NCBI GenBank assembly: GCA_030740155.1
Contig: JASLXV010000054.1
Span: 1 to 64,000 of the forward strand
Length of the DNA: 64,000 nucleotides
Reading direction: 5' to 3'
From: Dehalococcoidia bacterium
Lineage (GTDB): Bacteria > Chloroflexota > Dehalococcoidia > Lucifugimonadales > UBA3495
The translations under genes were made by a program, and so were the position numbers. Shown piece by piece: positions 1-64,000 of this stretch. Within the stretch, counting starts at the first letter, position 1, and the number at the start of each line of letters is the position of its first letter. The notes below the pieces were generated by a model that saw nothing but the letters and a program-made list of their open reading frames with translations, made no database searches and had not been told where the DNA came from.

Positions 1-149
1 TCCCGGCGGAAGCCTTCCAGCACGATACGGATCTTCTCTTCAGGAGGGTACTTGCGCCGAGTGGCACCCTTCACCGTGCGAACGAAGGAGCGGGTCTCCT
101 CGGTCCGAGCTTCTGCTGCATTGGCCTTAATGTTTTCTGACTGGGACAC
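1..149 (-). CDS. IS3-family transposase OrfA, N-terminal part (partial)
   Basis: Manual translation from GTG149: MSQSENIKANAAEARTEETRSFVRTVKGATRRKYPPEEKIRIVLEGFRR; RRKYxxEEKIRIVLEG is typical of IS3 OrfA HTH. Confidence 0.75.
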   Translation of the reverse strand, partial: MSQSENIKANAAEARTEETRSFVRTVKGATRRKYPPEEKIRIVLEGFRR

Positions 150-259
150 ATTTGCCCCTTTCTGGAAGTAATGTACCTTCATTCCAGGAGCTCACGCCAC
201 TTCCACTTTCTCGGGTTTTCTTACACCCCAATGTGTCCCATTATCGCTGACGGTCTACA
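1..259 (-). mobile_element. Left end of an IS3-family insertion sequence (continues beyond window start)
   Basis: Minus strand starts TGTAGACCGTCAGCGATAATGGGACA at 259 (TG terminus) exactly where the upstream protease ORF loses similarity; followed by an OrfA-type transposase start. Confidence 0.75.
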
Positions 260-746
260 CATCCTGCTCCAGAAACCGGATTCCCAAGAATGCTCCGGTC
301 TTCTCGTGTCGCCGCTCCTCGTACTGCAGCGGCTTGAACCCCACCGATACCCCGCGCTGGTAGCCGGACCGGTACAGCATCGCCACCTCCTGGGCGAAAC
401 GGGCGGGAGCGAATTCCATCCGGGCCAGCAGTAGGTGAGGCTCGGTCCAGGTCTTCACGGCGCGGCCGATGACCGGGCGGGCGTAGTCGTGAGCCCACAA
501 GAAAACCGGGTTGCGCCGGTACGACTCCAGCCTCCAACCTTCGGCCATGATCACGTCGCCGTGGCGGTCCACCTCGTCGGTGGAGATCACGAAGTTCATG
601 GGCTTCATTTGGCCGGTATCCGCCGGCAGGGGCTCCGTTTCAGTCCGCTTGCGCAAAATGGGCGCGTCGGCTATCCCCTGACGGAAAGCTTCCAGCGCTT
701 CCAGCAGGCGGTCCCGCTCCCAAGCAATCTCTTGCGGATTTCCCAA
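255..746 (-). pseudogene. HK97-type phage prohead protease, C-terminally truncated by IS insertion
   Basis: FVISTDEVDRHGDVI, YRRNPVFLWAHDY..PVIGR, GVSVGFKP motifs; ends FLEQDV* with the stop supplied by the IS end; the expected LLEISxVxVPAN strand is missing. Confidence 0.8.
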
Positions 747-789
747 TGTCGCACCTCCGGGGTTTAAACCGACGGCCGCCAGGGCAACG

Positions 790-823
790 AAAAAGGGACA
801 GACCCGTGTTGGGGTCTGTCCCT
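790..823 (-). terminator. Intrinsic-terminator-like hairpin in the 5' leader of the prohead protease gene
   Basis: 12-bp stem AGGGACAGACCC/GGGTCTGTCCCT (794-805, 812-823) followed by a T run on the minus strand. Confidence 0.65.
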
Positions 824-879
824 CTCGGAGGCTGGCCTCATGCCCAGGCCGCTACGGCTTTCTTTGCTTGACGATATTG

Positions 880-909
880 AGGTTAGAGAAGCGGTTCCCA
901 GCCTGTCAA
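880..909 (-). promoter_or_regulatory. sigma70-like promoter for prohead protease locus
   Basis: TTGACA(909-904)-N18-TAACCT(885-880) on minus strand. Confidence 0.5.
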
Positions 910-1175
910 CACGGCCGTGACACCGTTGCAAGTTGCTCTCAGCACCTGTCCGGCGCCTACTTTAGTGCCACCTATGTGCCCGGTTGTATATGAGGGCGCA
1001 TCCCGGATGCCCCTGATGCAACCCGAAGGGGGGTGGCAACGCACACCCCATTCCGAGTCACGGCGTCCCGTCGGGAATATCGTTGACCTCAGATTCTCGG
1101 TTGTGTTAGCCTATTAAGTACCAGGCATCATCGAAGCCTGATATTTGTTCAAACTACTAGGAGCGTGGCGATAGC

Positions 1176-1565
1176 ATGGAAGTTACGACTCTGGCGATAG
1201 AGAAGCTCAAAGAAGTCATGGTTGAACAAGGAGAGCAGGACGGCTCGCTTCGGGTGATCGCCATGCCCGCGGAAACCGGCGGGGTGCAGTACATGTTGGC
1301 CATGGAGAAAGAGAGCCAGCCTGACGACACCGTGTTCAACCTGGAAGGGCTGAACTTCCTGATGGACTCCGATAGCGCGCCGTTCCTGGAAGAGGCGACC
1401 ATCGACTACGTGGAGAACCTGGGAGGCCAGGTCGGGTTCGTAATCAACAATCCCATGTTTGCCAGCGCCGGGTGTGGCGGCGGCGGCTGCGGGTGCGGCG
1501 AGGGTGGCGGTGGTGGCTGCGGCTGCGGCGCGGGCGGCGGTGGTTGCGCCTGCGGCGGCCACTGA
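1176..1565 (+). CDS. HesB/IscA/ErpA-family Fe-S assembly accessory protein with Cys/Gly-rich tail
   Basis: VTTLAIEKLK, DSDSAPFLEEATIDYVE, GFVINNP; C-terminal CGC repeats. Confidence 0.85.
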   Translation: MEVTTLAIEKLKEVMVEQGEQDGSLRVIAMPAETGGVQYMLAMEKESQPDDTVFNLEGLNFLMDSDSAPFLEEATIDYVENLGGQVGFVINNPMFASAGCGGGGCGCGEGGGGGCGCGAGGGGCACGGH

Positions 1566-1594
1566 TCTCACCCGACTCAAAGCAAGAACCCTTG

Positions 1595-1630
1595 ACAGGG
1601 GCCTCACGGAAGTGGGGCTCCTGTTTTTTT
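1595..1630 (+). terminator. Rho-independent terminator
   Basis: ACAGGGGCCTCAC-GGAA-GTGGGGCTCCTGT followed by T run. Confidence 0.8.
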
Positions 1631-1794
1631 CTGCGTTGCGCCAAGAGGGGGCCGCTTCAGTAATAGGGCGTCTGCGCCGAGATACCCCCTCCCCTTGACG
1701 CCCTCAATATCGGGAAACATAATGCACCTTTGACGCCCTGCTCTCGCGCCCTGCTTTCCGAGAGCAAACCAGCGCCGTCATTGCGGAGGCTCTC

Positions 1795-3531
1795 ATGGCT
1801 CAGTCACCCCACGGTGTTAGCTTCGACTCCAATCGCCCGGTGGTAATGGGACGCAACGGAATGGTCTGCTCCGGCCACCCTCTGGCCTCCCAGGCGGGCA
1901 TCACCATGCTGCAACAGGGCGGGAACGCCGTGGATGCCGCCATCGCCACGGCCGCGGCCCTGACCGTCGTCGAACCCCTGATGTCCGGCCTGGGCGGCGA
2001 CGGATACATCATGGTCTACTGGAAGGAAACCGACCGCCTGGAAGTCTGCAACGCCACCGGCGCCGCCCCCTACGCCGCGACCCGGGAACGCTACGAGCCT
2101 CAAGGCATCCCGATGAAAGGTATCCTCTCTGTTTCGATGCCTGCCTTGCTGGATGGCTGGCTGGAAGCCCACGGGAAATATGGCACTTTGTCTTTGGCCA
2201 CGGTTCTGGCCCCGGCCATCGACCTGGCTGACGCCGGCTTCCCCGTGACCCACGTGCTGGCCAATGCCATCGCCGCCGACCCCTTGCTGTGCCAGTTCCC
2301 TACTTCCCAACGGGTCTTCACCCGCCAGGGGAAGCCCCTGGGTCCCGGTGAGATCCTCTACCAGAAAGACCTGGCCCGAACGTTCCAGGCGGTCATCGAG
2401 GGTGGCCGGGACGCGTTCTACAGTGGTGAGATAGCCCAGGCCATCGTCAAATTCAGCGAGGAGCAAGGAGGGTTGCTGTCCCTGAAAGACTTCGAAGACT
2501 GCCGCTCCAACTGGCAGGAGCCCATATCCACCACCTACCGGGGTTACACCGTCTACGAGGCACCGCCCAACTCCAGCGGCCACGTTTTGCTCCAGGAGCT
2601 AAACCTGGTGGAGAAGGCCGACCTCAAGGCCCTGGGTTGCAACACCGCCGATAGCATTCACTTGATGGTGCAGGCCAAAAAGCTGGCCTTCATCGACCGG
2701 GAAGCCTACGTGGCCGACCCCGAGTTCGTCGACGTTCCTACGGCGGGCCTCATCTCCAAAGAGTACGCCACGGTCCGGGCCAGGCTGATCGACTCGGCCC
2801 GGAACGCCACTGGAGTTCGCCCCGGAGACCCTTGGCGGCACCAGCGGCGGGGGCCCGGTGGCCAGGAAGCGGGGGCCAACGTTGGGGGTTTACCGGTGGA
2901 AGAGGACACGACCTGTTTCGTGGTGGCGGACCGCTGGGGCAACTCCGTCTGCCTGCTGCAGAGTTTGCAGAGCGCCTGGGGTTCCAGCCTGATCGCGGGG
3001 AACACCGGCGTATTGCTCAACAACCGGATGACTTACTGGCATCTGGACCCCGGCCACGTGGACTGCCTTCAACCGGGCAAGCGGGTGCGTCACACCATGA
3101 ACCCGGTGATGGTCTTCAAAGAGGGAGGCCCTTCATCCCAAAGGGGACCTGGCGCGGCCGAGACCCGGCAATTGGTGTTGGTGTGCGGAACGCCGGGCGC
3201 CGACACCCAGGTCCAGACCAACCTCCAGGTGATAACCCACGTGCTGGACTTCGGCATGACCGTCGCCGAGGCGGTTGAGGCGCCCCGCTGGCGCGACACC
3301 CAGAGCCCCACCGAGTCGAACCTGCCCCATGTCTGCGACGACCTGCTCCACTTGGAGGCCCGCTTCCCCGAACCGGTCCGGACCGGGCTGGAGCGGCGGG
3401 GTCACCGGCTAAACGTCATCGATCCGTGGGGCGCCTCGGGCAGCGAGATGATGATTCAGGTTAATCCGGAGACCGGAGTACTCCAGGGCGCTGCCGACCC
3501 CCGCCGGGACGGCTACGCCATCGGCTGGTAG
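1795..3531 (+). CDS. ggt: Gamma-glutamyltransferase family protein
   Basis: GGNAVDAAIA, MSGLGGD, nucleophile Thr in DTTCFVVAD, LNNRM, GTPGAD, GAADPRRDG. Confidence 0.93.
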   Translation: MAQSPHGVSFDSNRPVVMGRNGMVCSGHPLASQAGITMLQQGGNAVDAAIATAAALTVVEPLMSGLGGDGYIMVYWKETDRLEVCNATGAAPYAATRERYEPQGIPMKGILSVSMPALLDGWLEAHGKYGTLSLATVLAPAIDLADAGFPVTHVLANAIAADPLLCQFPTSQRVFTRQGKPLGPGEILYQKDLARTFQAVIEGGRDAFYSGEIAQAIVKFSEEQGGLLSLKDFEDCRSNWQEPISTTYRGYTVYEAPPNSSGHVLLQELNLVEKADLKALGCNTADSIHLMVQAKKLAFIDREAYVADPEFVDVPTAGLISKEYATVRARLIDSARNATGVRPGDPWRHQRRGPGGQEAGANVGGLPVEEDTTCFVVADRWGNSVCLLQSLQSAWGSSLIAGNTGVLLNNRMTYWHLDPGHVDCLQPGKRVRHTMNPVMVFKEGGPSSQRGPGAAETRQLVLVCGTPGADTQVQTNLQVITHVLDFGMTVAEAVEAPRWRDTQSPTESNLPHVCDDLLHLEARFPEPVRTGLERRGHRLNVIDPWGASGSEMMIQVNPETGVLQGAADPRRDGYAIGW

Positions 3532-3778
3532 GTGGGGCGGCGGCACGATGGCGCGCCGGGTTCCAGGGGTACCGGTCCGGAAGACTCCGGTGAGACGGCT
3601 CGGGCCGCCCTCACCTGTCCTTGACTAGACCAACGTCTTGCACTATTCTGCCTTTGCCCCCGGCCAAGGCCTATAGCTTGTGGGCGGAGCCGGGAAAGCT
3701 CCCGTTTGCCTAAAAACCTGTCGAGTGTCACCGGCCAGCCTGCAGACGGGCCGGCAATTGAATGTGAGGAGGCGTGCC

Positions 3779-4138
3779 ATGGCGTTCAAACTCAATCATC
3801 TCCACCTGAAAACCCCGGACCCGCGGCAGACGGCGCAGTGGTACGTGGACAATCTGGATGCCACCATAGTGTCGGACTCGGCGCCAAACGCCTACCGTCT
3901 TGACCTGCATGGGCTCCCCTTGAACGTTACCGGGTTCATCGATGGGCAGACCCACCAGCAGTTGTACGGCATGGAGCACATTGCCGTCGACACCGACGAC
4001 ATGGATGGAGTGATGGCAAAGCTGAAGACCGCCGGCGCCCGCCTCGTGGAAGAATTGAAAGGGAGCAGCGGCCGGAGGGTCTGCTTCTTCGAAGGCCCCC
4101 AGGGCGTCCTGCTCGAGGTCATAGAGGTACCGAAATAG
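3779..4138 (+). CDS. VOC/glyoxalase family protein
   Basis: ATG3779 after GAGGAGG; LNHLHL, EHIAV, FFEGPQGVLLEVIE. Confidence 0.85.
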   Translation: MAFKLNHLHLKTPDPRQTAQWYVDNLDATIVSDSAPNAYRLDLHGLPLNVTGFIDGQTHQQLYGMEHIAVDTDDMDGVMAKLKTAGARLVEELKGSSGRRVCFFEGPQGVLLEVIEVPK

Positions 4139-4192
4139 CCTTCCCAATCCCCGCCTCCCGATATCCAAACCCGACGCGCGACGGAGTATCCG

Positions 4193-4846
4193 ATGATTTA
4201 CGAGTTTCGATATTACACGGCAGTGCCAGGAAAGCTCCCGGCCATCAACGACCGCTTTGCCAACCATACCATCGGCATTTTCAAGAGTCACGGCATCGGG
4301 ATCATGGGGTTCTGGACCGATGAGATCGGCACCAGCAACCTGCTTACCTATGTCTTGACTTTCGATAGCATGGCCGACCGCGAAGAGAAGTGGAACGCCT
4401 TCCAGGCCGACCAGGGCTGGCAGCGCGTTCGGGCCGAGTCGGAGAAGGGAGGCACGCTGGTGGCCGTGGTCCGCAACGCTTTCCTGCGGCCCACCCCCTA
4501 CTCTCCCCAGCCCAGCCTCAAGTCCAACATCCAAGAGTTGCGGGTTTACGACACTATGCCCGGCAAGCTGCCCGCCCTCCACGACCGGTTCTCCAACCAC
4601 ACCATTGGACTGTTCGAAAAGCACGGCATCGAAAACATCGGCTACTGGACCGAGGAAGTGGGGATTAGCAGCCGCCTGGTGTACATGCTGGGCTATCCGA
4701 GCCTGGGTGACCGGGAGAAGAGTTGGGAGGCGTTCCAAGCAGACCCCGAGTGGCAGAGCGCACGGGCCGAGTCGGAAAAGAACGGCCCCCTGGTTCGAGT
4801 GAGCCGCCACTCAATCCTACGGCCAACCCCTTATTCGCCCAGGTAG
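4193..4846 (+). CDS. NIPSNAP family protein (two tandem domains)
   Basis: Two repeats of YExRxY..PGKLPA...RF.NHTIG.F..HGI...G.WT. Confidence 0.9.
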   Translation: MIYEFRYYTAVPGKLPAINDRFANHTIGIFKSHGIGIMGFWTDEIGTSNLLTYVLTFDSMADREEKWNAFQADQGWQRVRAESEKGGTLVAVVRNAFLRPTPYSPQPSLKSNIQELRVYDTMPGKLPALHDRFSNHTIGLFEKHGIENIGYWTEEVGISSRLVYMLGYPSLGDREKSWEAFQADPEWQSARAESEKNGPLVRVSRHSILRPTPYSPR

Positions 4847-4947
4847 AACCGTGGGCCCGGACTGGCCTGGGGCGGTGCGGTCGCGGGAGATTCAACACCA
4901 GGGTACTGCGCCCCGGTGCTAACCGGATTGAACCGCGCCTCGAGTAA

Positions 4948-6261
4948 ATGGAGGATCGTGGAGCGACAAAGGTGACCAATTTGGCCCAAACGGGCCAGCG
5001 GATCAGGGGCCGGTTTCTGGTTTCGTTGGAGTACTCTGAGTACCGAAAGCTATGGCTGGCCACGCTGTCCTCCCAATCCGCGGTGTGGGCGCTGATCGTA
5101 GCGAGGGCCGCCCTGGTCCTGGAGTTGACCGGATCGCCGGCCTGGACGGGATACGTTACATTCGCCGCCATGATCCCCTCGATCCTTGTTTCCCCCCTGG
5201 CTGGATACCTGTCCGACCGTTTTGACCGGCGCACCGTCCTGGCATGCGCCTACGGGATCAACCTGGCCCACAGCGTGATTTTGGCGGTCCTGGTGGCTTC
5301 CGGCGCCGTCGAAGCGTGGCACGTGCTGCTGCTGGCGATCCTCAATGGCTCGGCCAGGGCCGCGCAGATGCCATCGGCCCAGGCTCTGCTGGCCAACCTG
5401 GTGCCCAAAGCGGGCATCCTCAACGCCGTTTCTCTCTATCAGGCCACCCAGCAGGGTTCCCGCTTCGTGGGACCCTTCTTGATCCTGGTGGTGCTGTGGA
5501 TCACGGGGCAGGAGGATTGGGTGTTCTTCCTCTGCGCCGCCCTTTACTGCAGCGGGCTCTTTCTGATATTGCGGATTCGCACCCGCTCAACGGGTGTAGT
5601 TGAGAAAGGAGCGGGCCCGAGGGTGATCTTGCGCAACGTGACGGCGGGTTTGCAGTTCATGTACCACCACGCGCTAATCGTTTCCATAGTTTTACTGGTC
5701 GTGGCCCACTGTGCCATGACCATGTCCTTTGAATCCCTGTTCCCGGTGCTTTCGAGAGACAAGCTGGGGATGGAAGACGCCAGCATCATGGGAGGCACCA
5801 GCTACTTGATGGTGGGCTACGGCGCCACGGCGCTGGTCACCTCATTCGCCCTGGCCGGGGTCCAAAGCGAACGGATCAAAGGCAGAACGTACCTGGTCAT
5901 GGCGGTCCTGAGCGGCCTCACTCCCATAGGTCTGGCCTTAGCCCCCAACATGCCGCTGGCGGTCCTCGCGACGGCAGGAATGGGTCTGTCCCAGGGCGGA
6001 TTCATGACCCTGAGCCACGCCATGGTACAGACCATTGCCCCCGATGCGATCCGGGGCCGTTTGCTGGGAGTGTACGGCTGGCACATTCAAGGCTTCATGG
6101 CCACCTTCAACCTAGTCAACGGCACCCTGGCCGGCTTCACGGGGCTGACCGCCGCCATTGTACTGGGGGCCGGCGGGGTGGGTTTCCTGATAATGTTAAC
6201 CTTAAGCATGGGGAGGCTCCCTTTGCGCCAGTTGTACGCAAGGGGAGTACCGGCAACCTAG
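4948..6261 (+). CDS. MFS transporter
   Basis: ~12 hydrophobic segments; motif A GYLSDRFDRR; PDAIRGR. Confidence 0.88.
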   Translation: MEDRGATKVTNLAQTGQRIRGRFLVSLEYSEYRKLWLATLSSQSAVWALIVARAALVLELTGSPAWTGYVTFAAMIPSILVSPLAGYLSDRFDRRTVLACAYGINLAHSVILAVLVASGAVEAWHVLLLAILNGSARAAQMPSAQALLANLVPKAGILNAVSLYQATQQGSRFVGPFLILVVLWITGQEDWVFFLCAALYCSGLFLILRIRTRSTGVVEKGAGPRVILRNVTAGLQFMYHHALIVSIVLLVVAHCAMTMSFESLFPVLSRDKLGMEDASIMGGTSYLMVGYGATALVTSFALAGVQSERIKGRTYLVMAVLSGLTPIGLALAPNMPLAVLATAGMGLSQGGFMTLSHAMVQTIAPDAIRGRLLGVYGWHIQGFMATFNLVNGTLAGFTGLTAAIVLGAGGVGFLIMLTLSMGRLPLRQLYARGVPAT

Positions 6262-6325
6262 GGGCCGTTACACTCGGTGAATCGCGGCCGGGGATCTTTG
6301 AGCCGCGAAAGAGGAGCAACGCACC

Positions 6326-7489
6326 ATGGATGTGGTCCAGTTGAGGAAGCAAATCCCCGTTTGCCAAGCGATGACCTACATGAACACGGGCTGGTCGGGG
6401 CCTTCACCGTTGCCGGTGGTCGACGCCATCAAAGAGCGCCTGAACCTCGAGATGACCCGGGGTCCCACCAGCCCGGATGTCAACTCGGCCGGGAAGGAGA
6501 TCCAAGCCCAGGCCAAAGAAGCGGTCGCCCGGCTCTTGAACGCCACGCCGGAAGAGATCTGCCTGACCAAGAACACCACCGAGGGCCTCAACTTCGTCAT
6601 AAACGGGCTCCCCTGGCGGCAGGGAGACGAGATCATCACATGCAGCCTGGAACACAACTCGGTGCTGGTGCCCAGCTACTACCAGCAGCACCGGCATGGG
6701 GCCGTGGTCAAGGTACTTGACTTCGCCCCCAACGAGAGCCAGGATTCGATTCTCGACAAGATAGAGGCAGCGGTCACCGAGCGCACCAAGCTGGTCTTCC
6801 TCAGCCATGTGGAGTACTCGTGCGGCCTGCGGATGCCGGTCAAAGAGATAGGCCGGCTGATTCGGAACCGGGGCGGGCTGATGCTCTTGGACGGCGCCCA
6901 AACGGCGGGGCACATCGATCTCGACATGCGGGATTTGGGCTGCGATTTCTACTCTATCCCTGGGCAGAAGTGGCTGCTGGGCCCGGAAGGAACCGGGGCG
7001 CTATACATCCGGCGGGAGCTGATTGACCAGGTTGCGCCGGTCAACGTCGCCGGGAGAGCGGCGGTGCGGACCGGAAATCCTTATGACTTTCAGCCCAGCC
7101 TATCCACCATGGAGAAGTTCCAGATAACCTCCACCAGCGCGCCGTTGCAGGCCGGCCTGCTGAGGACCCTCGAGTTTATCCAGGACATAGGAGTCGGGGA
7201 GATCGAGAAGCGAAACCTCGACCTGGCCGGGAGGATGAAACTGGCGTTACGGGAGACGCCGGGGGTGAGGGTTCTTTCACCGCTCGACCGCCAGGGTTCC
7301 TCGGGTCTGGTCACTTTCAACATCGGCGGCGTTAGTCCGGATGAGGTCGTGTCCCGCCTCTGGGAGAAGCATCGCATCCTGCTTCGCACGGTGTCCTTCC
7401 CCTCCTGCATCCGGGCCTCTTTACACTTCTTCAACACCGGAGAGGAGGTGGACCAGGTGGTGGAGGCATTGCGAGGGATCGCGCGCTAG
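6326..7489 (+). CDS. PLP-dependent class V aminotransferase (EgtE/CefD-like lyase)
   Basis: YMNTGWSGP, NTTEGL, LEHNS, DGAQ, PGQKWLLGPEGTG, IRASLHFFNT; lacks the SufS RxGHHC catalytic Cys motif. Confidence 0.85.
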   Translation: MDVVQLRKQIPVCQAMTYMNTGWSGPSPLPVVDAIKERLNLEMTRGPTSPDVNSAGKEIQAQAKEAVARLLNATPEEICLTKNTTEGLNFVINGLPWRQGDEIITCSLEHNSVLVPSYYQQHRHGAVVKVLDFAPNESQDSILDKIEAAVTERTKLVFLSHVEYSCGLRMPVKEIGRLIRNRGGLMLLDGAQTAGHIDLDMRDLGCDFYSIPGQKWLLGPEGTGALYIRRELIDQVAPVNVAGRAAVRTGNPYDFQPSLSTMEKFQITSTSAPLQAGLLRTLEFIQDIGVGEIEKRNLDLAGRMKLALRETPGVRVLSPLDRQGSSGLVTFNIGGVSPDEVVSRLWEKHRILLRTVSFPSCIRASLHFFNTGEEVDQVVEALRGIAR

Positions 7490-7546
7490 GCCAACACAAC
7501 CCGCTCAAGCCCGGCTTCGGGGCAAGACAGGGCGGATCGCCCATCT

Positions 7547-7908
7547 CTACAGAGGTGCTTCTCCTCTAGCCCGGTGTTCCGCCATATAGGCGGCCGCCTG
7601 AGACCTCCGAGATACCTCCAGCTTGCCCAGGATATTGCTGACGTAGTTCTTCACCGTCTTGTCGCTGAGGTTGACCTCCTGGGCAATCTCCCGGTTGGTG
7701 CACCCTTCGGTGATCAACTTCAGGATGCGCTGCTCCTGAGCGGTTAGCTGAGCCCATCCCTCGTCGACCCATCGGCCTCGCCGGAGTCGCTCCAGCACGC
7801 AGGTAGTTACCGCCGGGTCCAATAGCGATTGCCCCGAGCCCACCCGGCGGATGGCTTCCAGTATCTCCGGGGCGCGGGCCTCTTTTAGGAGATACCCGGA
7901 CGCGCCGC
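7547..7908 (-). pseudogene. C-terminal half of a NarL/DevR-type response regulator (LuxR HTH); receiver N-terminus deleted
   Basis: GASGYLLKEARAPEILEAIRRVGSGQSLLDP...LTAQEQRILKLITEGCTNREIAQEVNLSDKTVKNYVSNILGKL; no receiver Asp region upstream. Confidence 0.8.
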
Positions 7909-8813
7909 CCCTGACGGCGCAGAATCACGCTCCGGCCCGAGCCGAAGCGGTCCACGTCCACCGCCAGCACCACTTCTTCCTCTTGGGAGCCGGCGCCTGG
8001 GTCCGCGGCATCCAGGTCCGGACCGTGGGCCGCGGCTTCTATGTCGGAAAGCCGGATCAGTGTGTCCTCGGCCTGGTCGGGGAACTCACCCAGTACCCGG
8101 GCGCGGAAGATGGGGTTGTCCTCTCCCCAGGTCTCCCGGTGCTCCCCTACCCACTTGGCCGACGTGAGCCCGGGAATCACCATCTTGCCTGCCTGAACGT
8201 TGGGGCTGTCCAGCGCGGAGATGGTAATGGTCTTATACAGGTGCCGTTCCTGGTAGAAAGCCCGGCGGAAGGCCCCTGAAACGGTGGTGGGGTTTCCAAT
8301 GAGAAGGAGCAGGGGATCAGCCGCGGTCGTTACCGCCTCGATGGCTTCGTGGATCTCGTCGCTGACACCCTCGGCCTCATCCACCACGATCAGCATGTTC
8401 GGGCTGTGGAACCCTTGAAACTGGTCGGCGGTATCGGCGCAAAGGCCCAGGGCGAAACGGTCCTCGGCCAGCTCCCAGCGAGTGTCCAGCATCTTGCCGC
8501 CCAGCGTGTCTTTGGCCTTGCGGTGCAGCCGGCGTATCTGTCGCCACAGGATGTAGCGCACCTGACGAAAAGTCGGGGCGGTGCTGAGCACGATGGCTGG
8601 GTCGTGGCAGTGGCGGAACCAGAGGACGGCCACCGCGGCGCAGAAGCCCTTACCGAGCCCGTTGCCCGACTTGACCGCCACCCTCCGGTGCTCCGGCAAA
8701 GCCGCCAGCACTTCCTCTTGTTTGCTCCACAGCTCCACCTCGAGAACCTCGCGGGCGAATTCCAGCGGCGTGTACTTCACTTCGGCAGGACCGCCTGCCT
8801 TACGTTCAGCCAC
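7900..8813 (-). pseudogene. Phage large terminase subunit, nuclease domain truncated (ORF runs out of frame to 7566)
   Basis: LWSKQEE, Walker A KSGNGLGK, Walker B LIVVDEAEG, LIGNPT, RVLGEFP, start of nuclease LAVDVDRFG then loss of similarity at ~7900. Confidence 0.8.
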
Positions 8814-8819
8814 TCCCCG

Positions 8820-9023
8820 TTACTCCCGTATTTGGTGGCCGGAGCGGACCGCCACAGTCCGGGAAGGACCGGATGCCGGACGGGTCTCAGCCGTGGCCGT
8901 GGCGTGAGCAGCGGAGGGGCTGAACAGATAACCGCACTCCTGGCAACGGAAGACATCGTGGTCTGCCGGCCACTTCTTGTCCAGTTGAATCAACCGCGGA
9001 GAAAGGCAACGTCGACAGCGCAA
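8820..9023 (-). CDS. Small Zn-ribbon protein upstream of terminase
   Basis: CxxC...CxxC (CRRC, CQEC); TTG start after AGGAGGTG; 6 nt from terminase start. Confidence 0.7.
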   Translation of the reverse strand: MRCRRCLSPRLIQLDKKWPADHDVFRCQECGYLFSPSAAHATATAETRPASGPSRTVAVRSGHQIRE

Positions 9024-9048
9024 TCCCGATCACCTCCTGGAAATGTGT

Positions 9049-9121
9049 AGGGACGGCCCAACATCTTGTCGGGTCCGTCCCTGCTCATCCCACGCTATGC
9101 TTCGGCAATCGAGAGTGTCAA
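9049..9121 (-). promoter_or_regulatory. sigma70-like promoter plus leader hairpin homologous to 794-823
   Basis: TTGACA(9121-9116)-N18-TAGCGT(9097-9092), then AGGGACGGACCC-N11-GGGCCGTCCCT (9082-9049). Confidence 0.6.
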
Positions 9122-9282
9122 CCGGGGCCGCGTCACCGGGGCGGCCCTGTATCAGAGGCCGGCGCTACCGGCGAAACAGTGGTTCACCGGCGTGCCCAAG
9201 AAACCGGTCCGAATCACCGGCCCAGAAGCCGGCGCCCCCACACGGGCGCCGGCTTCTGGGCAAGGATTGGGTCCCTTCAAGT

Positions 9283-9513
9283 CTAGTCCGGGCCGGGTAC
9301 CCGGGGGCCGGGGTGCCGCCGCCGTTGGACCAGGTAGAACACCACCACGGAGACGGGCATGAGCAGGATCAGCACCCCCAGGCCGGCCACGATGGTCCAC
9401 GGCCCCACTACCAGCACGCTGTCCAGCAGGTCTTTGATCCGCTCGAACAGGTCCGGGTCCACCGCCTCGCCGTGATGCCTGGCCAGTGACCCGAGAATTG
9501 ACCAGGGCATCAC
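9283..9513 (-). CDS. Small single-pass membrane protein
   Basis: Hydrophobic helix WTIVAGLGVLILLMPVSVVVFYLV followed by RRR; directly downstream of MFS gene. Confidence 0.55.
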   Translation of the reverse strand: MMPWSILGSLARHHGEAVDPDLFERIKDLLDSVLVVGPWTIVAGLGVLILLMPVSVVVFYLVQRRRHPGPRVPGPD

Positions 9514-9516
9514 GGA

Positions 9517-10815
9517 TCAGTCCCCCGCGGCCGCGGCTGGCCGCGCCTGGTAGCGGATCGAATACCTCTCCTCTTTAATGGTGAAAGCGGCGAGGGCCGC
9601 TAAGAAGAGTAGCGAGCCAACAATGGCGAAGGGCAAGGTATAGGAGCCGGTAGCGTCTCTCAGAGCCCCGGCCAGCAACACCGCGCTGGCGCCTCCTACC
9701 TGGTGGAAGACGAAGGTTATCCCGGAAATGGTCCCCAGGGCCCGCACACCGTAGACGTCAGCGGTCAAGGACATTGTCAGCGGACCGGTCGCGATCCACG
9801 AGACCCCGGCCATGGCGGCGAACGCCCACAACCCGAATGTGGAGGAAGTGGCCAGCAAGACGACGTAGGCGCAGCCACGGATCAGGTACACTGCGGCCAG
9901 GACATTCTTGCGCCGAAACCTGTCCCCGAGTATTCCCGCTCCGATGCTTCCGGCGACGTTCAGGAGCATCATGAACGAGAATATCCAAGCCGCCATGATC
10001 GGGGAGGCGCCCACCTCTTCCTCCGCGTAAGCCACGAAGTGAATGGCGATCACCATCGTGGTGGCGCCGCAGGCGAAGAACGCGGCGGACATCTGCCAGA
10101 AGGGTGGGGACTGAAACGGCTGCTTCCACTGGTCTGTTTCCAATGGCCCGGATGGCTGGGGGACAACTCCACCAGCGCCGCCTGGTGGTTGGCCGGGCTT
10201 GCCACCTAACCGCTGCCCTAGTTTGTTGGGGCTGTCACGAAGAAACAGTAAGGCAAATGGCACCGAGAGCACCAAAATGATCAGGCCCAAGACGACCCAG
10301 GTTACCCGCCAGCTGGTGGCTTCGATCAAGTAGGCAGCGAACGGGACCAGGATTAACCCGCCGACGGACACTCCAGCTGAATTGATCCCCACCACCGTGG
10401 CCCGTTTACTCCGAAACCACTTGGACAGCAAAGCCGCCGTATTGGTCAATCCGCTACCGCTCAGGCCCGTGGAAACCACGACACCAAACATGAAGGCAAG
10501 GAACAGGATGTGGAAAGTGAAGGCAAGGGATACCGTGGCCAGACCGACGACTATCAGGCTGGCGATAATGATCCGGGCACCCATCCGGTCGAACAGGTAC
10601 CCCATGAACGGCTGGGTTAGCCCGTTGACCAGGAGGCCCAATGAAACGGCCAATGAGATGGTCGTCCTGTCCCACCCCAAGTCGTCGCTCATGGGTTTGA
10701 CGAATACGCCGAATGTCTGACGGGCGCCCACCGTGACCAGGGCTATAAAGAGACACGCCGCGACCACGTACCAGCCCTGGTACAGGCCGCGAGTCTGGCT
10801 TTCGTTTGTTGTCAT
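9517..10815 (-). CDS. MFS transporter
   Basis: YQGWYVVA, GYLFDRMGAR, GILGDRFRRK; start moved to ATG10815. Confidence 0.88.
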   Translation of the reverse strand: MTTNESQTRGLYQGWYVVAACLFIALVTVGARQTFGVFVKPMSDDLGWDRTTISLAVSLGLLVNGLTQPFMGYLFDRMGARIIIASLIVVGLATVSLAFTFHILFLAFMFGVVVSTGLSGSGLTNTAALLSKWFRSKRATVVGINSAGVSVGGLILVPFAAYLIEATSWRVTWVVLGLIILVLSVPFALLFLRDSPNKLGQRLGGKPGQPPGGAGGVVPQPSGPLETDQWKQPFQSPPFWQMSAAFFACGATTMVIAIHFVAYAEEEVGASPIMAAWIFSFMMLLNVAGSIGAGILGDRFRRKNVLAAVYLIRGCAYVVLLATSSTFGLWAFAAMAGVSWIATGPLTMSLTADVYGVRALGTISGITFVFHQVGGASAVLLAGALRDATGSYTLPFAIVGSLLFLAALAAFTIKEERYSIRYQARPAAAAGD

Positions 10816-11065
10816 TCCTTGTCGGCGGCCTTCGGGCCGGCCCATCCTGCGAGACAGCCCGGTGATCCCCTCACGTGCCGGTACCCTCCTCACCGCGCCA
10901 TCCCGCAGTGCCCTCTTTTCAAAACCGGAGCATTCATCTTAACACCCGGCCTCAGGACCGCCTAGCCCGCTCCCGGGGGTCTTGGTCGCACCTGCCGCAA
11001 GAGGGACTGTATATTCTCTTGCTGAAACGAAAGACCAAAGCTGCCCGGTCTCCGCCGGGCCGTGC

Positions 11066-12430
11066 TTACTCCCGGCCTGGCGGAGCATCTTGGGCGTCTC
11101 CTCCAGTACGAACGGCGGTGAGCCGCGCCGGCAGCTTGGGACGCCGCATGGAAGCATAGGCCCCCGCGGAAAAGGCGGCGACCACCGAGGCGACCACCAA
11201 GGGAACACCGTAGCTGTCGTGGTGGTCAAACCACCAGCCCGAGGCAAAAGGCATCACCAGCCAGGCCCAACTGTAGCTCATGCCGATGAACCCCCGTAGA
11301 GTGGCGTAGTGCCTTCGTCCAAAGTAATCGCCTATGGTCCCCCAGTTTATCGGTGTGATGCCTTCCGAGGTCCCGCCGATGACCGCCGCGGCCACGATGA
11401 TCCAAGTCCGGTCGGAAGACAGCAGAAGGACGAAAGCGATAACGTACAGGAGCATCCCTCCGCCCAAGACCGCCGGTTTCGGAGCCCGGTCGGCGAAGTA
11501 TCCAAACAAAAGCTTGGAGGGGACGTTCATGCCGGTCCACAAAGTGTAGATCAAGCCCGCGGAAGCGGGATCCACCCCCTTCCATTGGAAAATCGCGATG
11601 AGGTGGACCTCCACCGCCGCCCTCGACGCCTGCCGCAACATGGTGCCAACCAGCAGCGACCAGTAGCCCCAGGTGCGCAGGGCCTCCTTCACGGTGTAGT
11701 CAACCTGGTCGTAGTCGCTGGTCCCTCTTATCGCCGAGCCCATTCGCCGCTGCTCCGCGGCCTTACTGGCGGCGGCAACCTCCTCCGGCGTCACCCCGTC
11801 GGGCAGCAGGCCGATGCTTTCCGGGGATTCCTTGAGGAATCGAGAGAGAGGCAGGACAATCAGCAGGTAGGCGCACGCCGCCATTACCGCGGCGGTCCGC
11901 CAGCTGTATGCGGCAATCACCAGGACCATGACGGGTATCATGGCGGTTGAGCCAAGATTTCCCGTGGCTTCGCGGATCGCCATGGCTCTCACTCGAAAAC
12001 GGCTGAACCATTTGTTGACCATGGCCATCATGGCATCTTCAAACGCCATCGTAGCCCCAAAGGAAATGAACAACATGTAGGCCAGGGCGAAGATCCAGAC
12101 ATTGGTGGCAGTAGCGAAGATGATGAACCCGGCGCCGGCCAGCACCGTGCCGATGATCAACATCCTCTTGGTCCCGAACCGGTCCACCATGTAACCGACG
12201 GCAGGTCCTCCCAGGGCTCCCTCCGAACGAGCCAAGGAGAAAATCAGGGACGCGGTGGCCCGGCTCAGCCCCAGGCTGGTTTCCACCGGTATCAGGAAGA
12301 CGGTGGCGCCCCGAGAGTAGAAGCTGTTGTTCACCGCGCCGATGAAGCTGACCAGGGCGAGCATTCGCCACCCGTAATACATCTTCTTCGGTCGGTGGAG
12401 ATCAGATACGGTACTACCCATACGTTCCAT
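11066..12430 (-). CDS. MFS transporter
   Basis: YYGWRML, GYMVDRFGTK, GDYFGRRHYATLRG. Confidence 0.88.
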   Translation of the reverse strand: MERMGSTVSDLHRPKKMYYGWRMLALVSFIGAVNNSFYSRGATVFLIPVETSLGLSRATASLIFSLARSEGALGGPAVGYMVDRFGTKRMLIIGTVLAGAGFIIFATATNVWIFALAYMLFISFGATMAFEDAMMAMVNKWFSRFRVRAMAIREATGNLGSTAMIPVMVLVIAAYSWRTAAVMAACAYLLIVLPLSRFLKESPESIGLLPDGVTPEEVAAASKAAEQRRMGSAIRGTSDYDQVDYTVKEALRTWGYWSLLVGTMLRQASRAAVEVHLIAIFQWKGVDPASAGLIYTLWTGMNVPSKLLFGYFADRAPKPAVLGGGMLLYVIAFVLLLSSDRTWIIVAAAVIGGTSEGITPINWGTIGDYFGRRHYATLRGFIGMSYSWAWLVMPFASGWWFDHHDSYGVPLVVASVVAAFSAGAYASMRRPKLPARLTAVRTGGDAQDAPPGRE

Positions 12431-12782
12431 CGTGGGTCAGACGTTTGCCGGAACGACCCTTTGCCTATTTTCCCGGTCCCATCGCCGGCCGGGACCGGCT
12501 GGTGCCGGATCGGCATGGTCGGGCGGTCCAGCGCCCAGTCTACCAACAAGCGCCGGTTATTCCCACCGTCTTGTCGGTCCGGTGGGCTACAAGGCAGCGT
12601 TCGACTGCGGCACAAATTGGAGTGTGTTACCCTGGTCGAGTCCCGATCCCACCTGGTGAACTTCCCGGCCAGAATCAGGCCTATCGGCCGCCTCCAGCCA
12701 CGGGACGGCCTTGAAACACGGCGAAAAACAGCGCTTGGCGCCAAATCCGGAACTCTCGACAGAATCAGAGGTTGCGTTAGTA

Positions 12783-13745
12783 ATGCGTTCCATCGATATT
12801 CACGCCCACGTCACGCCTGGAGCCTTCGTCCGGGCCACGGAATCGGGTGACAGCTGGTACGGCCTGAACGCGGACCTCCTCGGTCCCCACCGGAACAATC
12901 CCCGCACGACCTGGACGCCGGAGGAGCGGTTAGCGGACATGGACGCCTTGGGAGTGGATGTTCAGGTAGTATCGACCAACGCCTTCTTTTACGCCTACGA
13001 AAGGGATTCCGAGACCGCCGTCCGCATGGCCCGGGAGTGCAACGACCACGTGGCCCAGATGACCATGGACCATCCGGACCGGTTCTCCGGCCTCTGCCAG
13101 CTTCCCATGCAAGACATTGCCGCCGCCGTCGCTGAGTTGGAGCGGGGAGTGACCCAACTGGGCCTGAAGGGAGCCATGATCGGTGACCACGTCAACGGAC
13201 GGACCTTCGATGAACCGGAGTTTCTGCCTTTCTGGAAGGCGGCGGAGCAGCTGAGCGCCGTCATCCTGATCCACCAGGGAGGCGCAACTGTGGTGAACGA
13301 GCGCACCAGCCGCTACCATTTGCCCAACACCATCGGCAACCTGGCGGACCGAGCCGTCACCTTCGCTTCCCTCGTCTTCGGTGGGGTCATGGACCGGTAC
13401 CCCAACCTGAAGGTCTGTCTCTCCCACGCCGGCGGCTACACCTGCTTCGGCATTGGCCGCATGGACCGGGGCTGGCAGGTGCGTTCGGAAGCGCGAATCC
13501 ACCTCCAAAAGCCTCCAAGCGCGTACCTGGGACGCTTCTACTACGACTGCATCACCCACAGCGAAGCCGCCCTGCGGATGGTGATTGATACCGTTGGCAT
13601 CGACCGGGTGGTCTTCGGCACCGATTGGCCTTTCGACATGGCCATCGATTGGCCGGTTACCTGGCTTCTGGGCCTTGAGAGCTTGACCCAAGCAGAGAAG
13701 GAAGCGATTCTGTGGAAGAACTCGGAGAAGCTTCTCGACATCTAA
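12783..13745 (+). CDS. Amidohydrolase family 2 (ACMSD-like decarboxylase/hydrolase)
   Basis: IDIHAH, ILIHQ, SHAGG, VVFGTDWPF. Confidence 0.88.
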   Translation: MRSIDIHAHVTPGAFVRATESGDSWYGLNADLLGPHRNNPRTTWTPEERLADMDALGVDVQVVSTNAFFYAYERDSETAVRMARECNDHVAQMTMDHPDRFSGLCQLPMQDIAAAVAELERGVTQLGLKGAMIGDHVNGRTFDEPEFLPFWKAAEQLSAVILIHQGGATVVNERTSRYHLPNTIGNLADRAVTFASLVFGGVMDRYPNLKVCLSHAGGYTCFGIGRMDRGWQVRSEARIHLQKPPSAYLGRFYYDCITHSEAALRMVIDTVGIDRVVFGTDWPFDMAIDWPVTWLLGLESLTQAEKEAILWKNSEKLLDI

Positions 13746-13902
13746 AGTATTGTCCCGCCGTTATCCGGACCGCCATTTTCGGCTGGCCCAGCTCAAGGAC
13801 CCCTATGGTAACCTCTTCACATAAGCCGCGAAAACAGGGCGTGCCCGGCGCCGGGCCACCCAACAAACTGCTGCCGGTATTGGCAGGGTTTACCCTAAAG
13901 CC

Positions 13903-14000
13903 GTCATTCCGAGGAGCCATGCGACGAGGAATCTGGTGCGAGATTCTTCCCGAGGAGCCTGGATCCACCACCCAAGACCCCTCGCTACACTCGGTGTGAC
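13903..14000. repeat. REP-like palindromic element, family GTCATTCCGAG...GAGGAATCT
   Basis: Left arm GTCATTCCGAGGAGCCATGCGACGAGGAATC is near reverse complement of right arm of 23861-23933. Confidence 0.65.
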
Positions 14001-14098
14001 ATGTCCCGGGGCACTATTGAGGCGAGGCCGAGCCGGAGAACGAGTGTACCTCGCTCGTCCGGCCCCACCGGGCAACAAGGGTAGATGAGGAGTAGACC

Positions 14099-15948
<1,850 letters not shown>

Positions 15949-16168
15949 AGATGGTGAAGGTGAAACCTCCGGGGGACCGGTGCAAGCCCGCGCCGCCGGC
16001 CGGTCAACTTGGGCAGGTACTTGTCGTTCAAGCCCCTCCAGTTCGGCTCAGGACAAGCTCCGCGACACCTCTCATTGTTACCGTGAGTTTCTTCGTCGCT
16101 CCTCTCCCCAGAAACGTTCATGCCTTGATTGCGTGGGGCGCCATGGCCGGCGAAAATGGACACAGCCC

Positions 16169-16267
16169 TGTCATCCCGAGTCCTTCGCGGGGAGGACTCG
16201 GGATCTGGGGAGGTGGAGGAGAATCTCTGCCCAGATGCTTCGCCGCTGCGGCTGGCTCAGCATGACA
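16169..16267. repeat. REP-like palindromic element (TGTCATCCCGAG...CTCAGCATGACA)
   Basis: Terminal inverted TGTCAT/ATGACA with internal hairpins; related to 13903 and 23861. Confidence 0.55.
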
Positions 16268-16371
16268 CTTGCGAAGCAATAACATCTTACAAGAATCAAA
16301 TCGGCTGAGTCCTACAGTGCCGCCCAGGTCTAGATTTACATCGGCGATACTCTGCGACGTTCCCGCCCGCC

Positions 16372-16441
16372 ATCGCCTTTCCGGCGAAGGCCGGAATCCA
16401 GAGACGCCCCAGCTACATCCCGGCCTTCGCCGGAAATAACG
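16372..16441. repeat. REP-like element, family TTCCGGCGNAGGCCGGAATCCAG
   Basis: Same core as two copies at 48176-48280; inverted arm CCCGGCCTTCGCCGGAAA. Confidence 0.65.
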
Positions 16442-16701
16442 TCCGGGTAGCAATTCGTTTACGATTCACCAGGCTAGGGGCAAGCCGGAAGCCCCGGACA
16501 CCTACCTTTCGAGTGCTCACCGGCAAATGCCGAGTGCACGATCCTTGAAGTTGTTGCCCCGCCTACCCCACTCCCGCCGTGCCTCCCCACGGCTGGCTGA
16601 ATTTGATATACTTTGGTCTCGAAAGACCCTTCGAAAACGAGAGCATCTGTCCATCGGGCCGGGGCTTACGAGCCGGATCCGATTGTGACTAGGAGGTCCC
16701 A

Positions 16702-18036
16702 ATGCGAGTAGTCCATTACGTCAACCAGTTCTTTGGAGGTATCGGCGGCGAGGAGAAAGCCAATATTCCCGTGGAGGTGCGGGAGGGCCCGGTGGGTCCG
16801 GGCCGGCTTCTCCAGCAACTCCTGGGCGACCAGGGTTCCGTGGTCGCCACTATCATCTGCGGCGATAACCACATCAACGAGGAACCGGAGGCCCTCAAGG
16901 CGGTAGTCCAGGCCCTGCGTGAGGCCCGGCCTGACGTCGTCATAGCGGGTCCGGCCTTCGACGCCGGCCGCTACGGCCTGGCTTGCGGAGCCGTGTGCCA
17001 AGCCGCCGAGGAGATAGGAATACCTGCCGTGACCGCCATGGAGCCCGAAAATCCGGGCGTGATCAGCTACCGGCGGTCCGTTGTAATGGTCCCCACCGAC
17101 GCCGGCCCGGCCGAAATGCAGTCAATCCTTTCCCAGATGCAGCGCATCGCCCTGAAGCTCGGCGCCGGCGAAGAACTGGGGCCGGCCGAGGAGGAAGGTT
17201 ACCTGCCTCGGGGAATCCGCAAGCTTGCCACGCGGCAAGGCCCCGGATACAAGCGGGCCCTCGCCATGCTGGTCAAGAAGCTCAACGGTCAGCCCTTCGT
17301 ATCGGAAGTCCCCTTCCAGTCGCCCGAGAACGTCTCGCCGGCGGCGGCTCTGCCCGACCTGAGCCGCGCCACCATCGCGCTGGTATCCACCGGCGGGCTG
17401 ATCCCTAAGGGTAACCCCGACCGCATGGTCGCCGGCAACGCCGACCGGTACCACGCTTACTCGATCGAGGGCCTGGCGAGCCTGACCAGCGACCGTTGGG
17501 AGGCGTTCCACAGCGGGTACTACAATCAGATTGCCAGTGATAACCCCAACTACATCCTCCCATTGAGCCACTTGCGCCACCTTGAGTCGGAAGGGATAAT
17601 TGGCCAGGTGTGCTCGCACCTGTTCACCATGGCGGGCGTGAGCACCCCGGTGGCCAACTCCAAGGGCCTCGGAGTCAAGTTGGCCCAGGAACTCAAAGAG
17701 AAATCGGTGGATGCCTGTATTCTGGTCGCCACTTGAGGGACCTGCAATCGTTGCGGCGCAACGATAACGAAAGAGATCGAACGGGTGGGCATACCGGTAG
17801 CCATGATCACCGCCCTGTACACCCTGGCCCTCACCACCGGCGCCAACCGGGTGGTCAAGGGCTCCCGCATCGAGCACGTCTGCGGCGACCCGGATCTGGG
17901 CCCCGAGAAGGACTTCGCTTTCGGCCTCCGGATAGTCCAAACGGCGCTGGAGGCCCTCGAAACCACGGTCACCGGCCCCACTCTCTTCGAGCCGGGCGAG
18001 ACCAGTTCCCCCAAGGAGGCGGTCCATGCGTCTTGA
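16702..18036 (+). CDS. grdB: Glycine/sarcosine/betaine reductase selenoprotein B (Sec at TGA 17734-17736)
   Basis: VVHYVNQFFGGIGGEEKA, AGPAFDAGRYG; reading through TGA gives LVAT-U-GTCNRCGATITKEIERVGIPV (UxxCxxC), in frame with ORF 17785-18036; 444 aa. Confidence 0.92.
17747..17765 (+). promoter_or_regulatory. Candidate SECIS hairpin of grdB
   Basis: Perfect stem ATCGTTGC-GGC-GCAACGAT starting 11 nt after UGA. Confidence 0.65.
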
Positions 18037-19315
18037 AATGGGCACCTTTCCGGTAAATGAGATAGTCTTCGGGTCGCAAACCCGGTGGACCGATGGACTG
18101 CTGGAGGTCTGCCGGGAGGACCTCATCCAAGCCGTGGCCGATGATCCCCGGATAAAAAAGATCGAGTTGGAGCTGACCAATCCTGGCGACTCAACCCGCA
18201 TCTGGCCGGTGCGAGATGTCGTCGAGCCTCGCATCAAGGTCCGGGGACAGGGCATGGTCTACCCCGGAATCTGCGGCCGGCCCATTGCCACCGTCGGCGA
18301 GGGGCGCACCCATCGGCTGTCCGGCATGGGGGTGGTCGAAGTATCCGAAACCCTTTGGCACGAGTCGGGGGGAGACCATATCTTCGTTTACCAGGATATG
18401 TCCGGCCCCTGGGCCGAGCTTATCCCCCAGAGCAGCCTGATCAGCTTGTGCGTCGTTGTCGAGCCGGACCCGGCACTCGGGGTCGATGCCAGAAACGACG
18501 CCGTCCACAAGGCGGTCCTGACGGTTTCCGACCTTCTGGCCGCGGCCACCAGCGAGTTGGAGCCGCCGGAGATAGAAGTTTTTGAACTCAAGGAGCCAGA
18601 CCCATCCCTCCAGAACGTAGTCTACATCCAGTGCCTCCACTCACCACAAGCCATGTCGGGTTCCCCGAGCACTTTCTGCACATCAACCTATGGCCTCACC
18701 CAACTCACCCCGCCCTGGCTGTTTCACCCGAACGAAATTATGGACGGGGCGATCACCGGCCCTTATCGCACCGCCTTCGCCAACTCTTGGACGGTGGCCA
18801 ACAACCCGTTGCTGCTGGACCTGTACCGCCGCCAGGGCATCGACTTCAACTTCATCGGAGTCATCGCCACCCGGACCGAGTGGACCACCCAGCAGGAAAA
18901 GGAAATGACCGCCAACCAGACCGCCAAGCTGGCCAAGATGATTGGCGCCCAGGGCGCACTGGTTACCTGGGACGCGGGCGGCAACGAATTCATCGAGGTG
19001 ATCCGCACGGTGCAGGCCTGTGAACACGTTGGGATCAAGACCGTGTTCCTTACCAGCGAAGATGATCCCACGGGCGCCGCGCCGACGATGCTGGAGCCGG
19101 TCCCCGAGGCCGACGCCATCGTGACCACCGGGTTCTTCAAGTCTGAGTTGCTGGGCATGAGCCCCCTGCCACCGGTGGAGCGGGTCATCGGCAACCCTCA
19201 ATTTATCAGCGGGCAGCTCCGGGACCACTACGTCCCCACTGCGGGTCCGCTACCCGCTCCCCAGCGCTACGACGACCACTACGGCTTCGGGGAGATTAGC
19301 AGCCAAGGGTACTGA
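18026..19315 (+). CDS. Glycine/sarcosine/betaine reductase component B proprotein subunit (GrdE/GrdG/GrdI family)
   Basis: MRLEMGTF, PGDSTRIWPVRDVVEPRIK, GEGRTHRL, HPNEIMDGA, GIKTV; overlaps grdB stop. Confidence 0.88.
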   Translation: MRLEMGTFPVNEIVFGSQTRWTDGLLEVCREDLIQAVADDPRIKKIELELTNPGDSTRIWPVRDVVEPRIKVRGQGMVYPGICGRPIATVGEGRTHRLSGMGVVEVSETLWHESGGDHIFVYQDMSGPWAELIPQSSLISLCVVVEPDPALGVDARNDAVHKAVLTVSDLLAAATSELEPPEIEVFELKEPDPSLQNVVYIQCLHSPQAMSGSPSTFCTSTYGLTQLTPPWLFHPNEIMDGAITGPYRTAFANSWTVANNPLLLDLYRRQGIDFNFIGVIATRTEWTTQQEKEMTANQTAKLAKMIGAQGALVTWDAGGNEFIEVIRTVQACEHVGIKTVFLTSEDDPTGAAPTMLEPVPEADAIVTTGFFKSELLGMSPLPPVERVIGNPQFISGQLRDHYVPTAGPLPAPQRYDDHYGFGEISSQGY

Positions 19316-19456
19316 GGGGGAGATCGCCCTTTGCGCCTATTGGAGCGCAAATCGGCTCTGCTTTCAGGGCTGGTTTATGTGGCTTGTTGAGCAGGGTTTT
19401 GAGCAATGTGCGGGTCGATATGAATCGATGCTAGGCTCAAGAGAAGGGGGCCAACC

Positions 19457-20233
19457 GTGGCAGAAGCCATCGACCAGCCAGTGGACCGTTGCAAGTGCGA
19501 CGCTACGCTCGACGAACCGGCCGGTACCCCAGTCGAAAACCGTGTTCCCTGTCCGTCTTGCGGCTCCAGGAACCGAGCTCTTGTCAGACGTTTGACGACG
19601 GAGATTGGGTTGAGCGCGCATCTGTCTGCACTCCAAGAGCGCCAAGGCGAAGTCATCAGCTTCTCCGAATCTGAGCGACAGGGGCTCGCCAGCGGAGCTT
19701 CCTTAGGAGACGATGGAGTCGACATGGTTCTTGTTGGGCCCAGCCCACAGGGCGAGCAAGACACGAAGGCAACGTGTGAAAGGTTGAGGGAGCGGCTTAA
19801 CCTCGACGGTGCTAGCTGGACTTATGTTAGGGAGGGGAAGGAAGAGCCCGCAGATTGCGAACTGGTCGACGCAGGCAACGGCGAGAAAACGCTGAAAGTT
19901 CAGGTTGTCCGCGCCATTGTATCCCATGAGTTGTGGCGCGACCTGAACTCACGGAAATCTGCAACAAGATCCCTCTCGCCCGCGAAGGCCGTAGATGAGG
20001 TCCGGGCGGCCATTAAGAAGAAAGCCAACGACCGAAGGATTCCGGGGAACGTGCGATCACAGCTAGTCCTTGCTCTCGATGCCACGCGGCTGCCGGGCCT
20101 AGCATTCGACGCAATAATGCGCGAGTTTCGAACGAAGAACATGGCATGGACGGCTTCCCTTGGTTTTGCCGCAGTCTGGCTCGTCGGATCGGAACTGCGG
20201 TTGGTCTGGCGCCTAGATTCGTACAGCCTTTAG
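19457..20233 (+). CDS. Hypothetical protein, N-terminal Zn-ribbon, possible restriction-endonuclease-like C-terminal domain
   Basis: CKC..CPSCGS; ADCEL...KVQVVR resembles D-x(n)-QxK/T core; lower GC than flanks. Confidence 0.6.
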   Translation: MAEAIDQPVDRCKCDATLDEPAGTPVENRVPCPSCGSRNRALVRRLTTEIGLSAHLSALQERQGEVISFSESERQGLASGASLGDDGVDMVLVGPSPQGEQDTKATCERLRERLNLDGASWTYVREGKEEPADCELVDAGNGEKTLKVQVVRAIVSHELWRDLNSRKSATRSLSPAKAVDEVRAAIKKKANDRRIPGNVRSQLVLALDATRLPGLAFDAIMREFRTKNMAWTASLGFAAVWLVGSELRLVWRLDSYSL

Positions 20234-20297
20234 CGTTTTATTGCCAGTCTTCTCGGTGTATGACGACTCGCTTGCGGCGATCAACTCCTGCTTCTAA

Positions 20298-20528
20298 TGC
20301 CTGACACAAAGTGCAAAGGAAGACCACCCGCCAGCGCACTTCCACGCGGTGTACGGTGATTACGAAATCACAGTGGCGATAGAGACTGGCGTCATGACAG
20401 GCCACTTCCCGAGGCGGGCTTTGAGGCATGTTGTTGAGTGGCACGCACTCCACAAAGAGGAACTGCTAGAAGATTGGGAGCTTGCTCAAGCACGGAGACC
20501 ATTGAAAAAGATAGCTCCATTGGAGTAG
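20298..20528 (+). pseudogene. DUF4160 (HicA-like, DhiT-type) toxin, 5'-truncated
   Basis: Manual: EDHPPAHFHAVYGDYEITVAIETGVMTGHFPRRALRHVVEWHALHKEELLEDWELAQARRPLKKIAPLE*; in-frame TAA at 20295, no in-frame ATG, family N-terminus absent. Confidence 0.75.
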
Positions 20529-20532
20529 ACCT

Positions 20533-20778
20533 ATGACCTCATGGGTAATTGAAGCGAAGTACCTTCGCGATTTCATTCTCCACCTGCGGTTCTCCGACGG
20601 CACAGAGGGTGACGTGGATCTCAGCCAAGAGCTGGAAGGCGAAGTATTTGAACCGCTCAAGAAGCGCGCTTTCTTCAAAGAGTTCACCGTTAGTCCTGAG
20701 TTCCACACTTTGATGTGGCCGAACGGTGCGGATTTTGCGCCCGAGTTCTTGTACCAGAGGGTTCAGATATCCGCCTAA
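20533..20778 (+). CDS. DUF2442 antitoxin-like protein
   Basis: LRFSDGTEGDVDL, GEVFEPLK, TLMWPNGADFAPEFLY. Confidence 0.88.
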   Translation: MTSWVIEAKYLRDFILHLRFSDGTEGDVDLSQELEGEVFEPLKKRAFFKEFTVSPEFHTLMWPNGADFAPEFLYQRVQISA

Positions 20779-20838
20779 CAAGGCGCTGCAACGCCCAAGG
20801 TCGTGACCATCCCGGCAGCCCTTATATTTCAGATTGAT

Positions 20839-20867
20839 ATAGCATGATATCCGTGGTATCGTGCTAT
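20839..20867. promoter_or_regulatory. Inverted repeat, probable HigA operator
   Basis: ATAGCATGATA-N7-TATCGTGCTAT (10/11 match) immediately before higB GTG. Confidence 0.55.
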
Positions 20868-20868
20868 C

Positions 20869-21164
20869 GTGATAACGGGCTTCGCCGACAGCGGAACCGA
20901 GGACGTGTTCAACGGCCGAACACCTCCGATGCGAGGCGTACCTGTCCTCGATCTCTCTGGGGTGTCACGTTCCGCAAGCTTGACCAGCTTGACTCGGCGA
21001 CTGAAATAAGCGACCTGGCGATACCCCGGGGAAATCGTCTGGAAGCGTTGAAAGGTGAAAGGCAAGGTCAGCACAGCCTGCGGATCAATGATCAATTTCG
21101 GCTCTGCTTTCGTTGGACCGAGGCTGGACCGGTTGATGTGGAAATAGTCGATTATCACAACTGA
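20869..21164 (+). pseudogene. higB: HigB (RelE/ParE, plasmid killer type) toxin with -1 frameshift at ~20918
   Basis: GTG20869 gives MITGFADSGTEDVFNGR, continuing in another frame as NTSDARRTCPRSLW...GNRLEALKGERQGQHSLRINDQFRLCFRW..VEIVDYH. Confidence 0.78.
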
Positions 21165-21185
21165 TGTGGAAGAAAGATCGGGGCG

Positions 21186-21494
21186 ATGAGTATGGTTCGA
21201 ATTCCCGCATACCGTGAGCCAACCCATCCTGGCGACATGTTGCTGGAGGAGTTCTTGAAACCTCTGTCGCTCACGCAACGGGATTTGGCGGACGGAATCC
21301 ATGTACCCTATCAGCGGGTGAATGAAATCGTGAACGGCCGCAGAGGCATCACGCCAAGCACCGCGTTGCGATTGGCGAAGTTCTTCGGCAATTCTGAGGG
21401 TTTTTGGATGAACCTTCAGCTTCGATGGGACCTTTACCATGCCAAGAGATCCGAGGCAGAAGAACTCCAAAGAATCGAAAAGGTAAACGCATAG
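21186..21494 (+). CDS. higA: HigA addiction-module antitoxin (XRE HTH)
   Basis: PTHPGDMLLEEFLKP, RVNEIVNGRRGITPSTALRLAKFFG...FWMNLQ. Confidence 0.92.
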   Translation: MSMVRIPAYREPTHPGDMLLEEFLKPLSLTQRDLADGIHVPYQRVNEIVNGRRGITPSTALRLAKFFGNSEGFWMNLQLRWDLYHAKRSEAEELQRIEKVNA

Positions 21495-21597
21495 AGACCG
21501 GCGGGCGAGGTACCGTGCCCGTTGCCGCTGGTATCTGCAGTCGGCGCCCCTCGCCTGACCCAATCCGTCCCGCCGTTGATAAATTAGGAGTGTGCCG

Positions 21598-23046
21598 ATG
21601 GGAAACTCGTCCAACGACCCGGTAATCCTCGGAGTGCGCTACTTCCTGGCCCATACGCCGGGCCTGGTGGAGCACGGCTCCAAACCCGCCAGGGACCTGC
21701 CCAACGACCCCGGACTCGCCACGGCTCTGGCCTCCCACCTTCGCCCTTTTGAAGATGCGGTGGCCTATCCACCAAACCGGGCCTTTCTCGGTGGTATCTA
21801 CCCGGACAAACTCTCCGAGCTTCAGAAGCCATGGTTCAACACGCAGGGCGAAGTGTCTCGCTGGGGGCCTCATGGCGAGATCATGCCCGAAGAAGAGTTC
21901 TATGGCCTCCTGAAGGTCGGCGACGACTTCGACCTCCTCTGGCTGGAGGAGAATTTCACCAAGAGCGTGGCTGCCACTCTCAAGAAGCACCCCTTGGTGT
22001 CGCAAGCCGATATCGAGCACTTGGGCGAGGGCCATCCTTCCTCGGAGATAGAATCCAGGCTTGGCGACCCTGGGGCCGCGCTGCCCCTCCGGTTGCGGGA
22101 CGGCCGGACCGTCGGCTGCATCGTCCGGGCCCACGAACAAGACGCCACCCTCACCCCGGATGTGCTGCTGGAAAACCTGGCCTGCAAAGCCAGCGCCGCC
22201 ATGGCCATGCGCTCGTTGCTGGCCCAAGATGGCATCGAGCCCGAGGGCATCGACTACATCATCAACAGCGGTGAGGAGGCCGTGGGAGAGCGCTACCAGC
22301 GAGGGGGCGGCAACCTGGCCAAGGCCATCGGGGAGATGTGCGGCTGCAACGGCGCCACGGGCTCCGACATCAAAGCTTTCTGTTGCGGACCGGTCCACGC
22401 CCTGGTGATGGCGGGGGCCCTGGTGACCTCCGGCGTGTTCCGCCGGGTCGCCGTGGTGGGTGGCTGCTCCCTGGCCAAACTGGGCATGAAGTTCCGGGGC
22501 CACTTGGACCACGACCAGCCCGTCCTGGAAGACATCCTGGCGGGGGTGGCCATAATCGTGGCGCCGAATGACGGGCGGTCCCCCCGGTTCCGGCTTGATT
22601 CCATCGGACGCCACACCGTGTCCGCCGGCTCCTCGCAGCAGGCTATCTTCGAGTGCCTGGTCTCGGAGCCCCTCCGCCGCCTGGGGCTGCGATTTCAAGA
22701 CGTGGACAAGTACGCCACCGAGCTTCATAACCCAGAGGTCACCGAGCCGTCGGGCAGCGGAAACGTGCCCCTGCTCAATTACCGGCTCATCGCCGCCATG
22801 GCTGCCCTCGGCAAAGAAATAGACCGGGCGGACATCCCCAATTTCGTAGAACGCCACGGCATGCCGGGGTTCTCGCCGACCCAGGGTCATATCGCCTCGG
22901 GGATCCCGTTCCTGGGTCATGCCGTGGAGCAAATAATCGCCGGCGAGATGGAGCGGACCATGTTCCTCGCCAAGGGCAGCCTGTTTCTGGGCCGCATGAC
23001 CCAGCTATCCGACGGCCTTTCTTTCATCTTGGAGCGCAATCAGTAG
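21598..23046 (+). CDS. grdC: Glycine/sarcosine/betaine reductase component C subunit beta (FabH-like)
   Basis: GEIMPEEEFYGLLK, LLENLACKAS, EEAVGERYQRGGGNLAKAIGE, AFCCGP, ELHNPE, HGMPGFSPTQGHI, KGSLFLGRMT. Confidence 0.92.
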   Translation: MGNSSNDPVILGVRYFLAHTPGLVEHGSKPARDLPNDPGLATALASHLRPFEDAVAYPPNRAFLGGIYPDKLSELQKPWFNTQGEVSRWGPHGEIMPEEEFYGLLKVGDDFDLLWLEENFTKSVAATLKKHPLVSQADIEHLGEGHPSSEIESRLGDPGAALPLRLRDGRTVGCIVRAHEQDATLTPDVLLENLACKASAAMAMRSLLAQDGIEPEGIDYIINSGEEAVGERYQRGGGNLAKAIGEMCGCNGATGSDIKAFCCGPVHALVMAGALVTSGVFRRVAVVGGCSLAKLGMKFRGHLDHDQPVLEDILAGVAIIVAPNDGRSPRFRLDSIGRHTVSAGSSQQAIFECLVSEPLRRLGLRFQDVDKYATELHNPEVTEPSGSGNVPLLNYRLIAAMAALGKEIDRADIPNFVERHGMPGFSPTQGHIASGIPFLGHAVEQIIAGEMERTMFLAKGSLFLGRMTQLSDGLSFILERNQ

Positions 23047-23299
23047 GCAACAGGGAGCAAGCGCGAAGTGCCGGCGGGCCGGCCATCTCGCACAGCCTCC
23101 TCAAGCATGCTATTATCGAAGCAATCATCGGTGCTACAAGGCGCCAAAAACAATGAGATTCGGCGGGCATTCCTTCAGGAAATCCCAGCAAAACAAGTGG
23201 GAGGTGGGGCGCCCTGAACGCTGTTTTCGAGGCGATCACCAAGTCCAAGATTAGGGCCGGCGGACCACCAACCAAGGCCCAAGTGAGAGGTACCAACGC

Positions 23300-23761
23300 A
23301 TGGAACTGAAGAATATGAAAGTCATCGCCCTCGGCGAACGGGATGGGGTCCCGGGCAATGCCATCGCCAAGTGCGCCGTGAGCGCCGGTGCGGAGGTGGT
23401 GCTGGAGGCGACCCACTGCTTCGTTTGAACCTCAGCGGGCGCCCTTGACCTGGACGGTCAAGAAGAGATCAAGAAGCTGGTGGACCGGTTGGGGAGTCAG
23501 GACGTAATGGTGCTCCTGGGCACTCCCAACGCGGAGAGCAGCCGCCTCTACGGCCTCACCGTTACCGAAGGCGACCCGTCATGGGCCGGGCCCCTGGCCG
23601 GCGTCAAGCTGGACCTGCCCGTTTTCCACATCGCCGAGCCGGAGATCAAGGCTCAAATCGAGCCCGGCATCTATCAAGACGAAGTCGGCCTGGCCGAGAT
23701 GGCACTGGAGACCGACGAGATTTTCGACGCGCTCCAGAAGGTCCGCAACGGGAGCGGGTAG
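23300..23761 (+). CDS. grdA: Glycine reductase selenoprotein A (Sec at TGA 23426-23428)
   Basis: Manual: [19 protein letters not shown]...[17 protein letters not shown]...[12 protein letters not shown]; CxxU motif; 153 aa, in frame with ORF 23480-23761. Confidence 0.93.
23444..23462 (+). promoter_or_regulatory. Candidate SECIS hairpin of grdA
   Basis: Perfect stem CTTGACC-TGGAC-GGTCAAG 15 nt after UGA. Confidence 0.65.
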
Positions 23762-23860
23762 CGGCCCGGCCGGCAGAACTTCATAAGTTTGAGGTTCTCT
23801 CCGGTGAGGCTTGGAGGACTGGGGAACAAAAACGCCTCAGTCAACTCGATTGCCGACAAC

Positions 23861-23933
23861 TGTCATTCCGAAAGAAGCGAGGAATCTCGGTGTTACGCTG
23901 GGATTCCTCGTCGCTCTGCTCCTCGGAATGACA
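23861..23933. repeat. REP-like palindromic element
   Basis: TGTCATTCCGA...GAGGAATCTC / GGGATTCCTC...TCGGAATGACA. Confidence 0.7.
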
Positions 23934-24084
23934 TCCTGCAAGAACCCAGCTGACTTAGTACCGGACCCTGTCACCCGGCCCACCAGAACTTCGTCTAAGC
24001 ATCTATCTATCTCGCCTTGCAAGAGGGTGAGAGGGGTTGGCCCTTCACACCCTCTTGCGGCACAGGCCAATACCCCACACCACT

Positions 24085-25578
24085 TCAGCCATTCAACGCT
24101 ACGGCATCCTGGGCGGCGCTGGTGCCGGACAGGCGGCCGAAGACCATCCCCGCCGACAGCCCCGAGCCGCCGGGGTAGTTGTAGTAGAACAGCCCCCCCA
24201 CCATCTCGCCGGCGGCGTAGAGGCCCGGTATCGGCTCCTGGCTGTTGGTCACCACCTGGCCTCGGGTATTGATTTTCACCCCACCGAAAGTGAAGCTGAT
24301 GCCGGTGGTAACCGCGTAGCCCAGGTAGGGCGGCGAATCGAGGGGCTGGGCCCAGTTGGTCTTGGGCGGCGTGATTCCCGTGGTGCCCCTGCCGTCCTTG
24401 ACGCTGGGCGCGAAGAGGACCTCGGTCTGCACCGCGGCATTGAACTCCTTAACCGTCTTTACCAGCCCCTCCTGGTCGATGTCCAGCTTGGCGGCTAGCT
24501 CCTCAATAGTGTCGGCCTCGGCCATGGTGACCTGAGGGATGCGGTACTCGTCGCGGAGCATGTCCTTGACCTTCTGGTCGAAAATCTGGAAGGCCACCCC
24601 TTGGGGCTGGGTCAAAAGGGCCCGGCCGTAGATGACGTAGGTGTAGTTTCGGAAGTCGGCGCCTTCGTCCAGGAACCGGTTGCCTTCGACGTTGACGATC
24701 ATGCCCAGGGGATAGGAGTGCTTCTGGAACAGCTCGGTGATGGTGCGGTCACCGAAGGGTGGCGCGTTCATATCCCAGGCCACGGCGTGGCAGCTGCTGT
24801 AGTGACCGTGAGCCTGAGCGCCCACGTCCAGAGCCATCTTAATCGCGTCGCCGGTGTTGTAGGGAATGCCACGGACCTTGACCAGCTCCCACCCGGGCCC
24901 CAGGTAGCGGCAGCGCATCTCCGCGTTACTCTCGAAGCCACCCGCGGCCAGCACCACCGAGCTGCAGGAGATTTCCTCGAAGCCATCCGGTCCCAGCGCC
25001 CGCAAGCCGCATACCCGGCCCGTCTCGTCCTGGCGCAGGCTCACGGCCTGGGTCGAGTATCGTACCTCTATCCCCTCGCGCTGGCATACATCGAACTGTT
25101 GGTCCGATAGCCCTTTACCGGCTCCCACGGCCTCCACCAGCAGTCCTCCCCAGAACCGGTACTTGTCTCCATCTTTGAAGGCTTGCCGGCCGTAAGCAAG
25201 CACGAAGCGCACGCCCTTCTTCTGGAGCCACTGCATCGCGCCCAAGGAATTGCTGACCAGGATCTGGGCCAATTCCGGGTCCGATAGCCCGTGGGTTACC
25301 CGCATCATGTCCGCGTAATACTCGTCCTCGGTGTAGCTCCCGACCTCTACGGATGCCACCTCCGTCGGCGACATATCCGGGATCACGGTCTGCATGTCGT
25401 CCATGCCGTTGAAGGCGAAACGGATGATACCTCCGGTGAAATAGGTGTTGCCGCCCCGAAAGAACTCTGGGGCCTTCTCCAACACCAGCACCGAGCCGCT
25501 GATTTCCCTGGCGGCAATGGCCGCGCTAAGGGCGGCATTGCCGGCGCCGACTACTACAACGTCATATTTTGTTGCCAC
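24085..25578 (-). CDS. tcuA: FAD-dependent tricarballylate dehydrogenase TcuA-like flavoprotein
   Basis: VVVVGAGNAA, RGGNTYFT, GGFESN, HSYPLG, RFLDEGADFRNYTY, TFGG, GLFYYNYPGGSGL. Confidence 0.82.
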   Translation of the reverse strand: MATKYDVVVVGAGNAALSAAIAAREISGSVLVLEKAPEFFRGGNTYFTGGIIRFAFNGMDDMQTVIPDMSPTEVASVEVGSYTEDEYYADMMRVTHGLSDPELAQILVSNSLGAMQWLQKKGVRFVLAYGRQAFKDGDKYRFWGGLLVEAVGAGKGLSDQQFDVCQREGIEVRYSTQAVSLRQDETGRVCGLRALGPDGFEEISCSSVVLAAGGFESNAEMRCRYLGPGWELVKVRGIPYNTGDAIKMALDVGAQAHGHYSSCHAVAWDMNAPPFGDRTITELFQKHSYPLGMIVNVEGNRFLDEGADFRNYTYVIYGRALLTQPQGVAFQIFDQKVKDMLRDEYRIPQVTMAEADTIEELAAKLDIDQEGLVKTVKEFNAAVQTEVLFAPSVKDGRGTTGITPPKTNWAQPLDSPPYLGYAVTTGISFTFGGVKINTRGQVVTNSQEPIPGLYAAGEMVGGLFYYNYPGGSGLSAGMVFGRLSGTSAAQDAVALNG

Positions 25579-25897
25579 GGGACACCTCCGGATTGATTCG
25601 TGCGCTTACCTGCAGATGGTTACCGGACCTTATGATAACCCTTCCTGAGCCCAGGCTCAAGGAGCCGGGCTGCGCCGGCAGTCAGCGGTCAGCGGTCACC
25701 AGATTGCGACATTCAAACCGGGAAACTTGCCGTAGGGTTGCCCGCATATTAAGATACTTCGAGAACCTCAACCCAGGGCTTGATGACCGGGATGAGGGCG
25801 GCGAGACCGGAGTAAGCGGAAAACTTCGAAGTCATGGACCTTGATCAGTAACGAATAGGGCCGTGGTAGGGCAGCCAACTCCGAGGGGGGCAACACT

Positions 25898-26752
25898 GTG
25901 GAACCGGCGCTGGAAATCCAAATGGTCCGGGAGAACCTGGCGCTTGCCATCGCTTTCTGGGCCGGGACGAAGAAGGGCATGATTACGAGGGAACATCTAC
26001 CCACCGGCAAGGTGACCGTGCCGTCGGATGACGGCCTACTGGTTAGGGTGTTCAATCCCCTGGAGTTGAAGAGCGACCGGGACCTGGCCCGCTGCGTCAG
26101 CAACCAGGTCCGGGGAGCCGTTGCCTTCTCAGCCCTGCAGGCCCACACCACACTGGCGCGGGTGTACCGCAACTCTCCGATCCAGGAGACCGAACCGGAC
26201 CTGCAGGCCGCGCGGTGCGCTATTTATTTGTTGAGCAACACCCTGGGCCAGCGAATGCTGGCGCCGGCCTGGGTTTGCCCTCCTGACTATCGCCGGCTAT
26301 TCGAGGTTCACCCGGTCTCTTTCGTCCTGGACGCCTCGGACCTGAACGGTAAAGCGGTTTATTGGGAAGACTTCGGAGGTCTCGAAAAGTACCTGGAGCT
26401 GCTAGAATATTGCATGTCTCAATTGGAGCAATCCGCGGCGGGCCCCGACGGAGCGGAGGGCGCCGACGCCGCACCTCCAAACCCTGCGGGGCAGCTTTCG
26501 ATGGAGCTTCCCGAAGACAACCCGGTGGCGCCGTTCATCGGGGCGAGGTGCGTGGCCGGTCCGGAGGTGCGCTCCACCGCCAAAGAACTCTATGCCGGAT
26601 ACGTGGATTGGTGCCGGGACACCGGGCGAGTCCCCGTGGTCCAGCGAAGCTTCGGGATGGGCCTGACCAAGCTGGGGTTTTATCGCCGGCGCCGGGGCCG
26701 GGGCCGCCACTGGTGGGAGGGAATCGAGCTGACTGAAACCTCCCCTAGCTGA
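25898..26752 (+). CDS. Hypothetical protein with C-terminal P4/D5 primase-type winged-helix DNA-binding domain
   Basis: C-term FIGARC...ELYAGYVDWCRDTG..P..QRSFG..L...GF.RRR..G..W.GIEL pattern after a Pro/Ala linker. Confidence 0.6.
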   Translation: MEPALEIQMVRENLALAIAFWAGTKKGMITREHLPTGKVTVPSDDGLLVRVFNPLELKSDRDLARCVSNQVRGAVAFSALQAHTTLARVYRNSPIQETEPDLQAARCAIYLLSNTLGQRMLAPAWVCPPDYRRLFEVHPVSFVLDASDLNGKAVYWEDFGGLEKYLELLEYCMSQLEQSAAGPDGAEGADAAPPNPAGQLSMELPEDNPVAPFIGARCVAGPEVRSTAKELYAGYVDWCRDTGRVPVVQRSFGMGLTKLGFYRRRRGRGRHWWEGIELTETSPS

Positions 26753-26776
26753 ACCCTTGCCAGCCAGGAGACCGCC

Positions 26777-28126
26777 ATGTCCTTGGACTATCTGGACCAG
26801 CTGTCCCAATTCGTCGTAGATACCCGCCTGGAAGACCTGTACGGTTCCACGGTGACCGCCGCCAAGGCCGTGGTGCTAGACACCATCGGCGCCATCTTGG
26901 CGGGCAGCCGCTTGCCGGAGAACGCCAACCTAGCCCGGCTGGCCCAGGGGATGAGCAGCGCCGGTCCGGCCACCCTGTTCGGGCACCCTGGCAAGGTCCA
27001 GCCCCCGTTTGCCGCGCTGGTCAACGCCACCGCCGGGGTCTCCCTGGAGATGGACGAGGGTAACCGTCTCGGCGGCGGGCACCCGTCCGTCCACGTCACT
27101 CCCGGTGCCATCGGTGTGGCGGAGGAGCAGAGGGCCGGCGGCCGGGCTTTGCTCGAGAGCGTCATCGTCGGCTACGAGGTCACCTCACGCATCGGGACCG
27201 GCACCAAGACGCGGGCCGCGATCCATTCCCATGGCACCTGGGGCACCATCGGCGCTGCGGCGGCAACCGCCCGGCTGATGGGGTTCGACGCCGCTCAAAC
27301 CCGCCAGGCCTTGAACCTGGCGATGTCGATGAGCCCGGCCAACACCTGGACCCCCTGCCTGGAGGGGGCAACCATCCGCAACCTGTACCCCGGCCGCTCC
27401 GGCTTTCAGGGCATCATGGCGGCCCACCTGGTCGGCTGCGGATTCACGGCAGTCCAAGACGGCCCGGCGGACCTGTATCGCGATGTTCTGGGGGAGGGGT
27501 TCGACCCGGCGGCGGTGGTCGACGGCTTGGGCCGGCGGGGAGCCTGCCGCATCCAACAGAACTACTTCAAATTCCACGCCTGCTGCTTCTACAACCACCC
27601 GGCCCTCGACGCGGTCCAAGCTTTGCTGCGGCGGGAAGAGTTCGCCGCCTCCGATGTGGAGCACATCCGGGTTACCGCGCCGCCCATGGCTCTGACGATG
27701 GCCAACCCAGAGCCGGAGAACATGCTGTCGGCCAAGTTCTCCATCCCTTACGCCGTGGCGGCGGCCCTGGTGCACGGCAGCACCGGTGTTACCACCTTCT
27801 ACCCGGAGAAACTGGCGGACGCTCAGACCCGATCGCTGGCCCAGCGGGTAGAAGTTGTGGCCGATCCCGAGATGAACTTGCGAAACTACGACCACCCGGC
27901 CTCCACCGTCACCGTGACGCTGAGAGATGGTCGCACCCTCCGGGAGAGCGTCACTGCCCACCATGGAGATGCCCGAAACCCGGCGTCCCGTGATGAACTG
28001 GTGGGCAAGTTCACCTTCCTGGCCCAGAACGCCCTGGGAGAGGAGAAAGTGCGGCAGGTCATTGCGGTGGTGGATCGCTTGGACGATATCGAGGACATCG
28101 GGGAGCTGACGCGGTTCCTGGGCTGA
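26777..28126 (+). CDS. MmgE/PrpD family protein
   Basis: AALVNATAG..EMDEG, GHPS, GYEV, YFKFHACC, AKFSIPY. Confidence 0.9.
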   Translation: MSLDYLDQLSQFVVDTRLEDLYGSTVTAAKAVVLDTIGAILAGSRLPENANLARLAQGMSSAGPATLFGHPGKVQPPFAALVNATAGVSLEMDEGNRLGGGHPSVHVTPGAIGVAEEQRAGGRALLESVIVGYEVTSRIGTGTKTRAAIHSHGTWGTIGAAAATARLMGFDAAQTRQALNLAMSMSPANTWTPCLEGATIRNLYPGRSGFQGIMAAHLVGCGFTAVQDGPADLYRDVLGEGFDPAAVVDGLGRRGACRIQQNYFKFHACCFYNHPALDAVQALLRREEFAASDVEHIRVTAPPMALTMANPEPENMLSAKFSIPYAVAAALVHGSTGVTTFYPEKLADAQTRSLAQRVEVVADPEMNLRNYDHPASTVTVTLRDGRTLRESVTAHHGDARNPASRDELVGKFTFLAQNALGEEKVRQVIAVVDRLDDIEDIGELTRFLG

Positions 28127-28223
28127 ATCTTCTCTAAGAGCCGGCCAGGGTGACGTTGGGGGGCTTTCTTTTGAAAAAGAATGTCCCCCAAACCCCCTTA
28201 AGAAAACCAGTGCTGCGGTTTCC

Positions 28224-28931
28224 TTACCGGCCTCGCTCGTCACCCCATAGCAGGATGTGGAGACGGGTGGAGAACCTGAAGCCTTCCTCAATGCAGGCCT
28301 GAGTTATCCACCGGCTTCGGTTCTGGACCGCCTCCGGCGTTTGGCCTTCGGGCATCAGTATGACTCGTTCTTTCGGGAGGTTATATCTCTTGACCAGCGT
28401 TCGGACTTCCTCGACATCCTCCGGCGCCGCCACAACGAACTTGAAGTAGGCGTTCAGCAAGCCGCGATAGGTTTCCATCACCTGAGGCAGTTCCCGTCGC
28501 TCCTTGGGGTTCCCGGAGTTGTGCAGCTTGGGTGAAACGTTCCATTGGTCTACGTCCCGGATCAGCTCCGGCTCGGGGCCGACGGTGCCGTTGGTCTCCA
28601 CCTCCAGGTAGAAGCCACGGTCCTTCAGCGACGCCGCCAGGAGCACCAGGTCCAGCTGTTGCAGCAGCGGCTCCCCTCCCGTGATGACCAGGTGGCGGCA
28701 GGAGTGCCTAACAATGCCTTCCTCCACATGCCGGACCTCCAGAGAGACCACTTCCTTGTCGCGCTCGTATTGTTCCCAATCCCAGGTGTACCTGGTGTCG
28801 CACCAGCTACAGGCCAGATTGCACAGGGCCAGCCGGAGAAACACCGAGGGGGTCCCCATCGTGACTCCCTCTCCTTGGAGGGAGTAGAATATCTCCGGCT
28901 TCCCGTTGGGCTGCTTGCTTACCCTGAGCAC
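28224..28931 (-). CDS. queE: 7-carboxy-7-deazaguanine synthase (radical SAM)
   Basis: EIFYSLQGEG, CNLACSWCDT, TGGEPLLQ, ETNGT, SPKL, RLH. Confidence 0.93.
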   Translation of the reverse strand: MLRVSKQPNGKPEIFYSLQGEGVTMGTPSVFLRLALCNLACSWCDTRYTWDWEQYERDKEVVSLEVRHVEEGIVRHSCRHLVITGGEPLLQQLDLVLLAASLKDRGFYLEVETNGTVGPEPELIRDVDQWNVSPKLHNSGNPKERRELPQVMETYRGLLNAYFKFVVAAPEDVEEVRTLVKRYNLPKERVILMPEGQTPEAVQNRSRWITQACIEEGFRFSTRLHILLWGDERGR

Positions 28932-28934
28932 GGG

Positions 28935-29678
28935 TTAAACCGCTCCCAGCCGGGTCAGGAGAGGGTCCGGGAGACCCGCCTCCCGGAAGCCCTTGGCCCG
29001 AAGGACGCAGCTATCACAGGCGCCGCAGGGCATCTGCCCGCCCTGGTAGCAGCTCCAGGTGTGTTCTAGGGGCGCCTTCAGCTCCAGGCCCATCCTCACG
29101 ATCTCGGCCTTGGACATCTGAATAATGGGGGTCTCGACCTTGATTGGCACTCCGTACTGAGTCCAGAGCTTGCTGCCGTAGCCCAGGGCCTCGGCCATCT
29201 TCTCGAAATACTCGGGCCGGCAGTCGGGGTAACCGCTGTAGTCGATGGCGTTGGGCGCCATGAAGAGCTTCGCCTCCACCTGTTCCGGATCGACTCCCTC
29301 GACTTCGAGCGCATGGAGAATGCCGCTTTCCAGGTAGGCCGCGGCCAGTGCCAGGAAGAAGGTATTGCGCAACGGTACGTAGGTGATAGGAATGCTAACG
29401 CCCATTAGCTCGGCGGGCCGGTCCTCTGGGATGGGGAACCGGTCCGGGTTGGTCAAAGCCGAGTACCAGGCCACTTCGCGAAAAAAGGAGATGTCCAGTA
29501 GCCGGTGGCGAACCCCCAGCGTCTCCGCTATCTTCCGGGCGCAATCCACCTCCTTGCTGTGGGTCTGGCCGTACAGGAAGGTGAGGGCCGTCAGGTCGTC
29601 GGTCTCCCGGCGGGCGTGGGCCGTGACCGTGGTGGAGTCCAGGCCGCCGGAAAGGAGGCTCACGGCATAACGCTTCAC
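28935..29678 (-). CDS. queC: 7-cyano-7-deazaguanine synthase
   Basis: SGGLDSTT, TYVPLRN, GYPDCRPE, TWSCY...CGACDSC. Confidence 0.95.
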   Translation of the reverse strand: MKRYAVSLLSGGLDSTTVTAHARRETDDLTALTFLYGQTHSKEVDCARKIAETLGVRHRLLDISFFREVAWYSALTNPDRFPIPEDRPAELMGVSIPITYVPLRNTFFLALAAAYLESGILHALEVEGVDPEQVEAKLFMAPNAIDYSGYPDCRPEYFEKMAEALGYGSKLWTQYGVPIKVETPIIQMSKAEIVRMGLELKAPLEHTWSCYQGGQMPCGACDSCVLRAKGFREAGLPDPLLTRLGAV

Positions 29679-30103
29679 TGAGCGTCCTCCCCATCACTGT
29701 ATTCGGCGTACTGGTTAACGGACTCCCACAGCCTGACCTTGGCCGGAGCCACCCCACAAAGCTCGGTCACCTTCTTGAATAGCTCCCGGCTCATCACCTC
29801 GCAGGTGGGGTTCTCCGCCTCGAACTGGTAGAGCCTGCCCTCGGCCACCGGCGCCAGGCCGGCGATCAGCTCGGTGTCCCGGCTGTTGGCCAAAAACGCG
29901 TGGTCCCAGTTTTCGTCGATCCAGGCCTTGATCCGCCCCCGCAATTCGGTGAAATCAAACACTAGGCCCAGGGAGTTCAGGGTGGCCGCTTCCAGGAAGA
30001 CCTCGGCACGGTAGGTGTGGCCGTGGGGGAAAGCGCACTTGCCCTGATAATTCAGCAACCGGTGGCCGCTATCGAAAATGATTTCAATTCTTATCAGGTG
30101 CAT
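29675..30103 (-). CDS. queD: 6-carboxytetrahydropterin synthase
   Basis: FDSGHRL, GKCAFPHGHTY, WDHAFL, NPTCE, LWES. Confidence 0.9.
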   Translation of the reverse strand: MHLIRIEIIFDSGHRLLNYQGKCAFPHGHTYRAEVFLEAATLNSLGLVFDFTELRGRIKAWIDENWDHAFLANSRDTELIAGLAPVAEGRLYQFEAENPTCEVMSRELFKKVTELCGVAPAKVRLWESVNQYAEYSDGEDAQ

Positions 30104-30533
30104 CTTCCGCCCCGTCGCCGGCATAGTTCACCGAAACGGACGTATGGATTCCGCCCCGCAGCCGGTAGTCCAGAGTCACCATCATGGACCGGGGCCGGCA
30201 TGCCGCCACCAGGTCTTTGAGGATCCGGTTGGCGGCGTGCTCTTGGACAATGCCCACGTCCCGGTAGGATAGGAGGTAGTATTTCAGGGACTTCAACTCG
30301 ATGCAGCTCTGGCCGGGCACGTACAGGATTTTAAGGGTCCCGTAGTCCGGCAGCCCGGTCCAGGGACAGACGGCGGTGAACTCGTCGGTCTCCACCGTCA
30401 CCCGAGACTCTTGGTCCGGATACTCGTAGCGGAAAACCAGCAAACACTGGGCGTCGACGGCTTGCTCGCTCTTGACGGGCAGCCCTCGGCCCAGGTCTTC
30501 GTACTGCTTTTTCAGTTCTGGTATAGTAGCCAT
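30084..30533 (-). CDS. queF: NADPH-dependent preQ0 reductase (type I)
   Basis: EFTAVCPWTGLPDYG, IELKSLKYYL, RGGI; ATG30533 after AGGAGG. Confidence 0.93.
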   Translation of the reverse strand: MATIPELKKQYEDLGRGLPVKSEQAVDAQCLLVFRYEYPDQESRVTVETDEFTAVCPWTGLPDYGTLKILYVPGQSCIELKSLKYYLLSYRDVGIVQEHAANRILKDLVAACRPRSMMVTLDYRLRGGIHTSVSVNYAGDGAEDAPDKN

Positions 30534-30640
30534 GGGGCCTACCTCCTTGACGCCGGAACTCGGCCATGGAACCATGATAGGCATCCTGTGATGGCCGTGT
30601 CAAAGCTGTCGACTAGAGTCTGGGAGGCGGCGCTGAACCC

Positions 30641-31426
30641 GTGGAGCAATTCGTCGAGCGCATACTGGCCCTGGTCGCCAATTTTGCCGATAGTATTGTA
30701 GACCTCCTGCCCGTGGGCTACGCCTTCGGCGCGGGGATGGTAGCCACGGTGAACCCCTGCGGCTTCGCCCTGTTGCCCGCGTACATCGCCTTCTATCTCG
30801 GCGACACCCCTCAGGGCTCCAGCGATGAACTGCTTCTATCCCGACTGCTCAAAAGCCTGTTGGTCTCCCTGACGGTAACCCTCGGGTTCGTCCTGCTGTT
30901 CGGCCTGGTCGGGCTGGGCATCAGCTCCGGGGGCCGGTTCATTGTCGACGTCATGCCCTGGGCCGGCCTCGCCATCGGCGTCTTCATGCTGGCGATGGGG
31001 GTGTGGTTATTGGCCGGGAAGAAGAACTTCTACCTCGGAGCGGCGATCCGCCTTTCCGCGAAGATAAACGTTGGCAAGGGCGGCAACATTCCATCTTACT
31101 TCATGTTCGGAATCGCCTACGGAATCGCCTCCCTGAGCTGCACCTTGCCGATATTCATGATCGTCGTGGTCAGCTCCTTGACCGGCCCCAGCTTCTTGCA
31201 CGGGATGGCCCAGTTCATCAGCTATTCCCTGGGCATGGGGGCCACCTTGATGGTGCTCACTGTGGGGATAGCGTTATTCAAAAGTGTCGCCGCCAGCAAC
31301 ATGCGCCGGATTGTCCCCTACGTCGAGCGGGCCAGCGCGGGCATGGTCATCCTGGCCGGTGTCTTCATCGTCTACTACTGGCTGTCTATTGGCGAGCTGG
31401 GAGAAAGCATCCAGGATTTCTTCTGA
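30641..31426 (+). CDS. Cytochrome c biogenesis CcdA/DsbD-TM family protein
   Basis: NPCGFALLPAY and SLSCTLP Cys motifs, six TM segments. Confidence 0.85.
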   Translation: MEQFVERILALVANFADSIVDLLPVGYAFGAGMVATVNPCGFALLPAYIAFYLGDTPQGSSDELLLSRLLKSLLVSLTVTLGFVLLFGLVGLGISSGGRFIVDVMPWAGLAIGVFMLAMGVWLLAGKKNFYLGAAIRLSAKINVGKGGNIPSYFMFGIAYGIASLSCTLPIFMIVVVSSLTGPSFLHGMAQFISYSLGMGATLMVLTVGIALFKSVAASNMRRIVPYVERASAGMVILAGVFIVYYWLSIGELGESIQDFF

Positions 31427-31591
31427 GCAGCCCTACCCGGTAACGGGGCCACCGGGCAGGACCAACTTCCCGAACCCAAAATCGGGGCCGAACTCTCCAA
31501 CGGCCTTTCACCGGAAGGAATTCCCCTTACCCAGACAAGGCCCGGACATCCGATCCAAGGATGTGATGAAACCCGATGCAGGAGTTGCAGA

Positions 31592-32104
31592 ATGGCTTAC
31601 ACGCTGGCTGACCTGGAGGTCATGAGCATACCCGAGGCCCAGGCCCTGCCCCTGGCGGAGCGGGACCGGCTGCTCGACCTGATCATCGCCGACGGCCGGG
31701 GGCAAAGCACCGGGCAGACCTCCTACCGCACCGGCCTATACAACGACTATTTCGAAGAGGACCTGACGCGGATGCTGAAGGTGAAGGCCGTGAAAGTCCT
31801 GTGCCGCGGCACTACCGCCTCCGGGTTTGACGGAACGATAGTGGGCGGTACCGAGGCCGAGCAGTACCGGGCCGCTTTCCAACACGTGAAGACCACCCTG
31901 GAGGCTGCAGGCACCGGATTCAGCCGGGTGGTCAGCCTGGTAATATACCTGACCAACATGGACAACTGGAAGCAGCTCAACGAAATCTACCGGGAGTTCA
32001 TCACCGACCCGCCTTGCCGGGCGGTCATCGGGACCACCGGCCTGGCCAAGAAACCTTTGGCCATCGAGATCGTCCACTGTACCGCCTACCGGGTGGCCCC
32101 GTGA
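31592..32104 (+). CDS. RidA/YjgF family protein with N-terminal extension
   Basis: LEAAG, IYLTNMDNW..LNEIYREF..PPCRAVIG, IEI. Confidence 0.8.
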   Translation: MAYTLADLEVMSIPEAQALPLAERDRLLDLIIADGRGQSTGQTSYRTGLYNDYFEEDLTRMLKVKAVKVLCRGTTASGFDGTIVGGTEAEQYRAAFQHVKTTLEAAGTGFSRVVSLVIYLTNMDNWKQLNEIYREFITDPPCRAVIGTTGLAKKPLAIEIVHCTAYRVAP

Positions 32105-32225
32105 ACTGACCTGTCCCGGGCTCACATAGCAGGCGCTAGAATCAGGCGGTCACCGCGAGAGAAAAGCCCCGGGCAAGATGCTCTGTCCGGACCCGAGCAA
32201 AAGACGGCTTCGGGGCGCCGCGCCT

Positions 32226-32897
32226 CTAGTTGAGCCGGGGTCCTCGGAATGGGTTGCGCCTGGCCACTTCCTCTTGGAGGGTCCGGTTCCCGTCCTTGAG
32301 TAGTGGCAGCAACCGTCCCAGCCGCTCCCCGGCGGTGGACAGTTCCAGTAGTTCTTGGCGCACTTCGTTGGGAAGCTCCAGGTTGGCGGCGACGGCGTAG
32401 GATAGGCGAACCGGGTCCTGGGGCACCGCAACCCGCTCGGTCCATCCGCCGGTCAAGGCGGTCAGACCGAGCAGCAGCCGGGCGTACTCCCCGCCGATTT
32501 CAGCCGCGACTTCAGGCGAGACATCCCCGAGCTCCTCGTCCAGGTACTGGACCTGGCCCACCAGATAGGGAAGCCGCCGGTCGATCTCCACCGTCGTGAA
32601 CCGCCGTTGGCCCCGGGTGACGATATTCATCCGGCCCTCTTCCAGGTGCTCGACGTGAAGAACCCGGGCCGACGTACCGGCCTGGAACGGCTCCGCCGGG
32701 CCGCCCACCTCCTGGCCTTCTTTGATCAACACGACCCCGAACGGCTCCTGCCGGTCGACGCAGTCACCGACCATGGTCTTGTACCGTTCCTCGAAGATAT
32801 GCAGCGGCAACGCCATACCGGGGAACAAGACCACGTTCAGGGGGAACAGGGGCAGCGTGACCAAATCGCCGCCGTGTATGTCGTTCGGCTCATTCAT
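32226..32897 (-). CDS. LON peptidase substrate-binding domain protein
   Basis: LPLFPLNVVLFPG..LPLHIFEERY, FGVVLI. Confidence 0.9.
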   Translation of the reverse strand: MNEPNDIHGGDLVTLPLFPLNVVLFPGMALPLHIFEERYKTMVGDCVDRQEPFGVVLIKEGQEVGGPAEPFQAGTSARVLHVEHLEEGRMNIVTRGQRRFTTVEIDRRLPYLVGQVQYLDEELGDVSPEVAAEIGGEYARLLLGLTALTGGWTERVAVPQDPVRLSYAVAANLELPNEVRQELLELSTAGERLGRLLPLLKDGNRTLQEEVARRNPFRGPRLN

Positions 32898-33040
32898 GGT
32901 GCAACGGGTGTATTATCTCACCCCCGCGGCACTTGTTGCACGGGAACTGCCTCGAAACTAGTTCCCTCGCCCGGACCTCCCCATAATTAGCGGCTTTGGC
33001 ATTATAATTCCCCGTGGAGTCTTGGATTGGAGGATTTAAC

Positions 33041-33952
33041 ATGCCCGTCGAAAAGGTCTCACCGGAGCTGGATCGCATCGTACCGCCAAACCCGAAAATC
33101 GAAATCCTGGCTGAGGGTTTCGGTGGTGACCAGGGGCCCGCCGAGGGACCCCTGTGGTGGAAGGAGGGAGGCTACCTCCTTTTCAGTGATATCCACAACA
33201 ACCAGCGGATGAAGTGGTCTCCCCAGGATGGGGTGAGTGTATTTCTCGAGCCCACCAACCGGGCCAACGGCCTCACCAGGGACCTGCAGGGCAGGCTCAT
33301 TGCCTGTGAGCACGAGACCAGGCGAGTGACCCGGTTGGAACTCGACGGCAGCCTCACCGTCCTCGCCAATACCTACAAGGGGATCCAGTTGAACCGCCCC
33401 AACGACGTGGTGGTTAAGTCCGACGGCAGCATCTACTTCACCGACCCGTGGACTGCCCGCCGAAACAAGGAGCAGTGGGACCTGGACTTCAACGGGGTGT
33501 ATCGACTCTCGCCGGATCTGGCGACCTATACGCTATTGGTCCAAGATTTCGTCATGCCCAACGGCTTGGCCTTCTCTCCCGATGAGAGTGTGCTTTATGT
33601 AAACGATTCGCGCATGGGGCACATCCGGGCCTTCGACTTGCTGCCGACGGGATCGCTGTCGCTGCCCAGCGACCGGATCTTTTGCGACCTGCGCGGCGAG
33701 CGGCCCGGCGTGCCCGATGGCATGAAGGTGGACGTGGAAGGGAACATGTACTGCGGCGGCTCCGGCGGCATCTGGATCATGGACCCTTCGGGCAAACACC
33801 TGGGGACCATAGTGCACGGCGAGCCGGCAACCACCAACGTTGGCTGGGGCGGCGACGACTGGAAGACGCTGTTCTTCACCACCCGTGGTTCCCTGGGCCG
33901 GGTCCAACTGAATATCCCGGGTATCCCGGTGCCCGTGGCGAAAGCCGGGTGA
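33041..33952 (+). CDS. SMP-30/gluconolactonase family protein
   Basis: EGPLW, LLFSDI, LNRPNDVV, PNGLAFSPDE, PDGMKVD. Confidence 0.9.
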   Translation: MPVEKVSPELDRIVPPNPKIEILAEGFGGDQGPAEGPLWWKEGGYLLFSDIHNNQRMKWSPQDGVSVFLEPTNRANGLTRDLQGRLIACEHETRRVTRLELDGSLTVLANTYKGIQLNRPNDVVVKSDGSIYFTDPWTARRNKEQWDLDFNGVYRLSPDLATYTLLVQDFVMPNGLAFSPDESVLYVNDSRMGHIRAFDLLPTGSLSLPSDRIFCDLRGERPGVPDGMKVDVEGNMYCGGSGGIWIMDPSGKHLGTIVHGEPATTNVGWGGDDWKTLFFTTRGSLGRVQLNIPGIPVPVAKAG

Positions 33953-34018
33953 TCCGGCTCTGAGCCCTCACCGGGACCGTTACCCGGTCAACCACCAACT
34001 TCGCGAGGAGGCAACTAG

Positions 34019-34567
34019 ATGGCACGACTATCCAACATTACCAGGGACGAGCTAAAGCCCGAAGACCAGAGATACTTCGACGAAATCGCCAGCAGCCGGG
34101 GAAGCGTCCGGGGCCCGTTTGGCGTATTGCTGCACAGCCCAAATTTGGCTTCCCGCGTGGCCGCCACCGGCCACTACGTTCGGTTCGACTTTGCCATTCC
34201 CGAGGCGCTGAAAGAGGTGGTGATCATCACCACGGCGCGGGAGATCAAGTCCCCCTACGAGTTCGCTGCCCACGCCCGGCTGGCCCGCGCGGCCGGCGTC
34301 TCCGAGGACACGATCCGCTCCATCGCCGAGGGCAGGGCCCCCCAGGGGCTTTCCAGCGACGAGACGATGCTGGTCAACTACGTGCTGGAACTGCTGCGGC
34401 AGCACAAAGTCAGCGACGCAACCTACGACGCGGTCAAGAACCGCTACGGGGTTCAGTCTACAGTGGACCTGACCGTGCTCATCGGGCACTACCTGCAGGT
34501 GGGTCTGGTTCTGGCCGCCTTCGAGGTGGAGCTGCCTCCGGGAGTGACCTCGGAGCTACCCGCATAG
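34019..34567 (+). CDS. Carboxymuconolactone decarboxylase family protein (paralog 1)
   Basis: RGPFGVLLHSP, EVVIITTARE, YEFAAH. Confidence 0.85.
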   Translation: MARLSNITRDELKPEDQRYFDEIASSRGSVRGPFGVLLHSPNLASRVAATGHYVRFDFAIPEALKEVVIITTAREIKSPYEFAAHARLARAAGVSEDTIRSIAEGRAPQGLSSDETMLVNYVLELLRQHKVSDATYDAVKNRYGVQSTVDLTVLIGHYLQVGLVLAAFEVELPPGVTSELPA

Positions 34568-34622
34568 CCCCTACCGGGACCGTTACCCGGCCGACCGACA
34601 ACTTTTCTGAGGAGGCTGGCAA

Positions 34623-35171
34623 ATGGCACGTGTACCAAACGTCAACAGGGACGAGCTAAAGCCTGACGATCAGAAGTACTTCGACGAAATCGTGGGCACC
34701 AGAGGGAGCATGCGAGGCCCCTATGGCGTAATGCTCCACAGCCCCGACCTCGCCGCCCGCATGGCCGCCACGGGAGCCTACGTCCGGTTCGAGTTCGACC
34801 TACCCAACCCTTTGAAAGAGGTCCTGATCCTGACCGCCTCTCGAGAGTTGGACTCCCAGTACGCGTTCACCGCCCATGCCAAGCTGGCTCGGGAGGCCAA
34901 ACTCTCTGAAGAGACGATCCAGGCCATTGCCAGGCGCACCGCTCCCCAGGGCCTTCCTGCCGACGAAGCGATGCTGGTCAAGTATGCGCTGGAGCTGCTG
35001 CGGGAGCACAAGATCAGCGACGCCACCTACAACGCGGTCCAAGACCGGTTCGGCGTCCGAACGACGGTGGAGATCACCGGGCTCCTCGGCCACTACCTGT
35101 TTGTGGGCCTGATTCTAGCCGCTTTCGAGATCGACCTGCTTCCGGGGATGATCGCCGAGCTACCTGAATAG
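34623..35171 (+). CDS. Carboxymuconolactone decarboxylase family protein (paralog 2)
   Basis: Same length (182 aa) and colinear with paralog 1. Confidence 0.85.
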   Translation: MARVPNVNRDELKPDDQKYFDEIVGTRGSMRGPYGVMLHSPDLAARMAATGAYVRFEFDLPNPLKEVLILTASRELDSQYAFTAHAKLAREAKLSEETIQAIARRTAPQGLPADEAMLVKYALELLREHKISDATYNAVQDRFGVRTTVEITGLLGHYLFVGLILAAFEIDLLPGMIAELPE

Positions 35172-35277
35172 ACCCGCTGGCGTAGTTCCCCGGCACACGG
35201 CATTAGACTGCAACGGGTGCCGCCCGTCGCCGCACCAGGGCGGTGAGAGCAGCCAGAGCTGGTGGTTATCCCAACAT

Positions 35278-35348
35278 GTGGTTCGACAAGCTCACCACGA
35301 GCGGGGCAGTAGCGCCCTATCCGTTCGTCCTGAGCGTGTCGAAGGACC
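35278..35348. repeat. Palindromic element GGTTCGACAAGCTCACCACGAGCGG...CCGTTCGTCCTGAGCGTGTCGAAGG
   Basis: Imperfect inverted arms between convergent genes. Confidence 0.6.
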
Positions 35349-35402
35349 GCCGGCTCCAGGTCCCGAAGTCTTGAGTAGTTGCCCGGCGCAAGCCCGCCAG
35401 TG

Positions 35403-38327
35403 TCACGGCAAGGCGTCCCGCAGCACTTCCACCAGGTGCCGGGCCGCGCGCCCGGTGCCCTGCTCTATCTGCTGGCGGCAGGAGACACCCGACACTGCCA
35501 CCTCCCAGTCGGCGCCCTTGGCGTTGACCGCCGGGAATAGCGCCTGTCCGCCGATCGCCATGGATATCTCGTAATGCTCCCTCTCGTATCCGAAGGACCC
35601 CGCCATCCCGCAGCAGCCCGCGTTCACCGCCTCCACCTGGTACCCGGACGGCAGGCTGAGGGCGCGTATCGAGCAGTCCATACCGGCCAGGGCCTTCTGG
35701 TGGCAATGGCCGTGGAACAGCACCTTCTTGGGCACGTCCCGAAACTCCAGATCCAACTCCCCCCGATCCTGAAGCATCATCAGGAACTCGTCAATCAAAT
35801 ACGAGTGCTCGGCCACCATGCGTGACTTCTCATCTTTCAGGAAGTCCGGGTACTCGTCTCGAAGGGTAAGCAGGCAGCTTGGCTCGCAGCCGACTATTGG
35901 AACACCCTGGCTGGCGTAGCCGACAAGCAGGTCCACGTTGTAGCGGGCCTGGGTGGCCGCCTCACCCAGCAGGCCCTTGGAAATCATGGGCCGGCCGCAG
36001 CACCCGGCGTTGGCCAGCTCCACGCGGAATCCCGCCGCCTCCAGCAGTTCCACGGCGGCCCGGCCAACCTGAGGGTAGTTGTAGTTCATGAAAGTGTCAT
36101 TGAACAACACCACTGTCCGCCCCCCCTCACGAAGGGGGTATACAGGGGGATTGCCCTTCCGTTGCGAGCTGAACCACTTGGGCAACGTCTCCCGGACAAA
36201 GGGCGGGAGCGACCGCTCGGGATGGACCCCCAGAACCCTCCCGGCGAACAGCTTGCCCAGGGGACTCCGGGCTACCCAGTTTGAGATAGGCGCAAACTTG
36301 CTGCCCATCCGGTTAACCCGGTTTATGTGGGCAAACACCTTGTTCCGCAGGGGCCGGCCGTTGGCCGTATAGTACCGGTCCAGAAACTCGTACTTGAGCT
36401 TGGCCATGTCCACCCCGGAGTCGCACTCCGCCTTGCAGGCCTTGCACTCCAGGCACAGGTCCATGGCCTCGAAAAGCCGCTCGCTGGTAATGGTCCCTTC
36501 CGGCAACCGGCCCGACAGCGCCGCCCGCAGCAGGTTGGCCCGGCCCCTGGTTGAATGCTCTTCGTCCCGGGTGGCCATGAACGAGGGGCACATCGAGCCG
36601 TCCAGCTTGCGGCAGGCGCCCATGCCGTTGCACATCTCCACCGCGCCGGCGTAGTTGGTATCCAGGGAAAAGTCCAGTTTGGTGGGAAAGGGCGCAGACC
36701 GGTAATCGGGGCCGAAGCGGAGGTTCTCCGTCATCGGCGGGCAGTCGATGATCTTGCCGGGATTCATGATCCCCTGGGGATCGAAGGTGTTCTTTACTTC
36801 CCGGAACATCTCGTAAATCTCCGGGCCGAACATCTTCTCGGTCCAAACACCGCGAACGATCCCGTCCCCGTGCTCGCCGCTCAGCGAGCCGCCAAACTCC
36901 CGCACCAGGTCACTGATCTCGTCGGCGATGGAAACCATGGTGCCGATGCCCTGGGAGTCTTTGAGGCTGACCAGCGGTCGGACGTGGAGACAGCCGACGC
37001 TGGCATGGCCGTAGTAGGCCGCCTCGGTCCCATGGTTGCGAACAATCTCATCGAACCGGCGCACGAACTCCCCCAGGTTCTCCGGGTCCACCGCCGTGTC
37101 CTCCACAAAGGGAAGCGGTTTCGCGTCTCCATGGATGCTCATCAGCAGGCCCAGCCCGGCCCGGCGCAGATTCCACACATTGGCCTGGGCCGCCTTGTCC
37201 AGCATGTTGACGCACGCGTACCCGAGGCGCCGGTGAGCCATGTCCTCCTTCAGCGCGTTCATCTTCGAGGTTAGCTCAGCCTCGGATTCACCGTAGAACT
37301 CCACCGCCAGCAGGGCGCCCGGGTCCCCTTCAATGAAGGACATCCCCCGGGAGTGGCCCAGCGACTCCCGGGACCGGTCCAGCAGTATTTTGTCCATGAC
37401 TTCCACCGAAGATGGATCGTGCTTCAGAACCTCGCGGGTGGCCTCGCTGGCCTCCACGATGCCGGTGAAGTGCAGCACGGAAAGGGCGGTCATCGCCGGC
37501 CGGGGCACCAGGTTGACCTTCGCTTCGGTCACCACGCAAAGGGTGCCCTCCGAACCGACCACCATCCGGGATAGATTGAACGGGTCTTCGCCCAGAAACT
37601 CGTCCACGTTGTACCCGCTGACCCTCCGCATGATCTTCGGGTACCGGGCCACGATCTCTGCCAGGTTTTCCCGCGCTATCCGGTGCACGCCCCGGTAGAT
37701 GTCCGATTCCAGGCCGGCGGCGCTGAGCTTGGATTCCAACGAGTGGGCTTCCAGGGGGCTGAAGTGACACTGGGTGGCGTCGGCCAGCACCACGTTCAGC
37801 TCTTTGACGTGGTCCAGGGTCTTGCCATAAATGACCGAGTGAGCGCCGCAGGTGTTGTTGCCAATGCCGCCGCCAACGCAGGCCCGGTTGGCGGTGGTAG
37901 GGTCGGGAGCGTAGTGGAGTCCCTGAGCCAGTATCTGTTTATTGAGCTGCTCCAGTACAATACCCGGCTGGACCCGCGCCCAGTGCTCCTCCCGGTTCAC
38001 CTCCAGGAGTTTGTTGAGGTACTTGCTGAAGTCCACCACGATGGCGTGGTTGACCGTCTGCCCGGCCAGCGCGGTTCCTCCGCCACGAGGCAGCACCGGG
38101 ACGCCGTTGGCCCGGGCCAGTTCCACCACTGCTACCACGTCCTCCACGCTGCGGGGAATGACCACCCCCACCGGCTCCATCTGGTAGATACTGGCGTCGG
38201 TGCTGTAGAGGATTCGGGAGAACTTATCGAAGCGTACCTCCCCGGACACCCTTCGCCGCAACTCTTGGGCCAACTCCTCACGCTCTTTGCCCCGTATCCG
38301 GGCCGCCGCCGAGGTTGCCAGTGCCAT
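35403..38327 (-). CDS. FAD-linked oxidase with C-terminal Fe-S/CCG domains (YdiJ/GlcDF-like 2-hydroxyacid dehydrogenase)
   Basis: YSTDAS, RGGGT, GEHGDG, CNGMGAC, CLECKAC, GHCHQK, CCGMAGSFG. Confidence 0.9.
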   Translation of the reverse strand: MALATSAAARIRGKEREELAQELRRRVSGEVRFDKFSRILYSTDASIYQMEPVGVVIPRSVEDVVAVVELARANGVPVLPRGGGTALAGQTVNHAIVVDFSKYLNKLLEVNREEHWARVQPGIVLEQLNKQILAQGLHYAPDPTTANRACVGGGIGNNTCGAHSVIYGKTLDHVKELNVVLADATQCHFSPLEAHSLESKLSAAGLESDIYRGVHRIARENLAEIVARYPKIMRRVSGYNVDEFLGEDPFNLSRMVVGSEGTLCVVTEAKVNLVPRPAMTALSVLHFTGIVEASEATREVLKHDPSSVEVMDKILLDRSRESLGHSRGMSFIEGDPGALLAVEFYGESEAELTSKMNALKEDMAHRRLGYACVNMLDKAAQANVWNLRRAGLGLLMSIHGDAKPLPFVEDTAVDPENLGEFVRRFDEIVRNHGTEAAYYGHASVGCLHVRPLVSLKDSQGIGTMVSIADEISDLVREFGGSLSGEHGDGIVRGVWTEKMFGPEIYEMFREVKNTFDPQGIMNPGKIIDCPPMTENLRFGPDYRSAPFPTKLDFSLDTNYAGAVEMCNGMGACRKLDGSMCPSFMATRDEEHSTRGRANLLRAALSGRLPEGTITSERLFEAMDLCLECKACKAECDSGVDMAKLKYEFLDRYYTANGRPLRNKVFAHINRVNRMGSKFAPISNWVARSPLGKLFAGRVLGVHPERSLPPFVRETLPKWFSSQRKGNPPVYPLREGGRTVVLFNDTFMNYNYPQVGRAAVELLEAAGFRVELANAGCCGRPMISKGLLGEAATQARYNVDLLVGYASQGVPIVGCEPSCLLTLRDEYPDFLKDEKSRMVAEHSYLIDEFLMMLQDRGELDLEFRDVPKKVLFHGHCHQKALAGMDCSIRALSLPSGYQVEAVNAGCCGMAGSFGYEREHYEISMAIGGQALFPAVNAKGADWEVAVSGVSCRQQIEQGTGRAARHLVEVLRDALP

Positions 38328-38502
38328 GTCGTATTCTCCACTAAACCTTAGCGCTCAGCCATTAGCTGGTAGCAGTCAGCTTATCTCAATCGATGGTGCG
38401 GCTTCAACCGAGCCCAATACCCACCTCGCCCAGCCCCGGCGCAGCATTGTGACGGGTCTCACGCCGATGATAGACTGGCGCCACCCACCAAGGAGGTGTC
38501 AA

Positions 38503-39501
38503 ATGGTCAACCAGGCACCCCGCCCGGAAACCATCGATAAGCTCGCGCGCGGCGTCTACCCGGCCTTTGCGATGCTGGCCGGGATGCAGCTTGACCTGTT
38601 TACGCCCCTCAAGGATGGACCGAAGACCGCCGGGGAGATTGCCGAGGCGATCGGCGTCGGTTCGGCGAAACTCCGGCCCTTGCTCTACGCTCTGGTGGTT
38701 GCCGGTTTGCTGACAGTGGAAGAAGGCTTGTTTTCCAATACCCTGGAAACCGCTCATTTCCTGGTCCGGGGCAGATCGGCTTACATGGGCGGCAGGCATG
38801 AATCTATGGTTGAGACGTGGAACGCGGTGCTCAAGACAGCCGAGTCGGTCCGCACCGGCTCGGCTCAGGCTAAGATCGACTTCTCAGCTTTGTCGCCGGA
38901 AGAAGTGAAAACAAACCGGGGACGCAGGCACCTCGATACGATGGCCGCAGGGCGGGACCTGGTAACGAGGTATGATTTCTCGTCCTATCGCACCCTGCTG
39001 GATGTCGGGGGAGGCTCGGGGGGCCTTGCCATCGCGATCACCGAGGCCCATCCCGGTATCCGGGCGACCGTGGCCGATCTGCCCAATGTGGTTCCGGTCA
39101 CTCAATATTTCGTGGAGGAAGCAGGCACCACCGAAAGGGTCCGGGCAGTTGCAGCCGACATCCTCGAAGGCTTGGCCACGGGTCCCTACGACGTTGCGGT
39201 CTTGAGGAACTTCATTCAAGTATTGTCAGTCTGTCAGGCGCGCGTTGCCCTCCGTAACATCAACCAGGCTATCAAAGCCGGTGGCTCTATCTATATATTG
39301 GGGTCGATTATTGCCGATTCGCGGATCTTTCCCCCGGAAACGGTTGCATCCAACCTGTACTTCCTGAATATCTACGACGGAGGCCAGGCTTACACCGAAG
39401 GAGAGTATCGCGGCTGGCTGACCGAAGCGGGATTTGAGGACATCGAGCGCGTCGTTCTACCCGGCGCCACCAGCATTATGAGGGCCCGGAAGCCGGCTTA
39501 G
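38503..39501 (+). CDS. SAM-dependent O-methyltransferase (dimerisation + Methyltransf_2)
   Basis: ATG38503 after AGGAGG; LLDVGGGSG, DLPNV. Confidence 0.85.
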   Translation: MVNQAPRPETIDKLARGVYPAFAMLAGMQLDLFTPLKDGPKTAGEIAEAIGVGSAKLRPLLYALVVAGLLTVEEGLFSNTLETAHFLVRGRSAYMGGRHESMVETWNAVLKTAESVRTGSAQAKIDFSALSPEEVKTNRGRRHLDTMAAGRDLVTRYDFSSYRTLLDVGGGSGGLAIAITEAHPGIRATVADLPNVVPVTQYFVEEAGTTERVRAVAADILEGLATGPYDVAVLRNFIQVLSVCQARVALRNINQAIKAGGSIYILGSIIADSRIFPPETVASNLYFLNIYDGGQAYTEGEYRGWLTEAGFEDIERVVLPGATSIMRARKPA

Positions 39502-39539
39502 CGTGCACAAGTCCTTAGTCTCGACCTAAGTTGTACGGC

Positions 39540-39577
39540 TCCCCTCTCCCGTGGGAGAGGGGTTTGGGGGTGAGGGC
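39540..39577. repeat. CCCTCTCCC-N-GGGAGAGGG...GGGTGAGGG palindromic repeat
   Basis: Same family as 52347-52394. Confidence 0.6.
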
Positions 39578-39987
39578 TGCCCACCATCGCCGCCACGTTG
39601 TCGCAGGCATCGCCCCAATGCTAAACTGGTGACAAGCGCGGTTGCCGGAGACTTCGGCGCGTGCTCGTAGCCCGGTGGGCGCGCTCCAAGGTTGGCGAGA
39701 GGGGGTTTATGCCAGACTGTATGAAACCCCTGCGATAAGAACCGCGCCTCGGCGCAACAGCTCGAAACACCACTAGCTGCGACCGAGACGGCTCTGCTTT
39801 CAAAAGCGTCTTGTATGGTTCGCACAGCAATATTTCGAGTATTATTCGGATCGGCATAAACAATGTTAAGCCGCATACGCCAGCAGAGATGGTGACCCTA
39901 TCGCCAATGGTCAGGACATTCTGCAGCGTATCTATATCGAGCATAAAGATGCGGACGACGTAGGAAGTTTCCCTGAGGAGACAGCCG

Positions 39988-40773
39988 TTGGACATGTCAT
40001 TGCAACGCGAACTCAGCCAGCTACTGGCCACACTGAGGCGCGAGGGGCGGCAGGTAAGTGGTCTTGAACCGCAGCTAGTGCCGCCGGACAAGGCAACTGC
40101 GTATAATGTCGCCCAGATGGTAGCCGAAGAGTTGGGCTGGGCGGTTGCTGGCTGGAAGATCGCCGCGGTGAAGCGAGAAATGCAGGAGGCCCTGCGTACC
40201 GATTCGCCGATCTACGGCCGGGTCTTCGCACCGATGGTCAAAGCCTCCCCGCTCAGGGTGGCACATTCCACGCTTTGCAGCCCGATACCGGAGGTCGAGT
40301 ATCAGGTACGGCTGGGCGTCGACCTCCCACCCCGCGACGAACCTTACACGGAGGCGGAGGTTGGCGATGCGATCGCTTCGTTGCACCCGGGTGTCGAACT
40401 CGCAGAATGCCGGTTCGTCCACGACGCTGCATTTCCGCCCCTCGAAGCCATTCTCGCCGACGGCGCGGGCGCGAGCACGATAGTCTATGGTCCCCCGATC
40501 GAAGATTGGAGGATGCGTGACATTGCGGGTCAAGAAGTAGTATTGCTCTGCAACGGCAAGCCGCGTCGACAGGGCACGGCGGCCGCCGCGCTCGACCACC
40601 CCATACGACCACTTGTCTGGCTCGCGAACGAAATGTCGCGTTCGGGCATTGGACTGAAGGCTGGGCAAATGATTAGTACCGGCACACTCACCGGCATGCT
40701 GGCGCCGAAGCCAAGCGAGACCTACGTCGCCGATTTTGGACCCCTCGGGACCATTTCGGTGACATTTACGTGA
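39988..40773 (+). CDS. 2-keto-4-pentenoate hydratase-like (FAH superfamily)
   Basis: GWKIAA, PIYGR, EVEY, LVWLANE, LKAGQMISTGTLTG. Confidence 0.85.
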   Translation: MDMSLQRELSQLLATLRREGRQVSGLEPQLVPPDKATAYNVAQMVAEELGWAVAGWKIAAVKREMQEALRTDSPIYGRVFAPMVKASPLRVAHSTLCSPIPEVEYQVRLGVDLPPRDEPYTEAEVGDAIASLHPGVELAECRFVHDAAFPPLEAILADGAGASTIVYGPPIEDWRMRDIAGQEVVLLCNGKPRRQGTAAAALDHPIRPLVWLANEMSRSGIGLKAGQMISTGTLTGMLAPKPSETYVADFGPLGTISVTFT

Positions 40774-40878
40774 ACCAACCAATGTTCGGCCTGCTCCGTC
40801 AGCGTTCTGGTTTCGTATCGCTCAGGGATCAAACGGAAGGGATGTGGATCAGGTGCTACGGTCTGATTCAATGCATTG

Positions 40879-40974
40879 GCCTAATAAGCAGGTCAACGCG
40901 CCTGCCAAAAGGCTACGCCTTTCGGTTCCCTCAGCGCCTCGCGCTACGGCGGCGCGTTACCTAAACCGTTAGGC
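40879..40974 (+). other. attC-like integron cassette recombination site
   Basis: GCCTAAT...AGGTCAACGCGCCTGCC / GGCGGCGCGTTACCT...GTTAGGC: R''/R' boxes and L arms with two extrahelical bases. Confidence 0.65.
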
Positions 40975-41017
40975 CGACGTAAGAACAAGAGCGGTCGTAT
41001 CGCAGGACACAAACGTC

Positions 41018-41761
41018 ATGAGCACGAACGTTGCGAAACCCGCTAAGGTGGCGATCATCGGCGCCAGCGGTACCTACGGCAAGGGGATCCTCGCCCGGGC
41101 CGAGGAGATTGGTGTCGAGGCGGTGGTGGTCACGCGGTCGCCGCACAAGTTCAAAGACGTGAAGCCGACGACTACGGTGGTCGAGGCGCAACTAGATGAA
41201 CAAGAGAAGCTGAAGAAGGCGTTTACGGGCTGCGACGGTGTCATCTCGGCGCTCGGCGACGACAGGAAGAAGCGCCCGAAGACGCACAACCTCCCGCACG
41301 TTTGGAACGCCATGAAGGCTGCCAGCGTGACAAAATTCATCGGCATGGGTTCCGGACTGATGATGATGCCGGGAGAGAAGCCTGGGGGTTTTCAGCGCAC
41401 CGTTCGCCCCCTGCTGAGCGTGCTGAAGCGCTTTGGTGTCGACCTGCTGGAACAGAACGAGTGGGAGCGCGACAGTCTGCTCATGGGCAAGAACAGCGCG
41501 GATGGCATCACGTGGGTGCTCACCAGACCGGTGAAGGCGACCAAGACGCCCTTTGTCGGGGCCCGAGTGCATAAGGATAGGCGCGGCCCGTTGAAATGTT
41601 CGATCTACGACCATGGCGACTTTTGCTTGTACTGCGTGGCGTCAAGCGAGTGGCAAGCTTGCACCGCATGTAAGTTCCGGGCCGCAGCCCAAGAAGAAGT
41701 AGGACCCCGCGAATGGTCCATTTTCCTTGTCTTGTCGCCGAGGCCTCGGCATGCCATATAA
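41018..41761 (+). CDS. NAD(P)H-binding (flavin reductase-like) Rossmann protein; probable frameshift near 41658
   Basis: VAIIGASGTYG, GCDGVISALG, WVLTRP; natural-looking end APHVSSGPQPKKK* lies in another frame. Confidence 0.75.
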   Translation: MSTNVAKPAKVAIIGASGTYGKGILARAEEIGVEAVVVTRSPHKFKDVKPTTTVVEAQLDEQEKLKKAFTGCDGVISALGDDRKKRPKTHNLPHVWNAMKAASVTKFIGMGSGLMMMPGEKPGGFQRTVRPLLSVLKRFGVDLLEQNEWERDSLLMGKNSADGITWVLTRPVKATKTPFVGARVHKDRRGPLKCSIYDHGDFCLYCVASSEWQACTACKFRAAAQEEVGPREWSIFLVLSPRPRHAI

Positions 41762-41955
41762 CGTTGGTTTGCGGCTGACGGATTTGAGTTGTTACGCTGC
41801 GTGTTCGCACCCGGCCATCGCCCGGCCGTTCGTGAGTGGTCCCGGGTTTTTCACTATTCCTCCAGCGGCCATAAACGGTCACAGAACACAGGCAACCTGA
41901 TGAGAAATCGAGCCGACACAGACGCCACCAAGCCCAGAGAACAAGAACGTAATAT

Positions 41956-42003
41956 CTCCGTGCCTCCGTGCCTCCGTGCCTCTGTGCCTCTGTGCCTCAG
42001 TGG
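41956..42003. repeat. Tandem octamer (CTCYGTGC) x6
   Basis: ctccgtgc x3, ctctgtgc x2, ctcagtgg. Confidence 0.85.
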
Positions 42004-42031
42004 CTCATAAGGTTAGGGGGGAGGACCACCC

Positions 42032-42943
42032 ATGCCATCGCTAAAGATCGGCTTTATCGGCCTGGGCCGGATGGGCCTGCCCATGTCTTATCGCCTGCTC
42101 GCGGCCGGCTTCGACCTGACGGTCCACAACCGTAGTCAGGGCAAGGTGCGCCAGATCGCCGGGGCGGGCGCCCACCCGGCCGAGTCCGCCGACCAGGTCG
42201 TGCGCGAAACGGACATCGTCCTCGCCTGCCTGCCCGATGTCGCCACGGTGGAGCGAGTCTTTCTGGGTGAGGACGGCATCGTGGCCAGCGCCCGGCCCGG
42301 CCAGATACTGGTGGACCACAGTACCGTTGGCCTGGACCAGTCGAAGACCTGCGCCGCCGCCGCTGGGGAAAAGGGCGCCCTATTTCTCGACGCCCCGATC
42401 AGCGGCGGCACCGAGCGGGCCGGGGACGGCACACTTACCATCATGGCGGGCGGGCCTGCTGAAGCCTTTCGACGGGCGCTGCCCTCTTTCCAAGCCATGG
42501 GAACGACCGTGCGTCACATGGGGCCGGCGGGCACCGGCACCGTGGCCAAGCTGGTCAACCAGCTTCTGGTGGGCATCCACTCCGTGGCCGCGGCGGAGGC
42601 GATGCTCCTAGCCGCCAAATCGGGGGCCGATCCTGCGCTGGTTTTCGAGGTGGTCAACTCCGGTTGGGGGCAGAGCTTCATGCTGGCCCGAAACGCCCCG
42701 GTGATGCTGGACCGCAGCTTCGACGACGCCCGCGCCCCGCTGCGGACGCTGCTCAAAGACCTCCTCTTGATTCAAGAACTGGTCCGGAAGCTGGACGCGC
42801 CGACTCCGGGCGCCGACCTGGCCTTTCGGCTATTCTCGGAGGCGGCCGCGGCGGGCCTGGGCGACCTGGACGGCCCGGCCGTCGTGCTCCCCATGGAGGA
42901 GCGGGCGGGCTGCCGGATTGAACGAGTACCGTCCCGCGAGTAA
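42032..42943 (+). CDS. Beta-hydroxyacid dehydrogenase (3-HIBADH/GarR family)
   Basis: IGFIGLGRMG, LDAPISGG, KLVNQ. Confidence 0.9.
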   Translation: MPSLKIGFIGLGRMGLPMSYRLLAAGFDLTVHNRSQGKVRQIAGAGAHPAESADQVVRETDIVLACLPDVATVERVFLGEDGIVASARPGQILVDHSTVGLDQSKTCAAAAGEKGALFLDAPISGGTERAGDGTLTIMAGGPAEAFRRALPSFQAMGTTVRHMGPAGTGTVAKLVNQLLVGIHSVAAAEAMLLAAKSGADPALVFEVVNSGWGQSFMLARNAPVMLDRSFDDARAPLRTLLKDLLLIQELVRKLDAPTPGADLAFRLFSEAAAAGLGDLDGPAVVLPMEERAGCRIERVPSRE

Positions 42944-43053
42944 TCGTCTCGAAACCGCGGGCTCCGTTTCGGTCATATGACCACACCTCCGTGCCACGAC
43001 CCCCCCGGCGATGCTAGAATGATTGTCGAACAAATAATCACAGGTGCTGTTTA

Positions 43054-45990
43054 ATGCCCCAGGAATTCATATACGTCAAAGGCGCCAGGGAGCACAACCT
43101 CAAGAACATCGACGTGGCCATCCCCCGGGAGAAGCTGGTCGTCATCACCGGAGTTTCCGGGTCAGGCAAGAGTTCCCTGGCCTTCGATACCATCTACGCC
43201 GAAGGGCAGCGGCGCTACGTCGAGTCCCTATCCGCCTACGCCCGCCAGTTCCTAGGCCGCATGGACAAGCCCGACGTCGATTACATCGAGGGGCTCTCTC
43301 CGGCCATATCCATCGACCAAAAGGGCGTCTCCCACAACCCTCGCTCCACCGTGGGCACCGTTACCGAAGTCTACGACTACCTGCGGCTGCTCTTCGCCAG
43401 GGTGGGCCGGCCCCACTGCCCAAAATGCGGCCAGCCGGTGCAAAGACAGACCATCCAGCAGATCGCCGACTCCATCATGTCCCTCCCCGAGGGCAGCCGC
43501 ATCATGCTGCTGGCTCCCAAGGTGCGCCGCAGGAAAGGCGAGCACAAGGATGTCTTCGAGGCCGCCCGCAAATCCGGCTTCGTCCGGGTCCGGGTCAACG
43601 GCACCGTGCACCTGCTGGAGGAGCTTGGCGACCTGAACCTAGACAAGAAGAAGTGGCACTACATCGAGGTGGTGGTGGACCGGTTGATCGTCCGCCCGGA
43701 AACCGAGGTGAGCCGGGTGTCCGAGTCGGTGGAAGCGGCGCTACGGGAAGGAGATGGCGTCGTCCAGGTGGGCCGGGAGGGTGAGGAAGAGCTGGTCTTC
43801 TCCGAGCAGTTCGCCTGCGTCCAGTGCGGCACCAGCCTGTCGGAGATCGAGCCCCGCACCTTCAGCTTCAACAGCCCCCACGGCGCCTGTCCCGTGTGCA
43901 CCGGCCTCGGATACAAGCTCGAGGTCGACCCGGACCTGGTGATCTTCGACAAGAAACTGTCGCTGTTGGAAGGGGCCATAGCTCCCTGGAGCCGGGGCGG
44001 CACCTCCAGCAGCTGGTATCTGAGCCTGTTGGAGTCGGTGGCCGGGAGCCACGGTTTCTCGGCCAGTACGCCGGTCAAGGACCTGACCGAGAACCAGTTG
44101 AACATGGTCCTCTACGGCAACAAGTCCCGGAAAATCACCATCCGGCACAAAACCCAACATGGCCGCGTTTATAGCTGGAACACCACCTTCGAGGGGGTAA
44201 TTTCCAACCTGGAACGCCGCTACCGGGACACTGAATCAGACTATACCCGAGGGGAAATTGAGCGCTACATGGCCGCCCGGCCCTGCAAAACCTGCGGCGG
44301 CAAGCGGCTCCGGCCCGAGGCGCTCGCCGTCAGCGTCTGCGGCTTGGGGATCATGGACGTGTGCGCCAAGAACATCGGCGAGGCCCTCAACTGGGTGCGC
44401 GAGATCGACCCCGACGCCCCCGGTGACCATCCGGAAGGCGCCCTGTCCCGCCGGGACAAGACCATCGGCAATCAAATCCTGAAGGAGATCGAAGGCCGGC
44501 TGCGCTTCCTGGCGAACATCGGCCTCGACTATGTAACCATGGCCCGCACGGCCCGGACCCTCTCCGGCGGTGAAGCCCAGCGGGTCCGCCTCGCCACCCA
44601 GATCGGCTCCGGGCTGACCGGTGTTCTGTACGTTTGCGACGAGCCGACCGTCGGACTGCACCCCCACGACGACCACCTGCTGATCGGCACCCTGATCCGG
44701 CTGCGCGACATGGGCAACACCGTGATAGTGGTGGAGCACGACGAAGCGATGATGCGGGCCGCCGACTTCATCGCCGACCTGGGCCCCGGCGCCGGGGAGC
44801 ACGGAGGGCAGATCGTGGCCACCGGCACCATCGATGAGGTGATGCAGACGCCGGGGTCGCTGACGGGCCAATACCTCAGCGGAAAGAAGAAGGTGCCGAT
44901 GCCGGAAGGGCGCCGTCCGGGAAACGGCTCCTTCTTGACCATCGCCGGCGCCCGCGAAAACAACCTGCGGAACATCGACGTGGAGTTCCCTCTTGGGCTC
45001 CTGGCCTGCATTACCGGGGTCTCCGGCTCCGGCAAGAGTTCCCTGGTCTACGAGATCCTGTACAAGAAGCTGGCTCTGCTCATCAACCGGGCCAGAGACC
45101 TGCCCGGCGGCCACGACGACATTCTGGGAATCGAGAACATCGACAAAGTGGTGAACATCGACCAGTCACCCATCGGCCGGACCCCGCGCAGCAACCCGGC
45201 CACCTACACCGGGGCCTTCACGCCCATCCGGGAGCTGTTCGCCAACCTGCCCGAGGCCCGTATCCGGGGCTACCGGCCGGGCCGGTTTTCCTTCAACGTG
45301 AAGGGAGGCCGGTGCGAAGCTTGTCAGGGCGCGGGCTTCAATCAGATCGAGATGCAATTCCTCCCCGACGTCACCGTCCCCTGCGAGATTTGCCAGGGAC
45401 GCCGCTACAACCGGGAGGCCTTGGAGGTAACCCTCCGCGGCAAGAGCATCGCCGACGTGCTAAGCATGACCGTGGACCAGGGCCTGGAGTTCTTCTGGAA
45501 TTTTCCACGCATCAAGTCCAAGCTGGAGACCCTCCGGGACGTGGGCCTGGGCTACATCCGCCTGGGTCAACCGGCCACCACCCTCTCCGGCGGTGAGGCC
45601 CAACGGGTGAAGCTGTCCACCGAGCTATCCAAGCGGGCTACCGGCAGGACACTGTATCTGCTGGACGAACCGACCACCGGCCTCTCCTTCGAAGACTGCG
45701 CTGCCCTGCTGCGGGTGCTGCACCGCCTGGTGGACGCCGGCAACAGCATGTTTCTCATCGAGCACAACCTGGACATAATCAAGAACGCCGACTGGATCAT
45801 CGACCTGGGCCCGGGAGCGGGGGACGAAGGAGGCCGGCTTATCGCCACCGGCACCCCAGAGCAACTGGCCGAGAATCCCGACTCTTTCACCGGCCAGTAT
45901 CTGCGAAAGTTTCTCCCGGCGAAGGCGCCGGTGAAATCAAGAACGAAGGGGAAGGCGAAGGTGCCGGCGCCGGCCGCCGCGGGGAACTAG
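43054..45990 (+). CDS. uvrA: Excinuclease ABC subunit A
   Basis: GAREHNLKN, two GVSGSGKSS Walker A, LSGGEAQR x2, Zn fingers. Confidence 0.98.
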
Positions 45991-46082
45991 CGCTCGCATT
46001 CATTTTTGTCACAGCCTCGGCGGTTTGATAGAATGGTTCGATAGAATGATTGACGCAATTCCCAACCAACGGGAGGATACCG

Positions 46083-46721
46083 ATGCCCCTTCACTACGAC
46101 GGTGAAGTCCGGATTAACAAGATCAACATGGGGCCTTACGGCAACAACGGTTACATCGTGGTGTGCCCGGAGACCAACGAGGGCATCATTATCGACACCC
46201 CTGCCGAGCCGGAAAAGCTCCTGAATGTGCTCGGCGATACCAAGATCAAGAATATTCTGATCACCCACAACCATCGAGACCACTTGCTGGGGTTTGATGA
46301 GATCACCGGCAGTGTCGGCGCTCCCGTGGGCATCGGCACCAAAGACGCCGGCGCGCTTCCCAAGCCCCCGGAAAACAATCTGGAAGACGGAGACGTGATC
46401 AAATTCGGCAACCGGGAACTCCAGGTGCTGGCCACCCCCGGCCATACCGACGGCGCCGTCTGCTTTCTCGTGGGGAAGCATCTCTTCTCCGGCGACACCC
46501 TGTTCCCCGGAGGCCCCGGCAAGACCCGCAGCCCCGAGGCCCTGCAACAGGTTATCGCTAGCATCACCGGCAAGCTCCTGGTGCTGCCGGACGAAACGGC
46601 GGTCTACCCCGGGCACGGTAACGACACCACCATCGGCACCGCCCGGCAGGAGTACCAGGTCTTCGCCTCTCAGCCCCACCCACCGGACCTTTGCGGAGAC
46701 GTCGCCTGGGTTGCCCAGTAA
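46083..46721 (+). CDS. MBL-fold metallo-hydrolase (glyoxalase II-like)
   Basis: THNHRDH, TPGHT, FSGDTLF, PGHG. Confidence 0.9.
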   Translation: MPLHYDGEVRINKINMGPYGNNGYIVVCPETNEGIIIDTPAEPEKLLNVLGDTKIKNILITHNHRDHLLGFDEITGSVGAPVGIGTKDAGALPKPPENNLEDGDVIKFGNRELQVLATPGHTDGAVCFLVGKHLFSGDTLFPGGPGKTRSPEALQQVIASITGKLLVLPDETAVYPGHGNDTTIGTARQEYQVFASQPHPPDLCGDVAWVAQ

Positions 46722-46853
46722 ACGCCATTTTGTGGCGCCACCCACACCCACCAAGAACCTCTCCGGGCTCCCGACAGCGGAAGCCTTTTCCGGCTGCCCT
46801 CCGGCAGGCACGGGAAGGGGCCGCGCCCCGGCGCCCGTAATATCAGGATAAAC

Positions 46854-48116
46854 ATGTTCCAACGCTCCGTCCTGGATAACCAGCTCCGGGTCCTGACCTC
46901 GGCCATAGCTCACACCAACTCGGTGTCCATGGTCATCTGCGTCGGCTCCGGCTCACGGTATGAGACCCCGGAAATGGCCGGGGTTTCCCACTTCATCGAG
47001 CATTTGCCCTTCAAAGGAACCAAGAAGTGGCCTACCGCCCGAGAGGTCAGCGAGGCCATCGAAGGGGTCGGCGGCATCATGAACGCCAGCACCGACCGGG
47101 AGATGACCGTCTTCTGGTGCAAGGTCGCCAAGGACCACTTCCACTCGGCCTTTTCCGTGCTGCTGGACATGATACTCAACCCGGTGCTGGACCCGGTTGA
47201 GGTGGAGAAGGAACGGGAGGTCATCCAGGAAGAGCTGCGGATGACCTACGACAACCCCACCTATAAGGTAGACCTCCTTATCGATGAGGCCCTGTGGCCG
47301 GACCAGGCCATGGGCCGGGACGTAGGAGGAACCGCCGAGACCGTCAGCGAGATCACCCGGGATAGCATCCACGAGTACATGCACCGTCAGTACAACCCGG
47401 CCAACACCGTGGTGGCCATCGCCGGCAACATAACCCACGAAGAGGTGCTGGACCAGGTGGATAAAGCCACCGGGAGTTGGAAACCTCAGCCGGCCCTGGA
47501 CTGGGAGCGGGTGACCCATCACGACGGCGGCCCCGTCGTCCGGATGGAACAGCGGCGCACCGACCAGACCCACCTTTGCCTCGCCCTTCCCGGCCTCTCC
47601 ATGGAGGACCCGGACCGGTATAGCCTCGCCATGCTCAACGTCATGCTGGGCGACGGGATGAGCAGCCGGCTGTTCTTGAATCTGCGGGAACAGCAGAGTC
47701 TGGCCTACGACGTCAGCAGCTCGACCAGCAGCTTCCGGGACTGTGGCTCGGTGGTGATCTACTGCGGTGTTGAGCCGAAGAAGAGCCGGGAAGCGGTCCG
47801 CGTGGTAGTCGGCGAGTTGGAGGGTATGCACCAAGAGGCTTCACAGCAGGAGCTGACCAAAGCCAAGGAGTACACCAAAGGCAGGCTGCTGCTGCGGATG
47901 GAAGACACCAGAGCGGTGGCGTCATGGCTGGCGTCCCAGGAACTCTTGCGGGACCGGGTCGCCACCCTGGACGAGGCGATCCAGAACATCGACGCCGTCA
48001 CCACCTCCGACGTGGCCAAAGTAGCTCGGAGGCTATTCGACGGGGACAAGCTCAAACTCGCCGTGGTCGGCCCCCACCGAAGCGATAAGCTGTTCCTCCG
48101 GGCATTGCGGTTCTAG
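46854..48116 (+). CDS. M16 family zinc peptidase
   Basis: HFIEH inverted zinc motif, NAST, GMSSRLF. Confidence 0.92.
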   Translation: MFQRSVLDNQLRVLTSAIAHTNSVSMVICVGSGSRYETPEMAGVSHFIEHLPFKGTKKWPTAREVSEAIEGVGGIMNASTDREMTVFWCKVAKDHFHSAFSVLLDMILNPVLDPVEVEKEREVIQEELRMTYDNPTYKVDLLIDEALWPDQAMGRDVGGTAETVSEITRDSIHEYMHRQYNPANTVVAIAGNITHEEVLDQVDKATGSWKPQPALDWERVTHHDGGPVVRMEQRRTDQTHLCLALPGLSMEDPDRYSLAMLNVMLGDGMSSRLFLNLREQQSLAYDVSSSTSSFRDCGSVVIYCGVEPKKSREAVRVVVGELEGMHQEASQQELTKAKEYTKGRLLLRMEDTRAVASWLASQELLRDRVATLDEAIQNIDAVTTSDVAKVARRLFDGDKLKLAVVGPHRSDKLFLRALRF

Positions 48117-48175
48117 TACACTGTCTCGTAAATAGCTTTACGTCGGCAAGATTTGGCGATATTTCTTCCCCCGAT

Positions 48176-48280
48176 CGTCTTTCCGGCGCAAGCCGGAATC
48201 CAGCCTCACCATCGTCATTCCGGCGCAGGCCGGAATCCAGGGAAGCGTTTGCTTGATCCCGGCCTTCGCCAGGATGACGG
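48176..48280. repeat. Composite REP-like element, two TTCCGGCGCA(A/G)GCCGGAATCCAG units plus inverted arm
   Basis: Direct repeats at ~48176 and ~48213; inverted GATCCCGGCCTTCGCCAGGATGACG. Confidence 0.75.
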
Positions 48281-48355
48281 GCCGTGCACCGAGCCGGACA
48301 TGAGGGCCTTCCCGCCAAGTGGGGCCCGGTACGCCAATGAGTCAATTGCGGAGGT

Positions 48356-49432
48356 ATGATGGACCCTTCCGACACAATCGAAGTTGACGGCCTGGAAGAG
48401 GCCTACGAAGCCATGTACCGGGAAGGCTGGACCGACGGCCTGCCCGCGGTCCCTCCCACCGACCGGCTTGTCCAGGCCGTGCTTGACTACCTCGGCCGGG
48501 ACCCCGAAGAGGTCATCGGCACGGTACCGCCTCAAAACAGGATCGCCACCGTGCAAAAGGTAGCCGTCAACTGCGTCATGGCCGGCTGCCGTCCCGAGTA
48601 CGTACCGGTGGTCATCGCCGCCCTAGAAGGTATGCTGGACGACGCCTTCAACCTGAACGGGGTCCAGGCCACCACCAACTGCATCAGCCCCTTGGCCATC
48701 GTCAGCGGGCCGGTGGTCGACCAATTGGGGTTCAACTACGGCGACAACGTCTTCGGCGGCGGCTCCAGGGCCAACGCCGCCGTGGGGCGGGCCATCCGCC
48801 TGATCCTCTGGAACCTGGGAGGCGGCTACGCCGGAGAAATCGACCGGGCGACATTCGGGCACCCGGGGAAGTACACCTTCTGCATCGCCGAAGACATCCA
48901 CAACAGCCCGTGGCAGTTGCTGCACCAGGACCGGGGTTTTCCCGGCGAAGGGTCGTACGTTACCGTCTTCGCCTGCGAGTCGCCCCACCACATAGCCACC
49001 GGCTCCGGCTACGTCCTTACCGGCACGGATGTCCTTAGCGTAATCGCCGACTGCATCTCCACGGCGGGTAGCGCCGCGATGAACGGCGGCGGACAGGTGC
49101 TTCTGGTCGTGGGACCGATGACCGCCCAGAAATTGGCCGCCGACGGGTACGACAAGGCCCGGGTGCGTCAGGAGCTTCATGAGCTTGCCCGGAAGCCGGT
49201 GAGCCTGATGAAGTCGAACAAATTCCTCAACCCCGACCATCCGTTTCACTGGGCCAACTTCGTGGACATCAACGACGATAACGCGATGATTCCGGCGCTC
49301 CGCCTCCCCGAGGACCTGCTGGTCATGGTGGCCGGTGGTTGGGGGTCCGGCTCCGGCTTCAACGCCGTGTGCCACGGCTGGATGCAGGCCGGGGGCCGGG
49401 CCCAAACCCGGCAAATCAAAATGCCAAGTTGA
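48356..49432 (+). CDS. Conserved uncharacterised protein (WTDGLPxxPPT family), putative partner of UGSC selenoprotein
   Basis: GWTDGLPAVPPT, AVNCVMAGC, NGVQATT, RANAAVGRAIRL, GHPGKY. Confidence 0.75.
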   Translation: MMDPSDTIEVDGLEEAYEAMYREGWTDGLPAVPPTDRLVQAVLDYLGRDPEEVIGTVPPQNRIATVQKVAVNCVMAGCRPEYVPVVIAALEGMLDDAFNLNGVQATTNCISPLAIVSGPVVDQLGFNYGDNVFGGGSRANAAVGRAIRLILWNLGGGYAGEIDRATFGHPGKYTFCIAEDIHNSPWQLLHQDRGFPGEGSYVTVFACESPHHIATGSGYVLTGTDVLSVIADCISTAGSAAMNGGGQVLLVVGPMTAQKLAADGYDKARVRQELHELARKPVSLMKSNKFLNPDHPFHWANFVDINDDNAMIPALRLPEDLLVMVAGGWGSGSGFNAVCHGWMQAGGRAQTRQIKMPS

Positions 49433-49547
49433 GCCAAGCCACGGGCCCAACCCTGGAACGAAAAGTCAGGGGCGGACTCCTGCCTTCAGGCAAGCACCAG
49501 GGTAAGGGGCGGGTAACCGCTGAAATCACCCGTTAACGGAGGACATC

Positions 49548-50078
49548 ATGGCCAAGATAATTCTTCACAGCCCGGTAGGCCACGAAGCGCCCCATGCCGA
49601 AGGGCTGGCGCCCTTGACCGATCCCCGGGGAAGCCGGGTGGCCTTTCTTTTCAACGGCCACGTATCGGTGCTCCCCTTCTGGAAGAACCTGGAGCAGGAG
49701 ATAATGCTCCGGTGCGAGCCGGAGTCCATCAGCAAGGTGGTCAAGCCCAACACCTTCGCTCCCGCATCCGCCTCCGACATCCAGGAGTTGTCTTCGGCCG
49801 ACCTGGCTCTGGTAGGCGTGTGCGCTTGAGGGTCCTGCACTTCCGGCTCCGTGCGAGACGGTATCAACCTGGAGCGGGCCGGTGTCCCGGCCCTCGTCAT
49901 TTCCCACGACGTGTTCGAAAAGGCGGCCCAAGCCCAATCCAAGGCCCTGGGTTTGGCCGACCTCCGGCTCATCGTCTACAACCAGCCCAAGGGCGAAGCG
50001 GAGGATGTAGAGGGGGCAGCCGCGGCTCGATCTGTGGTGGACCGGTTGCTCGAGATGGTGCGGGACGCTTCTGGTTGA
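49548..50078 (+). CDS. UGSC-motif selenoprotein (Sec at TGA 49827-49829)
   Basis: ORFs 49548-49829 and 49851-50078 are in frame; read-through gives VGVCA-U-GSCTSGSVRDGINLERAGVP; 176 aa; hairpin CCGT-GCGAG-ACGG at 49849-49861. Confidence 0.85.
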
Positions 50079-50197
50079 TCATCTCGCGCCTTCCCGCCCG
50101 GTAGCGCCGCCACCGGGCATCGGCCTGGTGGCCCGTTCAATCAAAGCCGGCCTTCGCCTTGGCCCGAATCGGTGAGAGCCCGGTGGATCACGCCGCG

Positions 50198-50998
50198 CTA
50201 GATCGCTGAAGCATCGAATTCCGGCGCCACCGGGTTCCGCAGCACTCCAATTCCTGGGATGTCGACTTCCACCGTATCGTCGGGCCTAATAGCCTTGGTG
50301 ACGCCGGTGGTACCGGAGTAAACCAGGTCGCCGGGGTGAAGCGTCACCTGCTGGCTGATGTAGCTGACAATCTCGAAGAAAGTAAACAGCATGTCCTTGG
50401 TGTGAGCCCTCTGTACCTCCACACCGTTGACCCGGACTATCAACTCCAAATTCTGCGGGTTGATATCCGTCTCGATCCAGGGACCGATCGGGGCGAAGGT
50501 GTCCGAGCCTTTGGCCCGCCAGAAACTCCGGTCGTCCTTTTGCCAGGCTCGCTCGCTCACGTCGTTGCCGCAGGTGTAGCCCAGGATGTACTTGCGGGCC
50601 TCGGCGGGCGTTATACGGCGGCAAGGCTTGCCGATGACCGCCACGGCTTCACCTTCGTAGTGCACATCACCATCGGAGTCTCTGGGGATTATTATCGGAT
50701 CGCAGTGTCCCACCAGAGCGCTGCGGGCTTTGAGCCAGGGCTCGGGATGCTCCGGCGCCGCCGGCGTCGAATTTCCGGACATCGATGCGGCGAACTCCAG
50801 ATGATCCGCGAAATTCATGCCCGGCGCCCACATCTCAGTCGGCTCCGTCGGGGGGAGCAGTTTGACATCAGACAGCTTATATTGAATGTCGGTCATCCTG
50901 AACTGGGTGTAGATACTGCCCCGGATTTCAATCACGTCCTCCCCCTGCACCACCCCATACGCTACTCTTCTGGCGGCACGAAACCGCGCGATTTTCAT
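50198..50998 (-). CDS. Fumarylacetoacetate hydrolase family protein
   Basis: VHYEGE, GYTCGNDVSER, RAKGSDTFAPIGPWI, TLHPGD. Confidence 0.9.
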   Translation of the reverse strand: MKIARFRAARRVAYGVVQGEDVIEIRGSIYTQFRMTDIQYKLSDVKLLPPTEPTEMWAPGMNFADHLEFAASMSGNSTPAAPEHPEPWLKARSALVGHCDPIIIPRDSDGDVHYEGEAVAVIGKPCRRITPAEARKYILGYTCGNDVSERAWQKDDRSFWRAKGSDTFAPIGPWIETDINPQNLELIVRVNGVEVQRAHTKDMLFTFFEIVSYISQQVTLHPGDLVYSGTTGVTKAIRPDDTVEVDIPGIGVLRNPVAPEFDASAI

Positions 50999-51188
50999 TC
51001 TGTAGCTACCTCTCGGCCCTGTTCCTGAGGGTACTCGGTGGGGATTGTAACCTTTCCTGAGGGGCGCCACAAGGGCCAAAACACGTTGCTTGGAAGACCC
51101 GTCGGAGATTAGAATACCACTCTGGCGCATCCGTGATCGGTCCGAACTTGCCAAACAATTCGAAGCGCCGTATCTGGGAGGGTCCACC

Positions 51189-52202
51189 GTGAAGGTTGGT
51201 TTCTTTGTCAACGCTCAACATCCGCAAGACGAGTCGATGCCTCAAAAGATTCAGGCAAACGTGGAACAGGTCAGGGCGGCCCGTGACGCCGGCTTCGACC
51301 TGATCTGCGCCGCCCAGCACTACCTGTCGGCGCCCTACCAGATGTGCACCACCTTCCCCCTACTGGCAAGGATGGCGGCGGAGGCCGGCGAGATGGAATT
51401 GGCCGCCACCGTGGTCCTGCTGCCCCTCCACAATCCGGTGGAGTTGGCCGAGAGCGTCGCCACCATGGATGCTATCTGCGGAGGCCGCTTCATCCTCGGC
51501 ATCGGCCTGGGCTACCGGGATGAAGAGTACACTGCCTTCGGCATCCGGCGGAGCGAACGGGTGGGCCGGATGCATGAGGCCCTGAAGGTGATGAAACTTC
51601 TCTGGGGTGAGGAAGAGGTGGAGTTCCAGGGGAAGTACTACCAGGTGCCACGGGTCAAGCCGGCCACTCGCACCGTCCAGAAACCTCACCCTCCCATCTG
51701 GGTGGCGGCCAACAACGATGTCGCCATCCGCCGGGCCGCCCGATGGGGCTATCCCTGGCTGATCAACCCCCATGCCACCGTGCCGATGGTCGCCGGCCAA
51801 TTCCAGCGCTACCTCGAGGAACTCAAGCTGGCCGGGCAGCCAACCCCCCAGGTATTGCCCATGATGCGGGAGCTGTACGTTGCCAGTGACCGGGAGACCG
51901 CCTACCAGGAGAGCCGGCCCTATCTGGAGGGGAAATACGCAGCCTACGCCGCCTGGGGTCAGGACAAGGCCCTGCCCGGCGACGAGAGCTTCAGCATTCC
52001 CTACCAAGACTTGGCCCGGGACCGCTTCTTGCTGGGGTCCCCGGACGACGTGGTCCGGGAGATGCTGCGCTACCGGGACGAACTGGGCGTCAACTACCTG
52101 ATTTTCCGGATGCAATGGCCCGGCATAGAGCAAGAGAAGGTGCTCCGGCAGATCGAACTCATGGGCCGGGAAGTGATCCCCCGGGTCAAAGCTGCCGCGT
52201 AG
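51189..52202 (+). CDS. LLM-class flavin-dependent oxidoreductase
   Basis: PLHNPVELAE, GRFILGIGLGYR, QKPHPPIWVAA, LLGSPDDV. Confidence 0.9.
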   Translation: MKVGFFVNAQHPQDESMPQKIQANVEQVRAARDAGFDLICAAQHYLSAPYQMCTTFPLLARMAAEAGEMELAATVVLLPLHNPVELAESVATMDAICGGRFILGIGLGYRDEEYTAFGIRRSERVGRMHEALKVMKLLWGEEEVEFQGKYYQVPRVKPATRTVQKPHPPIWVAANNDVAIRRAARWGYPWLINPHATVPMVAGQFQRYLEELKLAGQPTPQVLPMMRELYVASDRETAYQESRPYLEGKYAAYAAWGQDKALPGDESFSIPYQDLARDRFLLGSPDDVVREMLRYRDELGVNYLIFRMQWPGIEQEKVLRQIELMGREVIPRVKAAA

Positions 52203-52210
52203 CGCGCCGG

Positions 52211-52340
52211 TGGTGACATGATCGCCTCCCAACAGGGAAGGGCTCCCCCTAAGGCCCGTCGTTCCCATCGCTCGTTGTTGCTCCTTTGGATTCAATGAAA
52301 CTATCTCCCTCCTCATCAACGTGACATCATCACTGGCCTG
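52211..52340 (-). mobile_element. Possible ISNCY/IS1202-like end remnant
   Basis: Two GTGACATNATCRC motifs (52213, 52321) and a stub MRREIVSLNPKEQQRAM resembling transposase N-termini. Confidence 0.3.
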
Positions 52341-52346
52341 GCAGGG

Positions 52347-52394
52347 CCCTCACCCTCGTTCCCTCTCCCGCGGGAGAGGGAACGAGGGTGAGGG
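52347..52394. repeat. Perfect 48-bp palindrome
   Basis: CCCTCACCCTCGTTCCCTCTCCCG|CGGGAGAGGGAACGAGGGTGAGGG. Confidence 0.9.
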
Positions 52395-52758
52395 TTCAAT
52401 TTGCTCGCGGAGGCCAGCATCGTCCAGGATAATCAAAGGGCCTTCTGAACTACCACACCAAAGCTTGACGCAACATCCCGGCAAGTATATGCTCCCCGTT
52501 GGGATGTGGGCACCGTGTCGCGTCGACGCCGGGACCCACCAGCTACGAGGTTTGGACATACACTGGCCGGAGAAGCAGGGGGCGGGGATAGTGAGGTTGC
52601 CCGGGCTCGATTCACGGCCCCCCTTTCCGGCGAATCCTTCAGCGCGACCCGTTGACATGCCGCTCGTTGTCGCTCCACTTCCCAGGGCTCCCGTTCCGGT
52701 CAGGCAGCGGTTGGCTGCCGGCTCGACCGAATCGTTCATCATGGAGTGTGCGTAAGAT

Positions 52759-54789
52759 ATGGTGCCTCCCGGAGATATCGGTGCGCTGCCCATCTGGGTA
52801 GGAGTCTACCTGGCGCTGGCCGTGGCCATGACGGTTTCCGGCTACGCCTTCTACAATCGGGTGGTACGCCTCATCCGCCAGGGCAAACCCGAGGCTCGCT
52901 TCGACCACCCGGTCCAGCGGCTTATGGGCGCGCTTGTCATCGTCCTCGGACAGCGCAAAGTCCTCCAACGGGTCCCGGCAGGGGACTGGGCCGGCATCGG
53001 CCACGCCACCATCTTTTGGGGCTTTCTCACCCTCCTGTTCAGCTATGGTATATTCATATTCGCCGCCTCGGCCTGGAGGCATCTTCCGGAGAAACTGTTC
53101 ACCGAGACCGGCGTCCGGGTTTATGCCACCTATCTGGACATCCTGGCGGTGGTCTTGCTGGTTATGCTGTCCTGGGCGCTGATCCGGCGGTGGGCGGTCA
53201 AGCCCCACCGGCTCAGCTTCGACCTGACCCGTAACTCCGATGCGCTGATCACCGTGGGCCTCATCGCCGGACTCATGATTACCGCCATCCTTACCCACTC
53301 CTTCTACGTGGCCGAGGGCGGGACCGGCCCGGAAGCCGACGTGATCATCGGCGGCCTGCTGGGCGACTGGTTCACCAACCTGGGGCTGGGGGTAGGCGCA
53401 GCCAACATCCTCCAGGCCGTGTTCTGGTGGAGCCACCTGGCCCTGATCCTGGGCTTCTCCATGTACATCCCCTTCTCCAAGCACATGCACATGTTCGCGG
53501 CACCCGCGAATGCCTTCTTCCGCTCCCTGGAACCCCGGGGCACGCTGCCCACCATCGACCTGGAGAATACGGAGCGGTTCGGCGCCGGACGCGTTCAGGA
53601 CTTCACCTGGAAACAGCTCCTCGACGGCTACGCCTGCGCGGTCTGCGGCCGGTGTTCCGACGCCTGCCCGGCCAACCAGACCGGGAAACTTCTCTCGCCA
53701 ATGCACATCGTGGAGGGCCTGAAAGAACACATGGTGAGCATCGGCCACCAGGGGCCTCGCAACCCGGAGCACGTCGAGCCGGCTCCTCTCATCGGCCACG
53801 CCATCTCCGAGCAGGCCATCTGGGACTGCGTTTCCTGCGGCGCGTGCATGGAGGAATGCCCCGTGGTCGTGGAGCATATCCCCACCATCGTGGACCTGCG
53901 CCGCAACCTGGTGCTGGAGGAGTCCAAGGTGCCGGAAACCGCCATGAACGCCCTGCTCAGCTTGGAGCAGCGAGGCCATCCCTGGCGGGGCACCCAATTC
54001 TCCCGCACCGACTGGGCCGAGGGCCTGGGAGTGCCCACGCTGGCGGAAAAGCCCGATGCCGAGATCCTATTCTGGGTCGGCTGCACTGGCGCTCTGGAGC
54101 AGCGCAGCCAGGGCGTGGCCCGGTCCATGGCCAAGGTGCTGAAACGCGCCGGAGTGGACTTCGCCATTCTGGGGGACGAAGAAACCTGCACCGGCGACCC
54201 GGCCCGGCGCCTGGGAAACGAATACCTGTTTCAAACCTTGGCCCAGCAAAATATCGAGACCCTGACCCGGTACGGTGTGAAGAAGGTCGTGACCATCTGT
54301 CCCCACTGCTTCAACACCATGCGCAACGAATACCCCCAGTTTGGCGGCAACTTCGAGGTTCTGCACTACAGCCAGCTCATCGACGAGCTGATCCAGCAGG
54401 GGCGGGTCAAGCCGGTCAAGACCGTCAACACCACCATGGCCTACCACGATTCCTGCTTCCTGGGCCGCCACAACGGCGTCTACGATCAGCCGCGCAAGAT
54501 CGCCAAAGCCATTCCCGGTTTGACCCTGATCGAGATGTCGCCGCGCTGCCGGGAACGGGGCTTCTGCTGCGGCGCGGGCGGCGGCCACATGTGGCTCGAA
54601 GAGAGCCAGGGCCCCCGCATCAATCACGTCAGGACCGACCACTTCCTGGAGACCCAGGCGGATACTATCGGAGTCTCCTGCCCCTACTGCCTCCAGATGT
54701 TGACCGAAGGCATCCAGGCCAAGGGTCTGGAGAACGAGAAACAGTCCCGGGACGTTCTCGAAATCCTGTCCGAAAGCCTCGGGGAGTAG
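52759..54789 (+). CDS. Membrane-bound Fe-S oxidoreductase, FadF/HdrD-like
   Basis: N-terminal TM region, PFSKHMH, CAVCGRCSDACP, CVSCGACMEECP, CTGD, YHDSC, CCGAGGG. Confidence 0.9.
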   Translation: MVPPGDIGALPIWVGVYLALAVAMTVSGYAFYNRVVRLIRQGKPEARFDHPVQRLMGALVIVLGQRKVLQRVPAGDWAGIGHATIFWGFLTLLFSYGIFIFAASAWRHLPEKLFTETGVRVYATYLDILAVVLLVMLSWALIRRWAVKPHRLSFDLTRNSDALITVGLIAGLMITAILTHSFYVAEGGTGPEADVIIGGLLGDWFTNLGLGVGAANILQAVFWWSHLALILGFSMYIPFSKHMHMFAAPANAFFRSLEPRGTLPTIDLENTERFGAGRVQDFTWKQLLDGYACAVCGRCSDACPANQTGKLLSPMHIVEGLKEHMVSIGHQGPRNPEHVEPAPLIGHAISEQAIWDCVSCGACMEECPVVVEHIPTIVDLRRNLVLEESKVPETAMNALLSLEQRGHPWRGTQFSRTDWAEGLGVPTLAEKPDAEILFWVGCTGALEQRSQGVARSMAKVLKRAGVDFAILGDEETCTGDPARRLGNEYLFQTLAQQNIETLTRYGVKKVVTICPHCFNTMRNEYPQFGGNFEVLHYSQLIDELIQQGRVKPVKTVNTTMAYHDSCFLGRHNGVYDQPRKIAKAIPGLTLIEMSPRCRERGFCCGAGGGHMWLEESQGPRINHVRTDHFLETQADTIGVSCPYCLQMLTEGIQAKGLENEKQSRDVLEILSESLGE

Positions 54790-55119
54790 CCCGCCGCGGG
54801 CTCCCGAAGGCCTTGTCACCATACATTCCAGTCTCCGCGGTAGCTCGGAAGGGCTGGGGCATGGGCCGAAAGCATTTCGCCTGAACCAGGCGGTGGGACG
54901 GGTGCCGGACGAGGTGATCGGCCCGGCCGGTTCGCCCGTCTACAGGAGCCCACCAATCAAAAGACAAGAACCTTTGCGCCCCATCCCCGGTTCGCGGAAG
55001 GATTGGGCGCCGCCCCCCTTGCGCCAGGGGAGAGAGATTGTGGATGATGCATAGGCGAATGAATAACCCGGCCACCATGCCGGAAGTGGCACAGAACCGG
55101 ATATCAAGGAAGGTGCTCC

Positions 55120-55374
55120 ATGCCGGGCGATGAGGTAACCGTCGTCCAACTGTGCGGAAAGTGCGGCTCTGAGACAGGCACTTTCGCGATCAAGAAGGAC
55201 AACCTGATGCTCACCTCCCGTGAGCAAATCTGGTGTCCCAAATGCGAGGAAGACACTCCCGAGGTTCGGGATATCGCCGGGCGCGCCGCGTCCATCCGGA
55301 CCGAAGTGGAAAGCTATCCCAAGGCCGTGCCGGCCCAGCGGCGCCCGGAAGTACCGGAAGCCCCTGATAGGTGA
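55120..55374 (+). CDS. Small Zn-ribbon-like hypothetical protein
   Basis: CGKC...CPKC; AAGGAAGG upstream. Confidence 0.6.
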   Translation: MPGDEVTVVQLCGKCGSETGTFAIKKDNLMLTSREQIWCPKCEEDTPEVRDIAGRAASIRTEVESYPKAVPAQRRPEVPEAPDR

Positions 55375-55507
55375 TCCCGGGTCTGTTACCGCTCTCCCCA
55401 ACCGGTCCATCCCTCTGAGGTAGGAAATGCGGCCCGGCTCGGAGTCGCTGGAAGCTCCAGAGACGCCGGCCGCTCTCCAATACTCTCGATCTGGCTGGAG
55501 CTAACCG

Positions 55508-56449
55508 GTGAGGTATTGGCCCGGCGGCGAAAGCTCGGAGCCCAGGCCGTTCCTGGACCCATCGGGCGCGACCCGGACACAGGCCGCAAACCCTCGCCGG
55601 ACACGCCGCAGCCCGGTCATGGTTGTCGCCGCGGCCATTCTTGTCCTGGTGGTGCTGGCAGTGACGCTGTGGACACAACTGGAGCGGCGGTTCATCTTCT
55701 TCCCGTCCTCCGACATCGTCTCCACACCGGACGATGTGGGACTTGCCTACGAGGACGTGTTCTTCACCACCAGCGACGGTTTCCGGTTGCACGCCTGGTT
55801 CGTACCCGGCACGACAGACATCACCCTGCTGTGGTTTCACGGAAACGGGGGGAACATCAGCCATCGGACCGATGATCTGGCGATGTTCCATCACCGGCTC
55901 GGGATGAACCTGATGATTATCGACTACCGCGGCTACGGCAGGAGCGATGGGAAACCATCGGAGCAAGGCACCTACCGGGACGCCCGGGCGGCCCTGCGCT
56001 ACCTTGAGGGAATGCCCGGCGTATCACCGGAGAGGATCGTCTACTTCGGGCGCTCCCTGGGGGCCGCGGTGGCGGTGGAGTTGGCCGTCGACCACCCCCC
56101 ACTGGCGCTGGTCCTGGTCTCTCCCTTCGCCTCAATCGGCGACATGGCCCGCATCGCCTTCCCCCGATTGCCGGTCGGCTGGCTGGTCCGGAACAAGTAC
56201 AACTCCCTGGCCCGCGTGGCCAAAGTCCAACGCCCCCTGCTCATCCTCCACGGAGACCGGGACGAAACGGTGCCCATTTCCCAGGGGGAGAAGCTCTTCG
56301 CGGCGGCGAACCCGCCCAAGCGGTTTCAGGTCCTGCTTGGGACGGGGCACAACGACTCCCTCGCCGGCGGCGAGACAGACCATTGGGAGGTGCTGGAGGA
56401 GTTCTTGGCCGAATTGACGGCCGGTGAAGCCGGTGCCGAAACCGATTGA
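55508..56449 (+). CDS. Alpha/beta hydrolase with N-terminal membrane anchor (start uncertain)
   Basis: FHGNGGN, DYRGYG, GRSLG, HGDRDE, GHND. Confidence 0.88.
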   Translation: MRYWPGGESSEPRPFLDPSGATRTQAANPRRTRRSPVMVVAAAILVLVVLAVTLWTQLERRFIFFPSSDIVSTPDDVGLAYEDVFFTTSDGFRLHAWFVPGTTDITLLWFHGNGGNISHRTDDLAMFHHRLGMNLMIIDYRGYGRSDGKPSEQGTYRDARAALRYLEGMPGVSPERIVYFGRSLGAAVAVELAVDHPPLALVLVSPFASIGDMARIAFPRLPVGWLVRNKYNSLARVAKVQRPLLILHGDRDETVPISQGEKLFAAANPPKRFQVLLGTGHNDSLAGGETDHWEVLEEFLAELTAGEAGAETD

Positions 56450-56506
56450 CATCCCCGGTCCGGCTCAATATCATCCTCCCCTTTCGACATCGGCTGGGGA
56501 TGCACC

Positions 56507-56770
56507 TTGGCAACCACGAAAAAGCTGGAGTTGGAAATCCTTTACTGTCAGGATTGAGGCCACGCCCCACGCGCCGCCTGGATGGCGGGAGAAGCCTTGA
56601 GCCGCGCTGATGGGCATATCGCCAGCTTCAAGCTGACCCCCGGGCCCCACGGCAAGTTCGACGTAGTTGTCGATGGCCAGGTGATAGCCGAGCACCGCCA
56701 CGAGCCCAACGCCCACATCTTTCCCGACCTTCAAGACCTGATGAAGGTGATCAACACCCGCGTCGGCTGA
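56507..56770 (+). CDS. SelW/Rdx-family selenoprotein (Sec at TGA 56555-56557)
   Basis: Manual from TTG56507: MATTKKLELEILYCQD-U-GHAPRAAWMAGE...LTPGPHGKFDVVVDG...FPD; CxxU; hairpin CCGCC-TGGAT-GGCGG at 56574-56588. Confidence 0.88.
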
Positions 56771-56884
56771 CTAGCCGGGCGCCGTGGAAGCCACCGGGTG
56801 CCGCCGGAGTCAACTTTCACTGCCTCCGGACGCACCCCGTAGCGCGGCGGCTAACCGCAGCGCCCAATACCGGCGAGCCGGAGG

Positions 56885-57079
56885 CTAGACCTTCTCGGCG
56901 TAGTCCAGGTTGTGCAGGTATTTGTTTCCCTCCCCTTCGCCCTCCACGATCACCACTTCATGCACGAAGTCGTCGTTGGCTTCCAGTGTCTGGGTGACCC
57001 CCGTGGTCTCGACCACCAGGCCGCCCCGGGTCTTGAACCGCAACCCGGATTCGATGCTTTCCTGCTTCGCGTAGCTCAA
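56885..57079 (-). CDS. Small hypothetical protein
   Basis: TTG57079 after GGAGGGGGAG; host-like codon usage; TTGACT-N17-TAGACT promoter upstream. Confidence 0.55.
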   Translation of the reverse strand: MSYAKQESIESGLRFKTRGGLVVETTGVTQTLEANDDFVHEVVIVEGEGEGNKYLHNLDYAEKV

Positions 57080-57421
57080 TGAACTCCCCTCCCCTTCGGA
57101 TAGTTTTCTGACTGGGCATCCTATAAGCGAACTTGATCTATTTTTCCCGCCCTCAGCCCAGATCGGCATCTCAAGGGCGTGGGAAAACCCGGCGCCAGAA
57201 GTCTACAAACCCTGGTGGCCGGAGTCAAGCTTTTTGCGGGTAGCCCATCGCGTGGAACGGAACTCCTTGAAGGCGTTCCATCGTCGGCCGCACCGGCGGC
57301 AGAACTCTCCTTCTGGCACTTGACGTTGGCCGTTGCGGTATATCCCGCCGGCCTGGGCATGCCGTGCTCTCCCCTGTAGCGTCCATTGCCGGCGAGCCAG
57401 AGTACTTCCCGAGGCGAACCT

Positions 57422-57715
57422 CTACACGCCCGAGATTATCTCCGTTTCGTAATCCAGCAACACCAGGTCATCCCGGCTCCGCTCAACGAAAGAGACCACG
57501 TGAGAAAGGATTTCATGGGCGTGAGCGGAATCGTTGGTGACGCAGCATACTCCCAGCGTCAGCCGTTGCCACAGGTCATTATCGGCCACCTCCGCCACGG
57601 CCACGTTAAATTGGTTCCTGATCCGCGCCGTCAAGGAGCGGGCCACCTGTCGTTTGGCCTTCAAGCTGTTGGCATCCGGCAAATGCAGCATCAGCCGGCA
57701 CACCCCAATATGCAA
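57422..57715 (-). CDS. DUF503 (YlxP-like) protein
   Basis: SLKAKRQV, FNVAVAEV..NDLWQR; TTG57715 after GGAGG. Confidence 0.85.
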   Translation of the reverse strand: MHIGVCRLMLHLPDANSLKAKRQVARSLTARIRNQFNVAVAEVADNDLWQRLTLGVCCVTNDSAHAHEILSHVVSFVERSRDDLVLLDYETEIISGV

Positions 57716-57772
57716 TTCCAGCCTCCGGAGGCGTTTCATTCCGTCAGATTGACACGCAGATTGACACGGGAT

Positions 57773-57790
57773 TTGTGCCAATCTTCACAA
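57773..57790. promoter_or_regulatory. Rex operator
   Basis: TTGTGCCAATCTTCACAA vs consensus TTGTGAA-N4-TTCACAA, adjacent to TTGACT -35 upstream of rex. Confidence 0.75.
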
Positions 57791-57960
57791 ATACCTTGAC
57801 TCGATCCAAATCCTCATTATAGATTATAGACGGATTAAACCTGAGTTGGGTCCATCAATTGAAACCCGGTTGGTTTTCGCTCACCGCCGTTCAGCCAGGC
57901 CGCGCGGGCCGGATTGCCGGTTTGCCGGCTTGAACGAGGTGTGAAGGAGCACATATTGCC

Positions 57961-58623
57961 ATGGCGGGTAAGCCTGAACCGCAGCGGCAGCCCAGGCCTG
58001 AGGTTCCAGAGGTGGTGGTCACGCGGCTGCCACAGTACGTCCGCATCCTCGGACGCCTGGAACAGGAGGGCTCCGAGGTAGTCAGCTCCCAGCAACTGGG
58101 GGAAAAGCTTCAGGTAACCCCCGCTCAGATACGGAAAGACCTCAGCTATTTCGGCCGGTTCGGCAAGCAGGGCCGGGGTTACAGCGTCCGCCATCTGCTG
58201 GACCGGTTACGGGAGATCCTGGGCCTCGATATCCACTGGGACGTGGCGGTGGTGGGCGTGGGCCGCCTGGGAAGGGCCATCATCAGCTATCCCGGTTTCA
58301 CCCCCGACGGGTTCCGTCTGATCGCCGCTTTCGATGCCAACCCGGAAGTCGTGGGCCGGAAGGTGGGCGGCCTGACCGTGGAATCCATGGAGAAACTGGA
58401 AGAGCAGTTCAGGATCAAACAAATCAGCATAGCGATCGTGGCGGTCCCCGTCAGCCACACTCAAGAGGTGGTTGACCTCCTGATAGAGTGCGGTGTCCGG
58501 GCTATCGTGAACTACACGCCGACATCGCCCCAGGTCAGCAAAGGGGTGAAGATACGGAATATCGACCCGGTGCTCTCACTCCAATCGATGACCTACTACC
58601 TGACCGATCCCGAGCCTCGATAG
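57961..58623 (+). CDS. rex: Redox-sensing transcriptional repressor Rex
   Basis: RLPQY, QIRKDLSYFGRFGKQGRGY, VGVGRLGRA. Confidence 0.95.
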   Translation: MAGKPEPQRQPRPEVPEVVVTRLPQYVRILGRLEQEGSEVVSSQQLGEKLQVTPAQIRKDLSYFGRFGKQGRGYSVRHLLDRLREILGLDIHWDVAVVGVGRLGRAIISYPGFTPDGFRLIAAFDANPEVVGRKVGGLTVESMEKLEEQFRIKQISIAIVAVPVSHTQEVVDLLIECGVRAIVNYTPTSPQVSKGVKIRNIDPVLSLQSMTYYLTDPEPR

Positions 58624-58703
58624 TCCGGTACCGGCGCCCCGTACATCCAGCAGGGGGCGCCTCGCCTTCGAGGGCCGGGCAACCCGGCCCGCCGGTTTAG
58701 CCT

Positions 58704-59162
58704 TTATCCGGAAGCGCTTGGGCCGGAGTCCGCCGCACCCGGCGAGATGCCGCTCCGGACCCGCCGCCGGCGGACCACGTTCAAACGAATCTGGGCCCGC
58801 CGGATGGCCATTACCGCGCGCTCCATCTGCAGGTCCTCTGCCTGGTGGGCCAGGCGCTCTTTGGCCCGTTCCACCGCCGTCTGGGCCCGGGCTTCGTCAA
58901 TCTCGTCGGCCCGCTCGCAGGCATCGGCCAGGATGGTCACCTTGTTGCCGATGACCTCCATGAAGCCCCCAGTAACGGCCAGGAAAGTACCCTGTCCATC
59001 TATGCGAATCGCCACTTCCCCGGGTTGTAGAATGGTCATCAGAGGGGCGTGGTGAGGCAAAATTCCCAGTTCACCATCAATTCCGGGGGCGACCACCATC
59101 TCCACATCGTCACCGAAGACTTGCCGCTCCGCGGTGATGATCTCCAACTGCATCGTTGCCAT
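58704..59162 (-). CDS. atpC: ATP synthase F1 epsilon
   Basis: GELGILPHHAP, GGFMEV. Confidence 0.95.
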   Translation of the reverse strand: MATMQLEIITAERQVFGDDVEMVVAPGIDGELGILPHHAPLMTILQPGEVAIRIDGQGTFLAVTGGFMEVIGNKVTILADACERADEIDEARAQTAVERAKERLAHQAEDLQMERAVMAIRRAQIRLNVVRRRRVRSGISPGAADSGPSASG

Positions 59163-59173
59163 GGCGCAGCCCC

Positions 59174-60583
<1,410 letters not shown>

Positions 60584-60595
60584 TTACTGTTCCCT

Positions 60596-61459
60596 CTAGC
60601 CCTCGAGGGCTATCATCCCGCCAACTAGGTCCAGAAGCTCATTGGTGATGCTGTCCTGGCGCAGCTTGTTCATGACCAGGGTCAGGTCGTCGACCAACCC
60701 GTTAGCGTTGTCCGTGGCGGCGCGCATGGCCACCATCCGGGCCGACTGCTCGCTGGCGATGGACTCCAGCAGGGCGTGATACACCTCCATCTCCACGAAC
60801 CGCGGCAGCAGGTTCCCCAAGACCGTGATGGGATTGGGCTCGTAGATGTAGCCCACCCGTTCCGGCGCGGTGAGGGCTGCCGGTGTCACCGGCAGCAGCT
60901 TCTCCACCACGGGCACCTGGGACAGGGTGGACACGTACTTGGTGTAGGCCAAGTACACCTCATCCACCTCCCCTTCCGTGTACGCGTCGATCACCAGGTG
61001 GGAGACGGCCATGGTATCGGCCTGAGCCGGACTTTCTCCCATGTCGGTGAATACCGCCTTCAAGTCTTGCGAAGTGCGGACCATGAAATCGCGCGCCTTT
61101 CGCCCAACCACGATCACCCGGCAGGGCGCGGCCTGCTCCAACACGAACTGGCCCACTCTGCGATTGAGGTTGGAAACCAGGCCGCCGCAGAGACCTCGGT
61201 CCGGGCTGATCGCCAGGACCCCGATCCGCTGCACCGGCCTTTCGCGAAGCAGAGCGTGGGGCCCTCCGCCTTCCTCGCTGGGCTGGGCCGCCAGGTGGGA
61301 GATGATCTCCTGGATCTTCTCTGCGTAGGGACGGCCCTGAGTGACCGCCATCTGCGCCCGGCGCATCTTGGACGCGGCGATCAACGACATGGCGTTGGTC
61401 ACCTTGCCCGTGTTTTGCACGCTTCGTATGCGGCGGCGCAAGTCTCTTACATTGGCCAC
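60596..61459 (-). CDS. atpG: ATP synthase F1 gamma
   Basis: DRGLCG, SEQSARMVAM..ATDNA, RQDSITNEL. Confidence 0.96.
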   Translation of the reverse strand: MANVRDLRRRIRSVQNTGKVTNAMSLIAASKMRRAQMAVTQGRPYAEKIQEIISHLAAQPSEEGGGPHALLRERPVQRIGVLAISPDRGLCGGLVSNLNRRVGQFVLEQAAPCRVIVVGRKARDFMVRTSQDLKAVFTDMGESPAQADTMAVSHLVIDAYTEGEVDEVYLAYTKYVSTLSQVPVVEKLLPVTPAALTAPERVGYIYEPNPITVLGNLLPRFVEMEVYHALLESIASEQSARMVAMRAATDNANGLVDDLTLVMNKLRQDSITNELLDLVGGMIALEG

Positions 61460-61748
61460 GTGGTCATTCCCTTTTTCAACATCCCCAGAGGGGGCCGGTC
61501 TTCCACATCAGCGAGGGGCCATCGCCAGACCTGCTGGCAAGTTTCATTCCTCGTGGCGGGCCGGTCCCCACCGACTGCGGACAATTGCTTCGAATCTAGT
61601 GCCCCTGATGCACCCCCCTACTACGAAGGGGGTCGAGCTTCCGGTCAGGACCAGAGTCCCCGGCCTACAGTTTCACCATCCTCCCCTGCGTCTGGGGAGC
61701 GACCGTTGCGCCGGCGTAACGACAGTTGTCGCAATCGTCAGGAGGGGC

Positions 61749-63260
61749 CTAGGCGGTGAAGGTGGCCTTGAAATCGGTGATGGCCTTGGTCAGCTCGGCC
61801 TCGACCTCCGTCGTCAGGTCCCCGGTTTCACCGATGCTCTTCATCAGGTCCGGATTGGCGCTGGTCACCTGGCGAAGCAACCCGTCTTCAAAAGCGCCGC
61901 ACTGGTCCAGGGGCAACCCTTCGAGGAGACCCTCGTTGACCGCGTACAGGATGACCACCTCTTCCGCGAGGGACAAGGGCCGGTATTGGGGTTGCTTCAA
62001 TACCTCGGTGGCCAGCTGGCCCCGGGTCAGTTGGGCCCTGGTGGCCGCGTCCAGATCAGAGGTGCCGAACTGGGCAAAGGTGGCCAGTTCCCGGTACTGG
62101 GCGAGGTCCAGCCGGAGCCGCCCCGCCACGCGGCGGATGGCCCGGCTCTGAGCGGCGCCGCCGACGCGGGAAACGGAAAGGCCGACGTTGACCGCCGGAC
62201 GGATCCCGCTGTTGAACAACTCCGGCTCCAGGTAGATCTGGCCGTCGGTAATGGAGATAACGTTGGTCGGAATGTAAGCCGAGACGTCTCCCGCCTGAGT
62301 TTCTATGATGGGAAGCGCCGTAATGGAGCCGCCGCCCAATTCATCGCTCAGCTTGGCTGACCGCTCCAGCAGGCGGCTGTGCAGGTAGAAGATGTCTCCG
62401 GGGTAAGCCTCCCGCCCGGCGGGCCGGCGCAGCAAGAGGGACATCTGCCGGTAGGCCCAGGCGTGCTTCGTCAGGTCGTCATAGACGATCAAGACATCCT
62501 TGCCCTGGCCCATGAACTCCTCGGCCATCGAGCACCCCGCATAGGGGGCAATATACTGTAAGGGCGCGGATTCCGAAGCCCCGGCGTTGACCACGATGGT
62601 GTGGGCCATGGCCCCGTTTTCTTCCAGTATGCCCACCACCTGGGCCACCTTGCCCTGTTTCTGGCCGATGGCCACGTAGATGCAGACCAGGTCGCCGCCT
62701 TTCTGATTGATGATCGTGTCCAGCGCGATGGCGGTCTTGCCGGTGGTCCGGTCGCCGATGATCAGCTCCCGCTGTCCCCGGCCGATGGGTATCATGGCGT
62801 CCACGGCCTTGATGCCCGTCTGTACCGGGGTATCCACCGATTTGCGGGCCACCACGTTGGGAGCGGTCCGTTCCACCGGCTGGGTGCCAGTGCTGGCGAT
62901 AGGACCCTTGCCGTCCAGGGGCCGCCCGAGGGGATCGACAACGCGGCCGATCAGCGCATCGCCCACCGGCACTTCGATGATCCTGCCGGTGGACCGCACG
63001 CGGTCGCCTTCCTTCACCGAGTTGGGATCGCCCAAGATGGCGGCCCCTACCAGGTCTGCTTCCAGGTTCAGCGCCAACCCCAGGACATCGTTGCCAAAGT
63101 CCAACAGCTCGTTGGCGCGGGCGCCTCGCAGGCCCTGGATACTGGCAATACCGTCGCCTACTCCCACCACCGTTCCCACGTCCACCAGGGTCAGGTCGCC
63201 GCCGAACTCCTCAATCTGCCGCTTGATCAGAGATACAATTTCCTGTCCCCTAGTCGCCAT
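61749..63260 (-). CDS. atpA: ATP synthase F1 alpha
   Basis: [31 protein letters not shown]. Confidence 0.98.
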
Positions 63261-63456
63261 TGGCGCCGCTCCTTCGTAACCCCTTAAAGCGTGTTATCTG
63301 CCCGCCAGTCCCGGCTCGCCAGGTCCAGCTCCGTCTTGTTATTCATTAAAAAAGCCAGGTCTTCCCGCCAAAGTTGAAAGGCCGTTCGCCTCTTCGGCGG
63401 CTCCGGCCTGGCCGGAAGGCCTTAACTCGACCCTGTTTTCGCCTTTCGCCTGGCTC

Positions 63457-64000
63457 TCAGGCCCCCGTGGTCATAACCTCTGAGTGCAATCGGCCGCGCA
63501 AAGAGTCCAGCTGGGACCGGGTGCTGCCGTCCAACAACTGGTCCCCAATTTGGATAACCAGACCGCCCAGGATGGCTTCATCCACCTGAGTGGAGACCAC
63601 GACCTCTTTCCCGGCCAGCTTGGAGACGAATTGGGTAATCTGCTCCAATTCCTGCTGGTCCAGAGGCACGGCCGAAATCACCTGAACTCGCTGCCGGCCC
63701 AGGTGCTCATCCAGGAGAACCCCATACGACTCCCGAACCTCGGGGACCAAATCCACCAGGCCCTTTGCAACCAGAAGGTCGACCAGGTTGCGGATCAGCG
63801 GGTGGACCTCCGGCAGCACTTGACCGATGGCATTAAATTTGCTCTCAACGGGAACGTCCGCGTGCTTCAGGAAAGCCATGAAGTCCTCGTTCCCAACGGC
63901 CTGATCGACGGCCTCCAGATCGCTGGCCCACAGGTCCAGATGGCCGCCTTCCTTCGCCAGCTCGAACATCGCCTGGGCGTACCGCTTTCCCGAGATTTTT
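63457..64000 (-). CDS. atpH: ATP synthase F1 delta (start lies beyond window end)
   Basis: KISGKRYAQAMFELA at edge; ILGGLVIQIGDQLLDGS. Confidence 0.92.
   Translation of the reverse strand, partial: KISGKRYAQAMFELAKEGGHLDLWASDLEAVDQAVGNEDFMAFLKHADVPVESKFNAIGQVLPEVHPLIRNLVDLLVAKGLVDLVPEVRESYGVLLDEHLGRQRVQVISAVPLDQQELEQITQFVSKLAGKEVVVSTQVDEAILGGLVIQIGDQLLDGSTRSQLDSLRGRLHSEVMTTGA

What the first reader, a model, noticed from the sequence alone, without database searches (positions are those of the whole stretch)
255..9121. Two separated phage head-packaging loci share one promoter-hairpin leader: candidate dispersed, domesticated (GTA-like) system
Seen: a prohead protease gene (255-746) and a Zn-ribbon + large terminase pair (7900-9023) lie ~7 kb apart, separated by ordinary metabolic genes, with no integrase, replication or lysis genes in the window. 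Both are preceded on the minus strand by the same architecture: TTGACA-N18-TA(ACC/GCG)T, then a hairpin AGGGAC(A/G)GACCC...GGG(T)C(T/C)GTCCCT (794-823 and 9049-9082), then a GGAGGTG RBS and a TTG start. Knowledge: gene transfer agents are encoded by dispersed, host-regulated phage genes and can depend on antitermination. Inference: these are parts of a co-regulated phage-derived particle system, with the hairpin acting as shared operator or attenuator, rather than a contiguous prophage.
Basis: partly seen in the sequence, partly recalled or inferred. Interest (0 to 1): 0.8.

Follow-up and report, generated by a model that had tools for sequence, protein, structure and literature searches.

The report
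Relics of a conserved phage-derived head module
The two phage-like genes are broken leftovers of an old, inherited virus-head and DNA-packaging gene set found in many Dehalococcoidia bacteria, and both keep the same conserved promoter-plus-hairpin control region, which hints at an undescribed gene-transfer-agent-like system in this group.

Summary

Comparison with relatives gives it more weight. In Dehalococcoidia (Chloroflexota) genomes two operons recur:
- Z: Zn-ribbon, large terminase, portal.
- P: prohead protease, major capsid, adaptor, sometimes tail pieces.

They are mostly single copy, lie 13 kb to 1.6 Mb apart in the family's genomes, and sit between the same host genes. No integrase was seen. 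terL dN/dS is 0.05-0.23. No phage or viral contig is closer than 47% for terL or 27% for capsid, against 60-88% between host genera. Most relatives carry the same promoter and GGGACnGACCC hairpin plus T-run before both operons.

In this genome the set is dead:
- A multi-copy insertion element cuts the protease at 259/260.
- The terminase lost its nuclease domain and the portal at a junction near 7900.
- No capsid or portal was found in the assembly.

The "dispersed, vertically inherited, co-regulated" reading is supported for the lineage. GTA function is unproven, and no complete tail or lysis genes were seen. The attenuator or antitermination role of the hairpin is inferred. In one genome of another family the same hairpin is a generic dispersed element.

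The parts
1..259 (-). End of a multi-copy insertion-element-like repeat; the contig starts inside it. It supplies the TAG (257-255) that closes the protease frame.
   Evidence: Window bases 1-259 match about 35 other places at 78-100% identity, most of them at contig ends, and nearly all matches stop at 256-267, most at 259. The N-terminus of its ORF recurs on 24 contigs, C54 included. Pfam gave no family for it, so the IS family is not established.
260..746 (-). Prohead (head maturation) protease, codons 1 to about 162 only. It is truncated by the insertion element.
   Evidence: phrog_617 4.3e-14 and phrog_80 1.7e-8, N-terminal part only; no Pfam hit. Orthologues in relatives are 199-290 aa, and the G010 orthologue passes PF04586 (34.8 bits, cut-off 21). 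Identity to relatives is 52-73%. No other piece was found in the genome.
747..793 (-). 5' UTR of the P operon, with GGAGGTG at 758-752 and the T-run 793-790.
   Evidence: Read directly. The TTG start of the first gene is kept in most relatives' P leaders, seen by eye in the upstream sequences.
794..823 (-). P-leader hairpin: a perfect 12-bp stem, AGGGACAGACCC / GGGTCTGTCCCT, with a 6-nt loop, followed by TTTT. It looks like an intrinsic terminator.
   Evidence: -27.7 kcal/mol, z -6.6. R1 model 48.2 bits, E 1.9e-9. Conserved before the protease gene in relatives.
880..922 (-). P promoter region: TGTCAC 922-917, -35 TTGACA 909-904, conserved 18-nt spacer, -10 TAACCT 885-880.
   Evidence: Read directly. 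The same hexamers, spacer (TTGACAnnCnGGGAAnCnCTTCTCTAACCT) and upstream TGWCA recur in the relatives' P leaders.
7547..7898 (-). C-terminal fragment of a LuxR/NarL-type response regulator with no start. It is joined out of frame to the terminase stump.
   Evidence: PF00196 GerE 4.5e-18 for 7547-7843. The frame was read. The reading of the upstream in-frame residues as the end of a receiver domain rests on my knowledge, not on a search.
7899..8813 (-). Large terminase, ATPase domain only (about aa 1-305). The nuclease domain (about 145 aa) and the portal gene downstream are missing. The open frame runs on to 7566 through unrelated sequence.
   Evidence: phrog_5902 1.5e-33 and phrog_2 3.1e-20 over aa 13-297. 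The alignment with six full-length orthologues ends at ...SVILRR. Homology with sister genome G001 stops at window 7900, whereas G001 continues with the rest of terL and a portal. A contig from another public run spans 6758-9249 with 2 differences.
8820..9023 (-). 67-aa Zn-ribbon protein (CxxC...CxxC), the first gene of the Z operon, with a TTG start.
   Evidence: translation. An orthologue lies just upstream of terL in 79 of 80 related loci. The N-terminal 36 aa and four Cys are conserved, and 31 of 32 examined start with TTG. No Pfam or PHROG family matches.
9049..9082 (-). Z-leader hairpin AGGGACGGACCC / GGGCCGTCCCT: one bulged A, an 11-nt loop and a weak T-run.
   Evidence: -28.9 kcal/mol, z -5.9. 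R1 model 40.8 bits, E 2.3e-7. Conserved before the Zn-ribbon gene in relatives.
9092..9135 (-). Z promoter region: TGACG 9135-9131, -35 TTGACA 9121-9116, conserved 18-nt spacer (..CGATTGCC..), -10 TAGCGT 9097-9092.
   Evidence: Read directly. A TTGAC-N16-19-TAnnnT motif with conserved spacer and an upstream TGACR was found in 60 of 80 related loci.

Best explanation
The two loci are the 5' ends of two operons of an ancient phage-derived head-assembly and DNA-packaging module. The module is inherited vertically in a large clade of Dehalococcoidia (Chloroflexota).

In intact relatives:
- Operon Z is Zn-ribbon protein, large terminase, portal.
- Operon P is prohead protease, major capsid (T5/HK97-like), a roughly 275-aa adaptor-like protein, and sometimes a tail terminator and a small major tail protein.
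- The operons lie apart, between the same host genes.
- Each starts with a sigma-70-type promoter (TTGACA, 18 nt, TAnnnT) whose spacer and an upstream TGWCA(C) motif are conserved.
- A GC-rich RNA hairpin with a nearly fixed stem sequence (GGGACnGACCC) and a U-rich tail follows the promoter.

Inferred mechanism: one host or element-encoded factor binds the TGWCA and spacer sites. It switches both promoters on together and lets RNA polymerase pass the promoter-proximal terminator hairpin. This would work like the Q, AlpA or GafZ antiterminators, which load at a site between -35 and -10. Head and packaging genes would then be made only in a burst.

In this genome the module is a relic. An insertion element cuts the protease at 259/260 and the rest of P is gone. 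A rearrangement or deletion near 7900 removed the terminase nuclease domain and the portal. Only the two leaders, the Zn-ribbon gene and two gene stumps remain.

What is shown: gene identities, truncations, conservation, synteny, purifying selection, the shared leader, and RNA-type covariation.

What is inferred: transcription from these hexamers, termination at the hairpin, antitermination, and particle production in relatives.
For: Distribution.
- terL-like genes occur in 24 of 41 genomes searched (19 of 24 in the same family). Protease-like genes occur in 24 of 41 (18 of 24). Both are mostly single copy.
- 17 of the 24 family genomes have both genes, 3 have one, and 4 have neither.
- On shared contigs the two loci lie 13-33 kb to 1.6 Mb apart.
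- 247 stretches from a one-genome-per-species collection encode relatives. All 80 kept are Dehalococcoidia or Chloroflexota MAGs.

Intactness in those 80 loci.
- A Zn-ribbon gene is present in 79.
- terL is one unbroken match in 78.
- Portal is present in 77 and unbroken in 72.
- 76 of 80 terL frames are at least 427 aa.

Selection and descent.
- terL dN/dS is 0.05-0.23 in 23 close pairs.
- Capsid is 69-84% identical between genera.
- terL identity tracks AtpD identity: Spearman 0.72, n=23.
- Flanks are conserved. HesB, TPP enzyme and GGT lie on one side of P. Enoyl-CoA hydratase, TlyA, CinA and penicillin amidase lie on the other. An MFS transporter plus a small ORF precede Z, and an S9 peptidase follows it.
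- No integrase was found among the 40 ORFs tested in 34 kb of G010.

No close viral relative.
- Best terL match in 50,697 phage records is 38%; best capsid match is 27%.
- Best terL match in IMG/VR is 47%.

Leader.
- The same promoter and hairpin stand before both operons in relatives.
- R1 hits above 35 bits lie almost only at these two loci.
- A sense-strand R1 hit lies upstream of terL in 48 of 80 loci. A regex finds the hairpin in 51 of 80, and by my comparison of the two lists 58 of 80 are found by at least one.
- Covariation: pair 12:33 is AU 8, GC 8, CG 3. 90.8% of cells pair, against 31-58% when the partner columns are slid. G:U pairs fit only the sense strand.
- Loop length runs from 3 to about 90 nt, which argues for RNA rather than a dimer-bound DNA palindrome.
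- Q, AlpA and GafZ binding elements lie between -35 and -10 and serve terminator bypass (PMC11150451, passages read).

Decay in this genome. The sister species G001 keeps terL (frameshifted, with one TGA) and a full portal.
Against: - No particle, packaging or transcript data exist.
- No complete tail was seen in the six P loci annotated (no tape measure or baseplate set), and no lysis genes. Content after the capsid gene differs between genera.
- About 22 of 80 Z loci show no hairpin by either method. A subclade of about 16 species has a variant promoter (three TGACAC motifs) and no hairpin. The hairpin is therefore dispensable.
- The window's Z hairpin lacks a good U-run.
- The simple consensus scan did not flag the promoters or the hairpins.
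- In G031 (another family, with no terL or protease match to these queries) the same hairpin behind a -10 box occurs 19 times. In the 11 sites inspected it stands before housekeeping genes where the downstream ORF could be named. It may be a general host device.
- No antiterminator or regulator gene was identified.
- Within the family alone the terL/AtpD correlation is weak (0.41, n=18, p 0.09).
- Portal is split in 5 loci, and several family genomes lack the genes, so loss is frequent.
- The hairpin alignment A2 was hand-picked: 20 sequences from 13 genomes.
Confidence: 0.7

Rival explanations
1. These are ordinary decaying prophage remnants with no host function. The likeness among relatives would reflect repeated infection by one phage type that integrates at preferred sites, and the shared leader would simply be that phage's late promoter and terminator.
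For: - Both genes in the window are broken.
- Portal is split in 5 of 77 loci, and 4 of 80 terL frames are short.
- G001's terL has a frameshift and a stop.
- G028 carries several terL copies (5 matching pieces at 4 places), so related elements can multiply.
- The genes are of clear phage origin.
Against: - The genes are mostly single copy, sit between the same host genes in different genera, and had no integrase among the ORFs tested.
- Head genes and packaging genes are split in the same way across genera.
- dN/dS is 0.05-0.23.
- Capsid is 69-84% identical between genera, but at most 27% to any of 50,697 phage records. terL is at most 47% to IMG/VR contigs.
- terL identity follows host relatedness.
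Confidence: 0.1
2. The module is real and conserved, but the hairpin is no dedicated switch. It would be a generic feature of this bacterial order: an intrinsic terminator or 5'-end stabilising stem-loop that goes with certain strong promoters. Its presence at both loci would then say little about co-regulation.
For: - G031 has 19 model hits. The 11 inspected each lie 7-11 nt behind a -10-like box, and the named ORFs downstream are unrelated housekeeping genes: aldo/keto reductase, PanB, MetRS, Asd, signal peptidase.
- A subclade keeps the module without the hairpin.
- In Z leaders the hairpin starts within a few nucleotides of the expected transcript start, as 5' stabilisers do.
Against: - In the window's family, hits above 35 bits lie almost only at the P and Z loci (about two per genome), with stray ones in G003 and on a G008 contig end. 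The nine weaker hits inspected are ordinary gene-end terminators with different stems and no promoter.
- The stem sequence, not only the pairing, has been kept at both loci across genera, while loops and flanks diverged.
- The promoters beside it share conserved spacer and TGWCA motifs.
Confidence: 0.2
3. The conserved core (terminase, portal, protease, capsid, adaptor) is not a gene transfer agent. It would be a head-only system with another purpose: a satellite-like element that borrows tails from infecting phages (as capsid-forming PICIs do), or a host device that packages or disposes of DNA during infection or stress.
For: - Only head and packaging genes are conserved. Tail genes are absent or fragmentary and differ between genera.
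- No lysis genes were seen near either locus.
Against: - No integrase, replication or helper-sensing genes were seen. The position is fixed and inheritance is vertical, unlike mobile satellites.
- Tail or lysis genes could lie elsewhere without the leader; that was not searched systematically.
- The capsid-forming PICI comparison rests on my recall of the literature, not on a paper read here.
Confidence: 0.15

Closest known systems
Gene transfer agents (RcGTA of Rhodobacter, CcGTA of Caulobacter, BaGTA, and others)
   Same: - Phage-derived head and packaging genes are fixed in the host chromosome, inherited vertically and under purifying selection.
- They are encoded at more than one locus, which can be far apart. 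The review PMC11841831 (passages read) says GTAs look like remnant phages and tend to be encoded by multiple loci that can lie hundreds of kilobases apart.
- No integrase or replication genes are present.
- The loci share regulatory elements.
   Different: - The phylum differs (Chloroflexota), and the origin appears independent. terL is at most 38-47% identical to any phage or viral contig searched, and the capsid is T5-like at 22-27%.
- The main structural cluster itself is split into two operons.
- The conserved core lacks a complete tail and lysis genes.
- No particles or DNA transfer are known.
- In this window the genes are broken.
Processive antitermination loaded at the promoter: lambda Q at PR'/tR', AlpA of Pseudomonas aeruginosa, GafZ of CcGTA
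   Same: A terminator-like hairpin follows the promoter closely, and a conserved sequence lies between -35 and -10. That is where the Q, AlpA and GafZ binding elements lie (PMC11150451, passages read). The control is used for late, structural or GTA genes.
   Different: - No antiterminator protein has been identified here.
- The stem sequence of the terminator itself is conserved, which those systems do not require.
- In Z leaders the hairpin begins only about 9-12 nt after the -10 box.
- Termination and read-through are untested.
HK97/T5-type head module of tailed phages (large terminase, portal, S78-type prohead protease, HK97-fold capsid)
   Same: PHROG and Pfam matches exist for all four proteins in relatives: phrog_2, phrog_2662/PF04860, phrog_80/PF04586, phrog_10/PF05065. 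Walker A and B motifs are conserved in terL.
   Different: - The genes are not contiguous. In G010 the P and Z operons are transcribed divergently.
- A 57-86-aa Zn-ribbon protein stands where a small terminase would be, and it matches no known family.
- No tail module is present.

Membership tests
Gene transfer agent | Phage-derived structural and packaging genes resident in the host genome without genes for their own replication, integration or excision | tested here: met
   In relatives, terL, portal, protease, capsid and adaptor are present. No integrase or replication family was found among the 40 ORFs of 34 kb in G010, nor among the ORFs tested around five other genomes' loci. None was found in the window.
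Gene transfer agent | Vertical inheritance with purifying selection over long periods | tested here: met
   Conserved flanks. dN/dS 0.05-0.23 in 23 pairs. Identity follows host relatedness. No close viral relative. No formal tree reconciliation was done.
Gene transfer agent | A complete particle: head plus a delivery structure (tail), and a release function (lysis) | tested here: inconclusive
   Only an adaptor-like protein is present in all; a tail terminator and a 142-aa major tail protein appear in some (G013, G018). No tape measure, baseplate set or lysis gene was seen at the six P loci annotated. Other genome regions were not searched for them.
Gene transfer agent | Particles package random host DNA and transfer it; the particle cannot carry its own full gene set | not testable with these tools
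   This needs particle purification and sequencing from an intact relative.
Gene transfer agent | A functional gene set in the genome under study | tested here: not met
   In G000 the protease is cut at codon ~162 and terL lacks its nuclease domain. Portal, capsid and adaptor were not found by tblastn or family search in the 93.7%-complete assembly.
Q/AlpA/GafZ-type promoter-loaded antitermination | An intrinsic terminator shortly downstream of the regulated promoter | tested here: inconclusive
   The P leader has a 12-bp GC-rich stem plus TTTT. Related leaders are mostly followed by 5-9 T in 12 nt. The window's Z hairpin has a poor T-run. No termination assay exists, and the simple scan did not list either hairpin.
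Q/AlpA/GafZ-type promoter-loaded antitermination | A factor-binding DNA element between -35 and -10 | tested here: inconclusive
   The spacers are conserved across genera (Z: nnCnGGATTnC; P: nnCnGGGAAnCnCTTCTC). Binding is untested.
Q/AlpA/GafZ-type promoter-loaded antitermination | A dedicated antiterminator protein | not tested
   No candidate was identified. The Zn-ribbon protein has no known family.
Caudovirus prohead serine protease (Pfam PF04586, S78) | Match to the family model above its cut-off | tested here: not met
   The window fragment has no Pfam hit, and the whole-genome search with PF04586 found none. The full-length G010 orthologue (73% identical to the fragment) scores 34.8 bits against a cut-off of 21. 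The fragment is therefore filed as a truncated orthologue on PHROG and orthology evidence.
Large terminase (TerL) | An N-terminal ATPase with Walker A and B motifs plus a C-terminal RNase-H-like nuclease domain | tested here: not met
   The ATPase part is present and conserved (KSGNGLGKG, VVDEAEGV). The alignment with full-length orthologues ends at aa ~300, so the nuclease domain is missing in the window. Relatives have both parts.

The most novel reading that the evidence does not exclude
Many Dehalococcoidia (at least 247 species-level genomes, including marine SAR202-type lineages) may keep a host-controlled capsid-and-packaging machine of independent phage origin. It is split into two operons. 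Both would be switched on together through a sequence-specific promoter-proximal terminator hairpin and TGWCA promoter motifs. That would make it a new gene-transfer-agent-like or head-only DNA-packaging system in Chloroflexota, with its own antitermination-type switch. The window would show one lineage in the act of losing it.
Probability: 0.35. Interest if true: 0.85.

Novelty: new variant of a known kind. Interest (0 to 1): 0.7.

Why it matters
Gene transfer agents are known from few lineages. The review read here (PMC11841831) stresses that they are hard to recognise because they look like prophage remnants and are spread over several loci.

A conserved, split head and packaging module in hundreds of Dehalococcoidia species would add a phylum to that list. 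It would bear on gene flow in a group for which I found no such report. My library searches were: 'gene transfer agent' + Chloroflexi; Dehalococcoidia / terminase / domesticated; SAR202 + 'gene transfer agent'; and Chloroflexota / GTA / capsid / terminase (listings read). None returned a paper on this.

The shared leader gives a concrete handle. It is a short conserved hairpin plus promoter motifs that can be searched for, mutated, and used as bait for the regulator.

For this window itself the result is modest: two dead gene stumps that still carry their control regions.

Tried and rejected
- Rfam on 1-12000 at E<=1 gave only one sub-threshold hit (Bcj11, 27.7 bits against a gathering score of 49, at 9159-9269) and nothing at either hairpin.
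- No tRNA or tmRNA lies in the window, so no attachment-site clue.
- The consensus promoter and terminator scan listed neither leader.
- The third genomic copy of the 12-mer (C69:9511) lies inside a coding region without a partner arm, so it is chance.
- Model hits at or below about 35 bits were inspected at 12 sites in relatives. They are ordinary gene-end terminators with other stems and no promoter, so they are not regulon members. G035:1005742 (43.7 bits) does have the promoter; its downstream ORFs had no Pfam hit.
- Complex prediction of the Zn-ribbon protein with TerL gave no verdict. It says nothing either way about a small-terminase role.
- Sequencing runs: six metatranscriptome runs hold small shares of the stretch (0.05-0.14). 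The two that were laid (X15, X16) gave a few short low-depth contigs, including 822-972 and 1004-1154. All runs are kept as contigs, so they show neither strand, starts nor ends. No conclusion on expression can be drawn, and stretches without cover prove nothing.
- I tried to name the insertion element's family by Pfam on the window fragment and on a degenerate internal copy (C93). No family matched. The IS3-like impression from its TG terminus and ORF N-terminus is recall only.
- PF04586 and PF05065 whole-genome searches were negative. These models are weak for this lineage (31-35 bits on intact orthologues), so I relied on tblastn with relatives' proteins.
- I considered a DNA operator reading of the inverted repeat. 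I rate it low because loop length varies from 3 to about 90 nt and G:U pairs fit only one strand.

Full report
**1. What is in the window**

On the minus strand I read the two leaders exactly as described.

- The P leader has TTGACA (909-904), an 18-nt spacer and TAACCT (885-880). About 56 nt further on lies a perfect 12-bp hairpin, AGGGACAGACCC-CAACAC-GGGTCTGTCCCT (823-794), followed by TTTT. Then come GGAGGTG (758-752) and a TTG start (746).
- The Z leader has TTGACA (9121-9116), an 18-nt spacer and TAGCGT (9097-9092). Nine nt later lies AGGGACGGACCC-11 nt-GGGCCGTCCCT (9082-9049), with one bulged A and a poor T-run. Then come GGAGGTG (9037-9031) and TTG (9023).
- Both hairpins fold much better than shuffled sequence: z -6.6 and -5.9.
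- Apart from these elements the two leaders do not align.
- The simple consensus scan flagged neither the promoters nor the hairpins.
- Rfam has nothing at either site.

**2. The genes behind the leaders are both stumps**

The protease:
- ORF 255-746 matches only the N-terminal part of head-protease PHROG families and no Pfam family.
- Window bases 1-259 are the end of a repeat that recurs about 35 times, mostly at contig ends. Nearly all of these matches stop at 256-267, most at 259.
- An insertion element therefore cuts the protease after codon ~162 and supplies its stop codon.

The terminase:
- ORF 7566-8813 matches terminase families over aa 13-297 only.
- Aligned with six full-length orthologues, it ends at ...DVDRFGSGRSVILRR, the start of the nuclease domain.
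- From about 7898 the DNA encodes, in another frame, the C-terminal part of a LuxR/NarL-type regulator (GerE 4.5e-18).
- The sister species G001 is 85% identical down to window position 7900. It then continues with the rest of terL and a full portal. The junction is therefore a recent event in this lineage.
- A contig from another public marine run spans 6758-9249 with two differences. The junction is not an assembly error of this MAG.

What is missing:
- No capsid, portal, adaptor or remaining protease sequence was found anywhere in the 93.7%-complete assembly. This holds for family searches and for tblastn with relatives' proteins.
- The host genes that flank the far side of the P cluster in relatives (TlyA, CinA, penicillin amidase) lie on contig C105. 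The 7.5 kb beyond TlyA holds no match to any P-cluster query.
- G001's terL itself carries a frameshift and a TGG-to-TGA change, and no protease was found there. Both members of this genus seem to be losing the system.

**3. What the stumps come from**

- Searching 40 relatives found terL-like genes in 24 of 41 genomes (19 of 24 in the family) and protease-like genes in 24 of 41 (18 of 24). They are mostly single copy.
- In the family, 17 genomes have both genes, 3 have one and 4 have neither.
- On shared contigs the two genes are never adjacent in the family. Distances run from about 19-33 kb (G010, G015, G007, G013, G019, G020) to 98-142 kb, 430 kb and 1.6 Mb. In G037, of another family of the order, they are 13 kb apart. 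In G028, also of another family, they lie 4.4 kb apart.
- Annotation of six genomes shows two operons.
  - Z is a Zn-ribbon protein (57-86 aa), TerL (about 427-460 aa) and portal (about 430-445 aa).
  - P is the protease (199-290 aa) and the major capsid (444-465 aa; 69-84% identical between genera). Two alternative sets follow the capsid. One is a roughly 275-aa adaptor-like protein, sometimes with a tail terminator and a 142-aa major tail protein. The other is a 90-aa plus a 257-290-aa protein.
  - No tape measure, baseplate set, lysis gene or integrase was seen.
- The flanks are host genes and are shared between genera and with the window. HesB, TPP enzyme and GGT lie beside P. Enoyl-CoA hydratase, TlyA, CinA and penicillin amidase lie beyond it. 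An MFS transporter plus a small ORF precede Z, and an S9 peptidase follows it.

**4. Breadth and selection**

- In a collection with one genome per species, 247 stretches encode relatives of this TerL. All 80 kept are Dehalococcoidia or Chloroflexota MAGs, one labelled SAR202.
- In these 80 loci the Zn-ribbon gene is present in 79 and terL is one unbroken match in 78.
- Portal is present in 77 (three loci end too early) and unbroken in 72.
- 76 of 80 terL frames are at least 427 aa.
- dN/dS is 0.05-0.23 in 23 of the 25 closest pairs. Two pairs failed on an N.
- Window against G001 gives 0.23 for the Zn-ribbon gene and 0.145 for terL codons 1-186. The stumps were under constraint for most of their history.
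- terL identity falls with host distance: 88% in the genus, 63-80% in the family, 40-65% in other families. AtpD gives 98%, 86-91% and 73-83%. Spearman is 0.72 for 23 genomes but only 0.41 within the family. Related genomes are not independent data points.
- Known viruses are far. The best terL match among 50,697 phage records is 38%, the best capsid match is 27% (T5-like phages), and the best terL match in IMG/VR is 47%.
- Together this fits long vertical descent of a domesticated element. It does not fit repeated infection.

**5. The shared leader is real and old**

- In relatives of other genera both operons are preceded by the same elements. There is a TGWCA(C) motif about 15 nt upstream of TTGACA. 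An 18-nt spacer with conserved inner bases follows, then TAnnnT. Then comes the hairpin (A)GGGACnGACCC-loop-GGGnCnGTCCC and a T-rich tail.
- I built a covariance model from 20 such hairpins taken from 13 genomes.
- In the window's genome it finds only the two sites. In most family genomes the hits above 35 bits are the two leaders and little else, including in genomes that were not used for the model.
- Nine weaker hits were inspected. They are ordinary terminators with other stems and no promoter.
- Among the 80 Z loci a sense-strand hit lies upstream of terL in 48, and a regex finds the hairpin in 51. By my comparison of the two lists, 58 are found by at least one method. The promoter pattern is found in 60.
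- One stem position covaries freely (AU 8, GC 8, CG 3) while the others are nearly fixed. 90.8% of cells pair, against 31-58% when the partner columns are slid. The G:U pairs fit only the sense strand.
- Loop length varies from 3 to about 90 nt.
- This points to an RNA hairpin whose sequence, not only its pairing, is under constraint.
- The first genes of both operons mostly start with TTG (31 of 32 Zn-ribbon genes).

**6. Limits of the leader argument**

- A subclade of about 16 species keeps the Z operon behind a variant promoter with three TGACAC motifs and no hairpin. The hairpin can therefore be lost.
- In G031, a genome of another family with no terL or protease match to these queries, the model hits 19 times. 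The 11 sites inspected each lie 7-11 nt behind a -10-like box and 200-450 nt before the next longer ORF. Those ORFs that could be named are unrelated housekeeping genes. At least there, the device is generic.

**7. How it most likely works**

- The hairpin with a U-rich tail directly behind a promoter is the layout of a promoter-proximal terminator.
- Conserved bases between -35 and -10 are where the binding elements of Q, AlpA and GafZ lie. Those factors load there and let RNA polymerase pass terminators in late-gene and GTA clusters (PMC11150451, passages read).
- I therefore propose that one factor acts at both promoters and overcomes the hairpin, so that head and packaging genes are expressed together and only in a burst. 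This step is inference; no regulator was found.
- The Zn-ribbon protein could be a small-terminase stand-in or a regulator. The complex prediction with TerL gave no verdict.
- Whether intact relatives make particles, and what the particles carry, is open.

**8. Comparison and verdict**

- The nearest known kind is the gene transfer agent. The features shared with known GTAs are listed in the Closest known systems section (PMC11841831, passages read).
- The features that could be tested are met for the lineage: residence without mobility genes, vertical descent and purifying selection.
- A complete particle is not shown. In this genome the functional test fails.
- Four library searches found no report of such an element in Chloroflexota, Dehalococcoidia or SAR202. 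One paper that holds both 'SAR202' and 'gene transfer agent' mentions them separately.
- I rate this a new variant of a known kind. It is interesting for the lineage and ordinary decay for this window.

Noticed in passing
G031 loci L051 and L160-L169 (for example L163, L166, L169): A genome of another family in the same order has 19 copies of the same GGGACnGACCC hairpin. In the 11 inspected each lies 7-11 nt behind a -10-like box, often with a TTGAC -35, and 200-450 nt upstream of the next longer ORF; the named ones are housekeeping genes (PanB, MetRS, Asd, signal peptidase, aldo/keto reductase). Several copies share further downstream GTACCG...CGGTAC palindromes. It looks like a dispersed promoter-leader or small-RNA element.
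   Followed up: partly
Loci L104, L110, L112, L114, L119, L121-L124, L126, L129, L133, L134, L140, L142, L146 (upstream of the Zn-ribbon gene): A subclade of about 16 species has a different Z leader: three TGACAC-type motifs around a TTGCNN -35 and a TACGNT -10, a conserved A-rich initial region, and no hairpin.
   Followed up: partly
window 9517-32897, compared with G010 (L023, L024): Compared with G010, the block from the Z locus through the MFS transporter, FAD-binding oxidoreductase, PrpD, QueE-QueC-QueD-QueF and L-PSP to the Lon N-domain gene is inverted. One breakpoint seems to lie inside terL. This is why P and Z are only 7 kb apart here.
   Followed up: partly
window 16702-19315 and 23480-23761: Glycine/sarcosine/betaine reductase genes are present (GrdB-like, component B, GrdA). 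The GrdA ORF matches only model positions 60-147, as if the frame upstream is interrupted. An in-frame TGA read as selenocysteine is likely from what is known of this family.
   Followed up: no
window 14736-15948: A glycosyl hydrolase family 15 gene is split into two adjacent ORFs (model positions 28-120 and 180-426). It may be a frameshift or a pseudogene.
   Followed up: no
L032:9033-9443 (G004) and L023:11420-11755 (G010): A GIY-YIG endonuclease gene sits between protease and capsid in G004. An HNH endonuclease gene lies among host genes between the P and Z loci in G010. Both may be homing-endonuclease or phage-derived leftovers.
   Followed up: no
L159 (G001:C118) 6648-8220: The sister species keeps the Z leader, the Zn-ribbon gene, terL and a full portal. 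Its terL has a frameshift near codon 175-186 and a TGG-to-TGA change. This is a second, independent inactivation in the same genus, unless these are MAG sequencing errors.
   Followed up: yes
L052 / L092 (G007:C7, about 137.5-140.5 kb): In G007 the Z leader and the first codons of the Zn-ribbon gene are separated from the rest of the operon by about 3 kb of inserted DNA.
   Followed up: no
window 1-259 and many contig ends of G000: The insertion-element-like repeat is present in about 35 places and breaks the assembly at many contig ends. Depth in two marine runs is 40-60 times that of the flanking DNA.
   Followed up: partly
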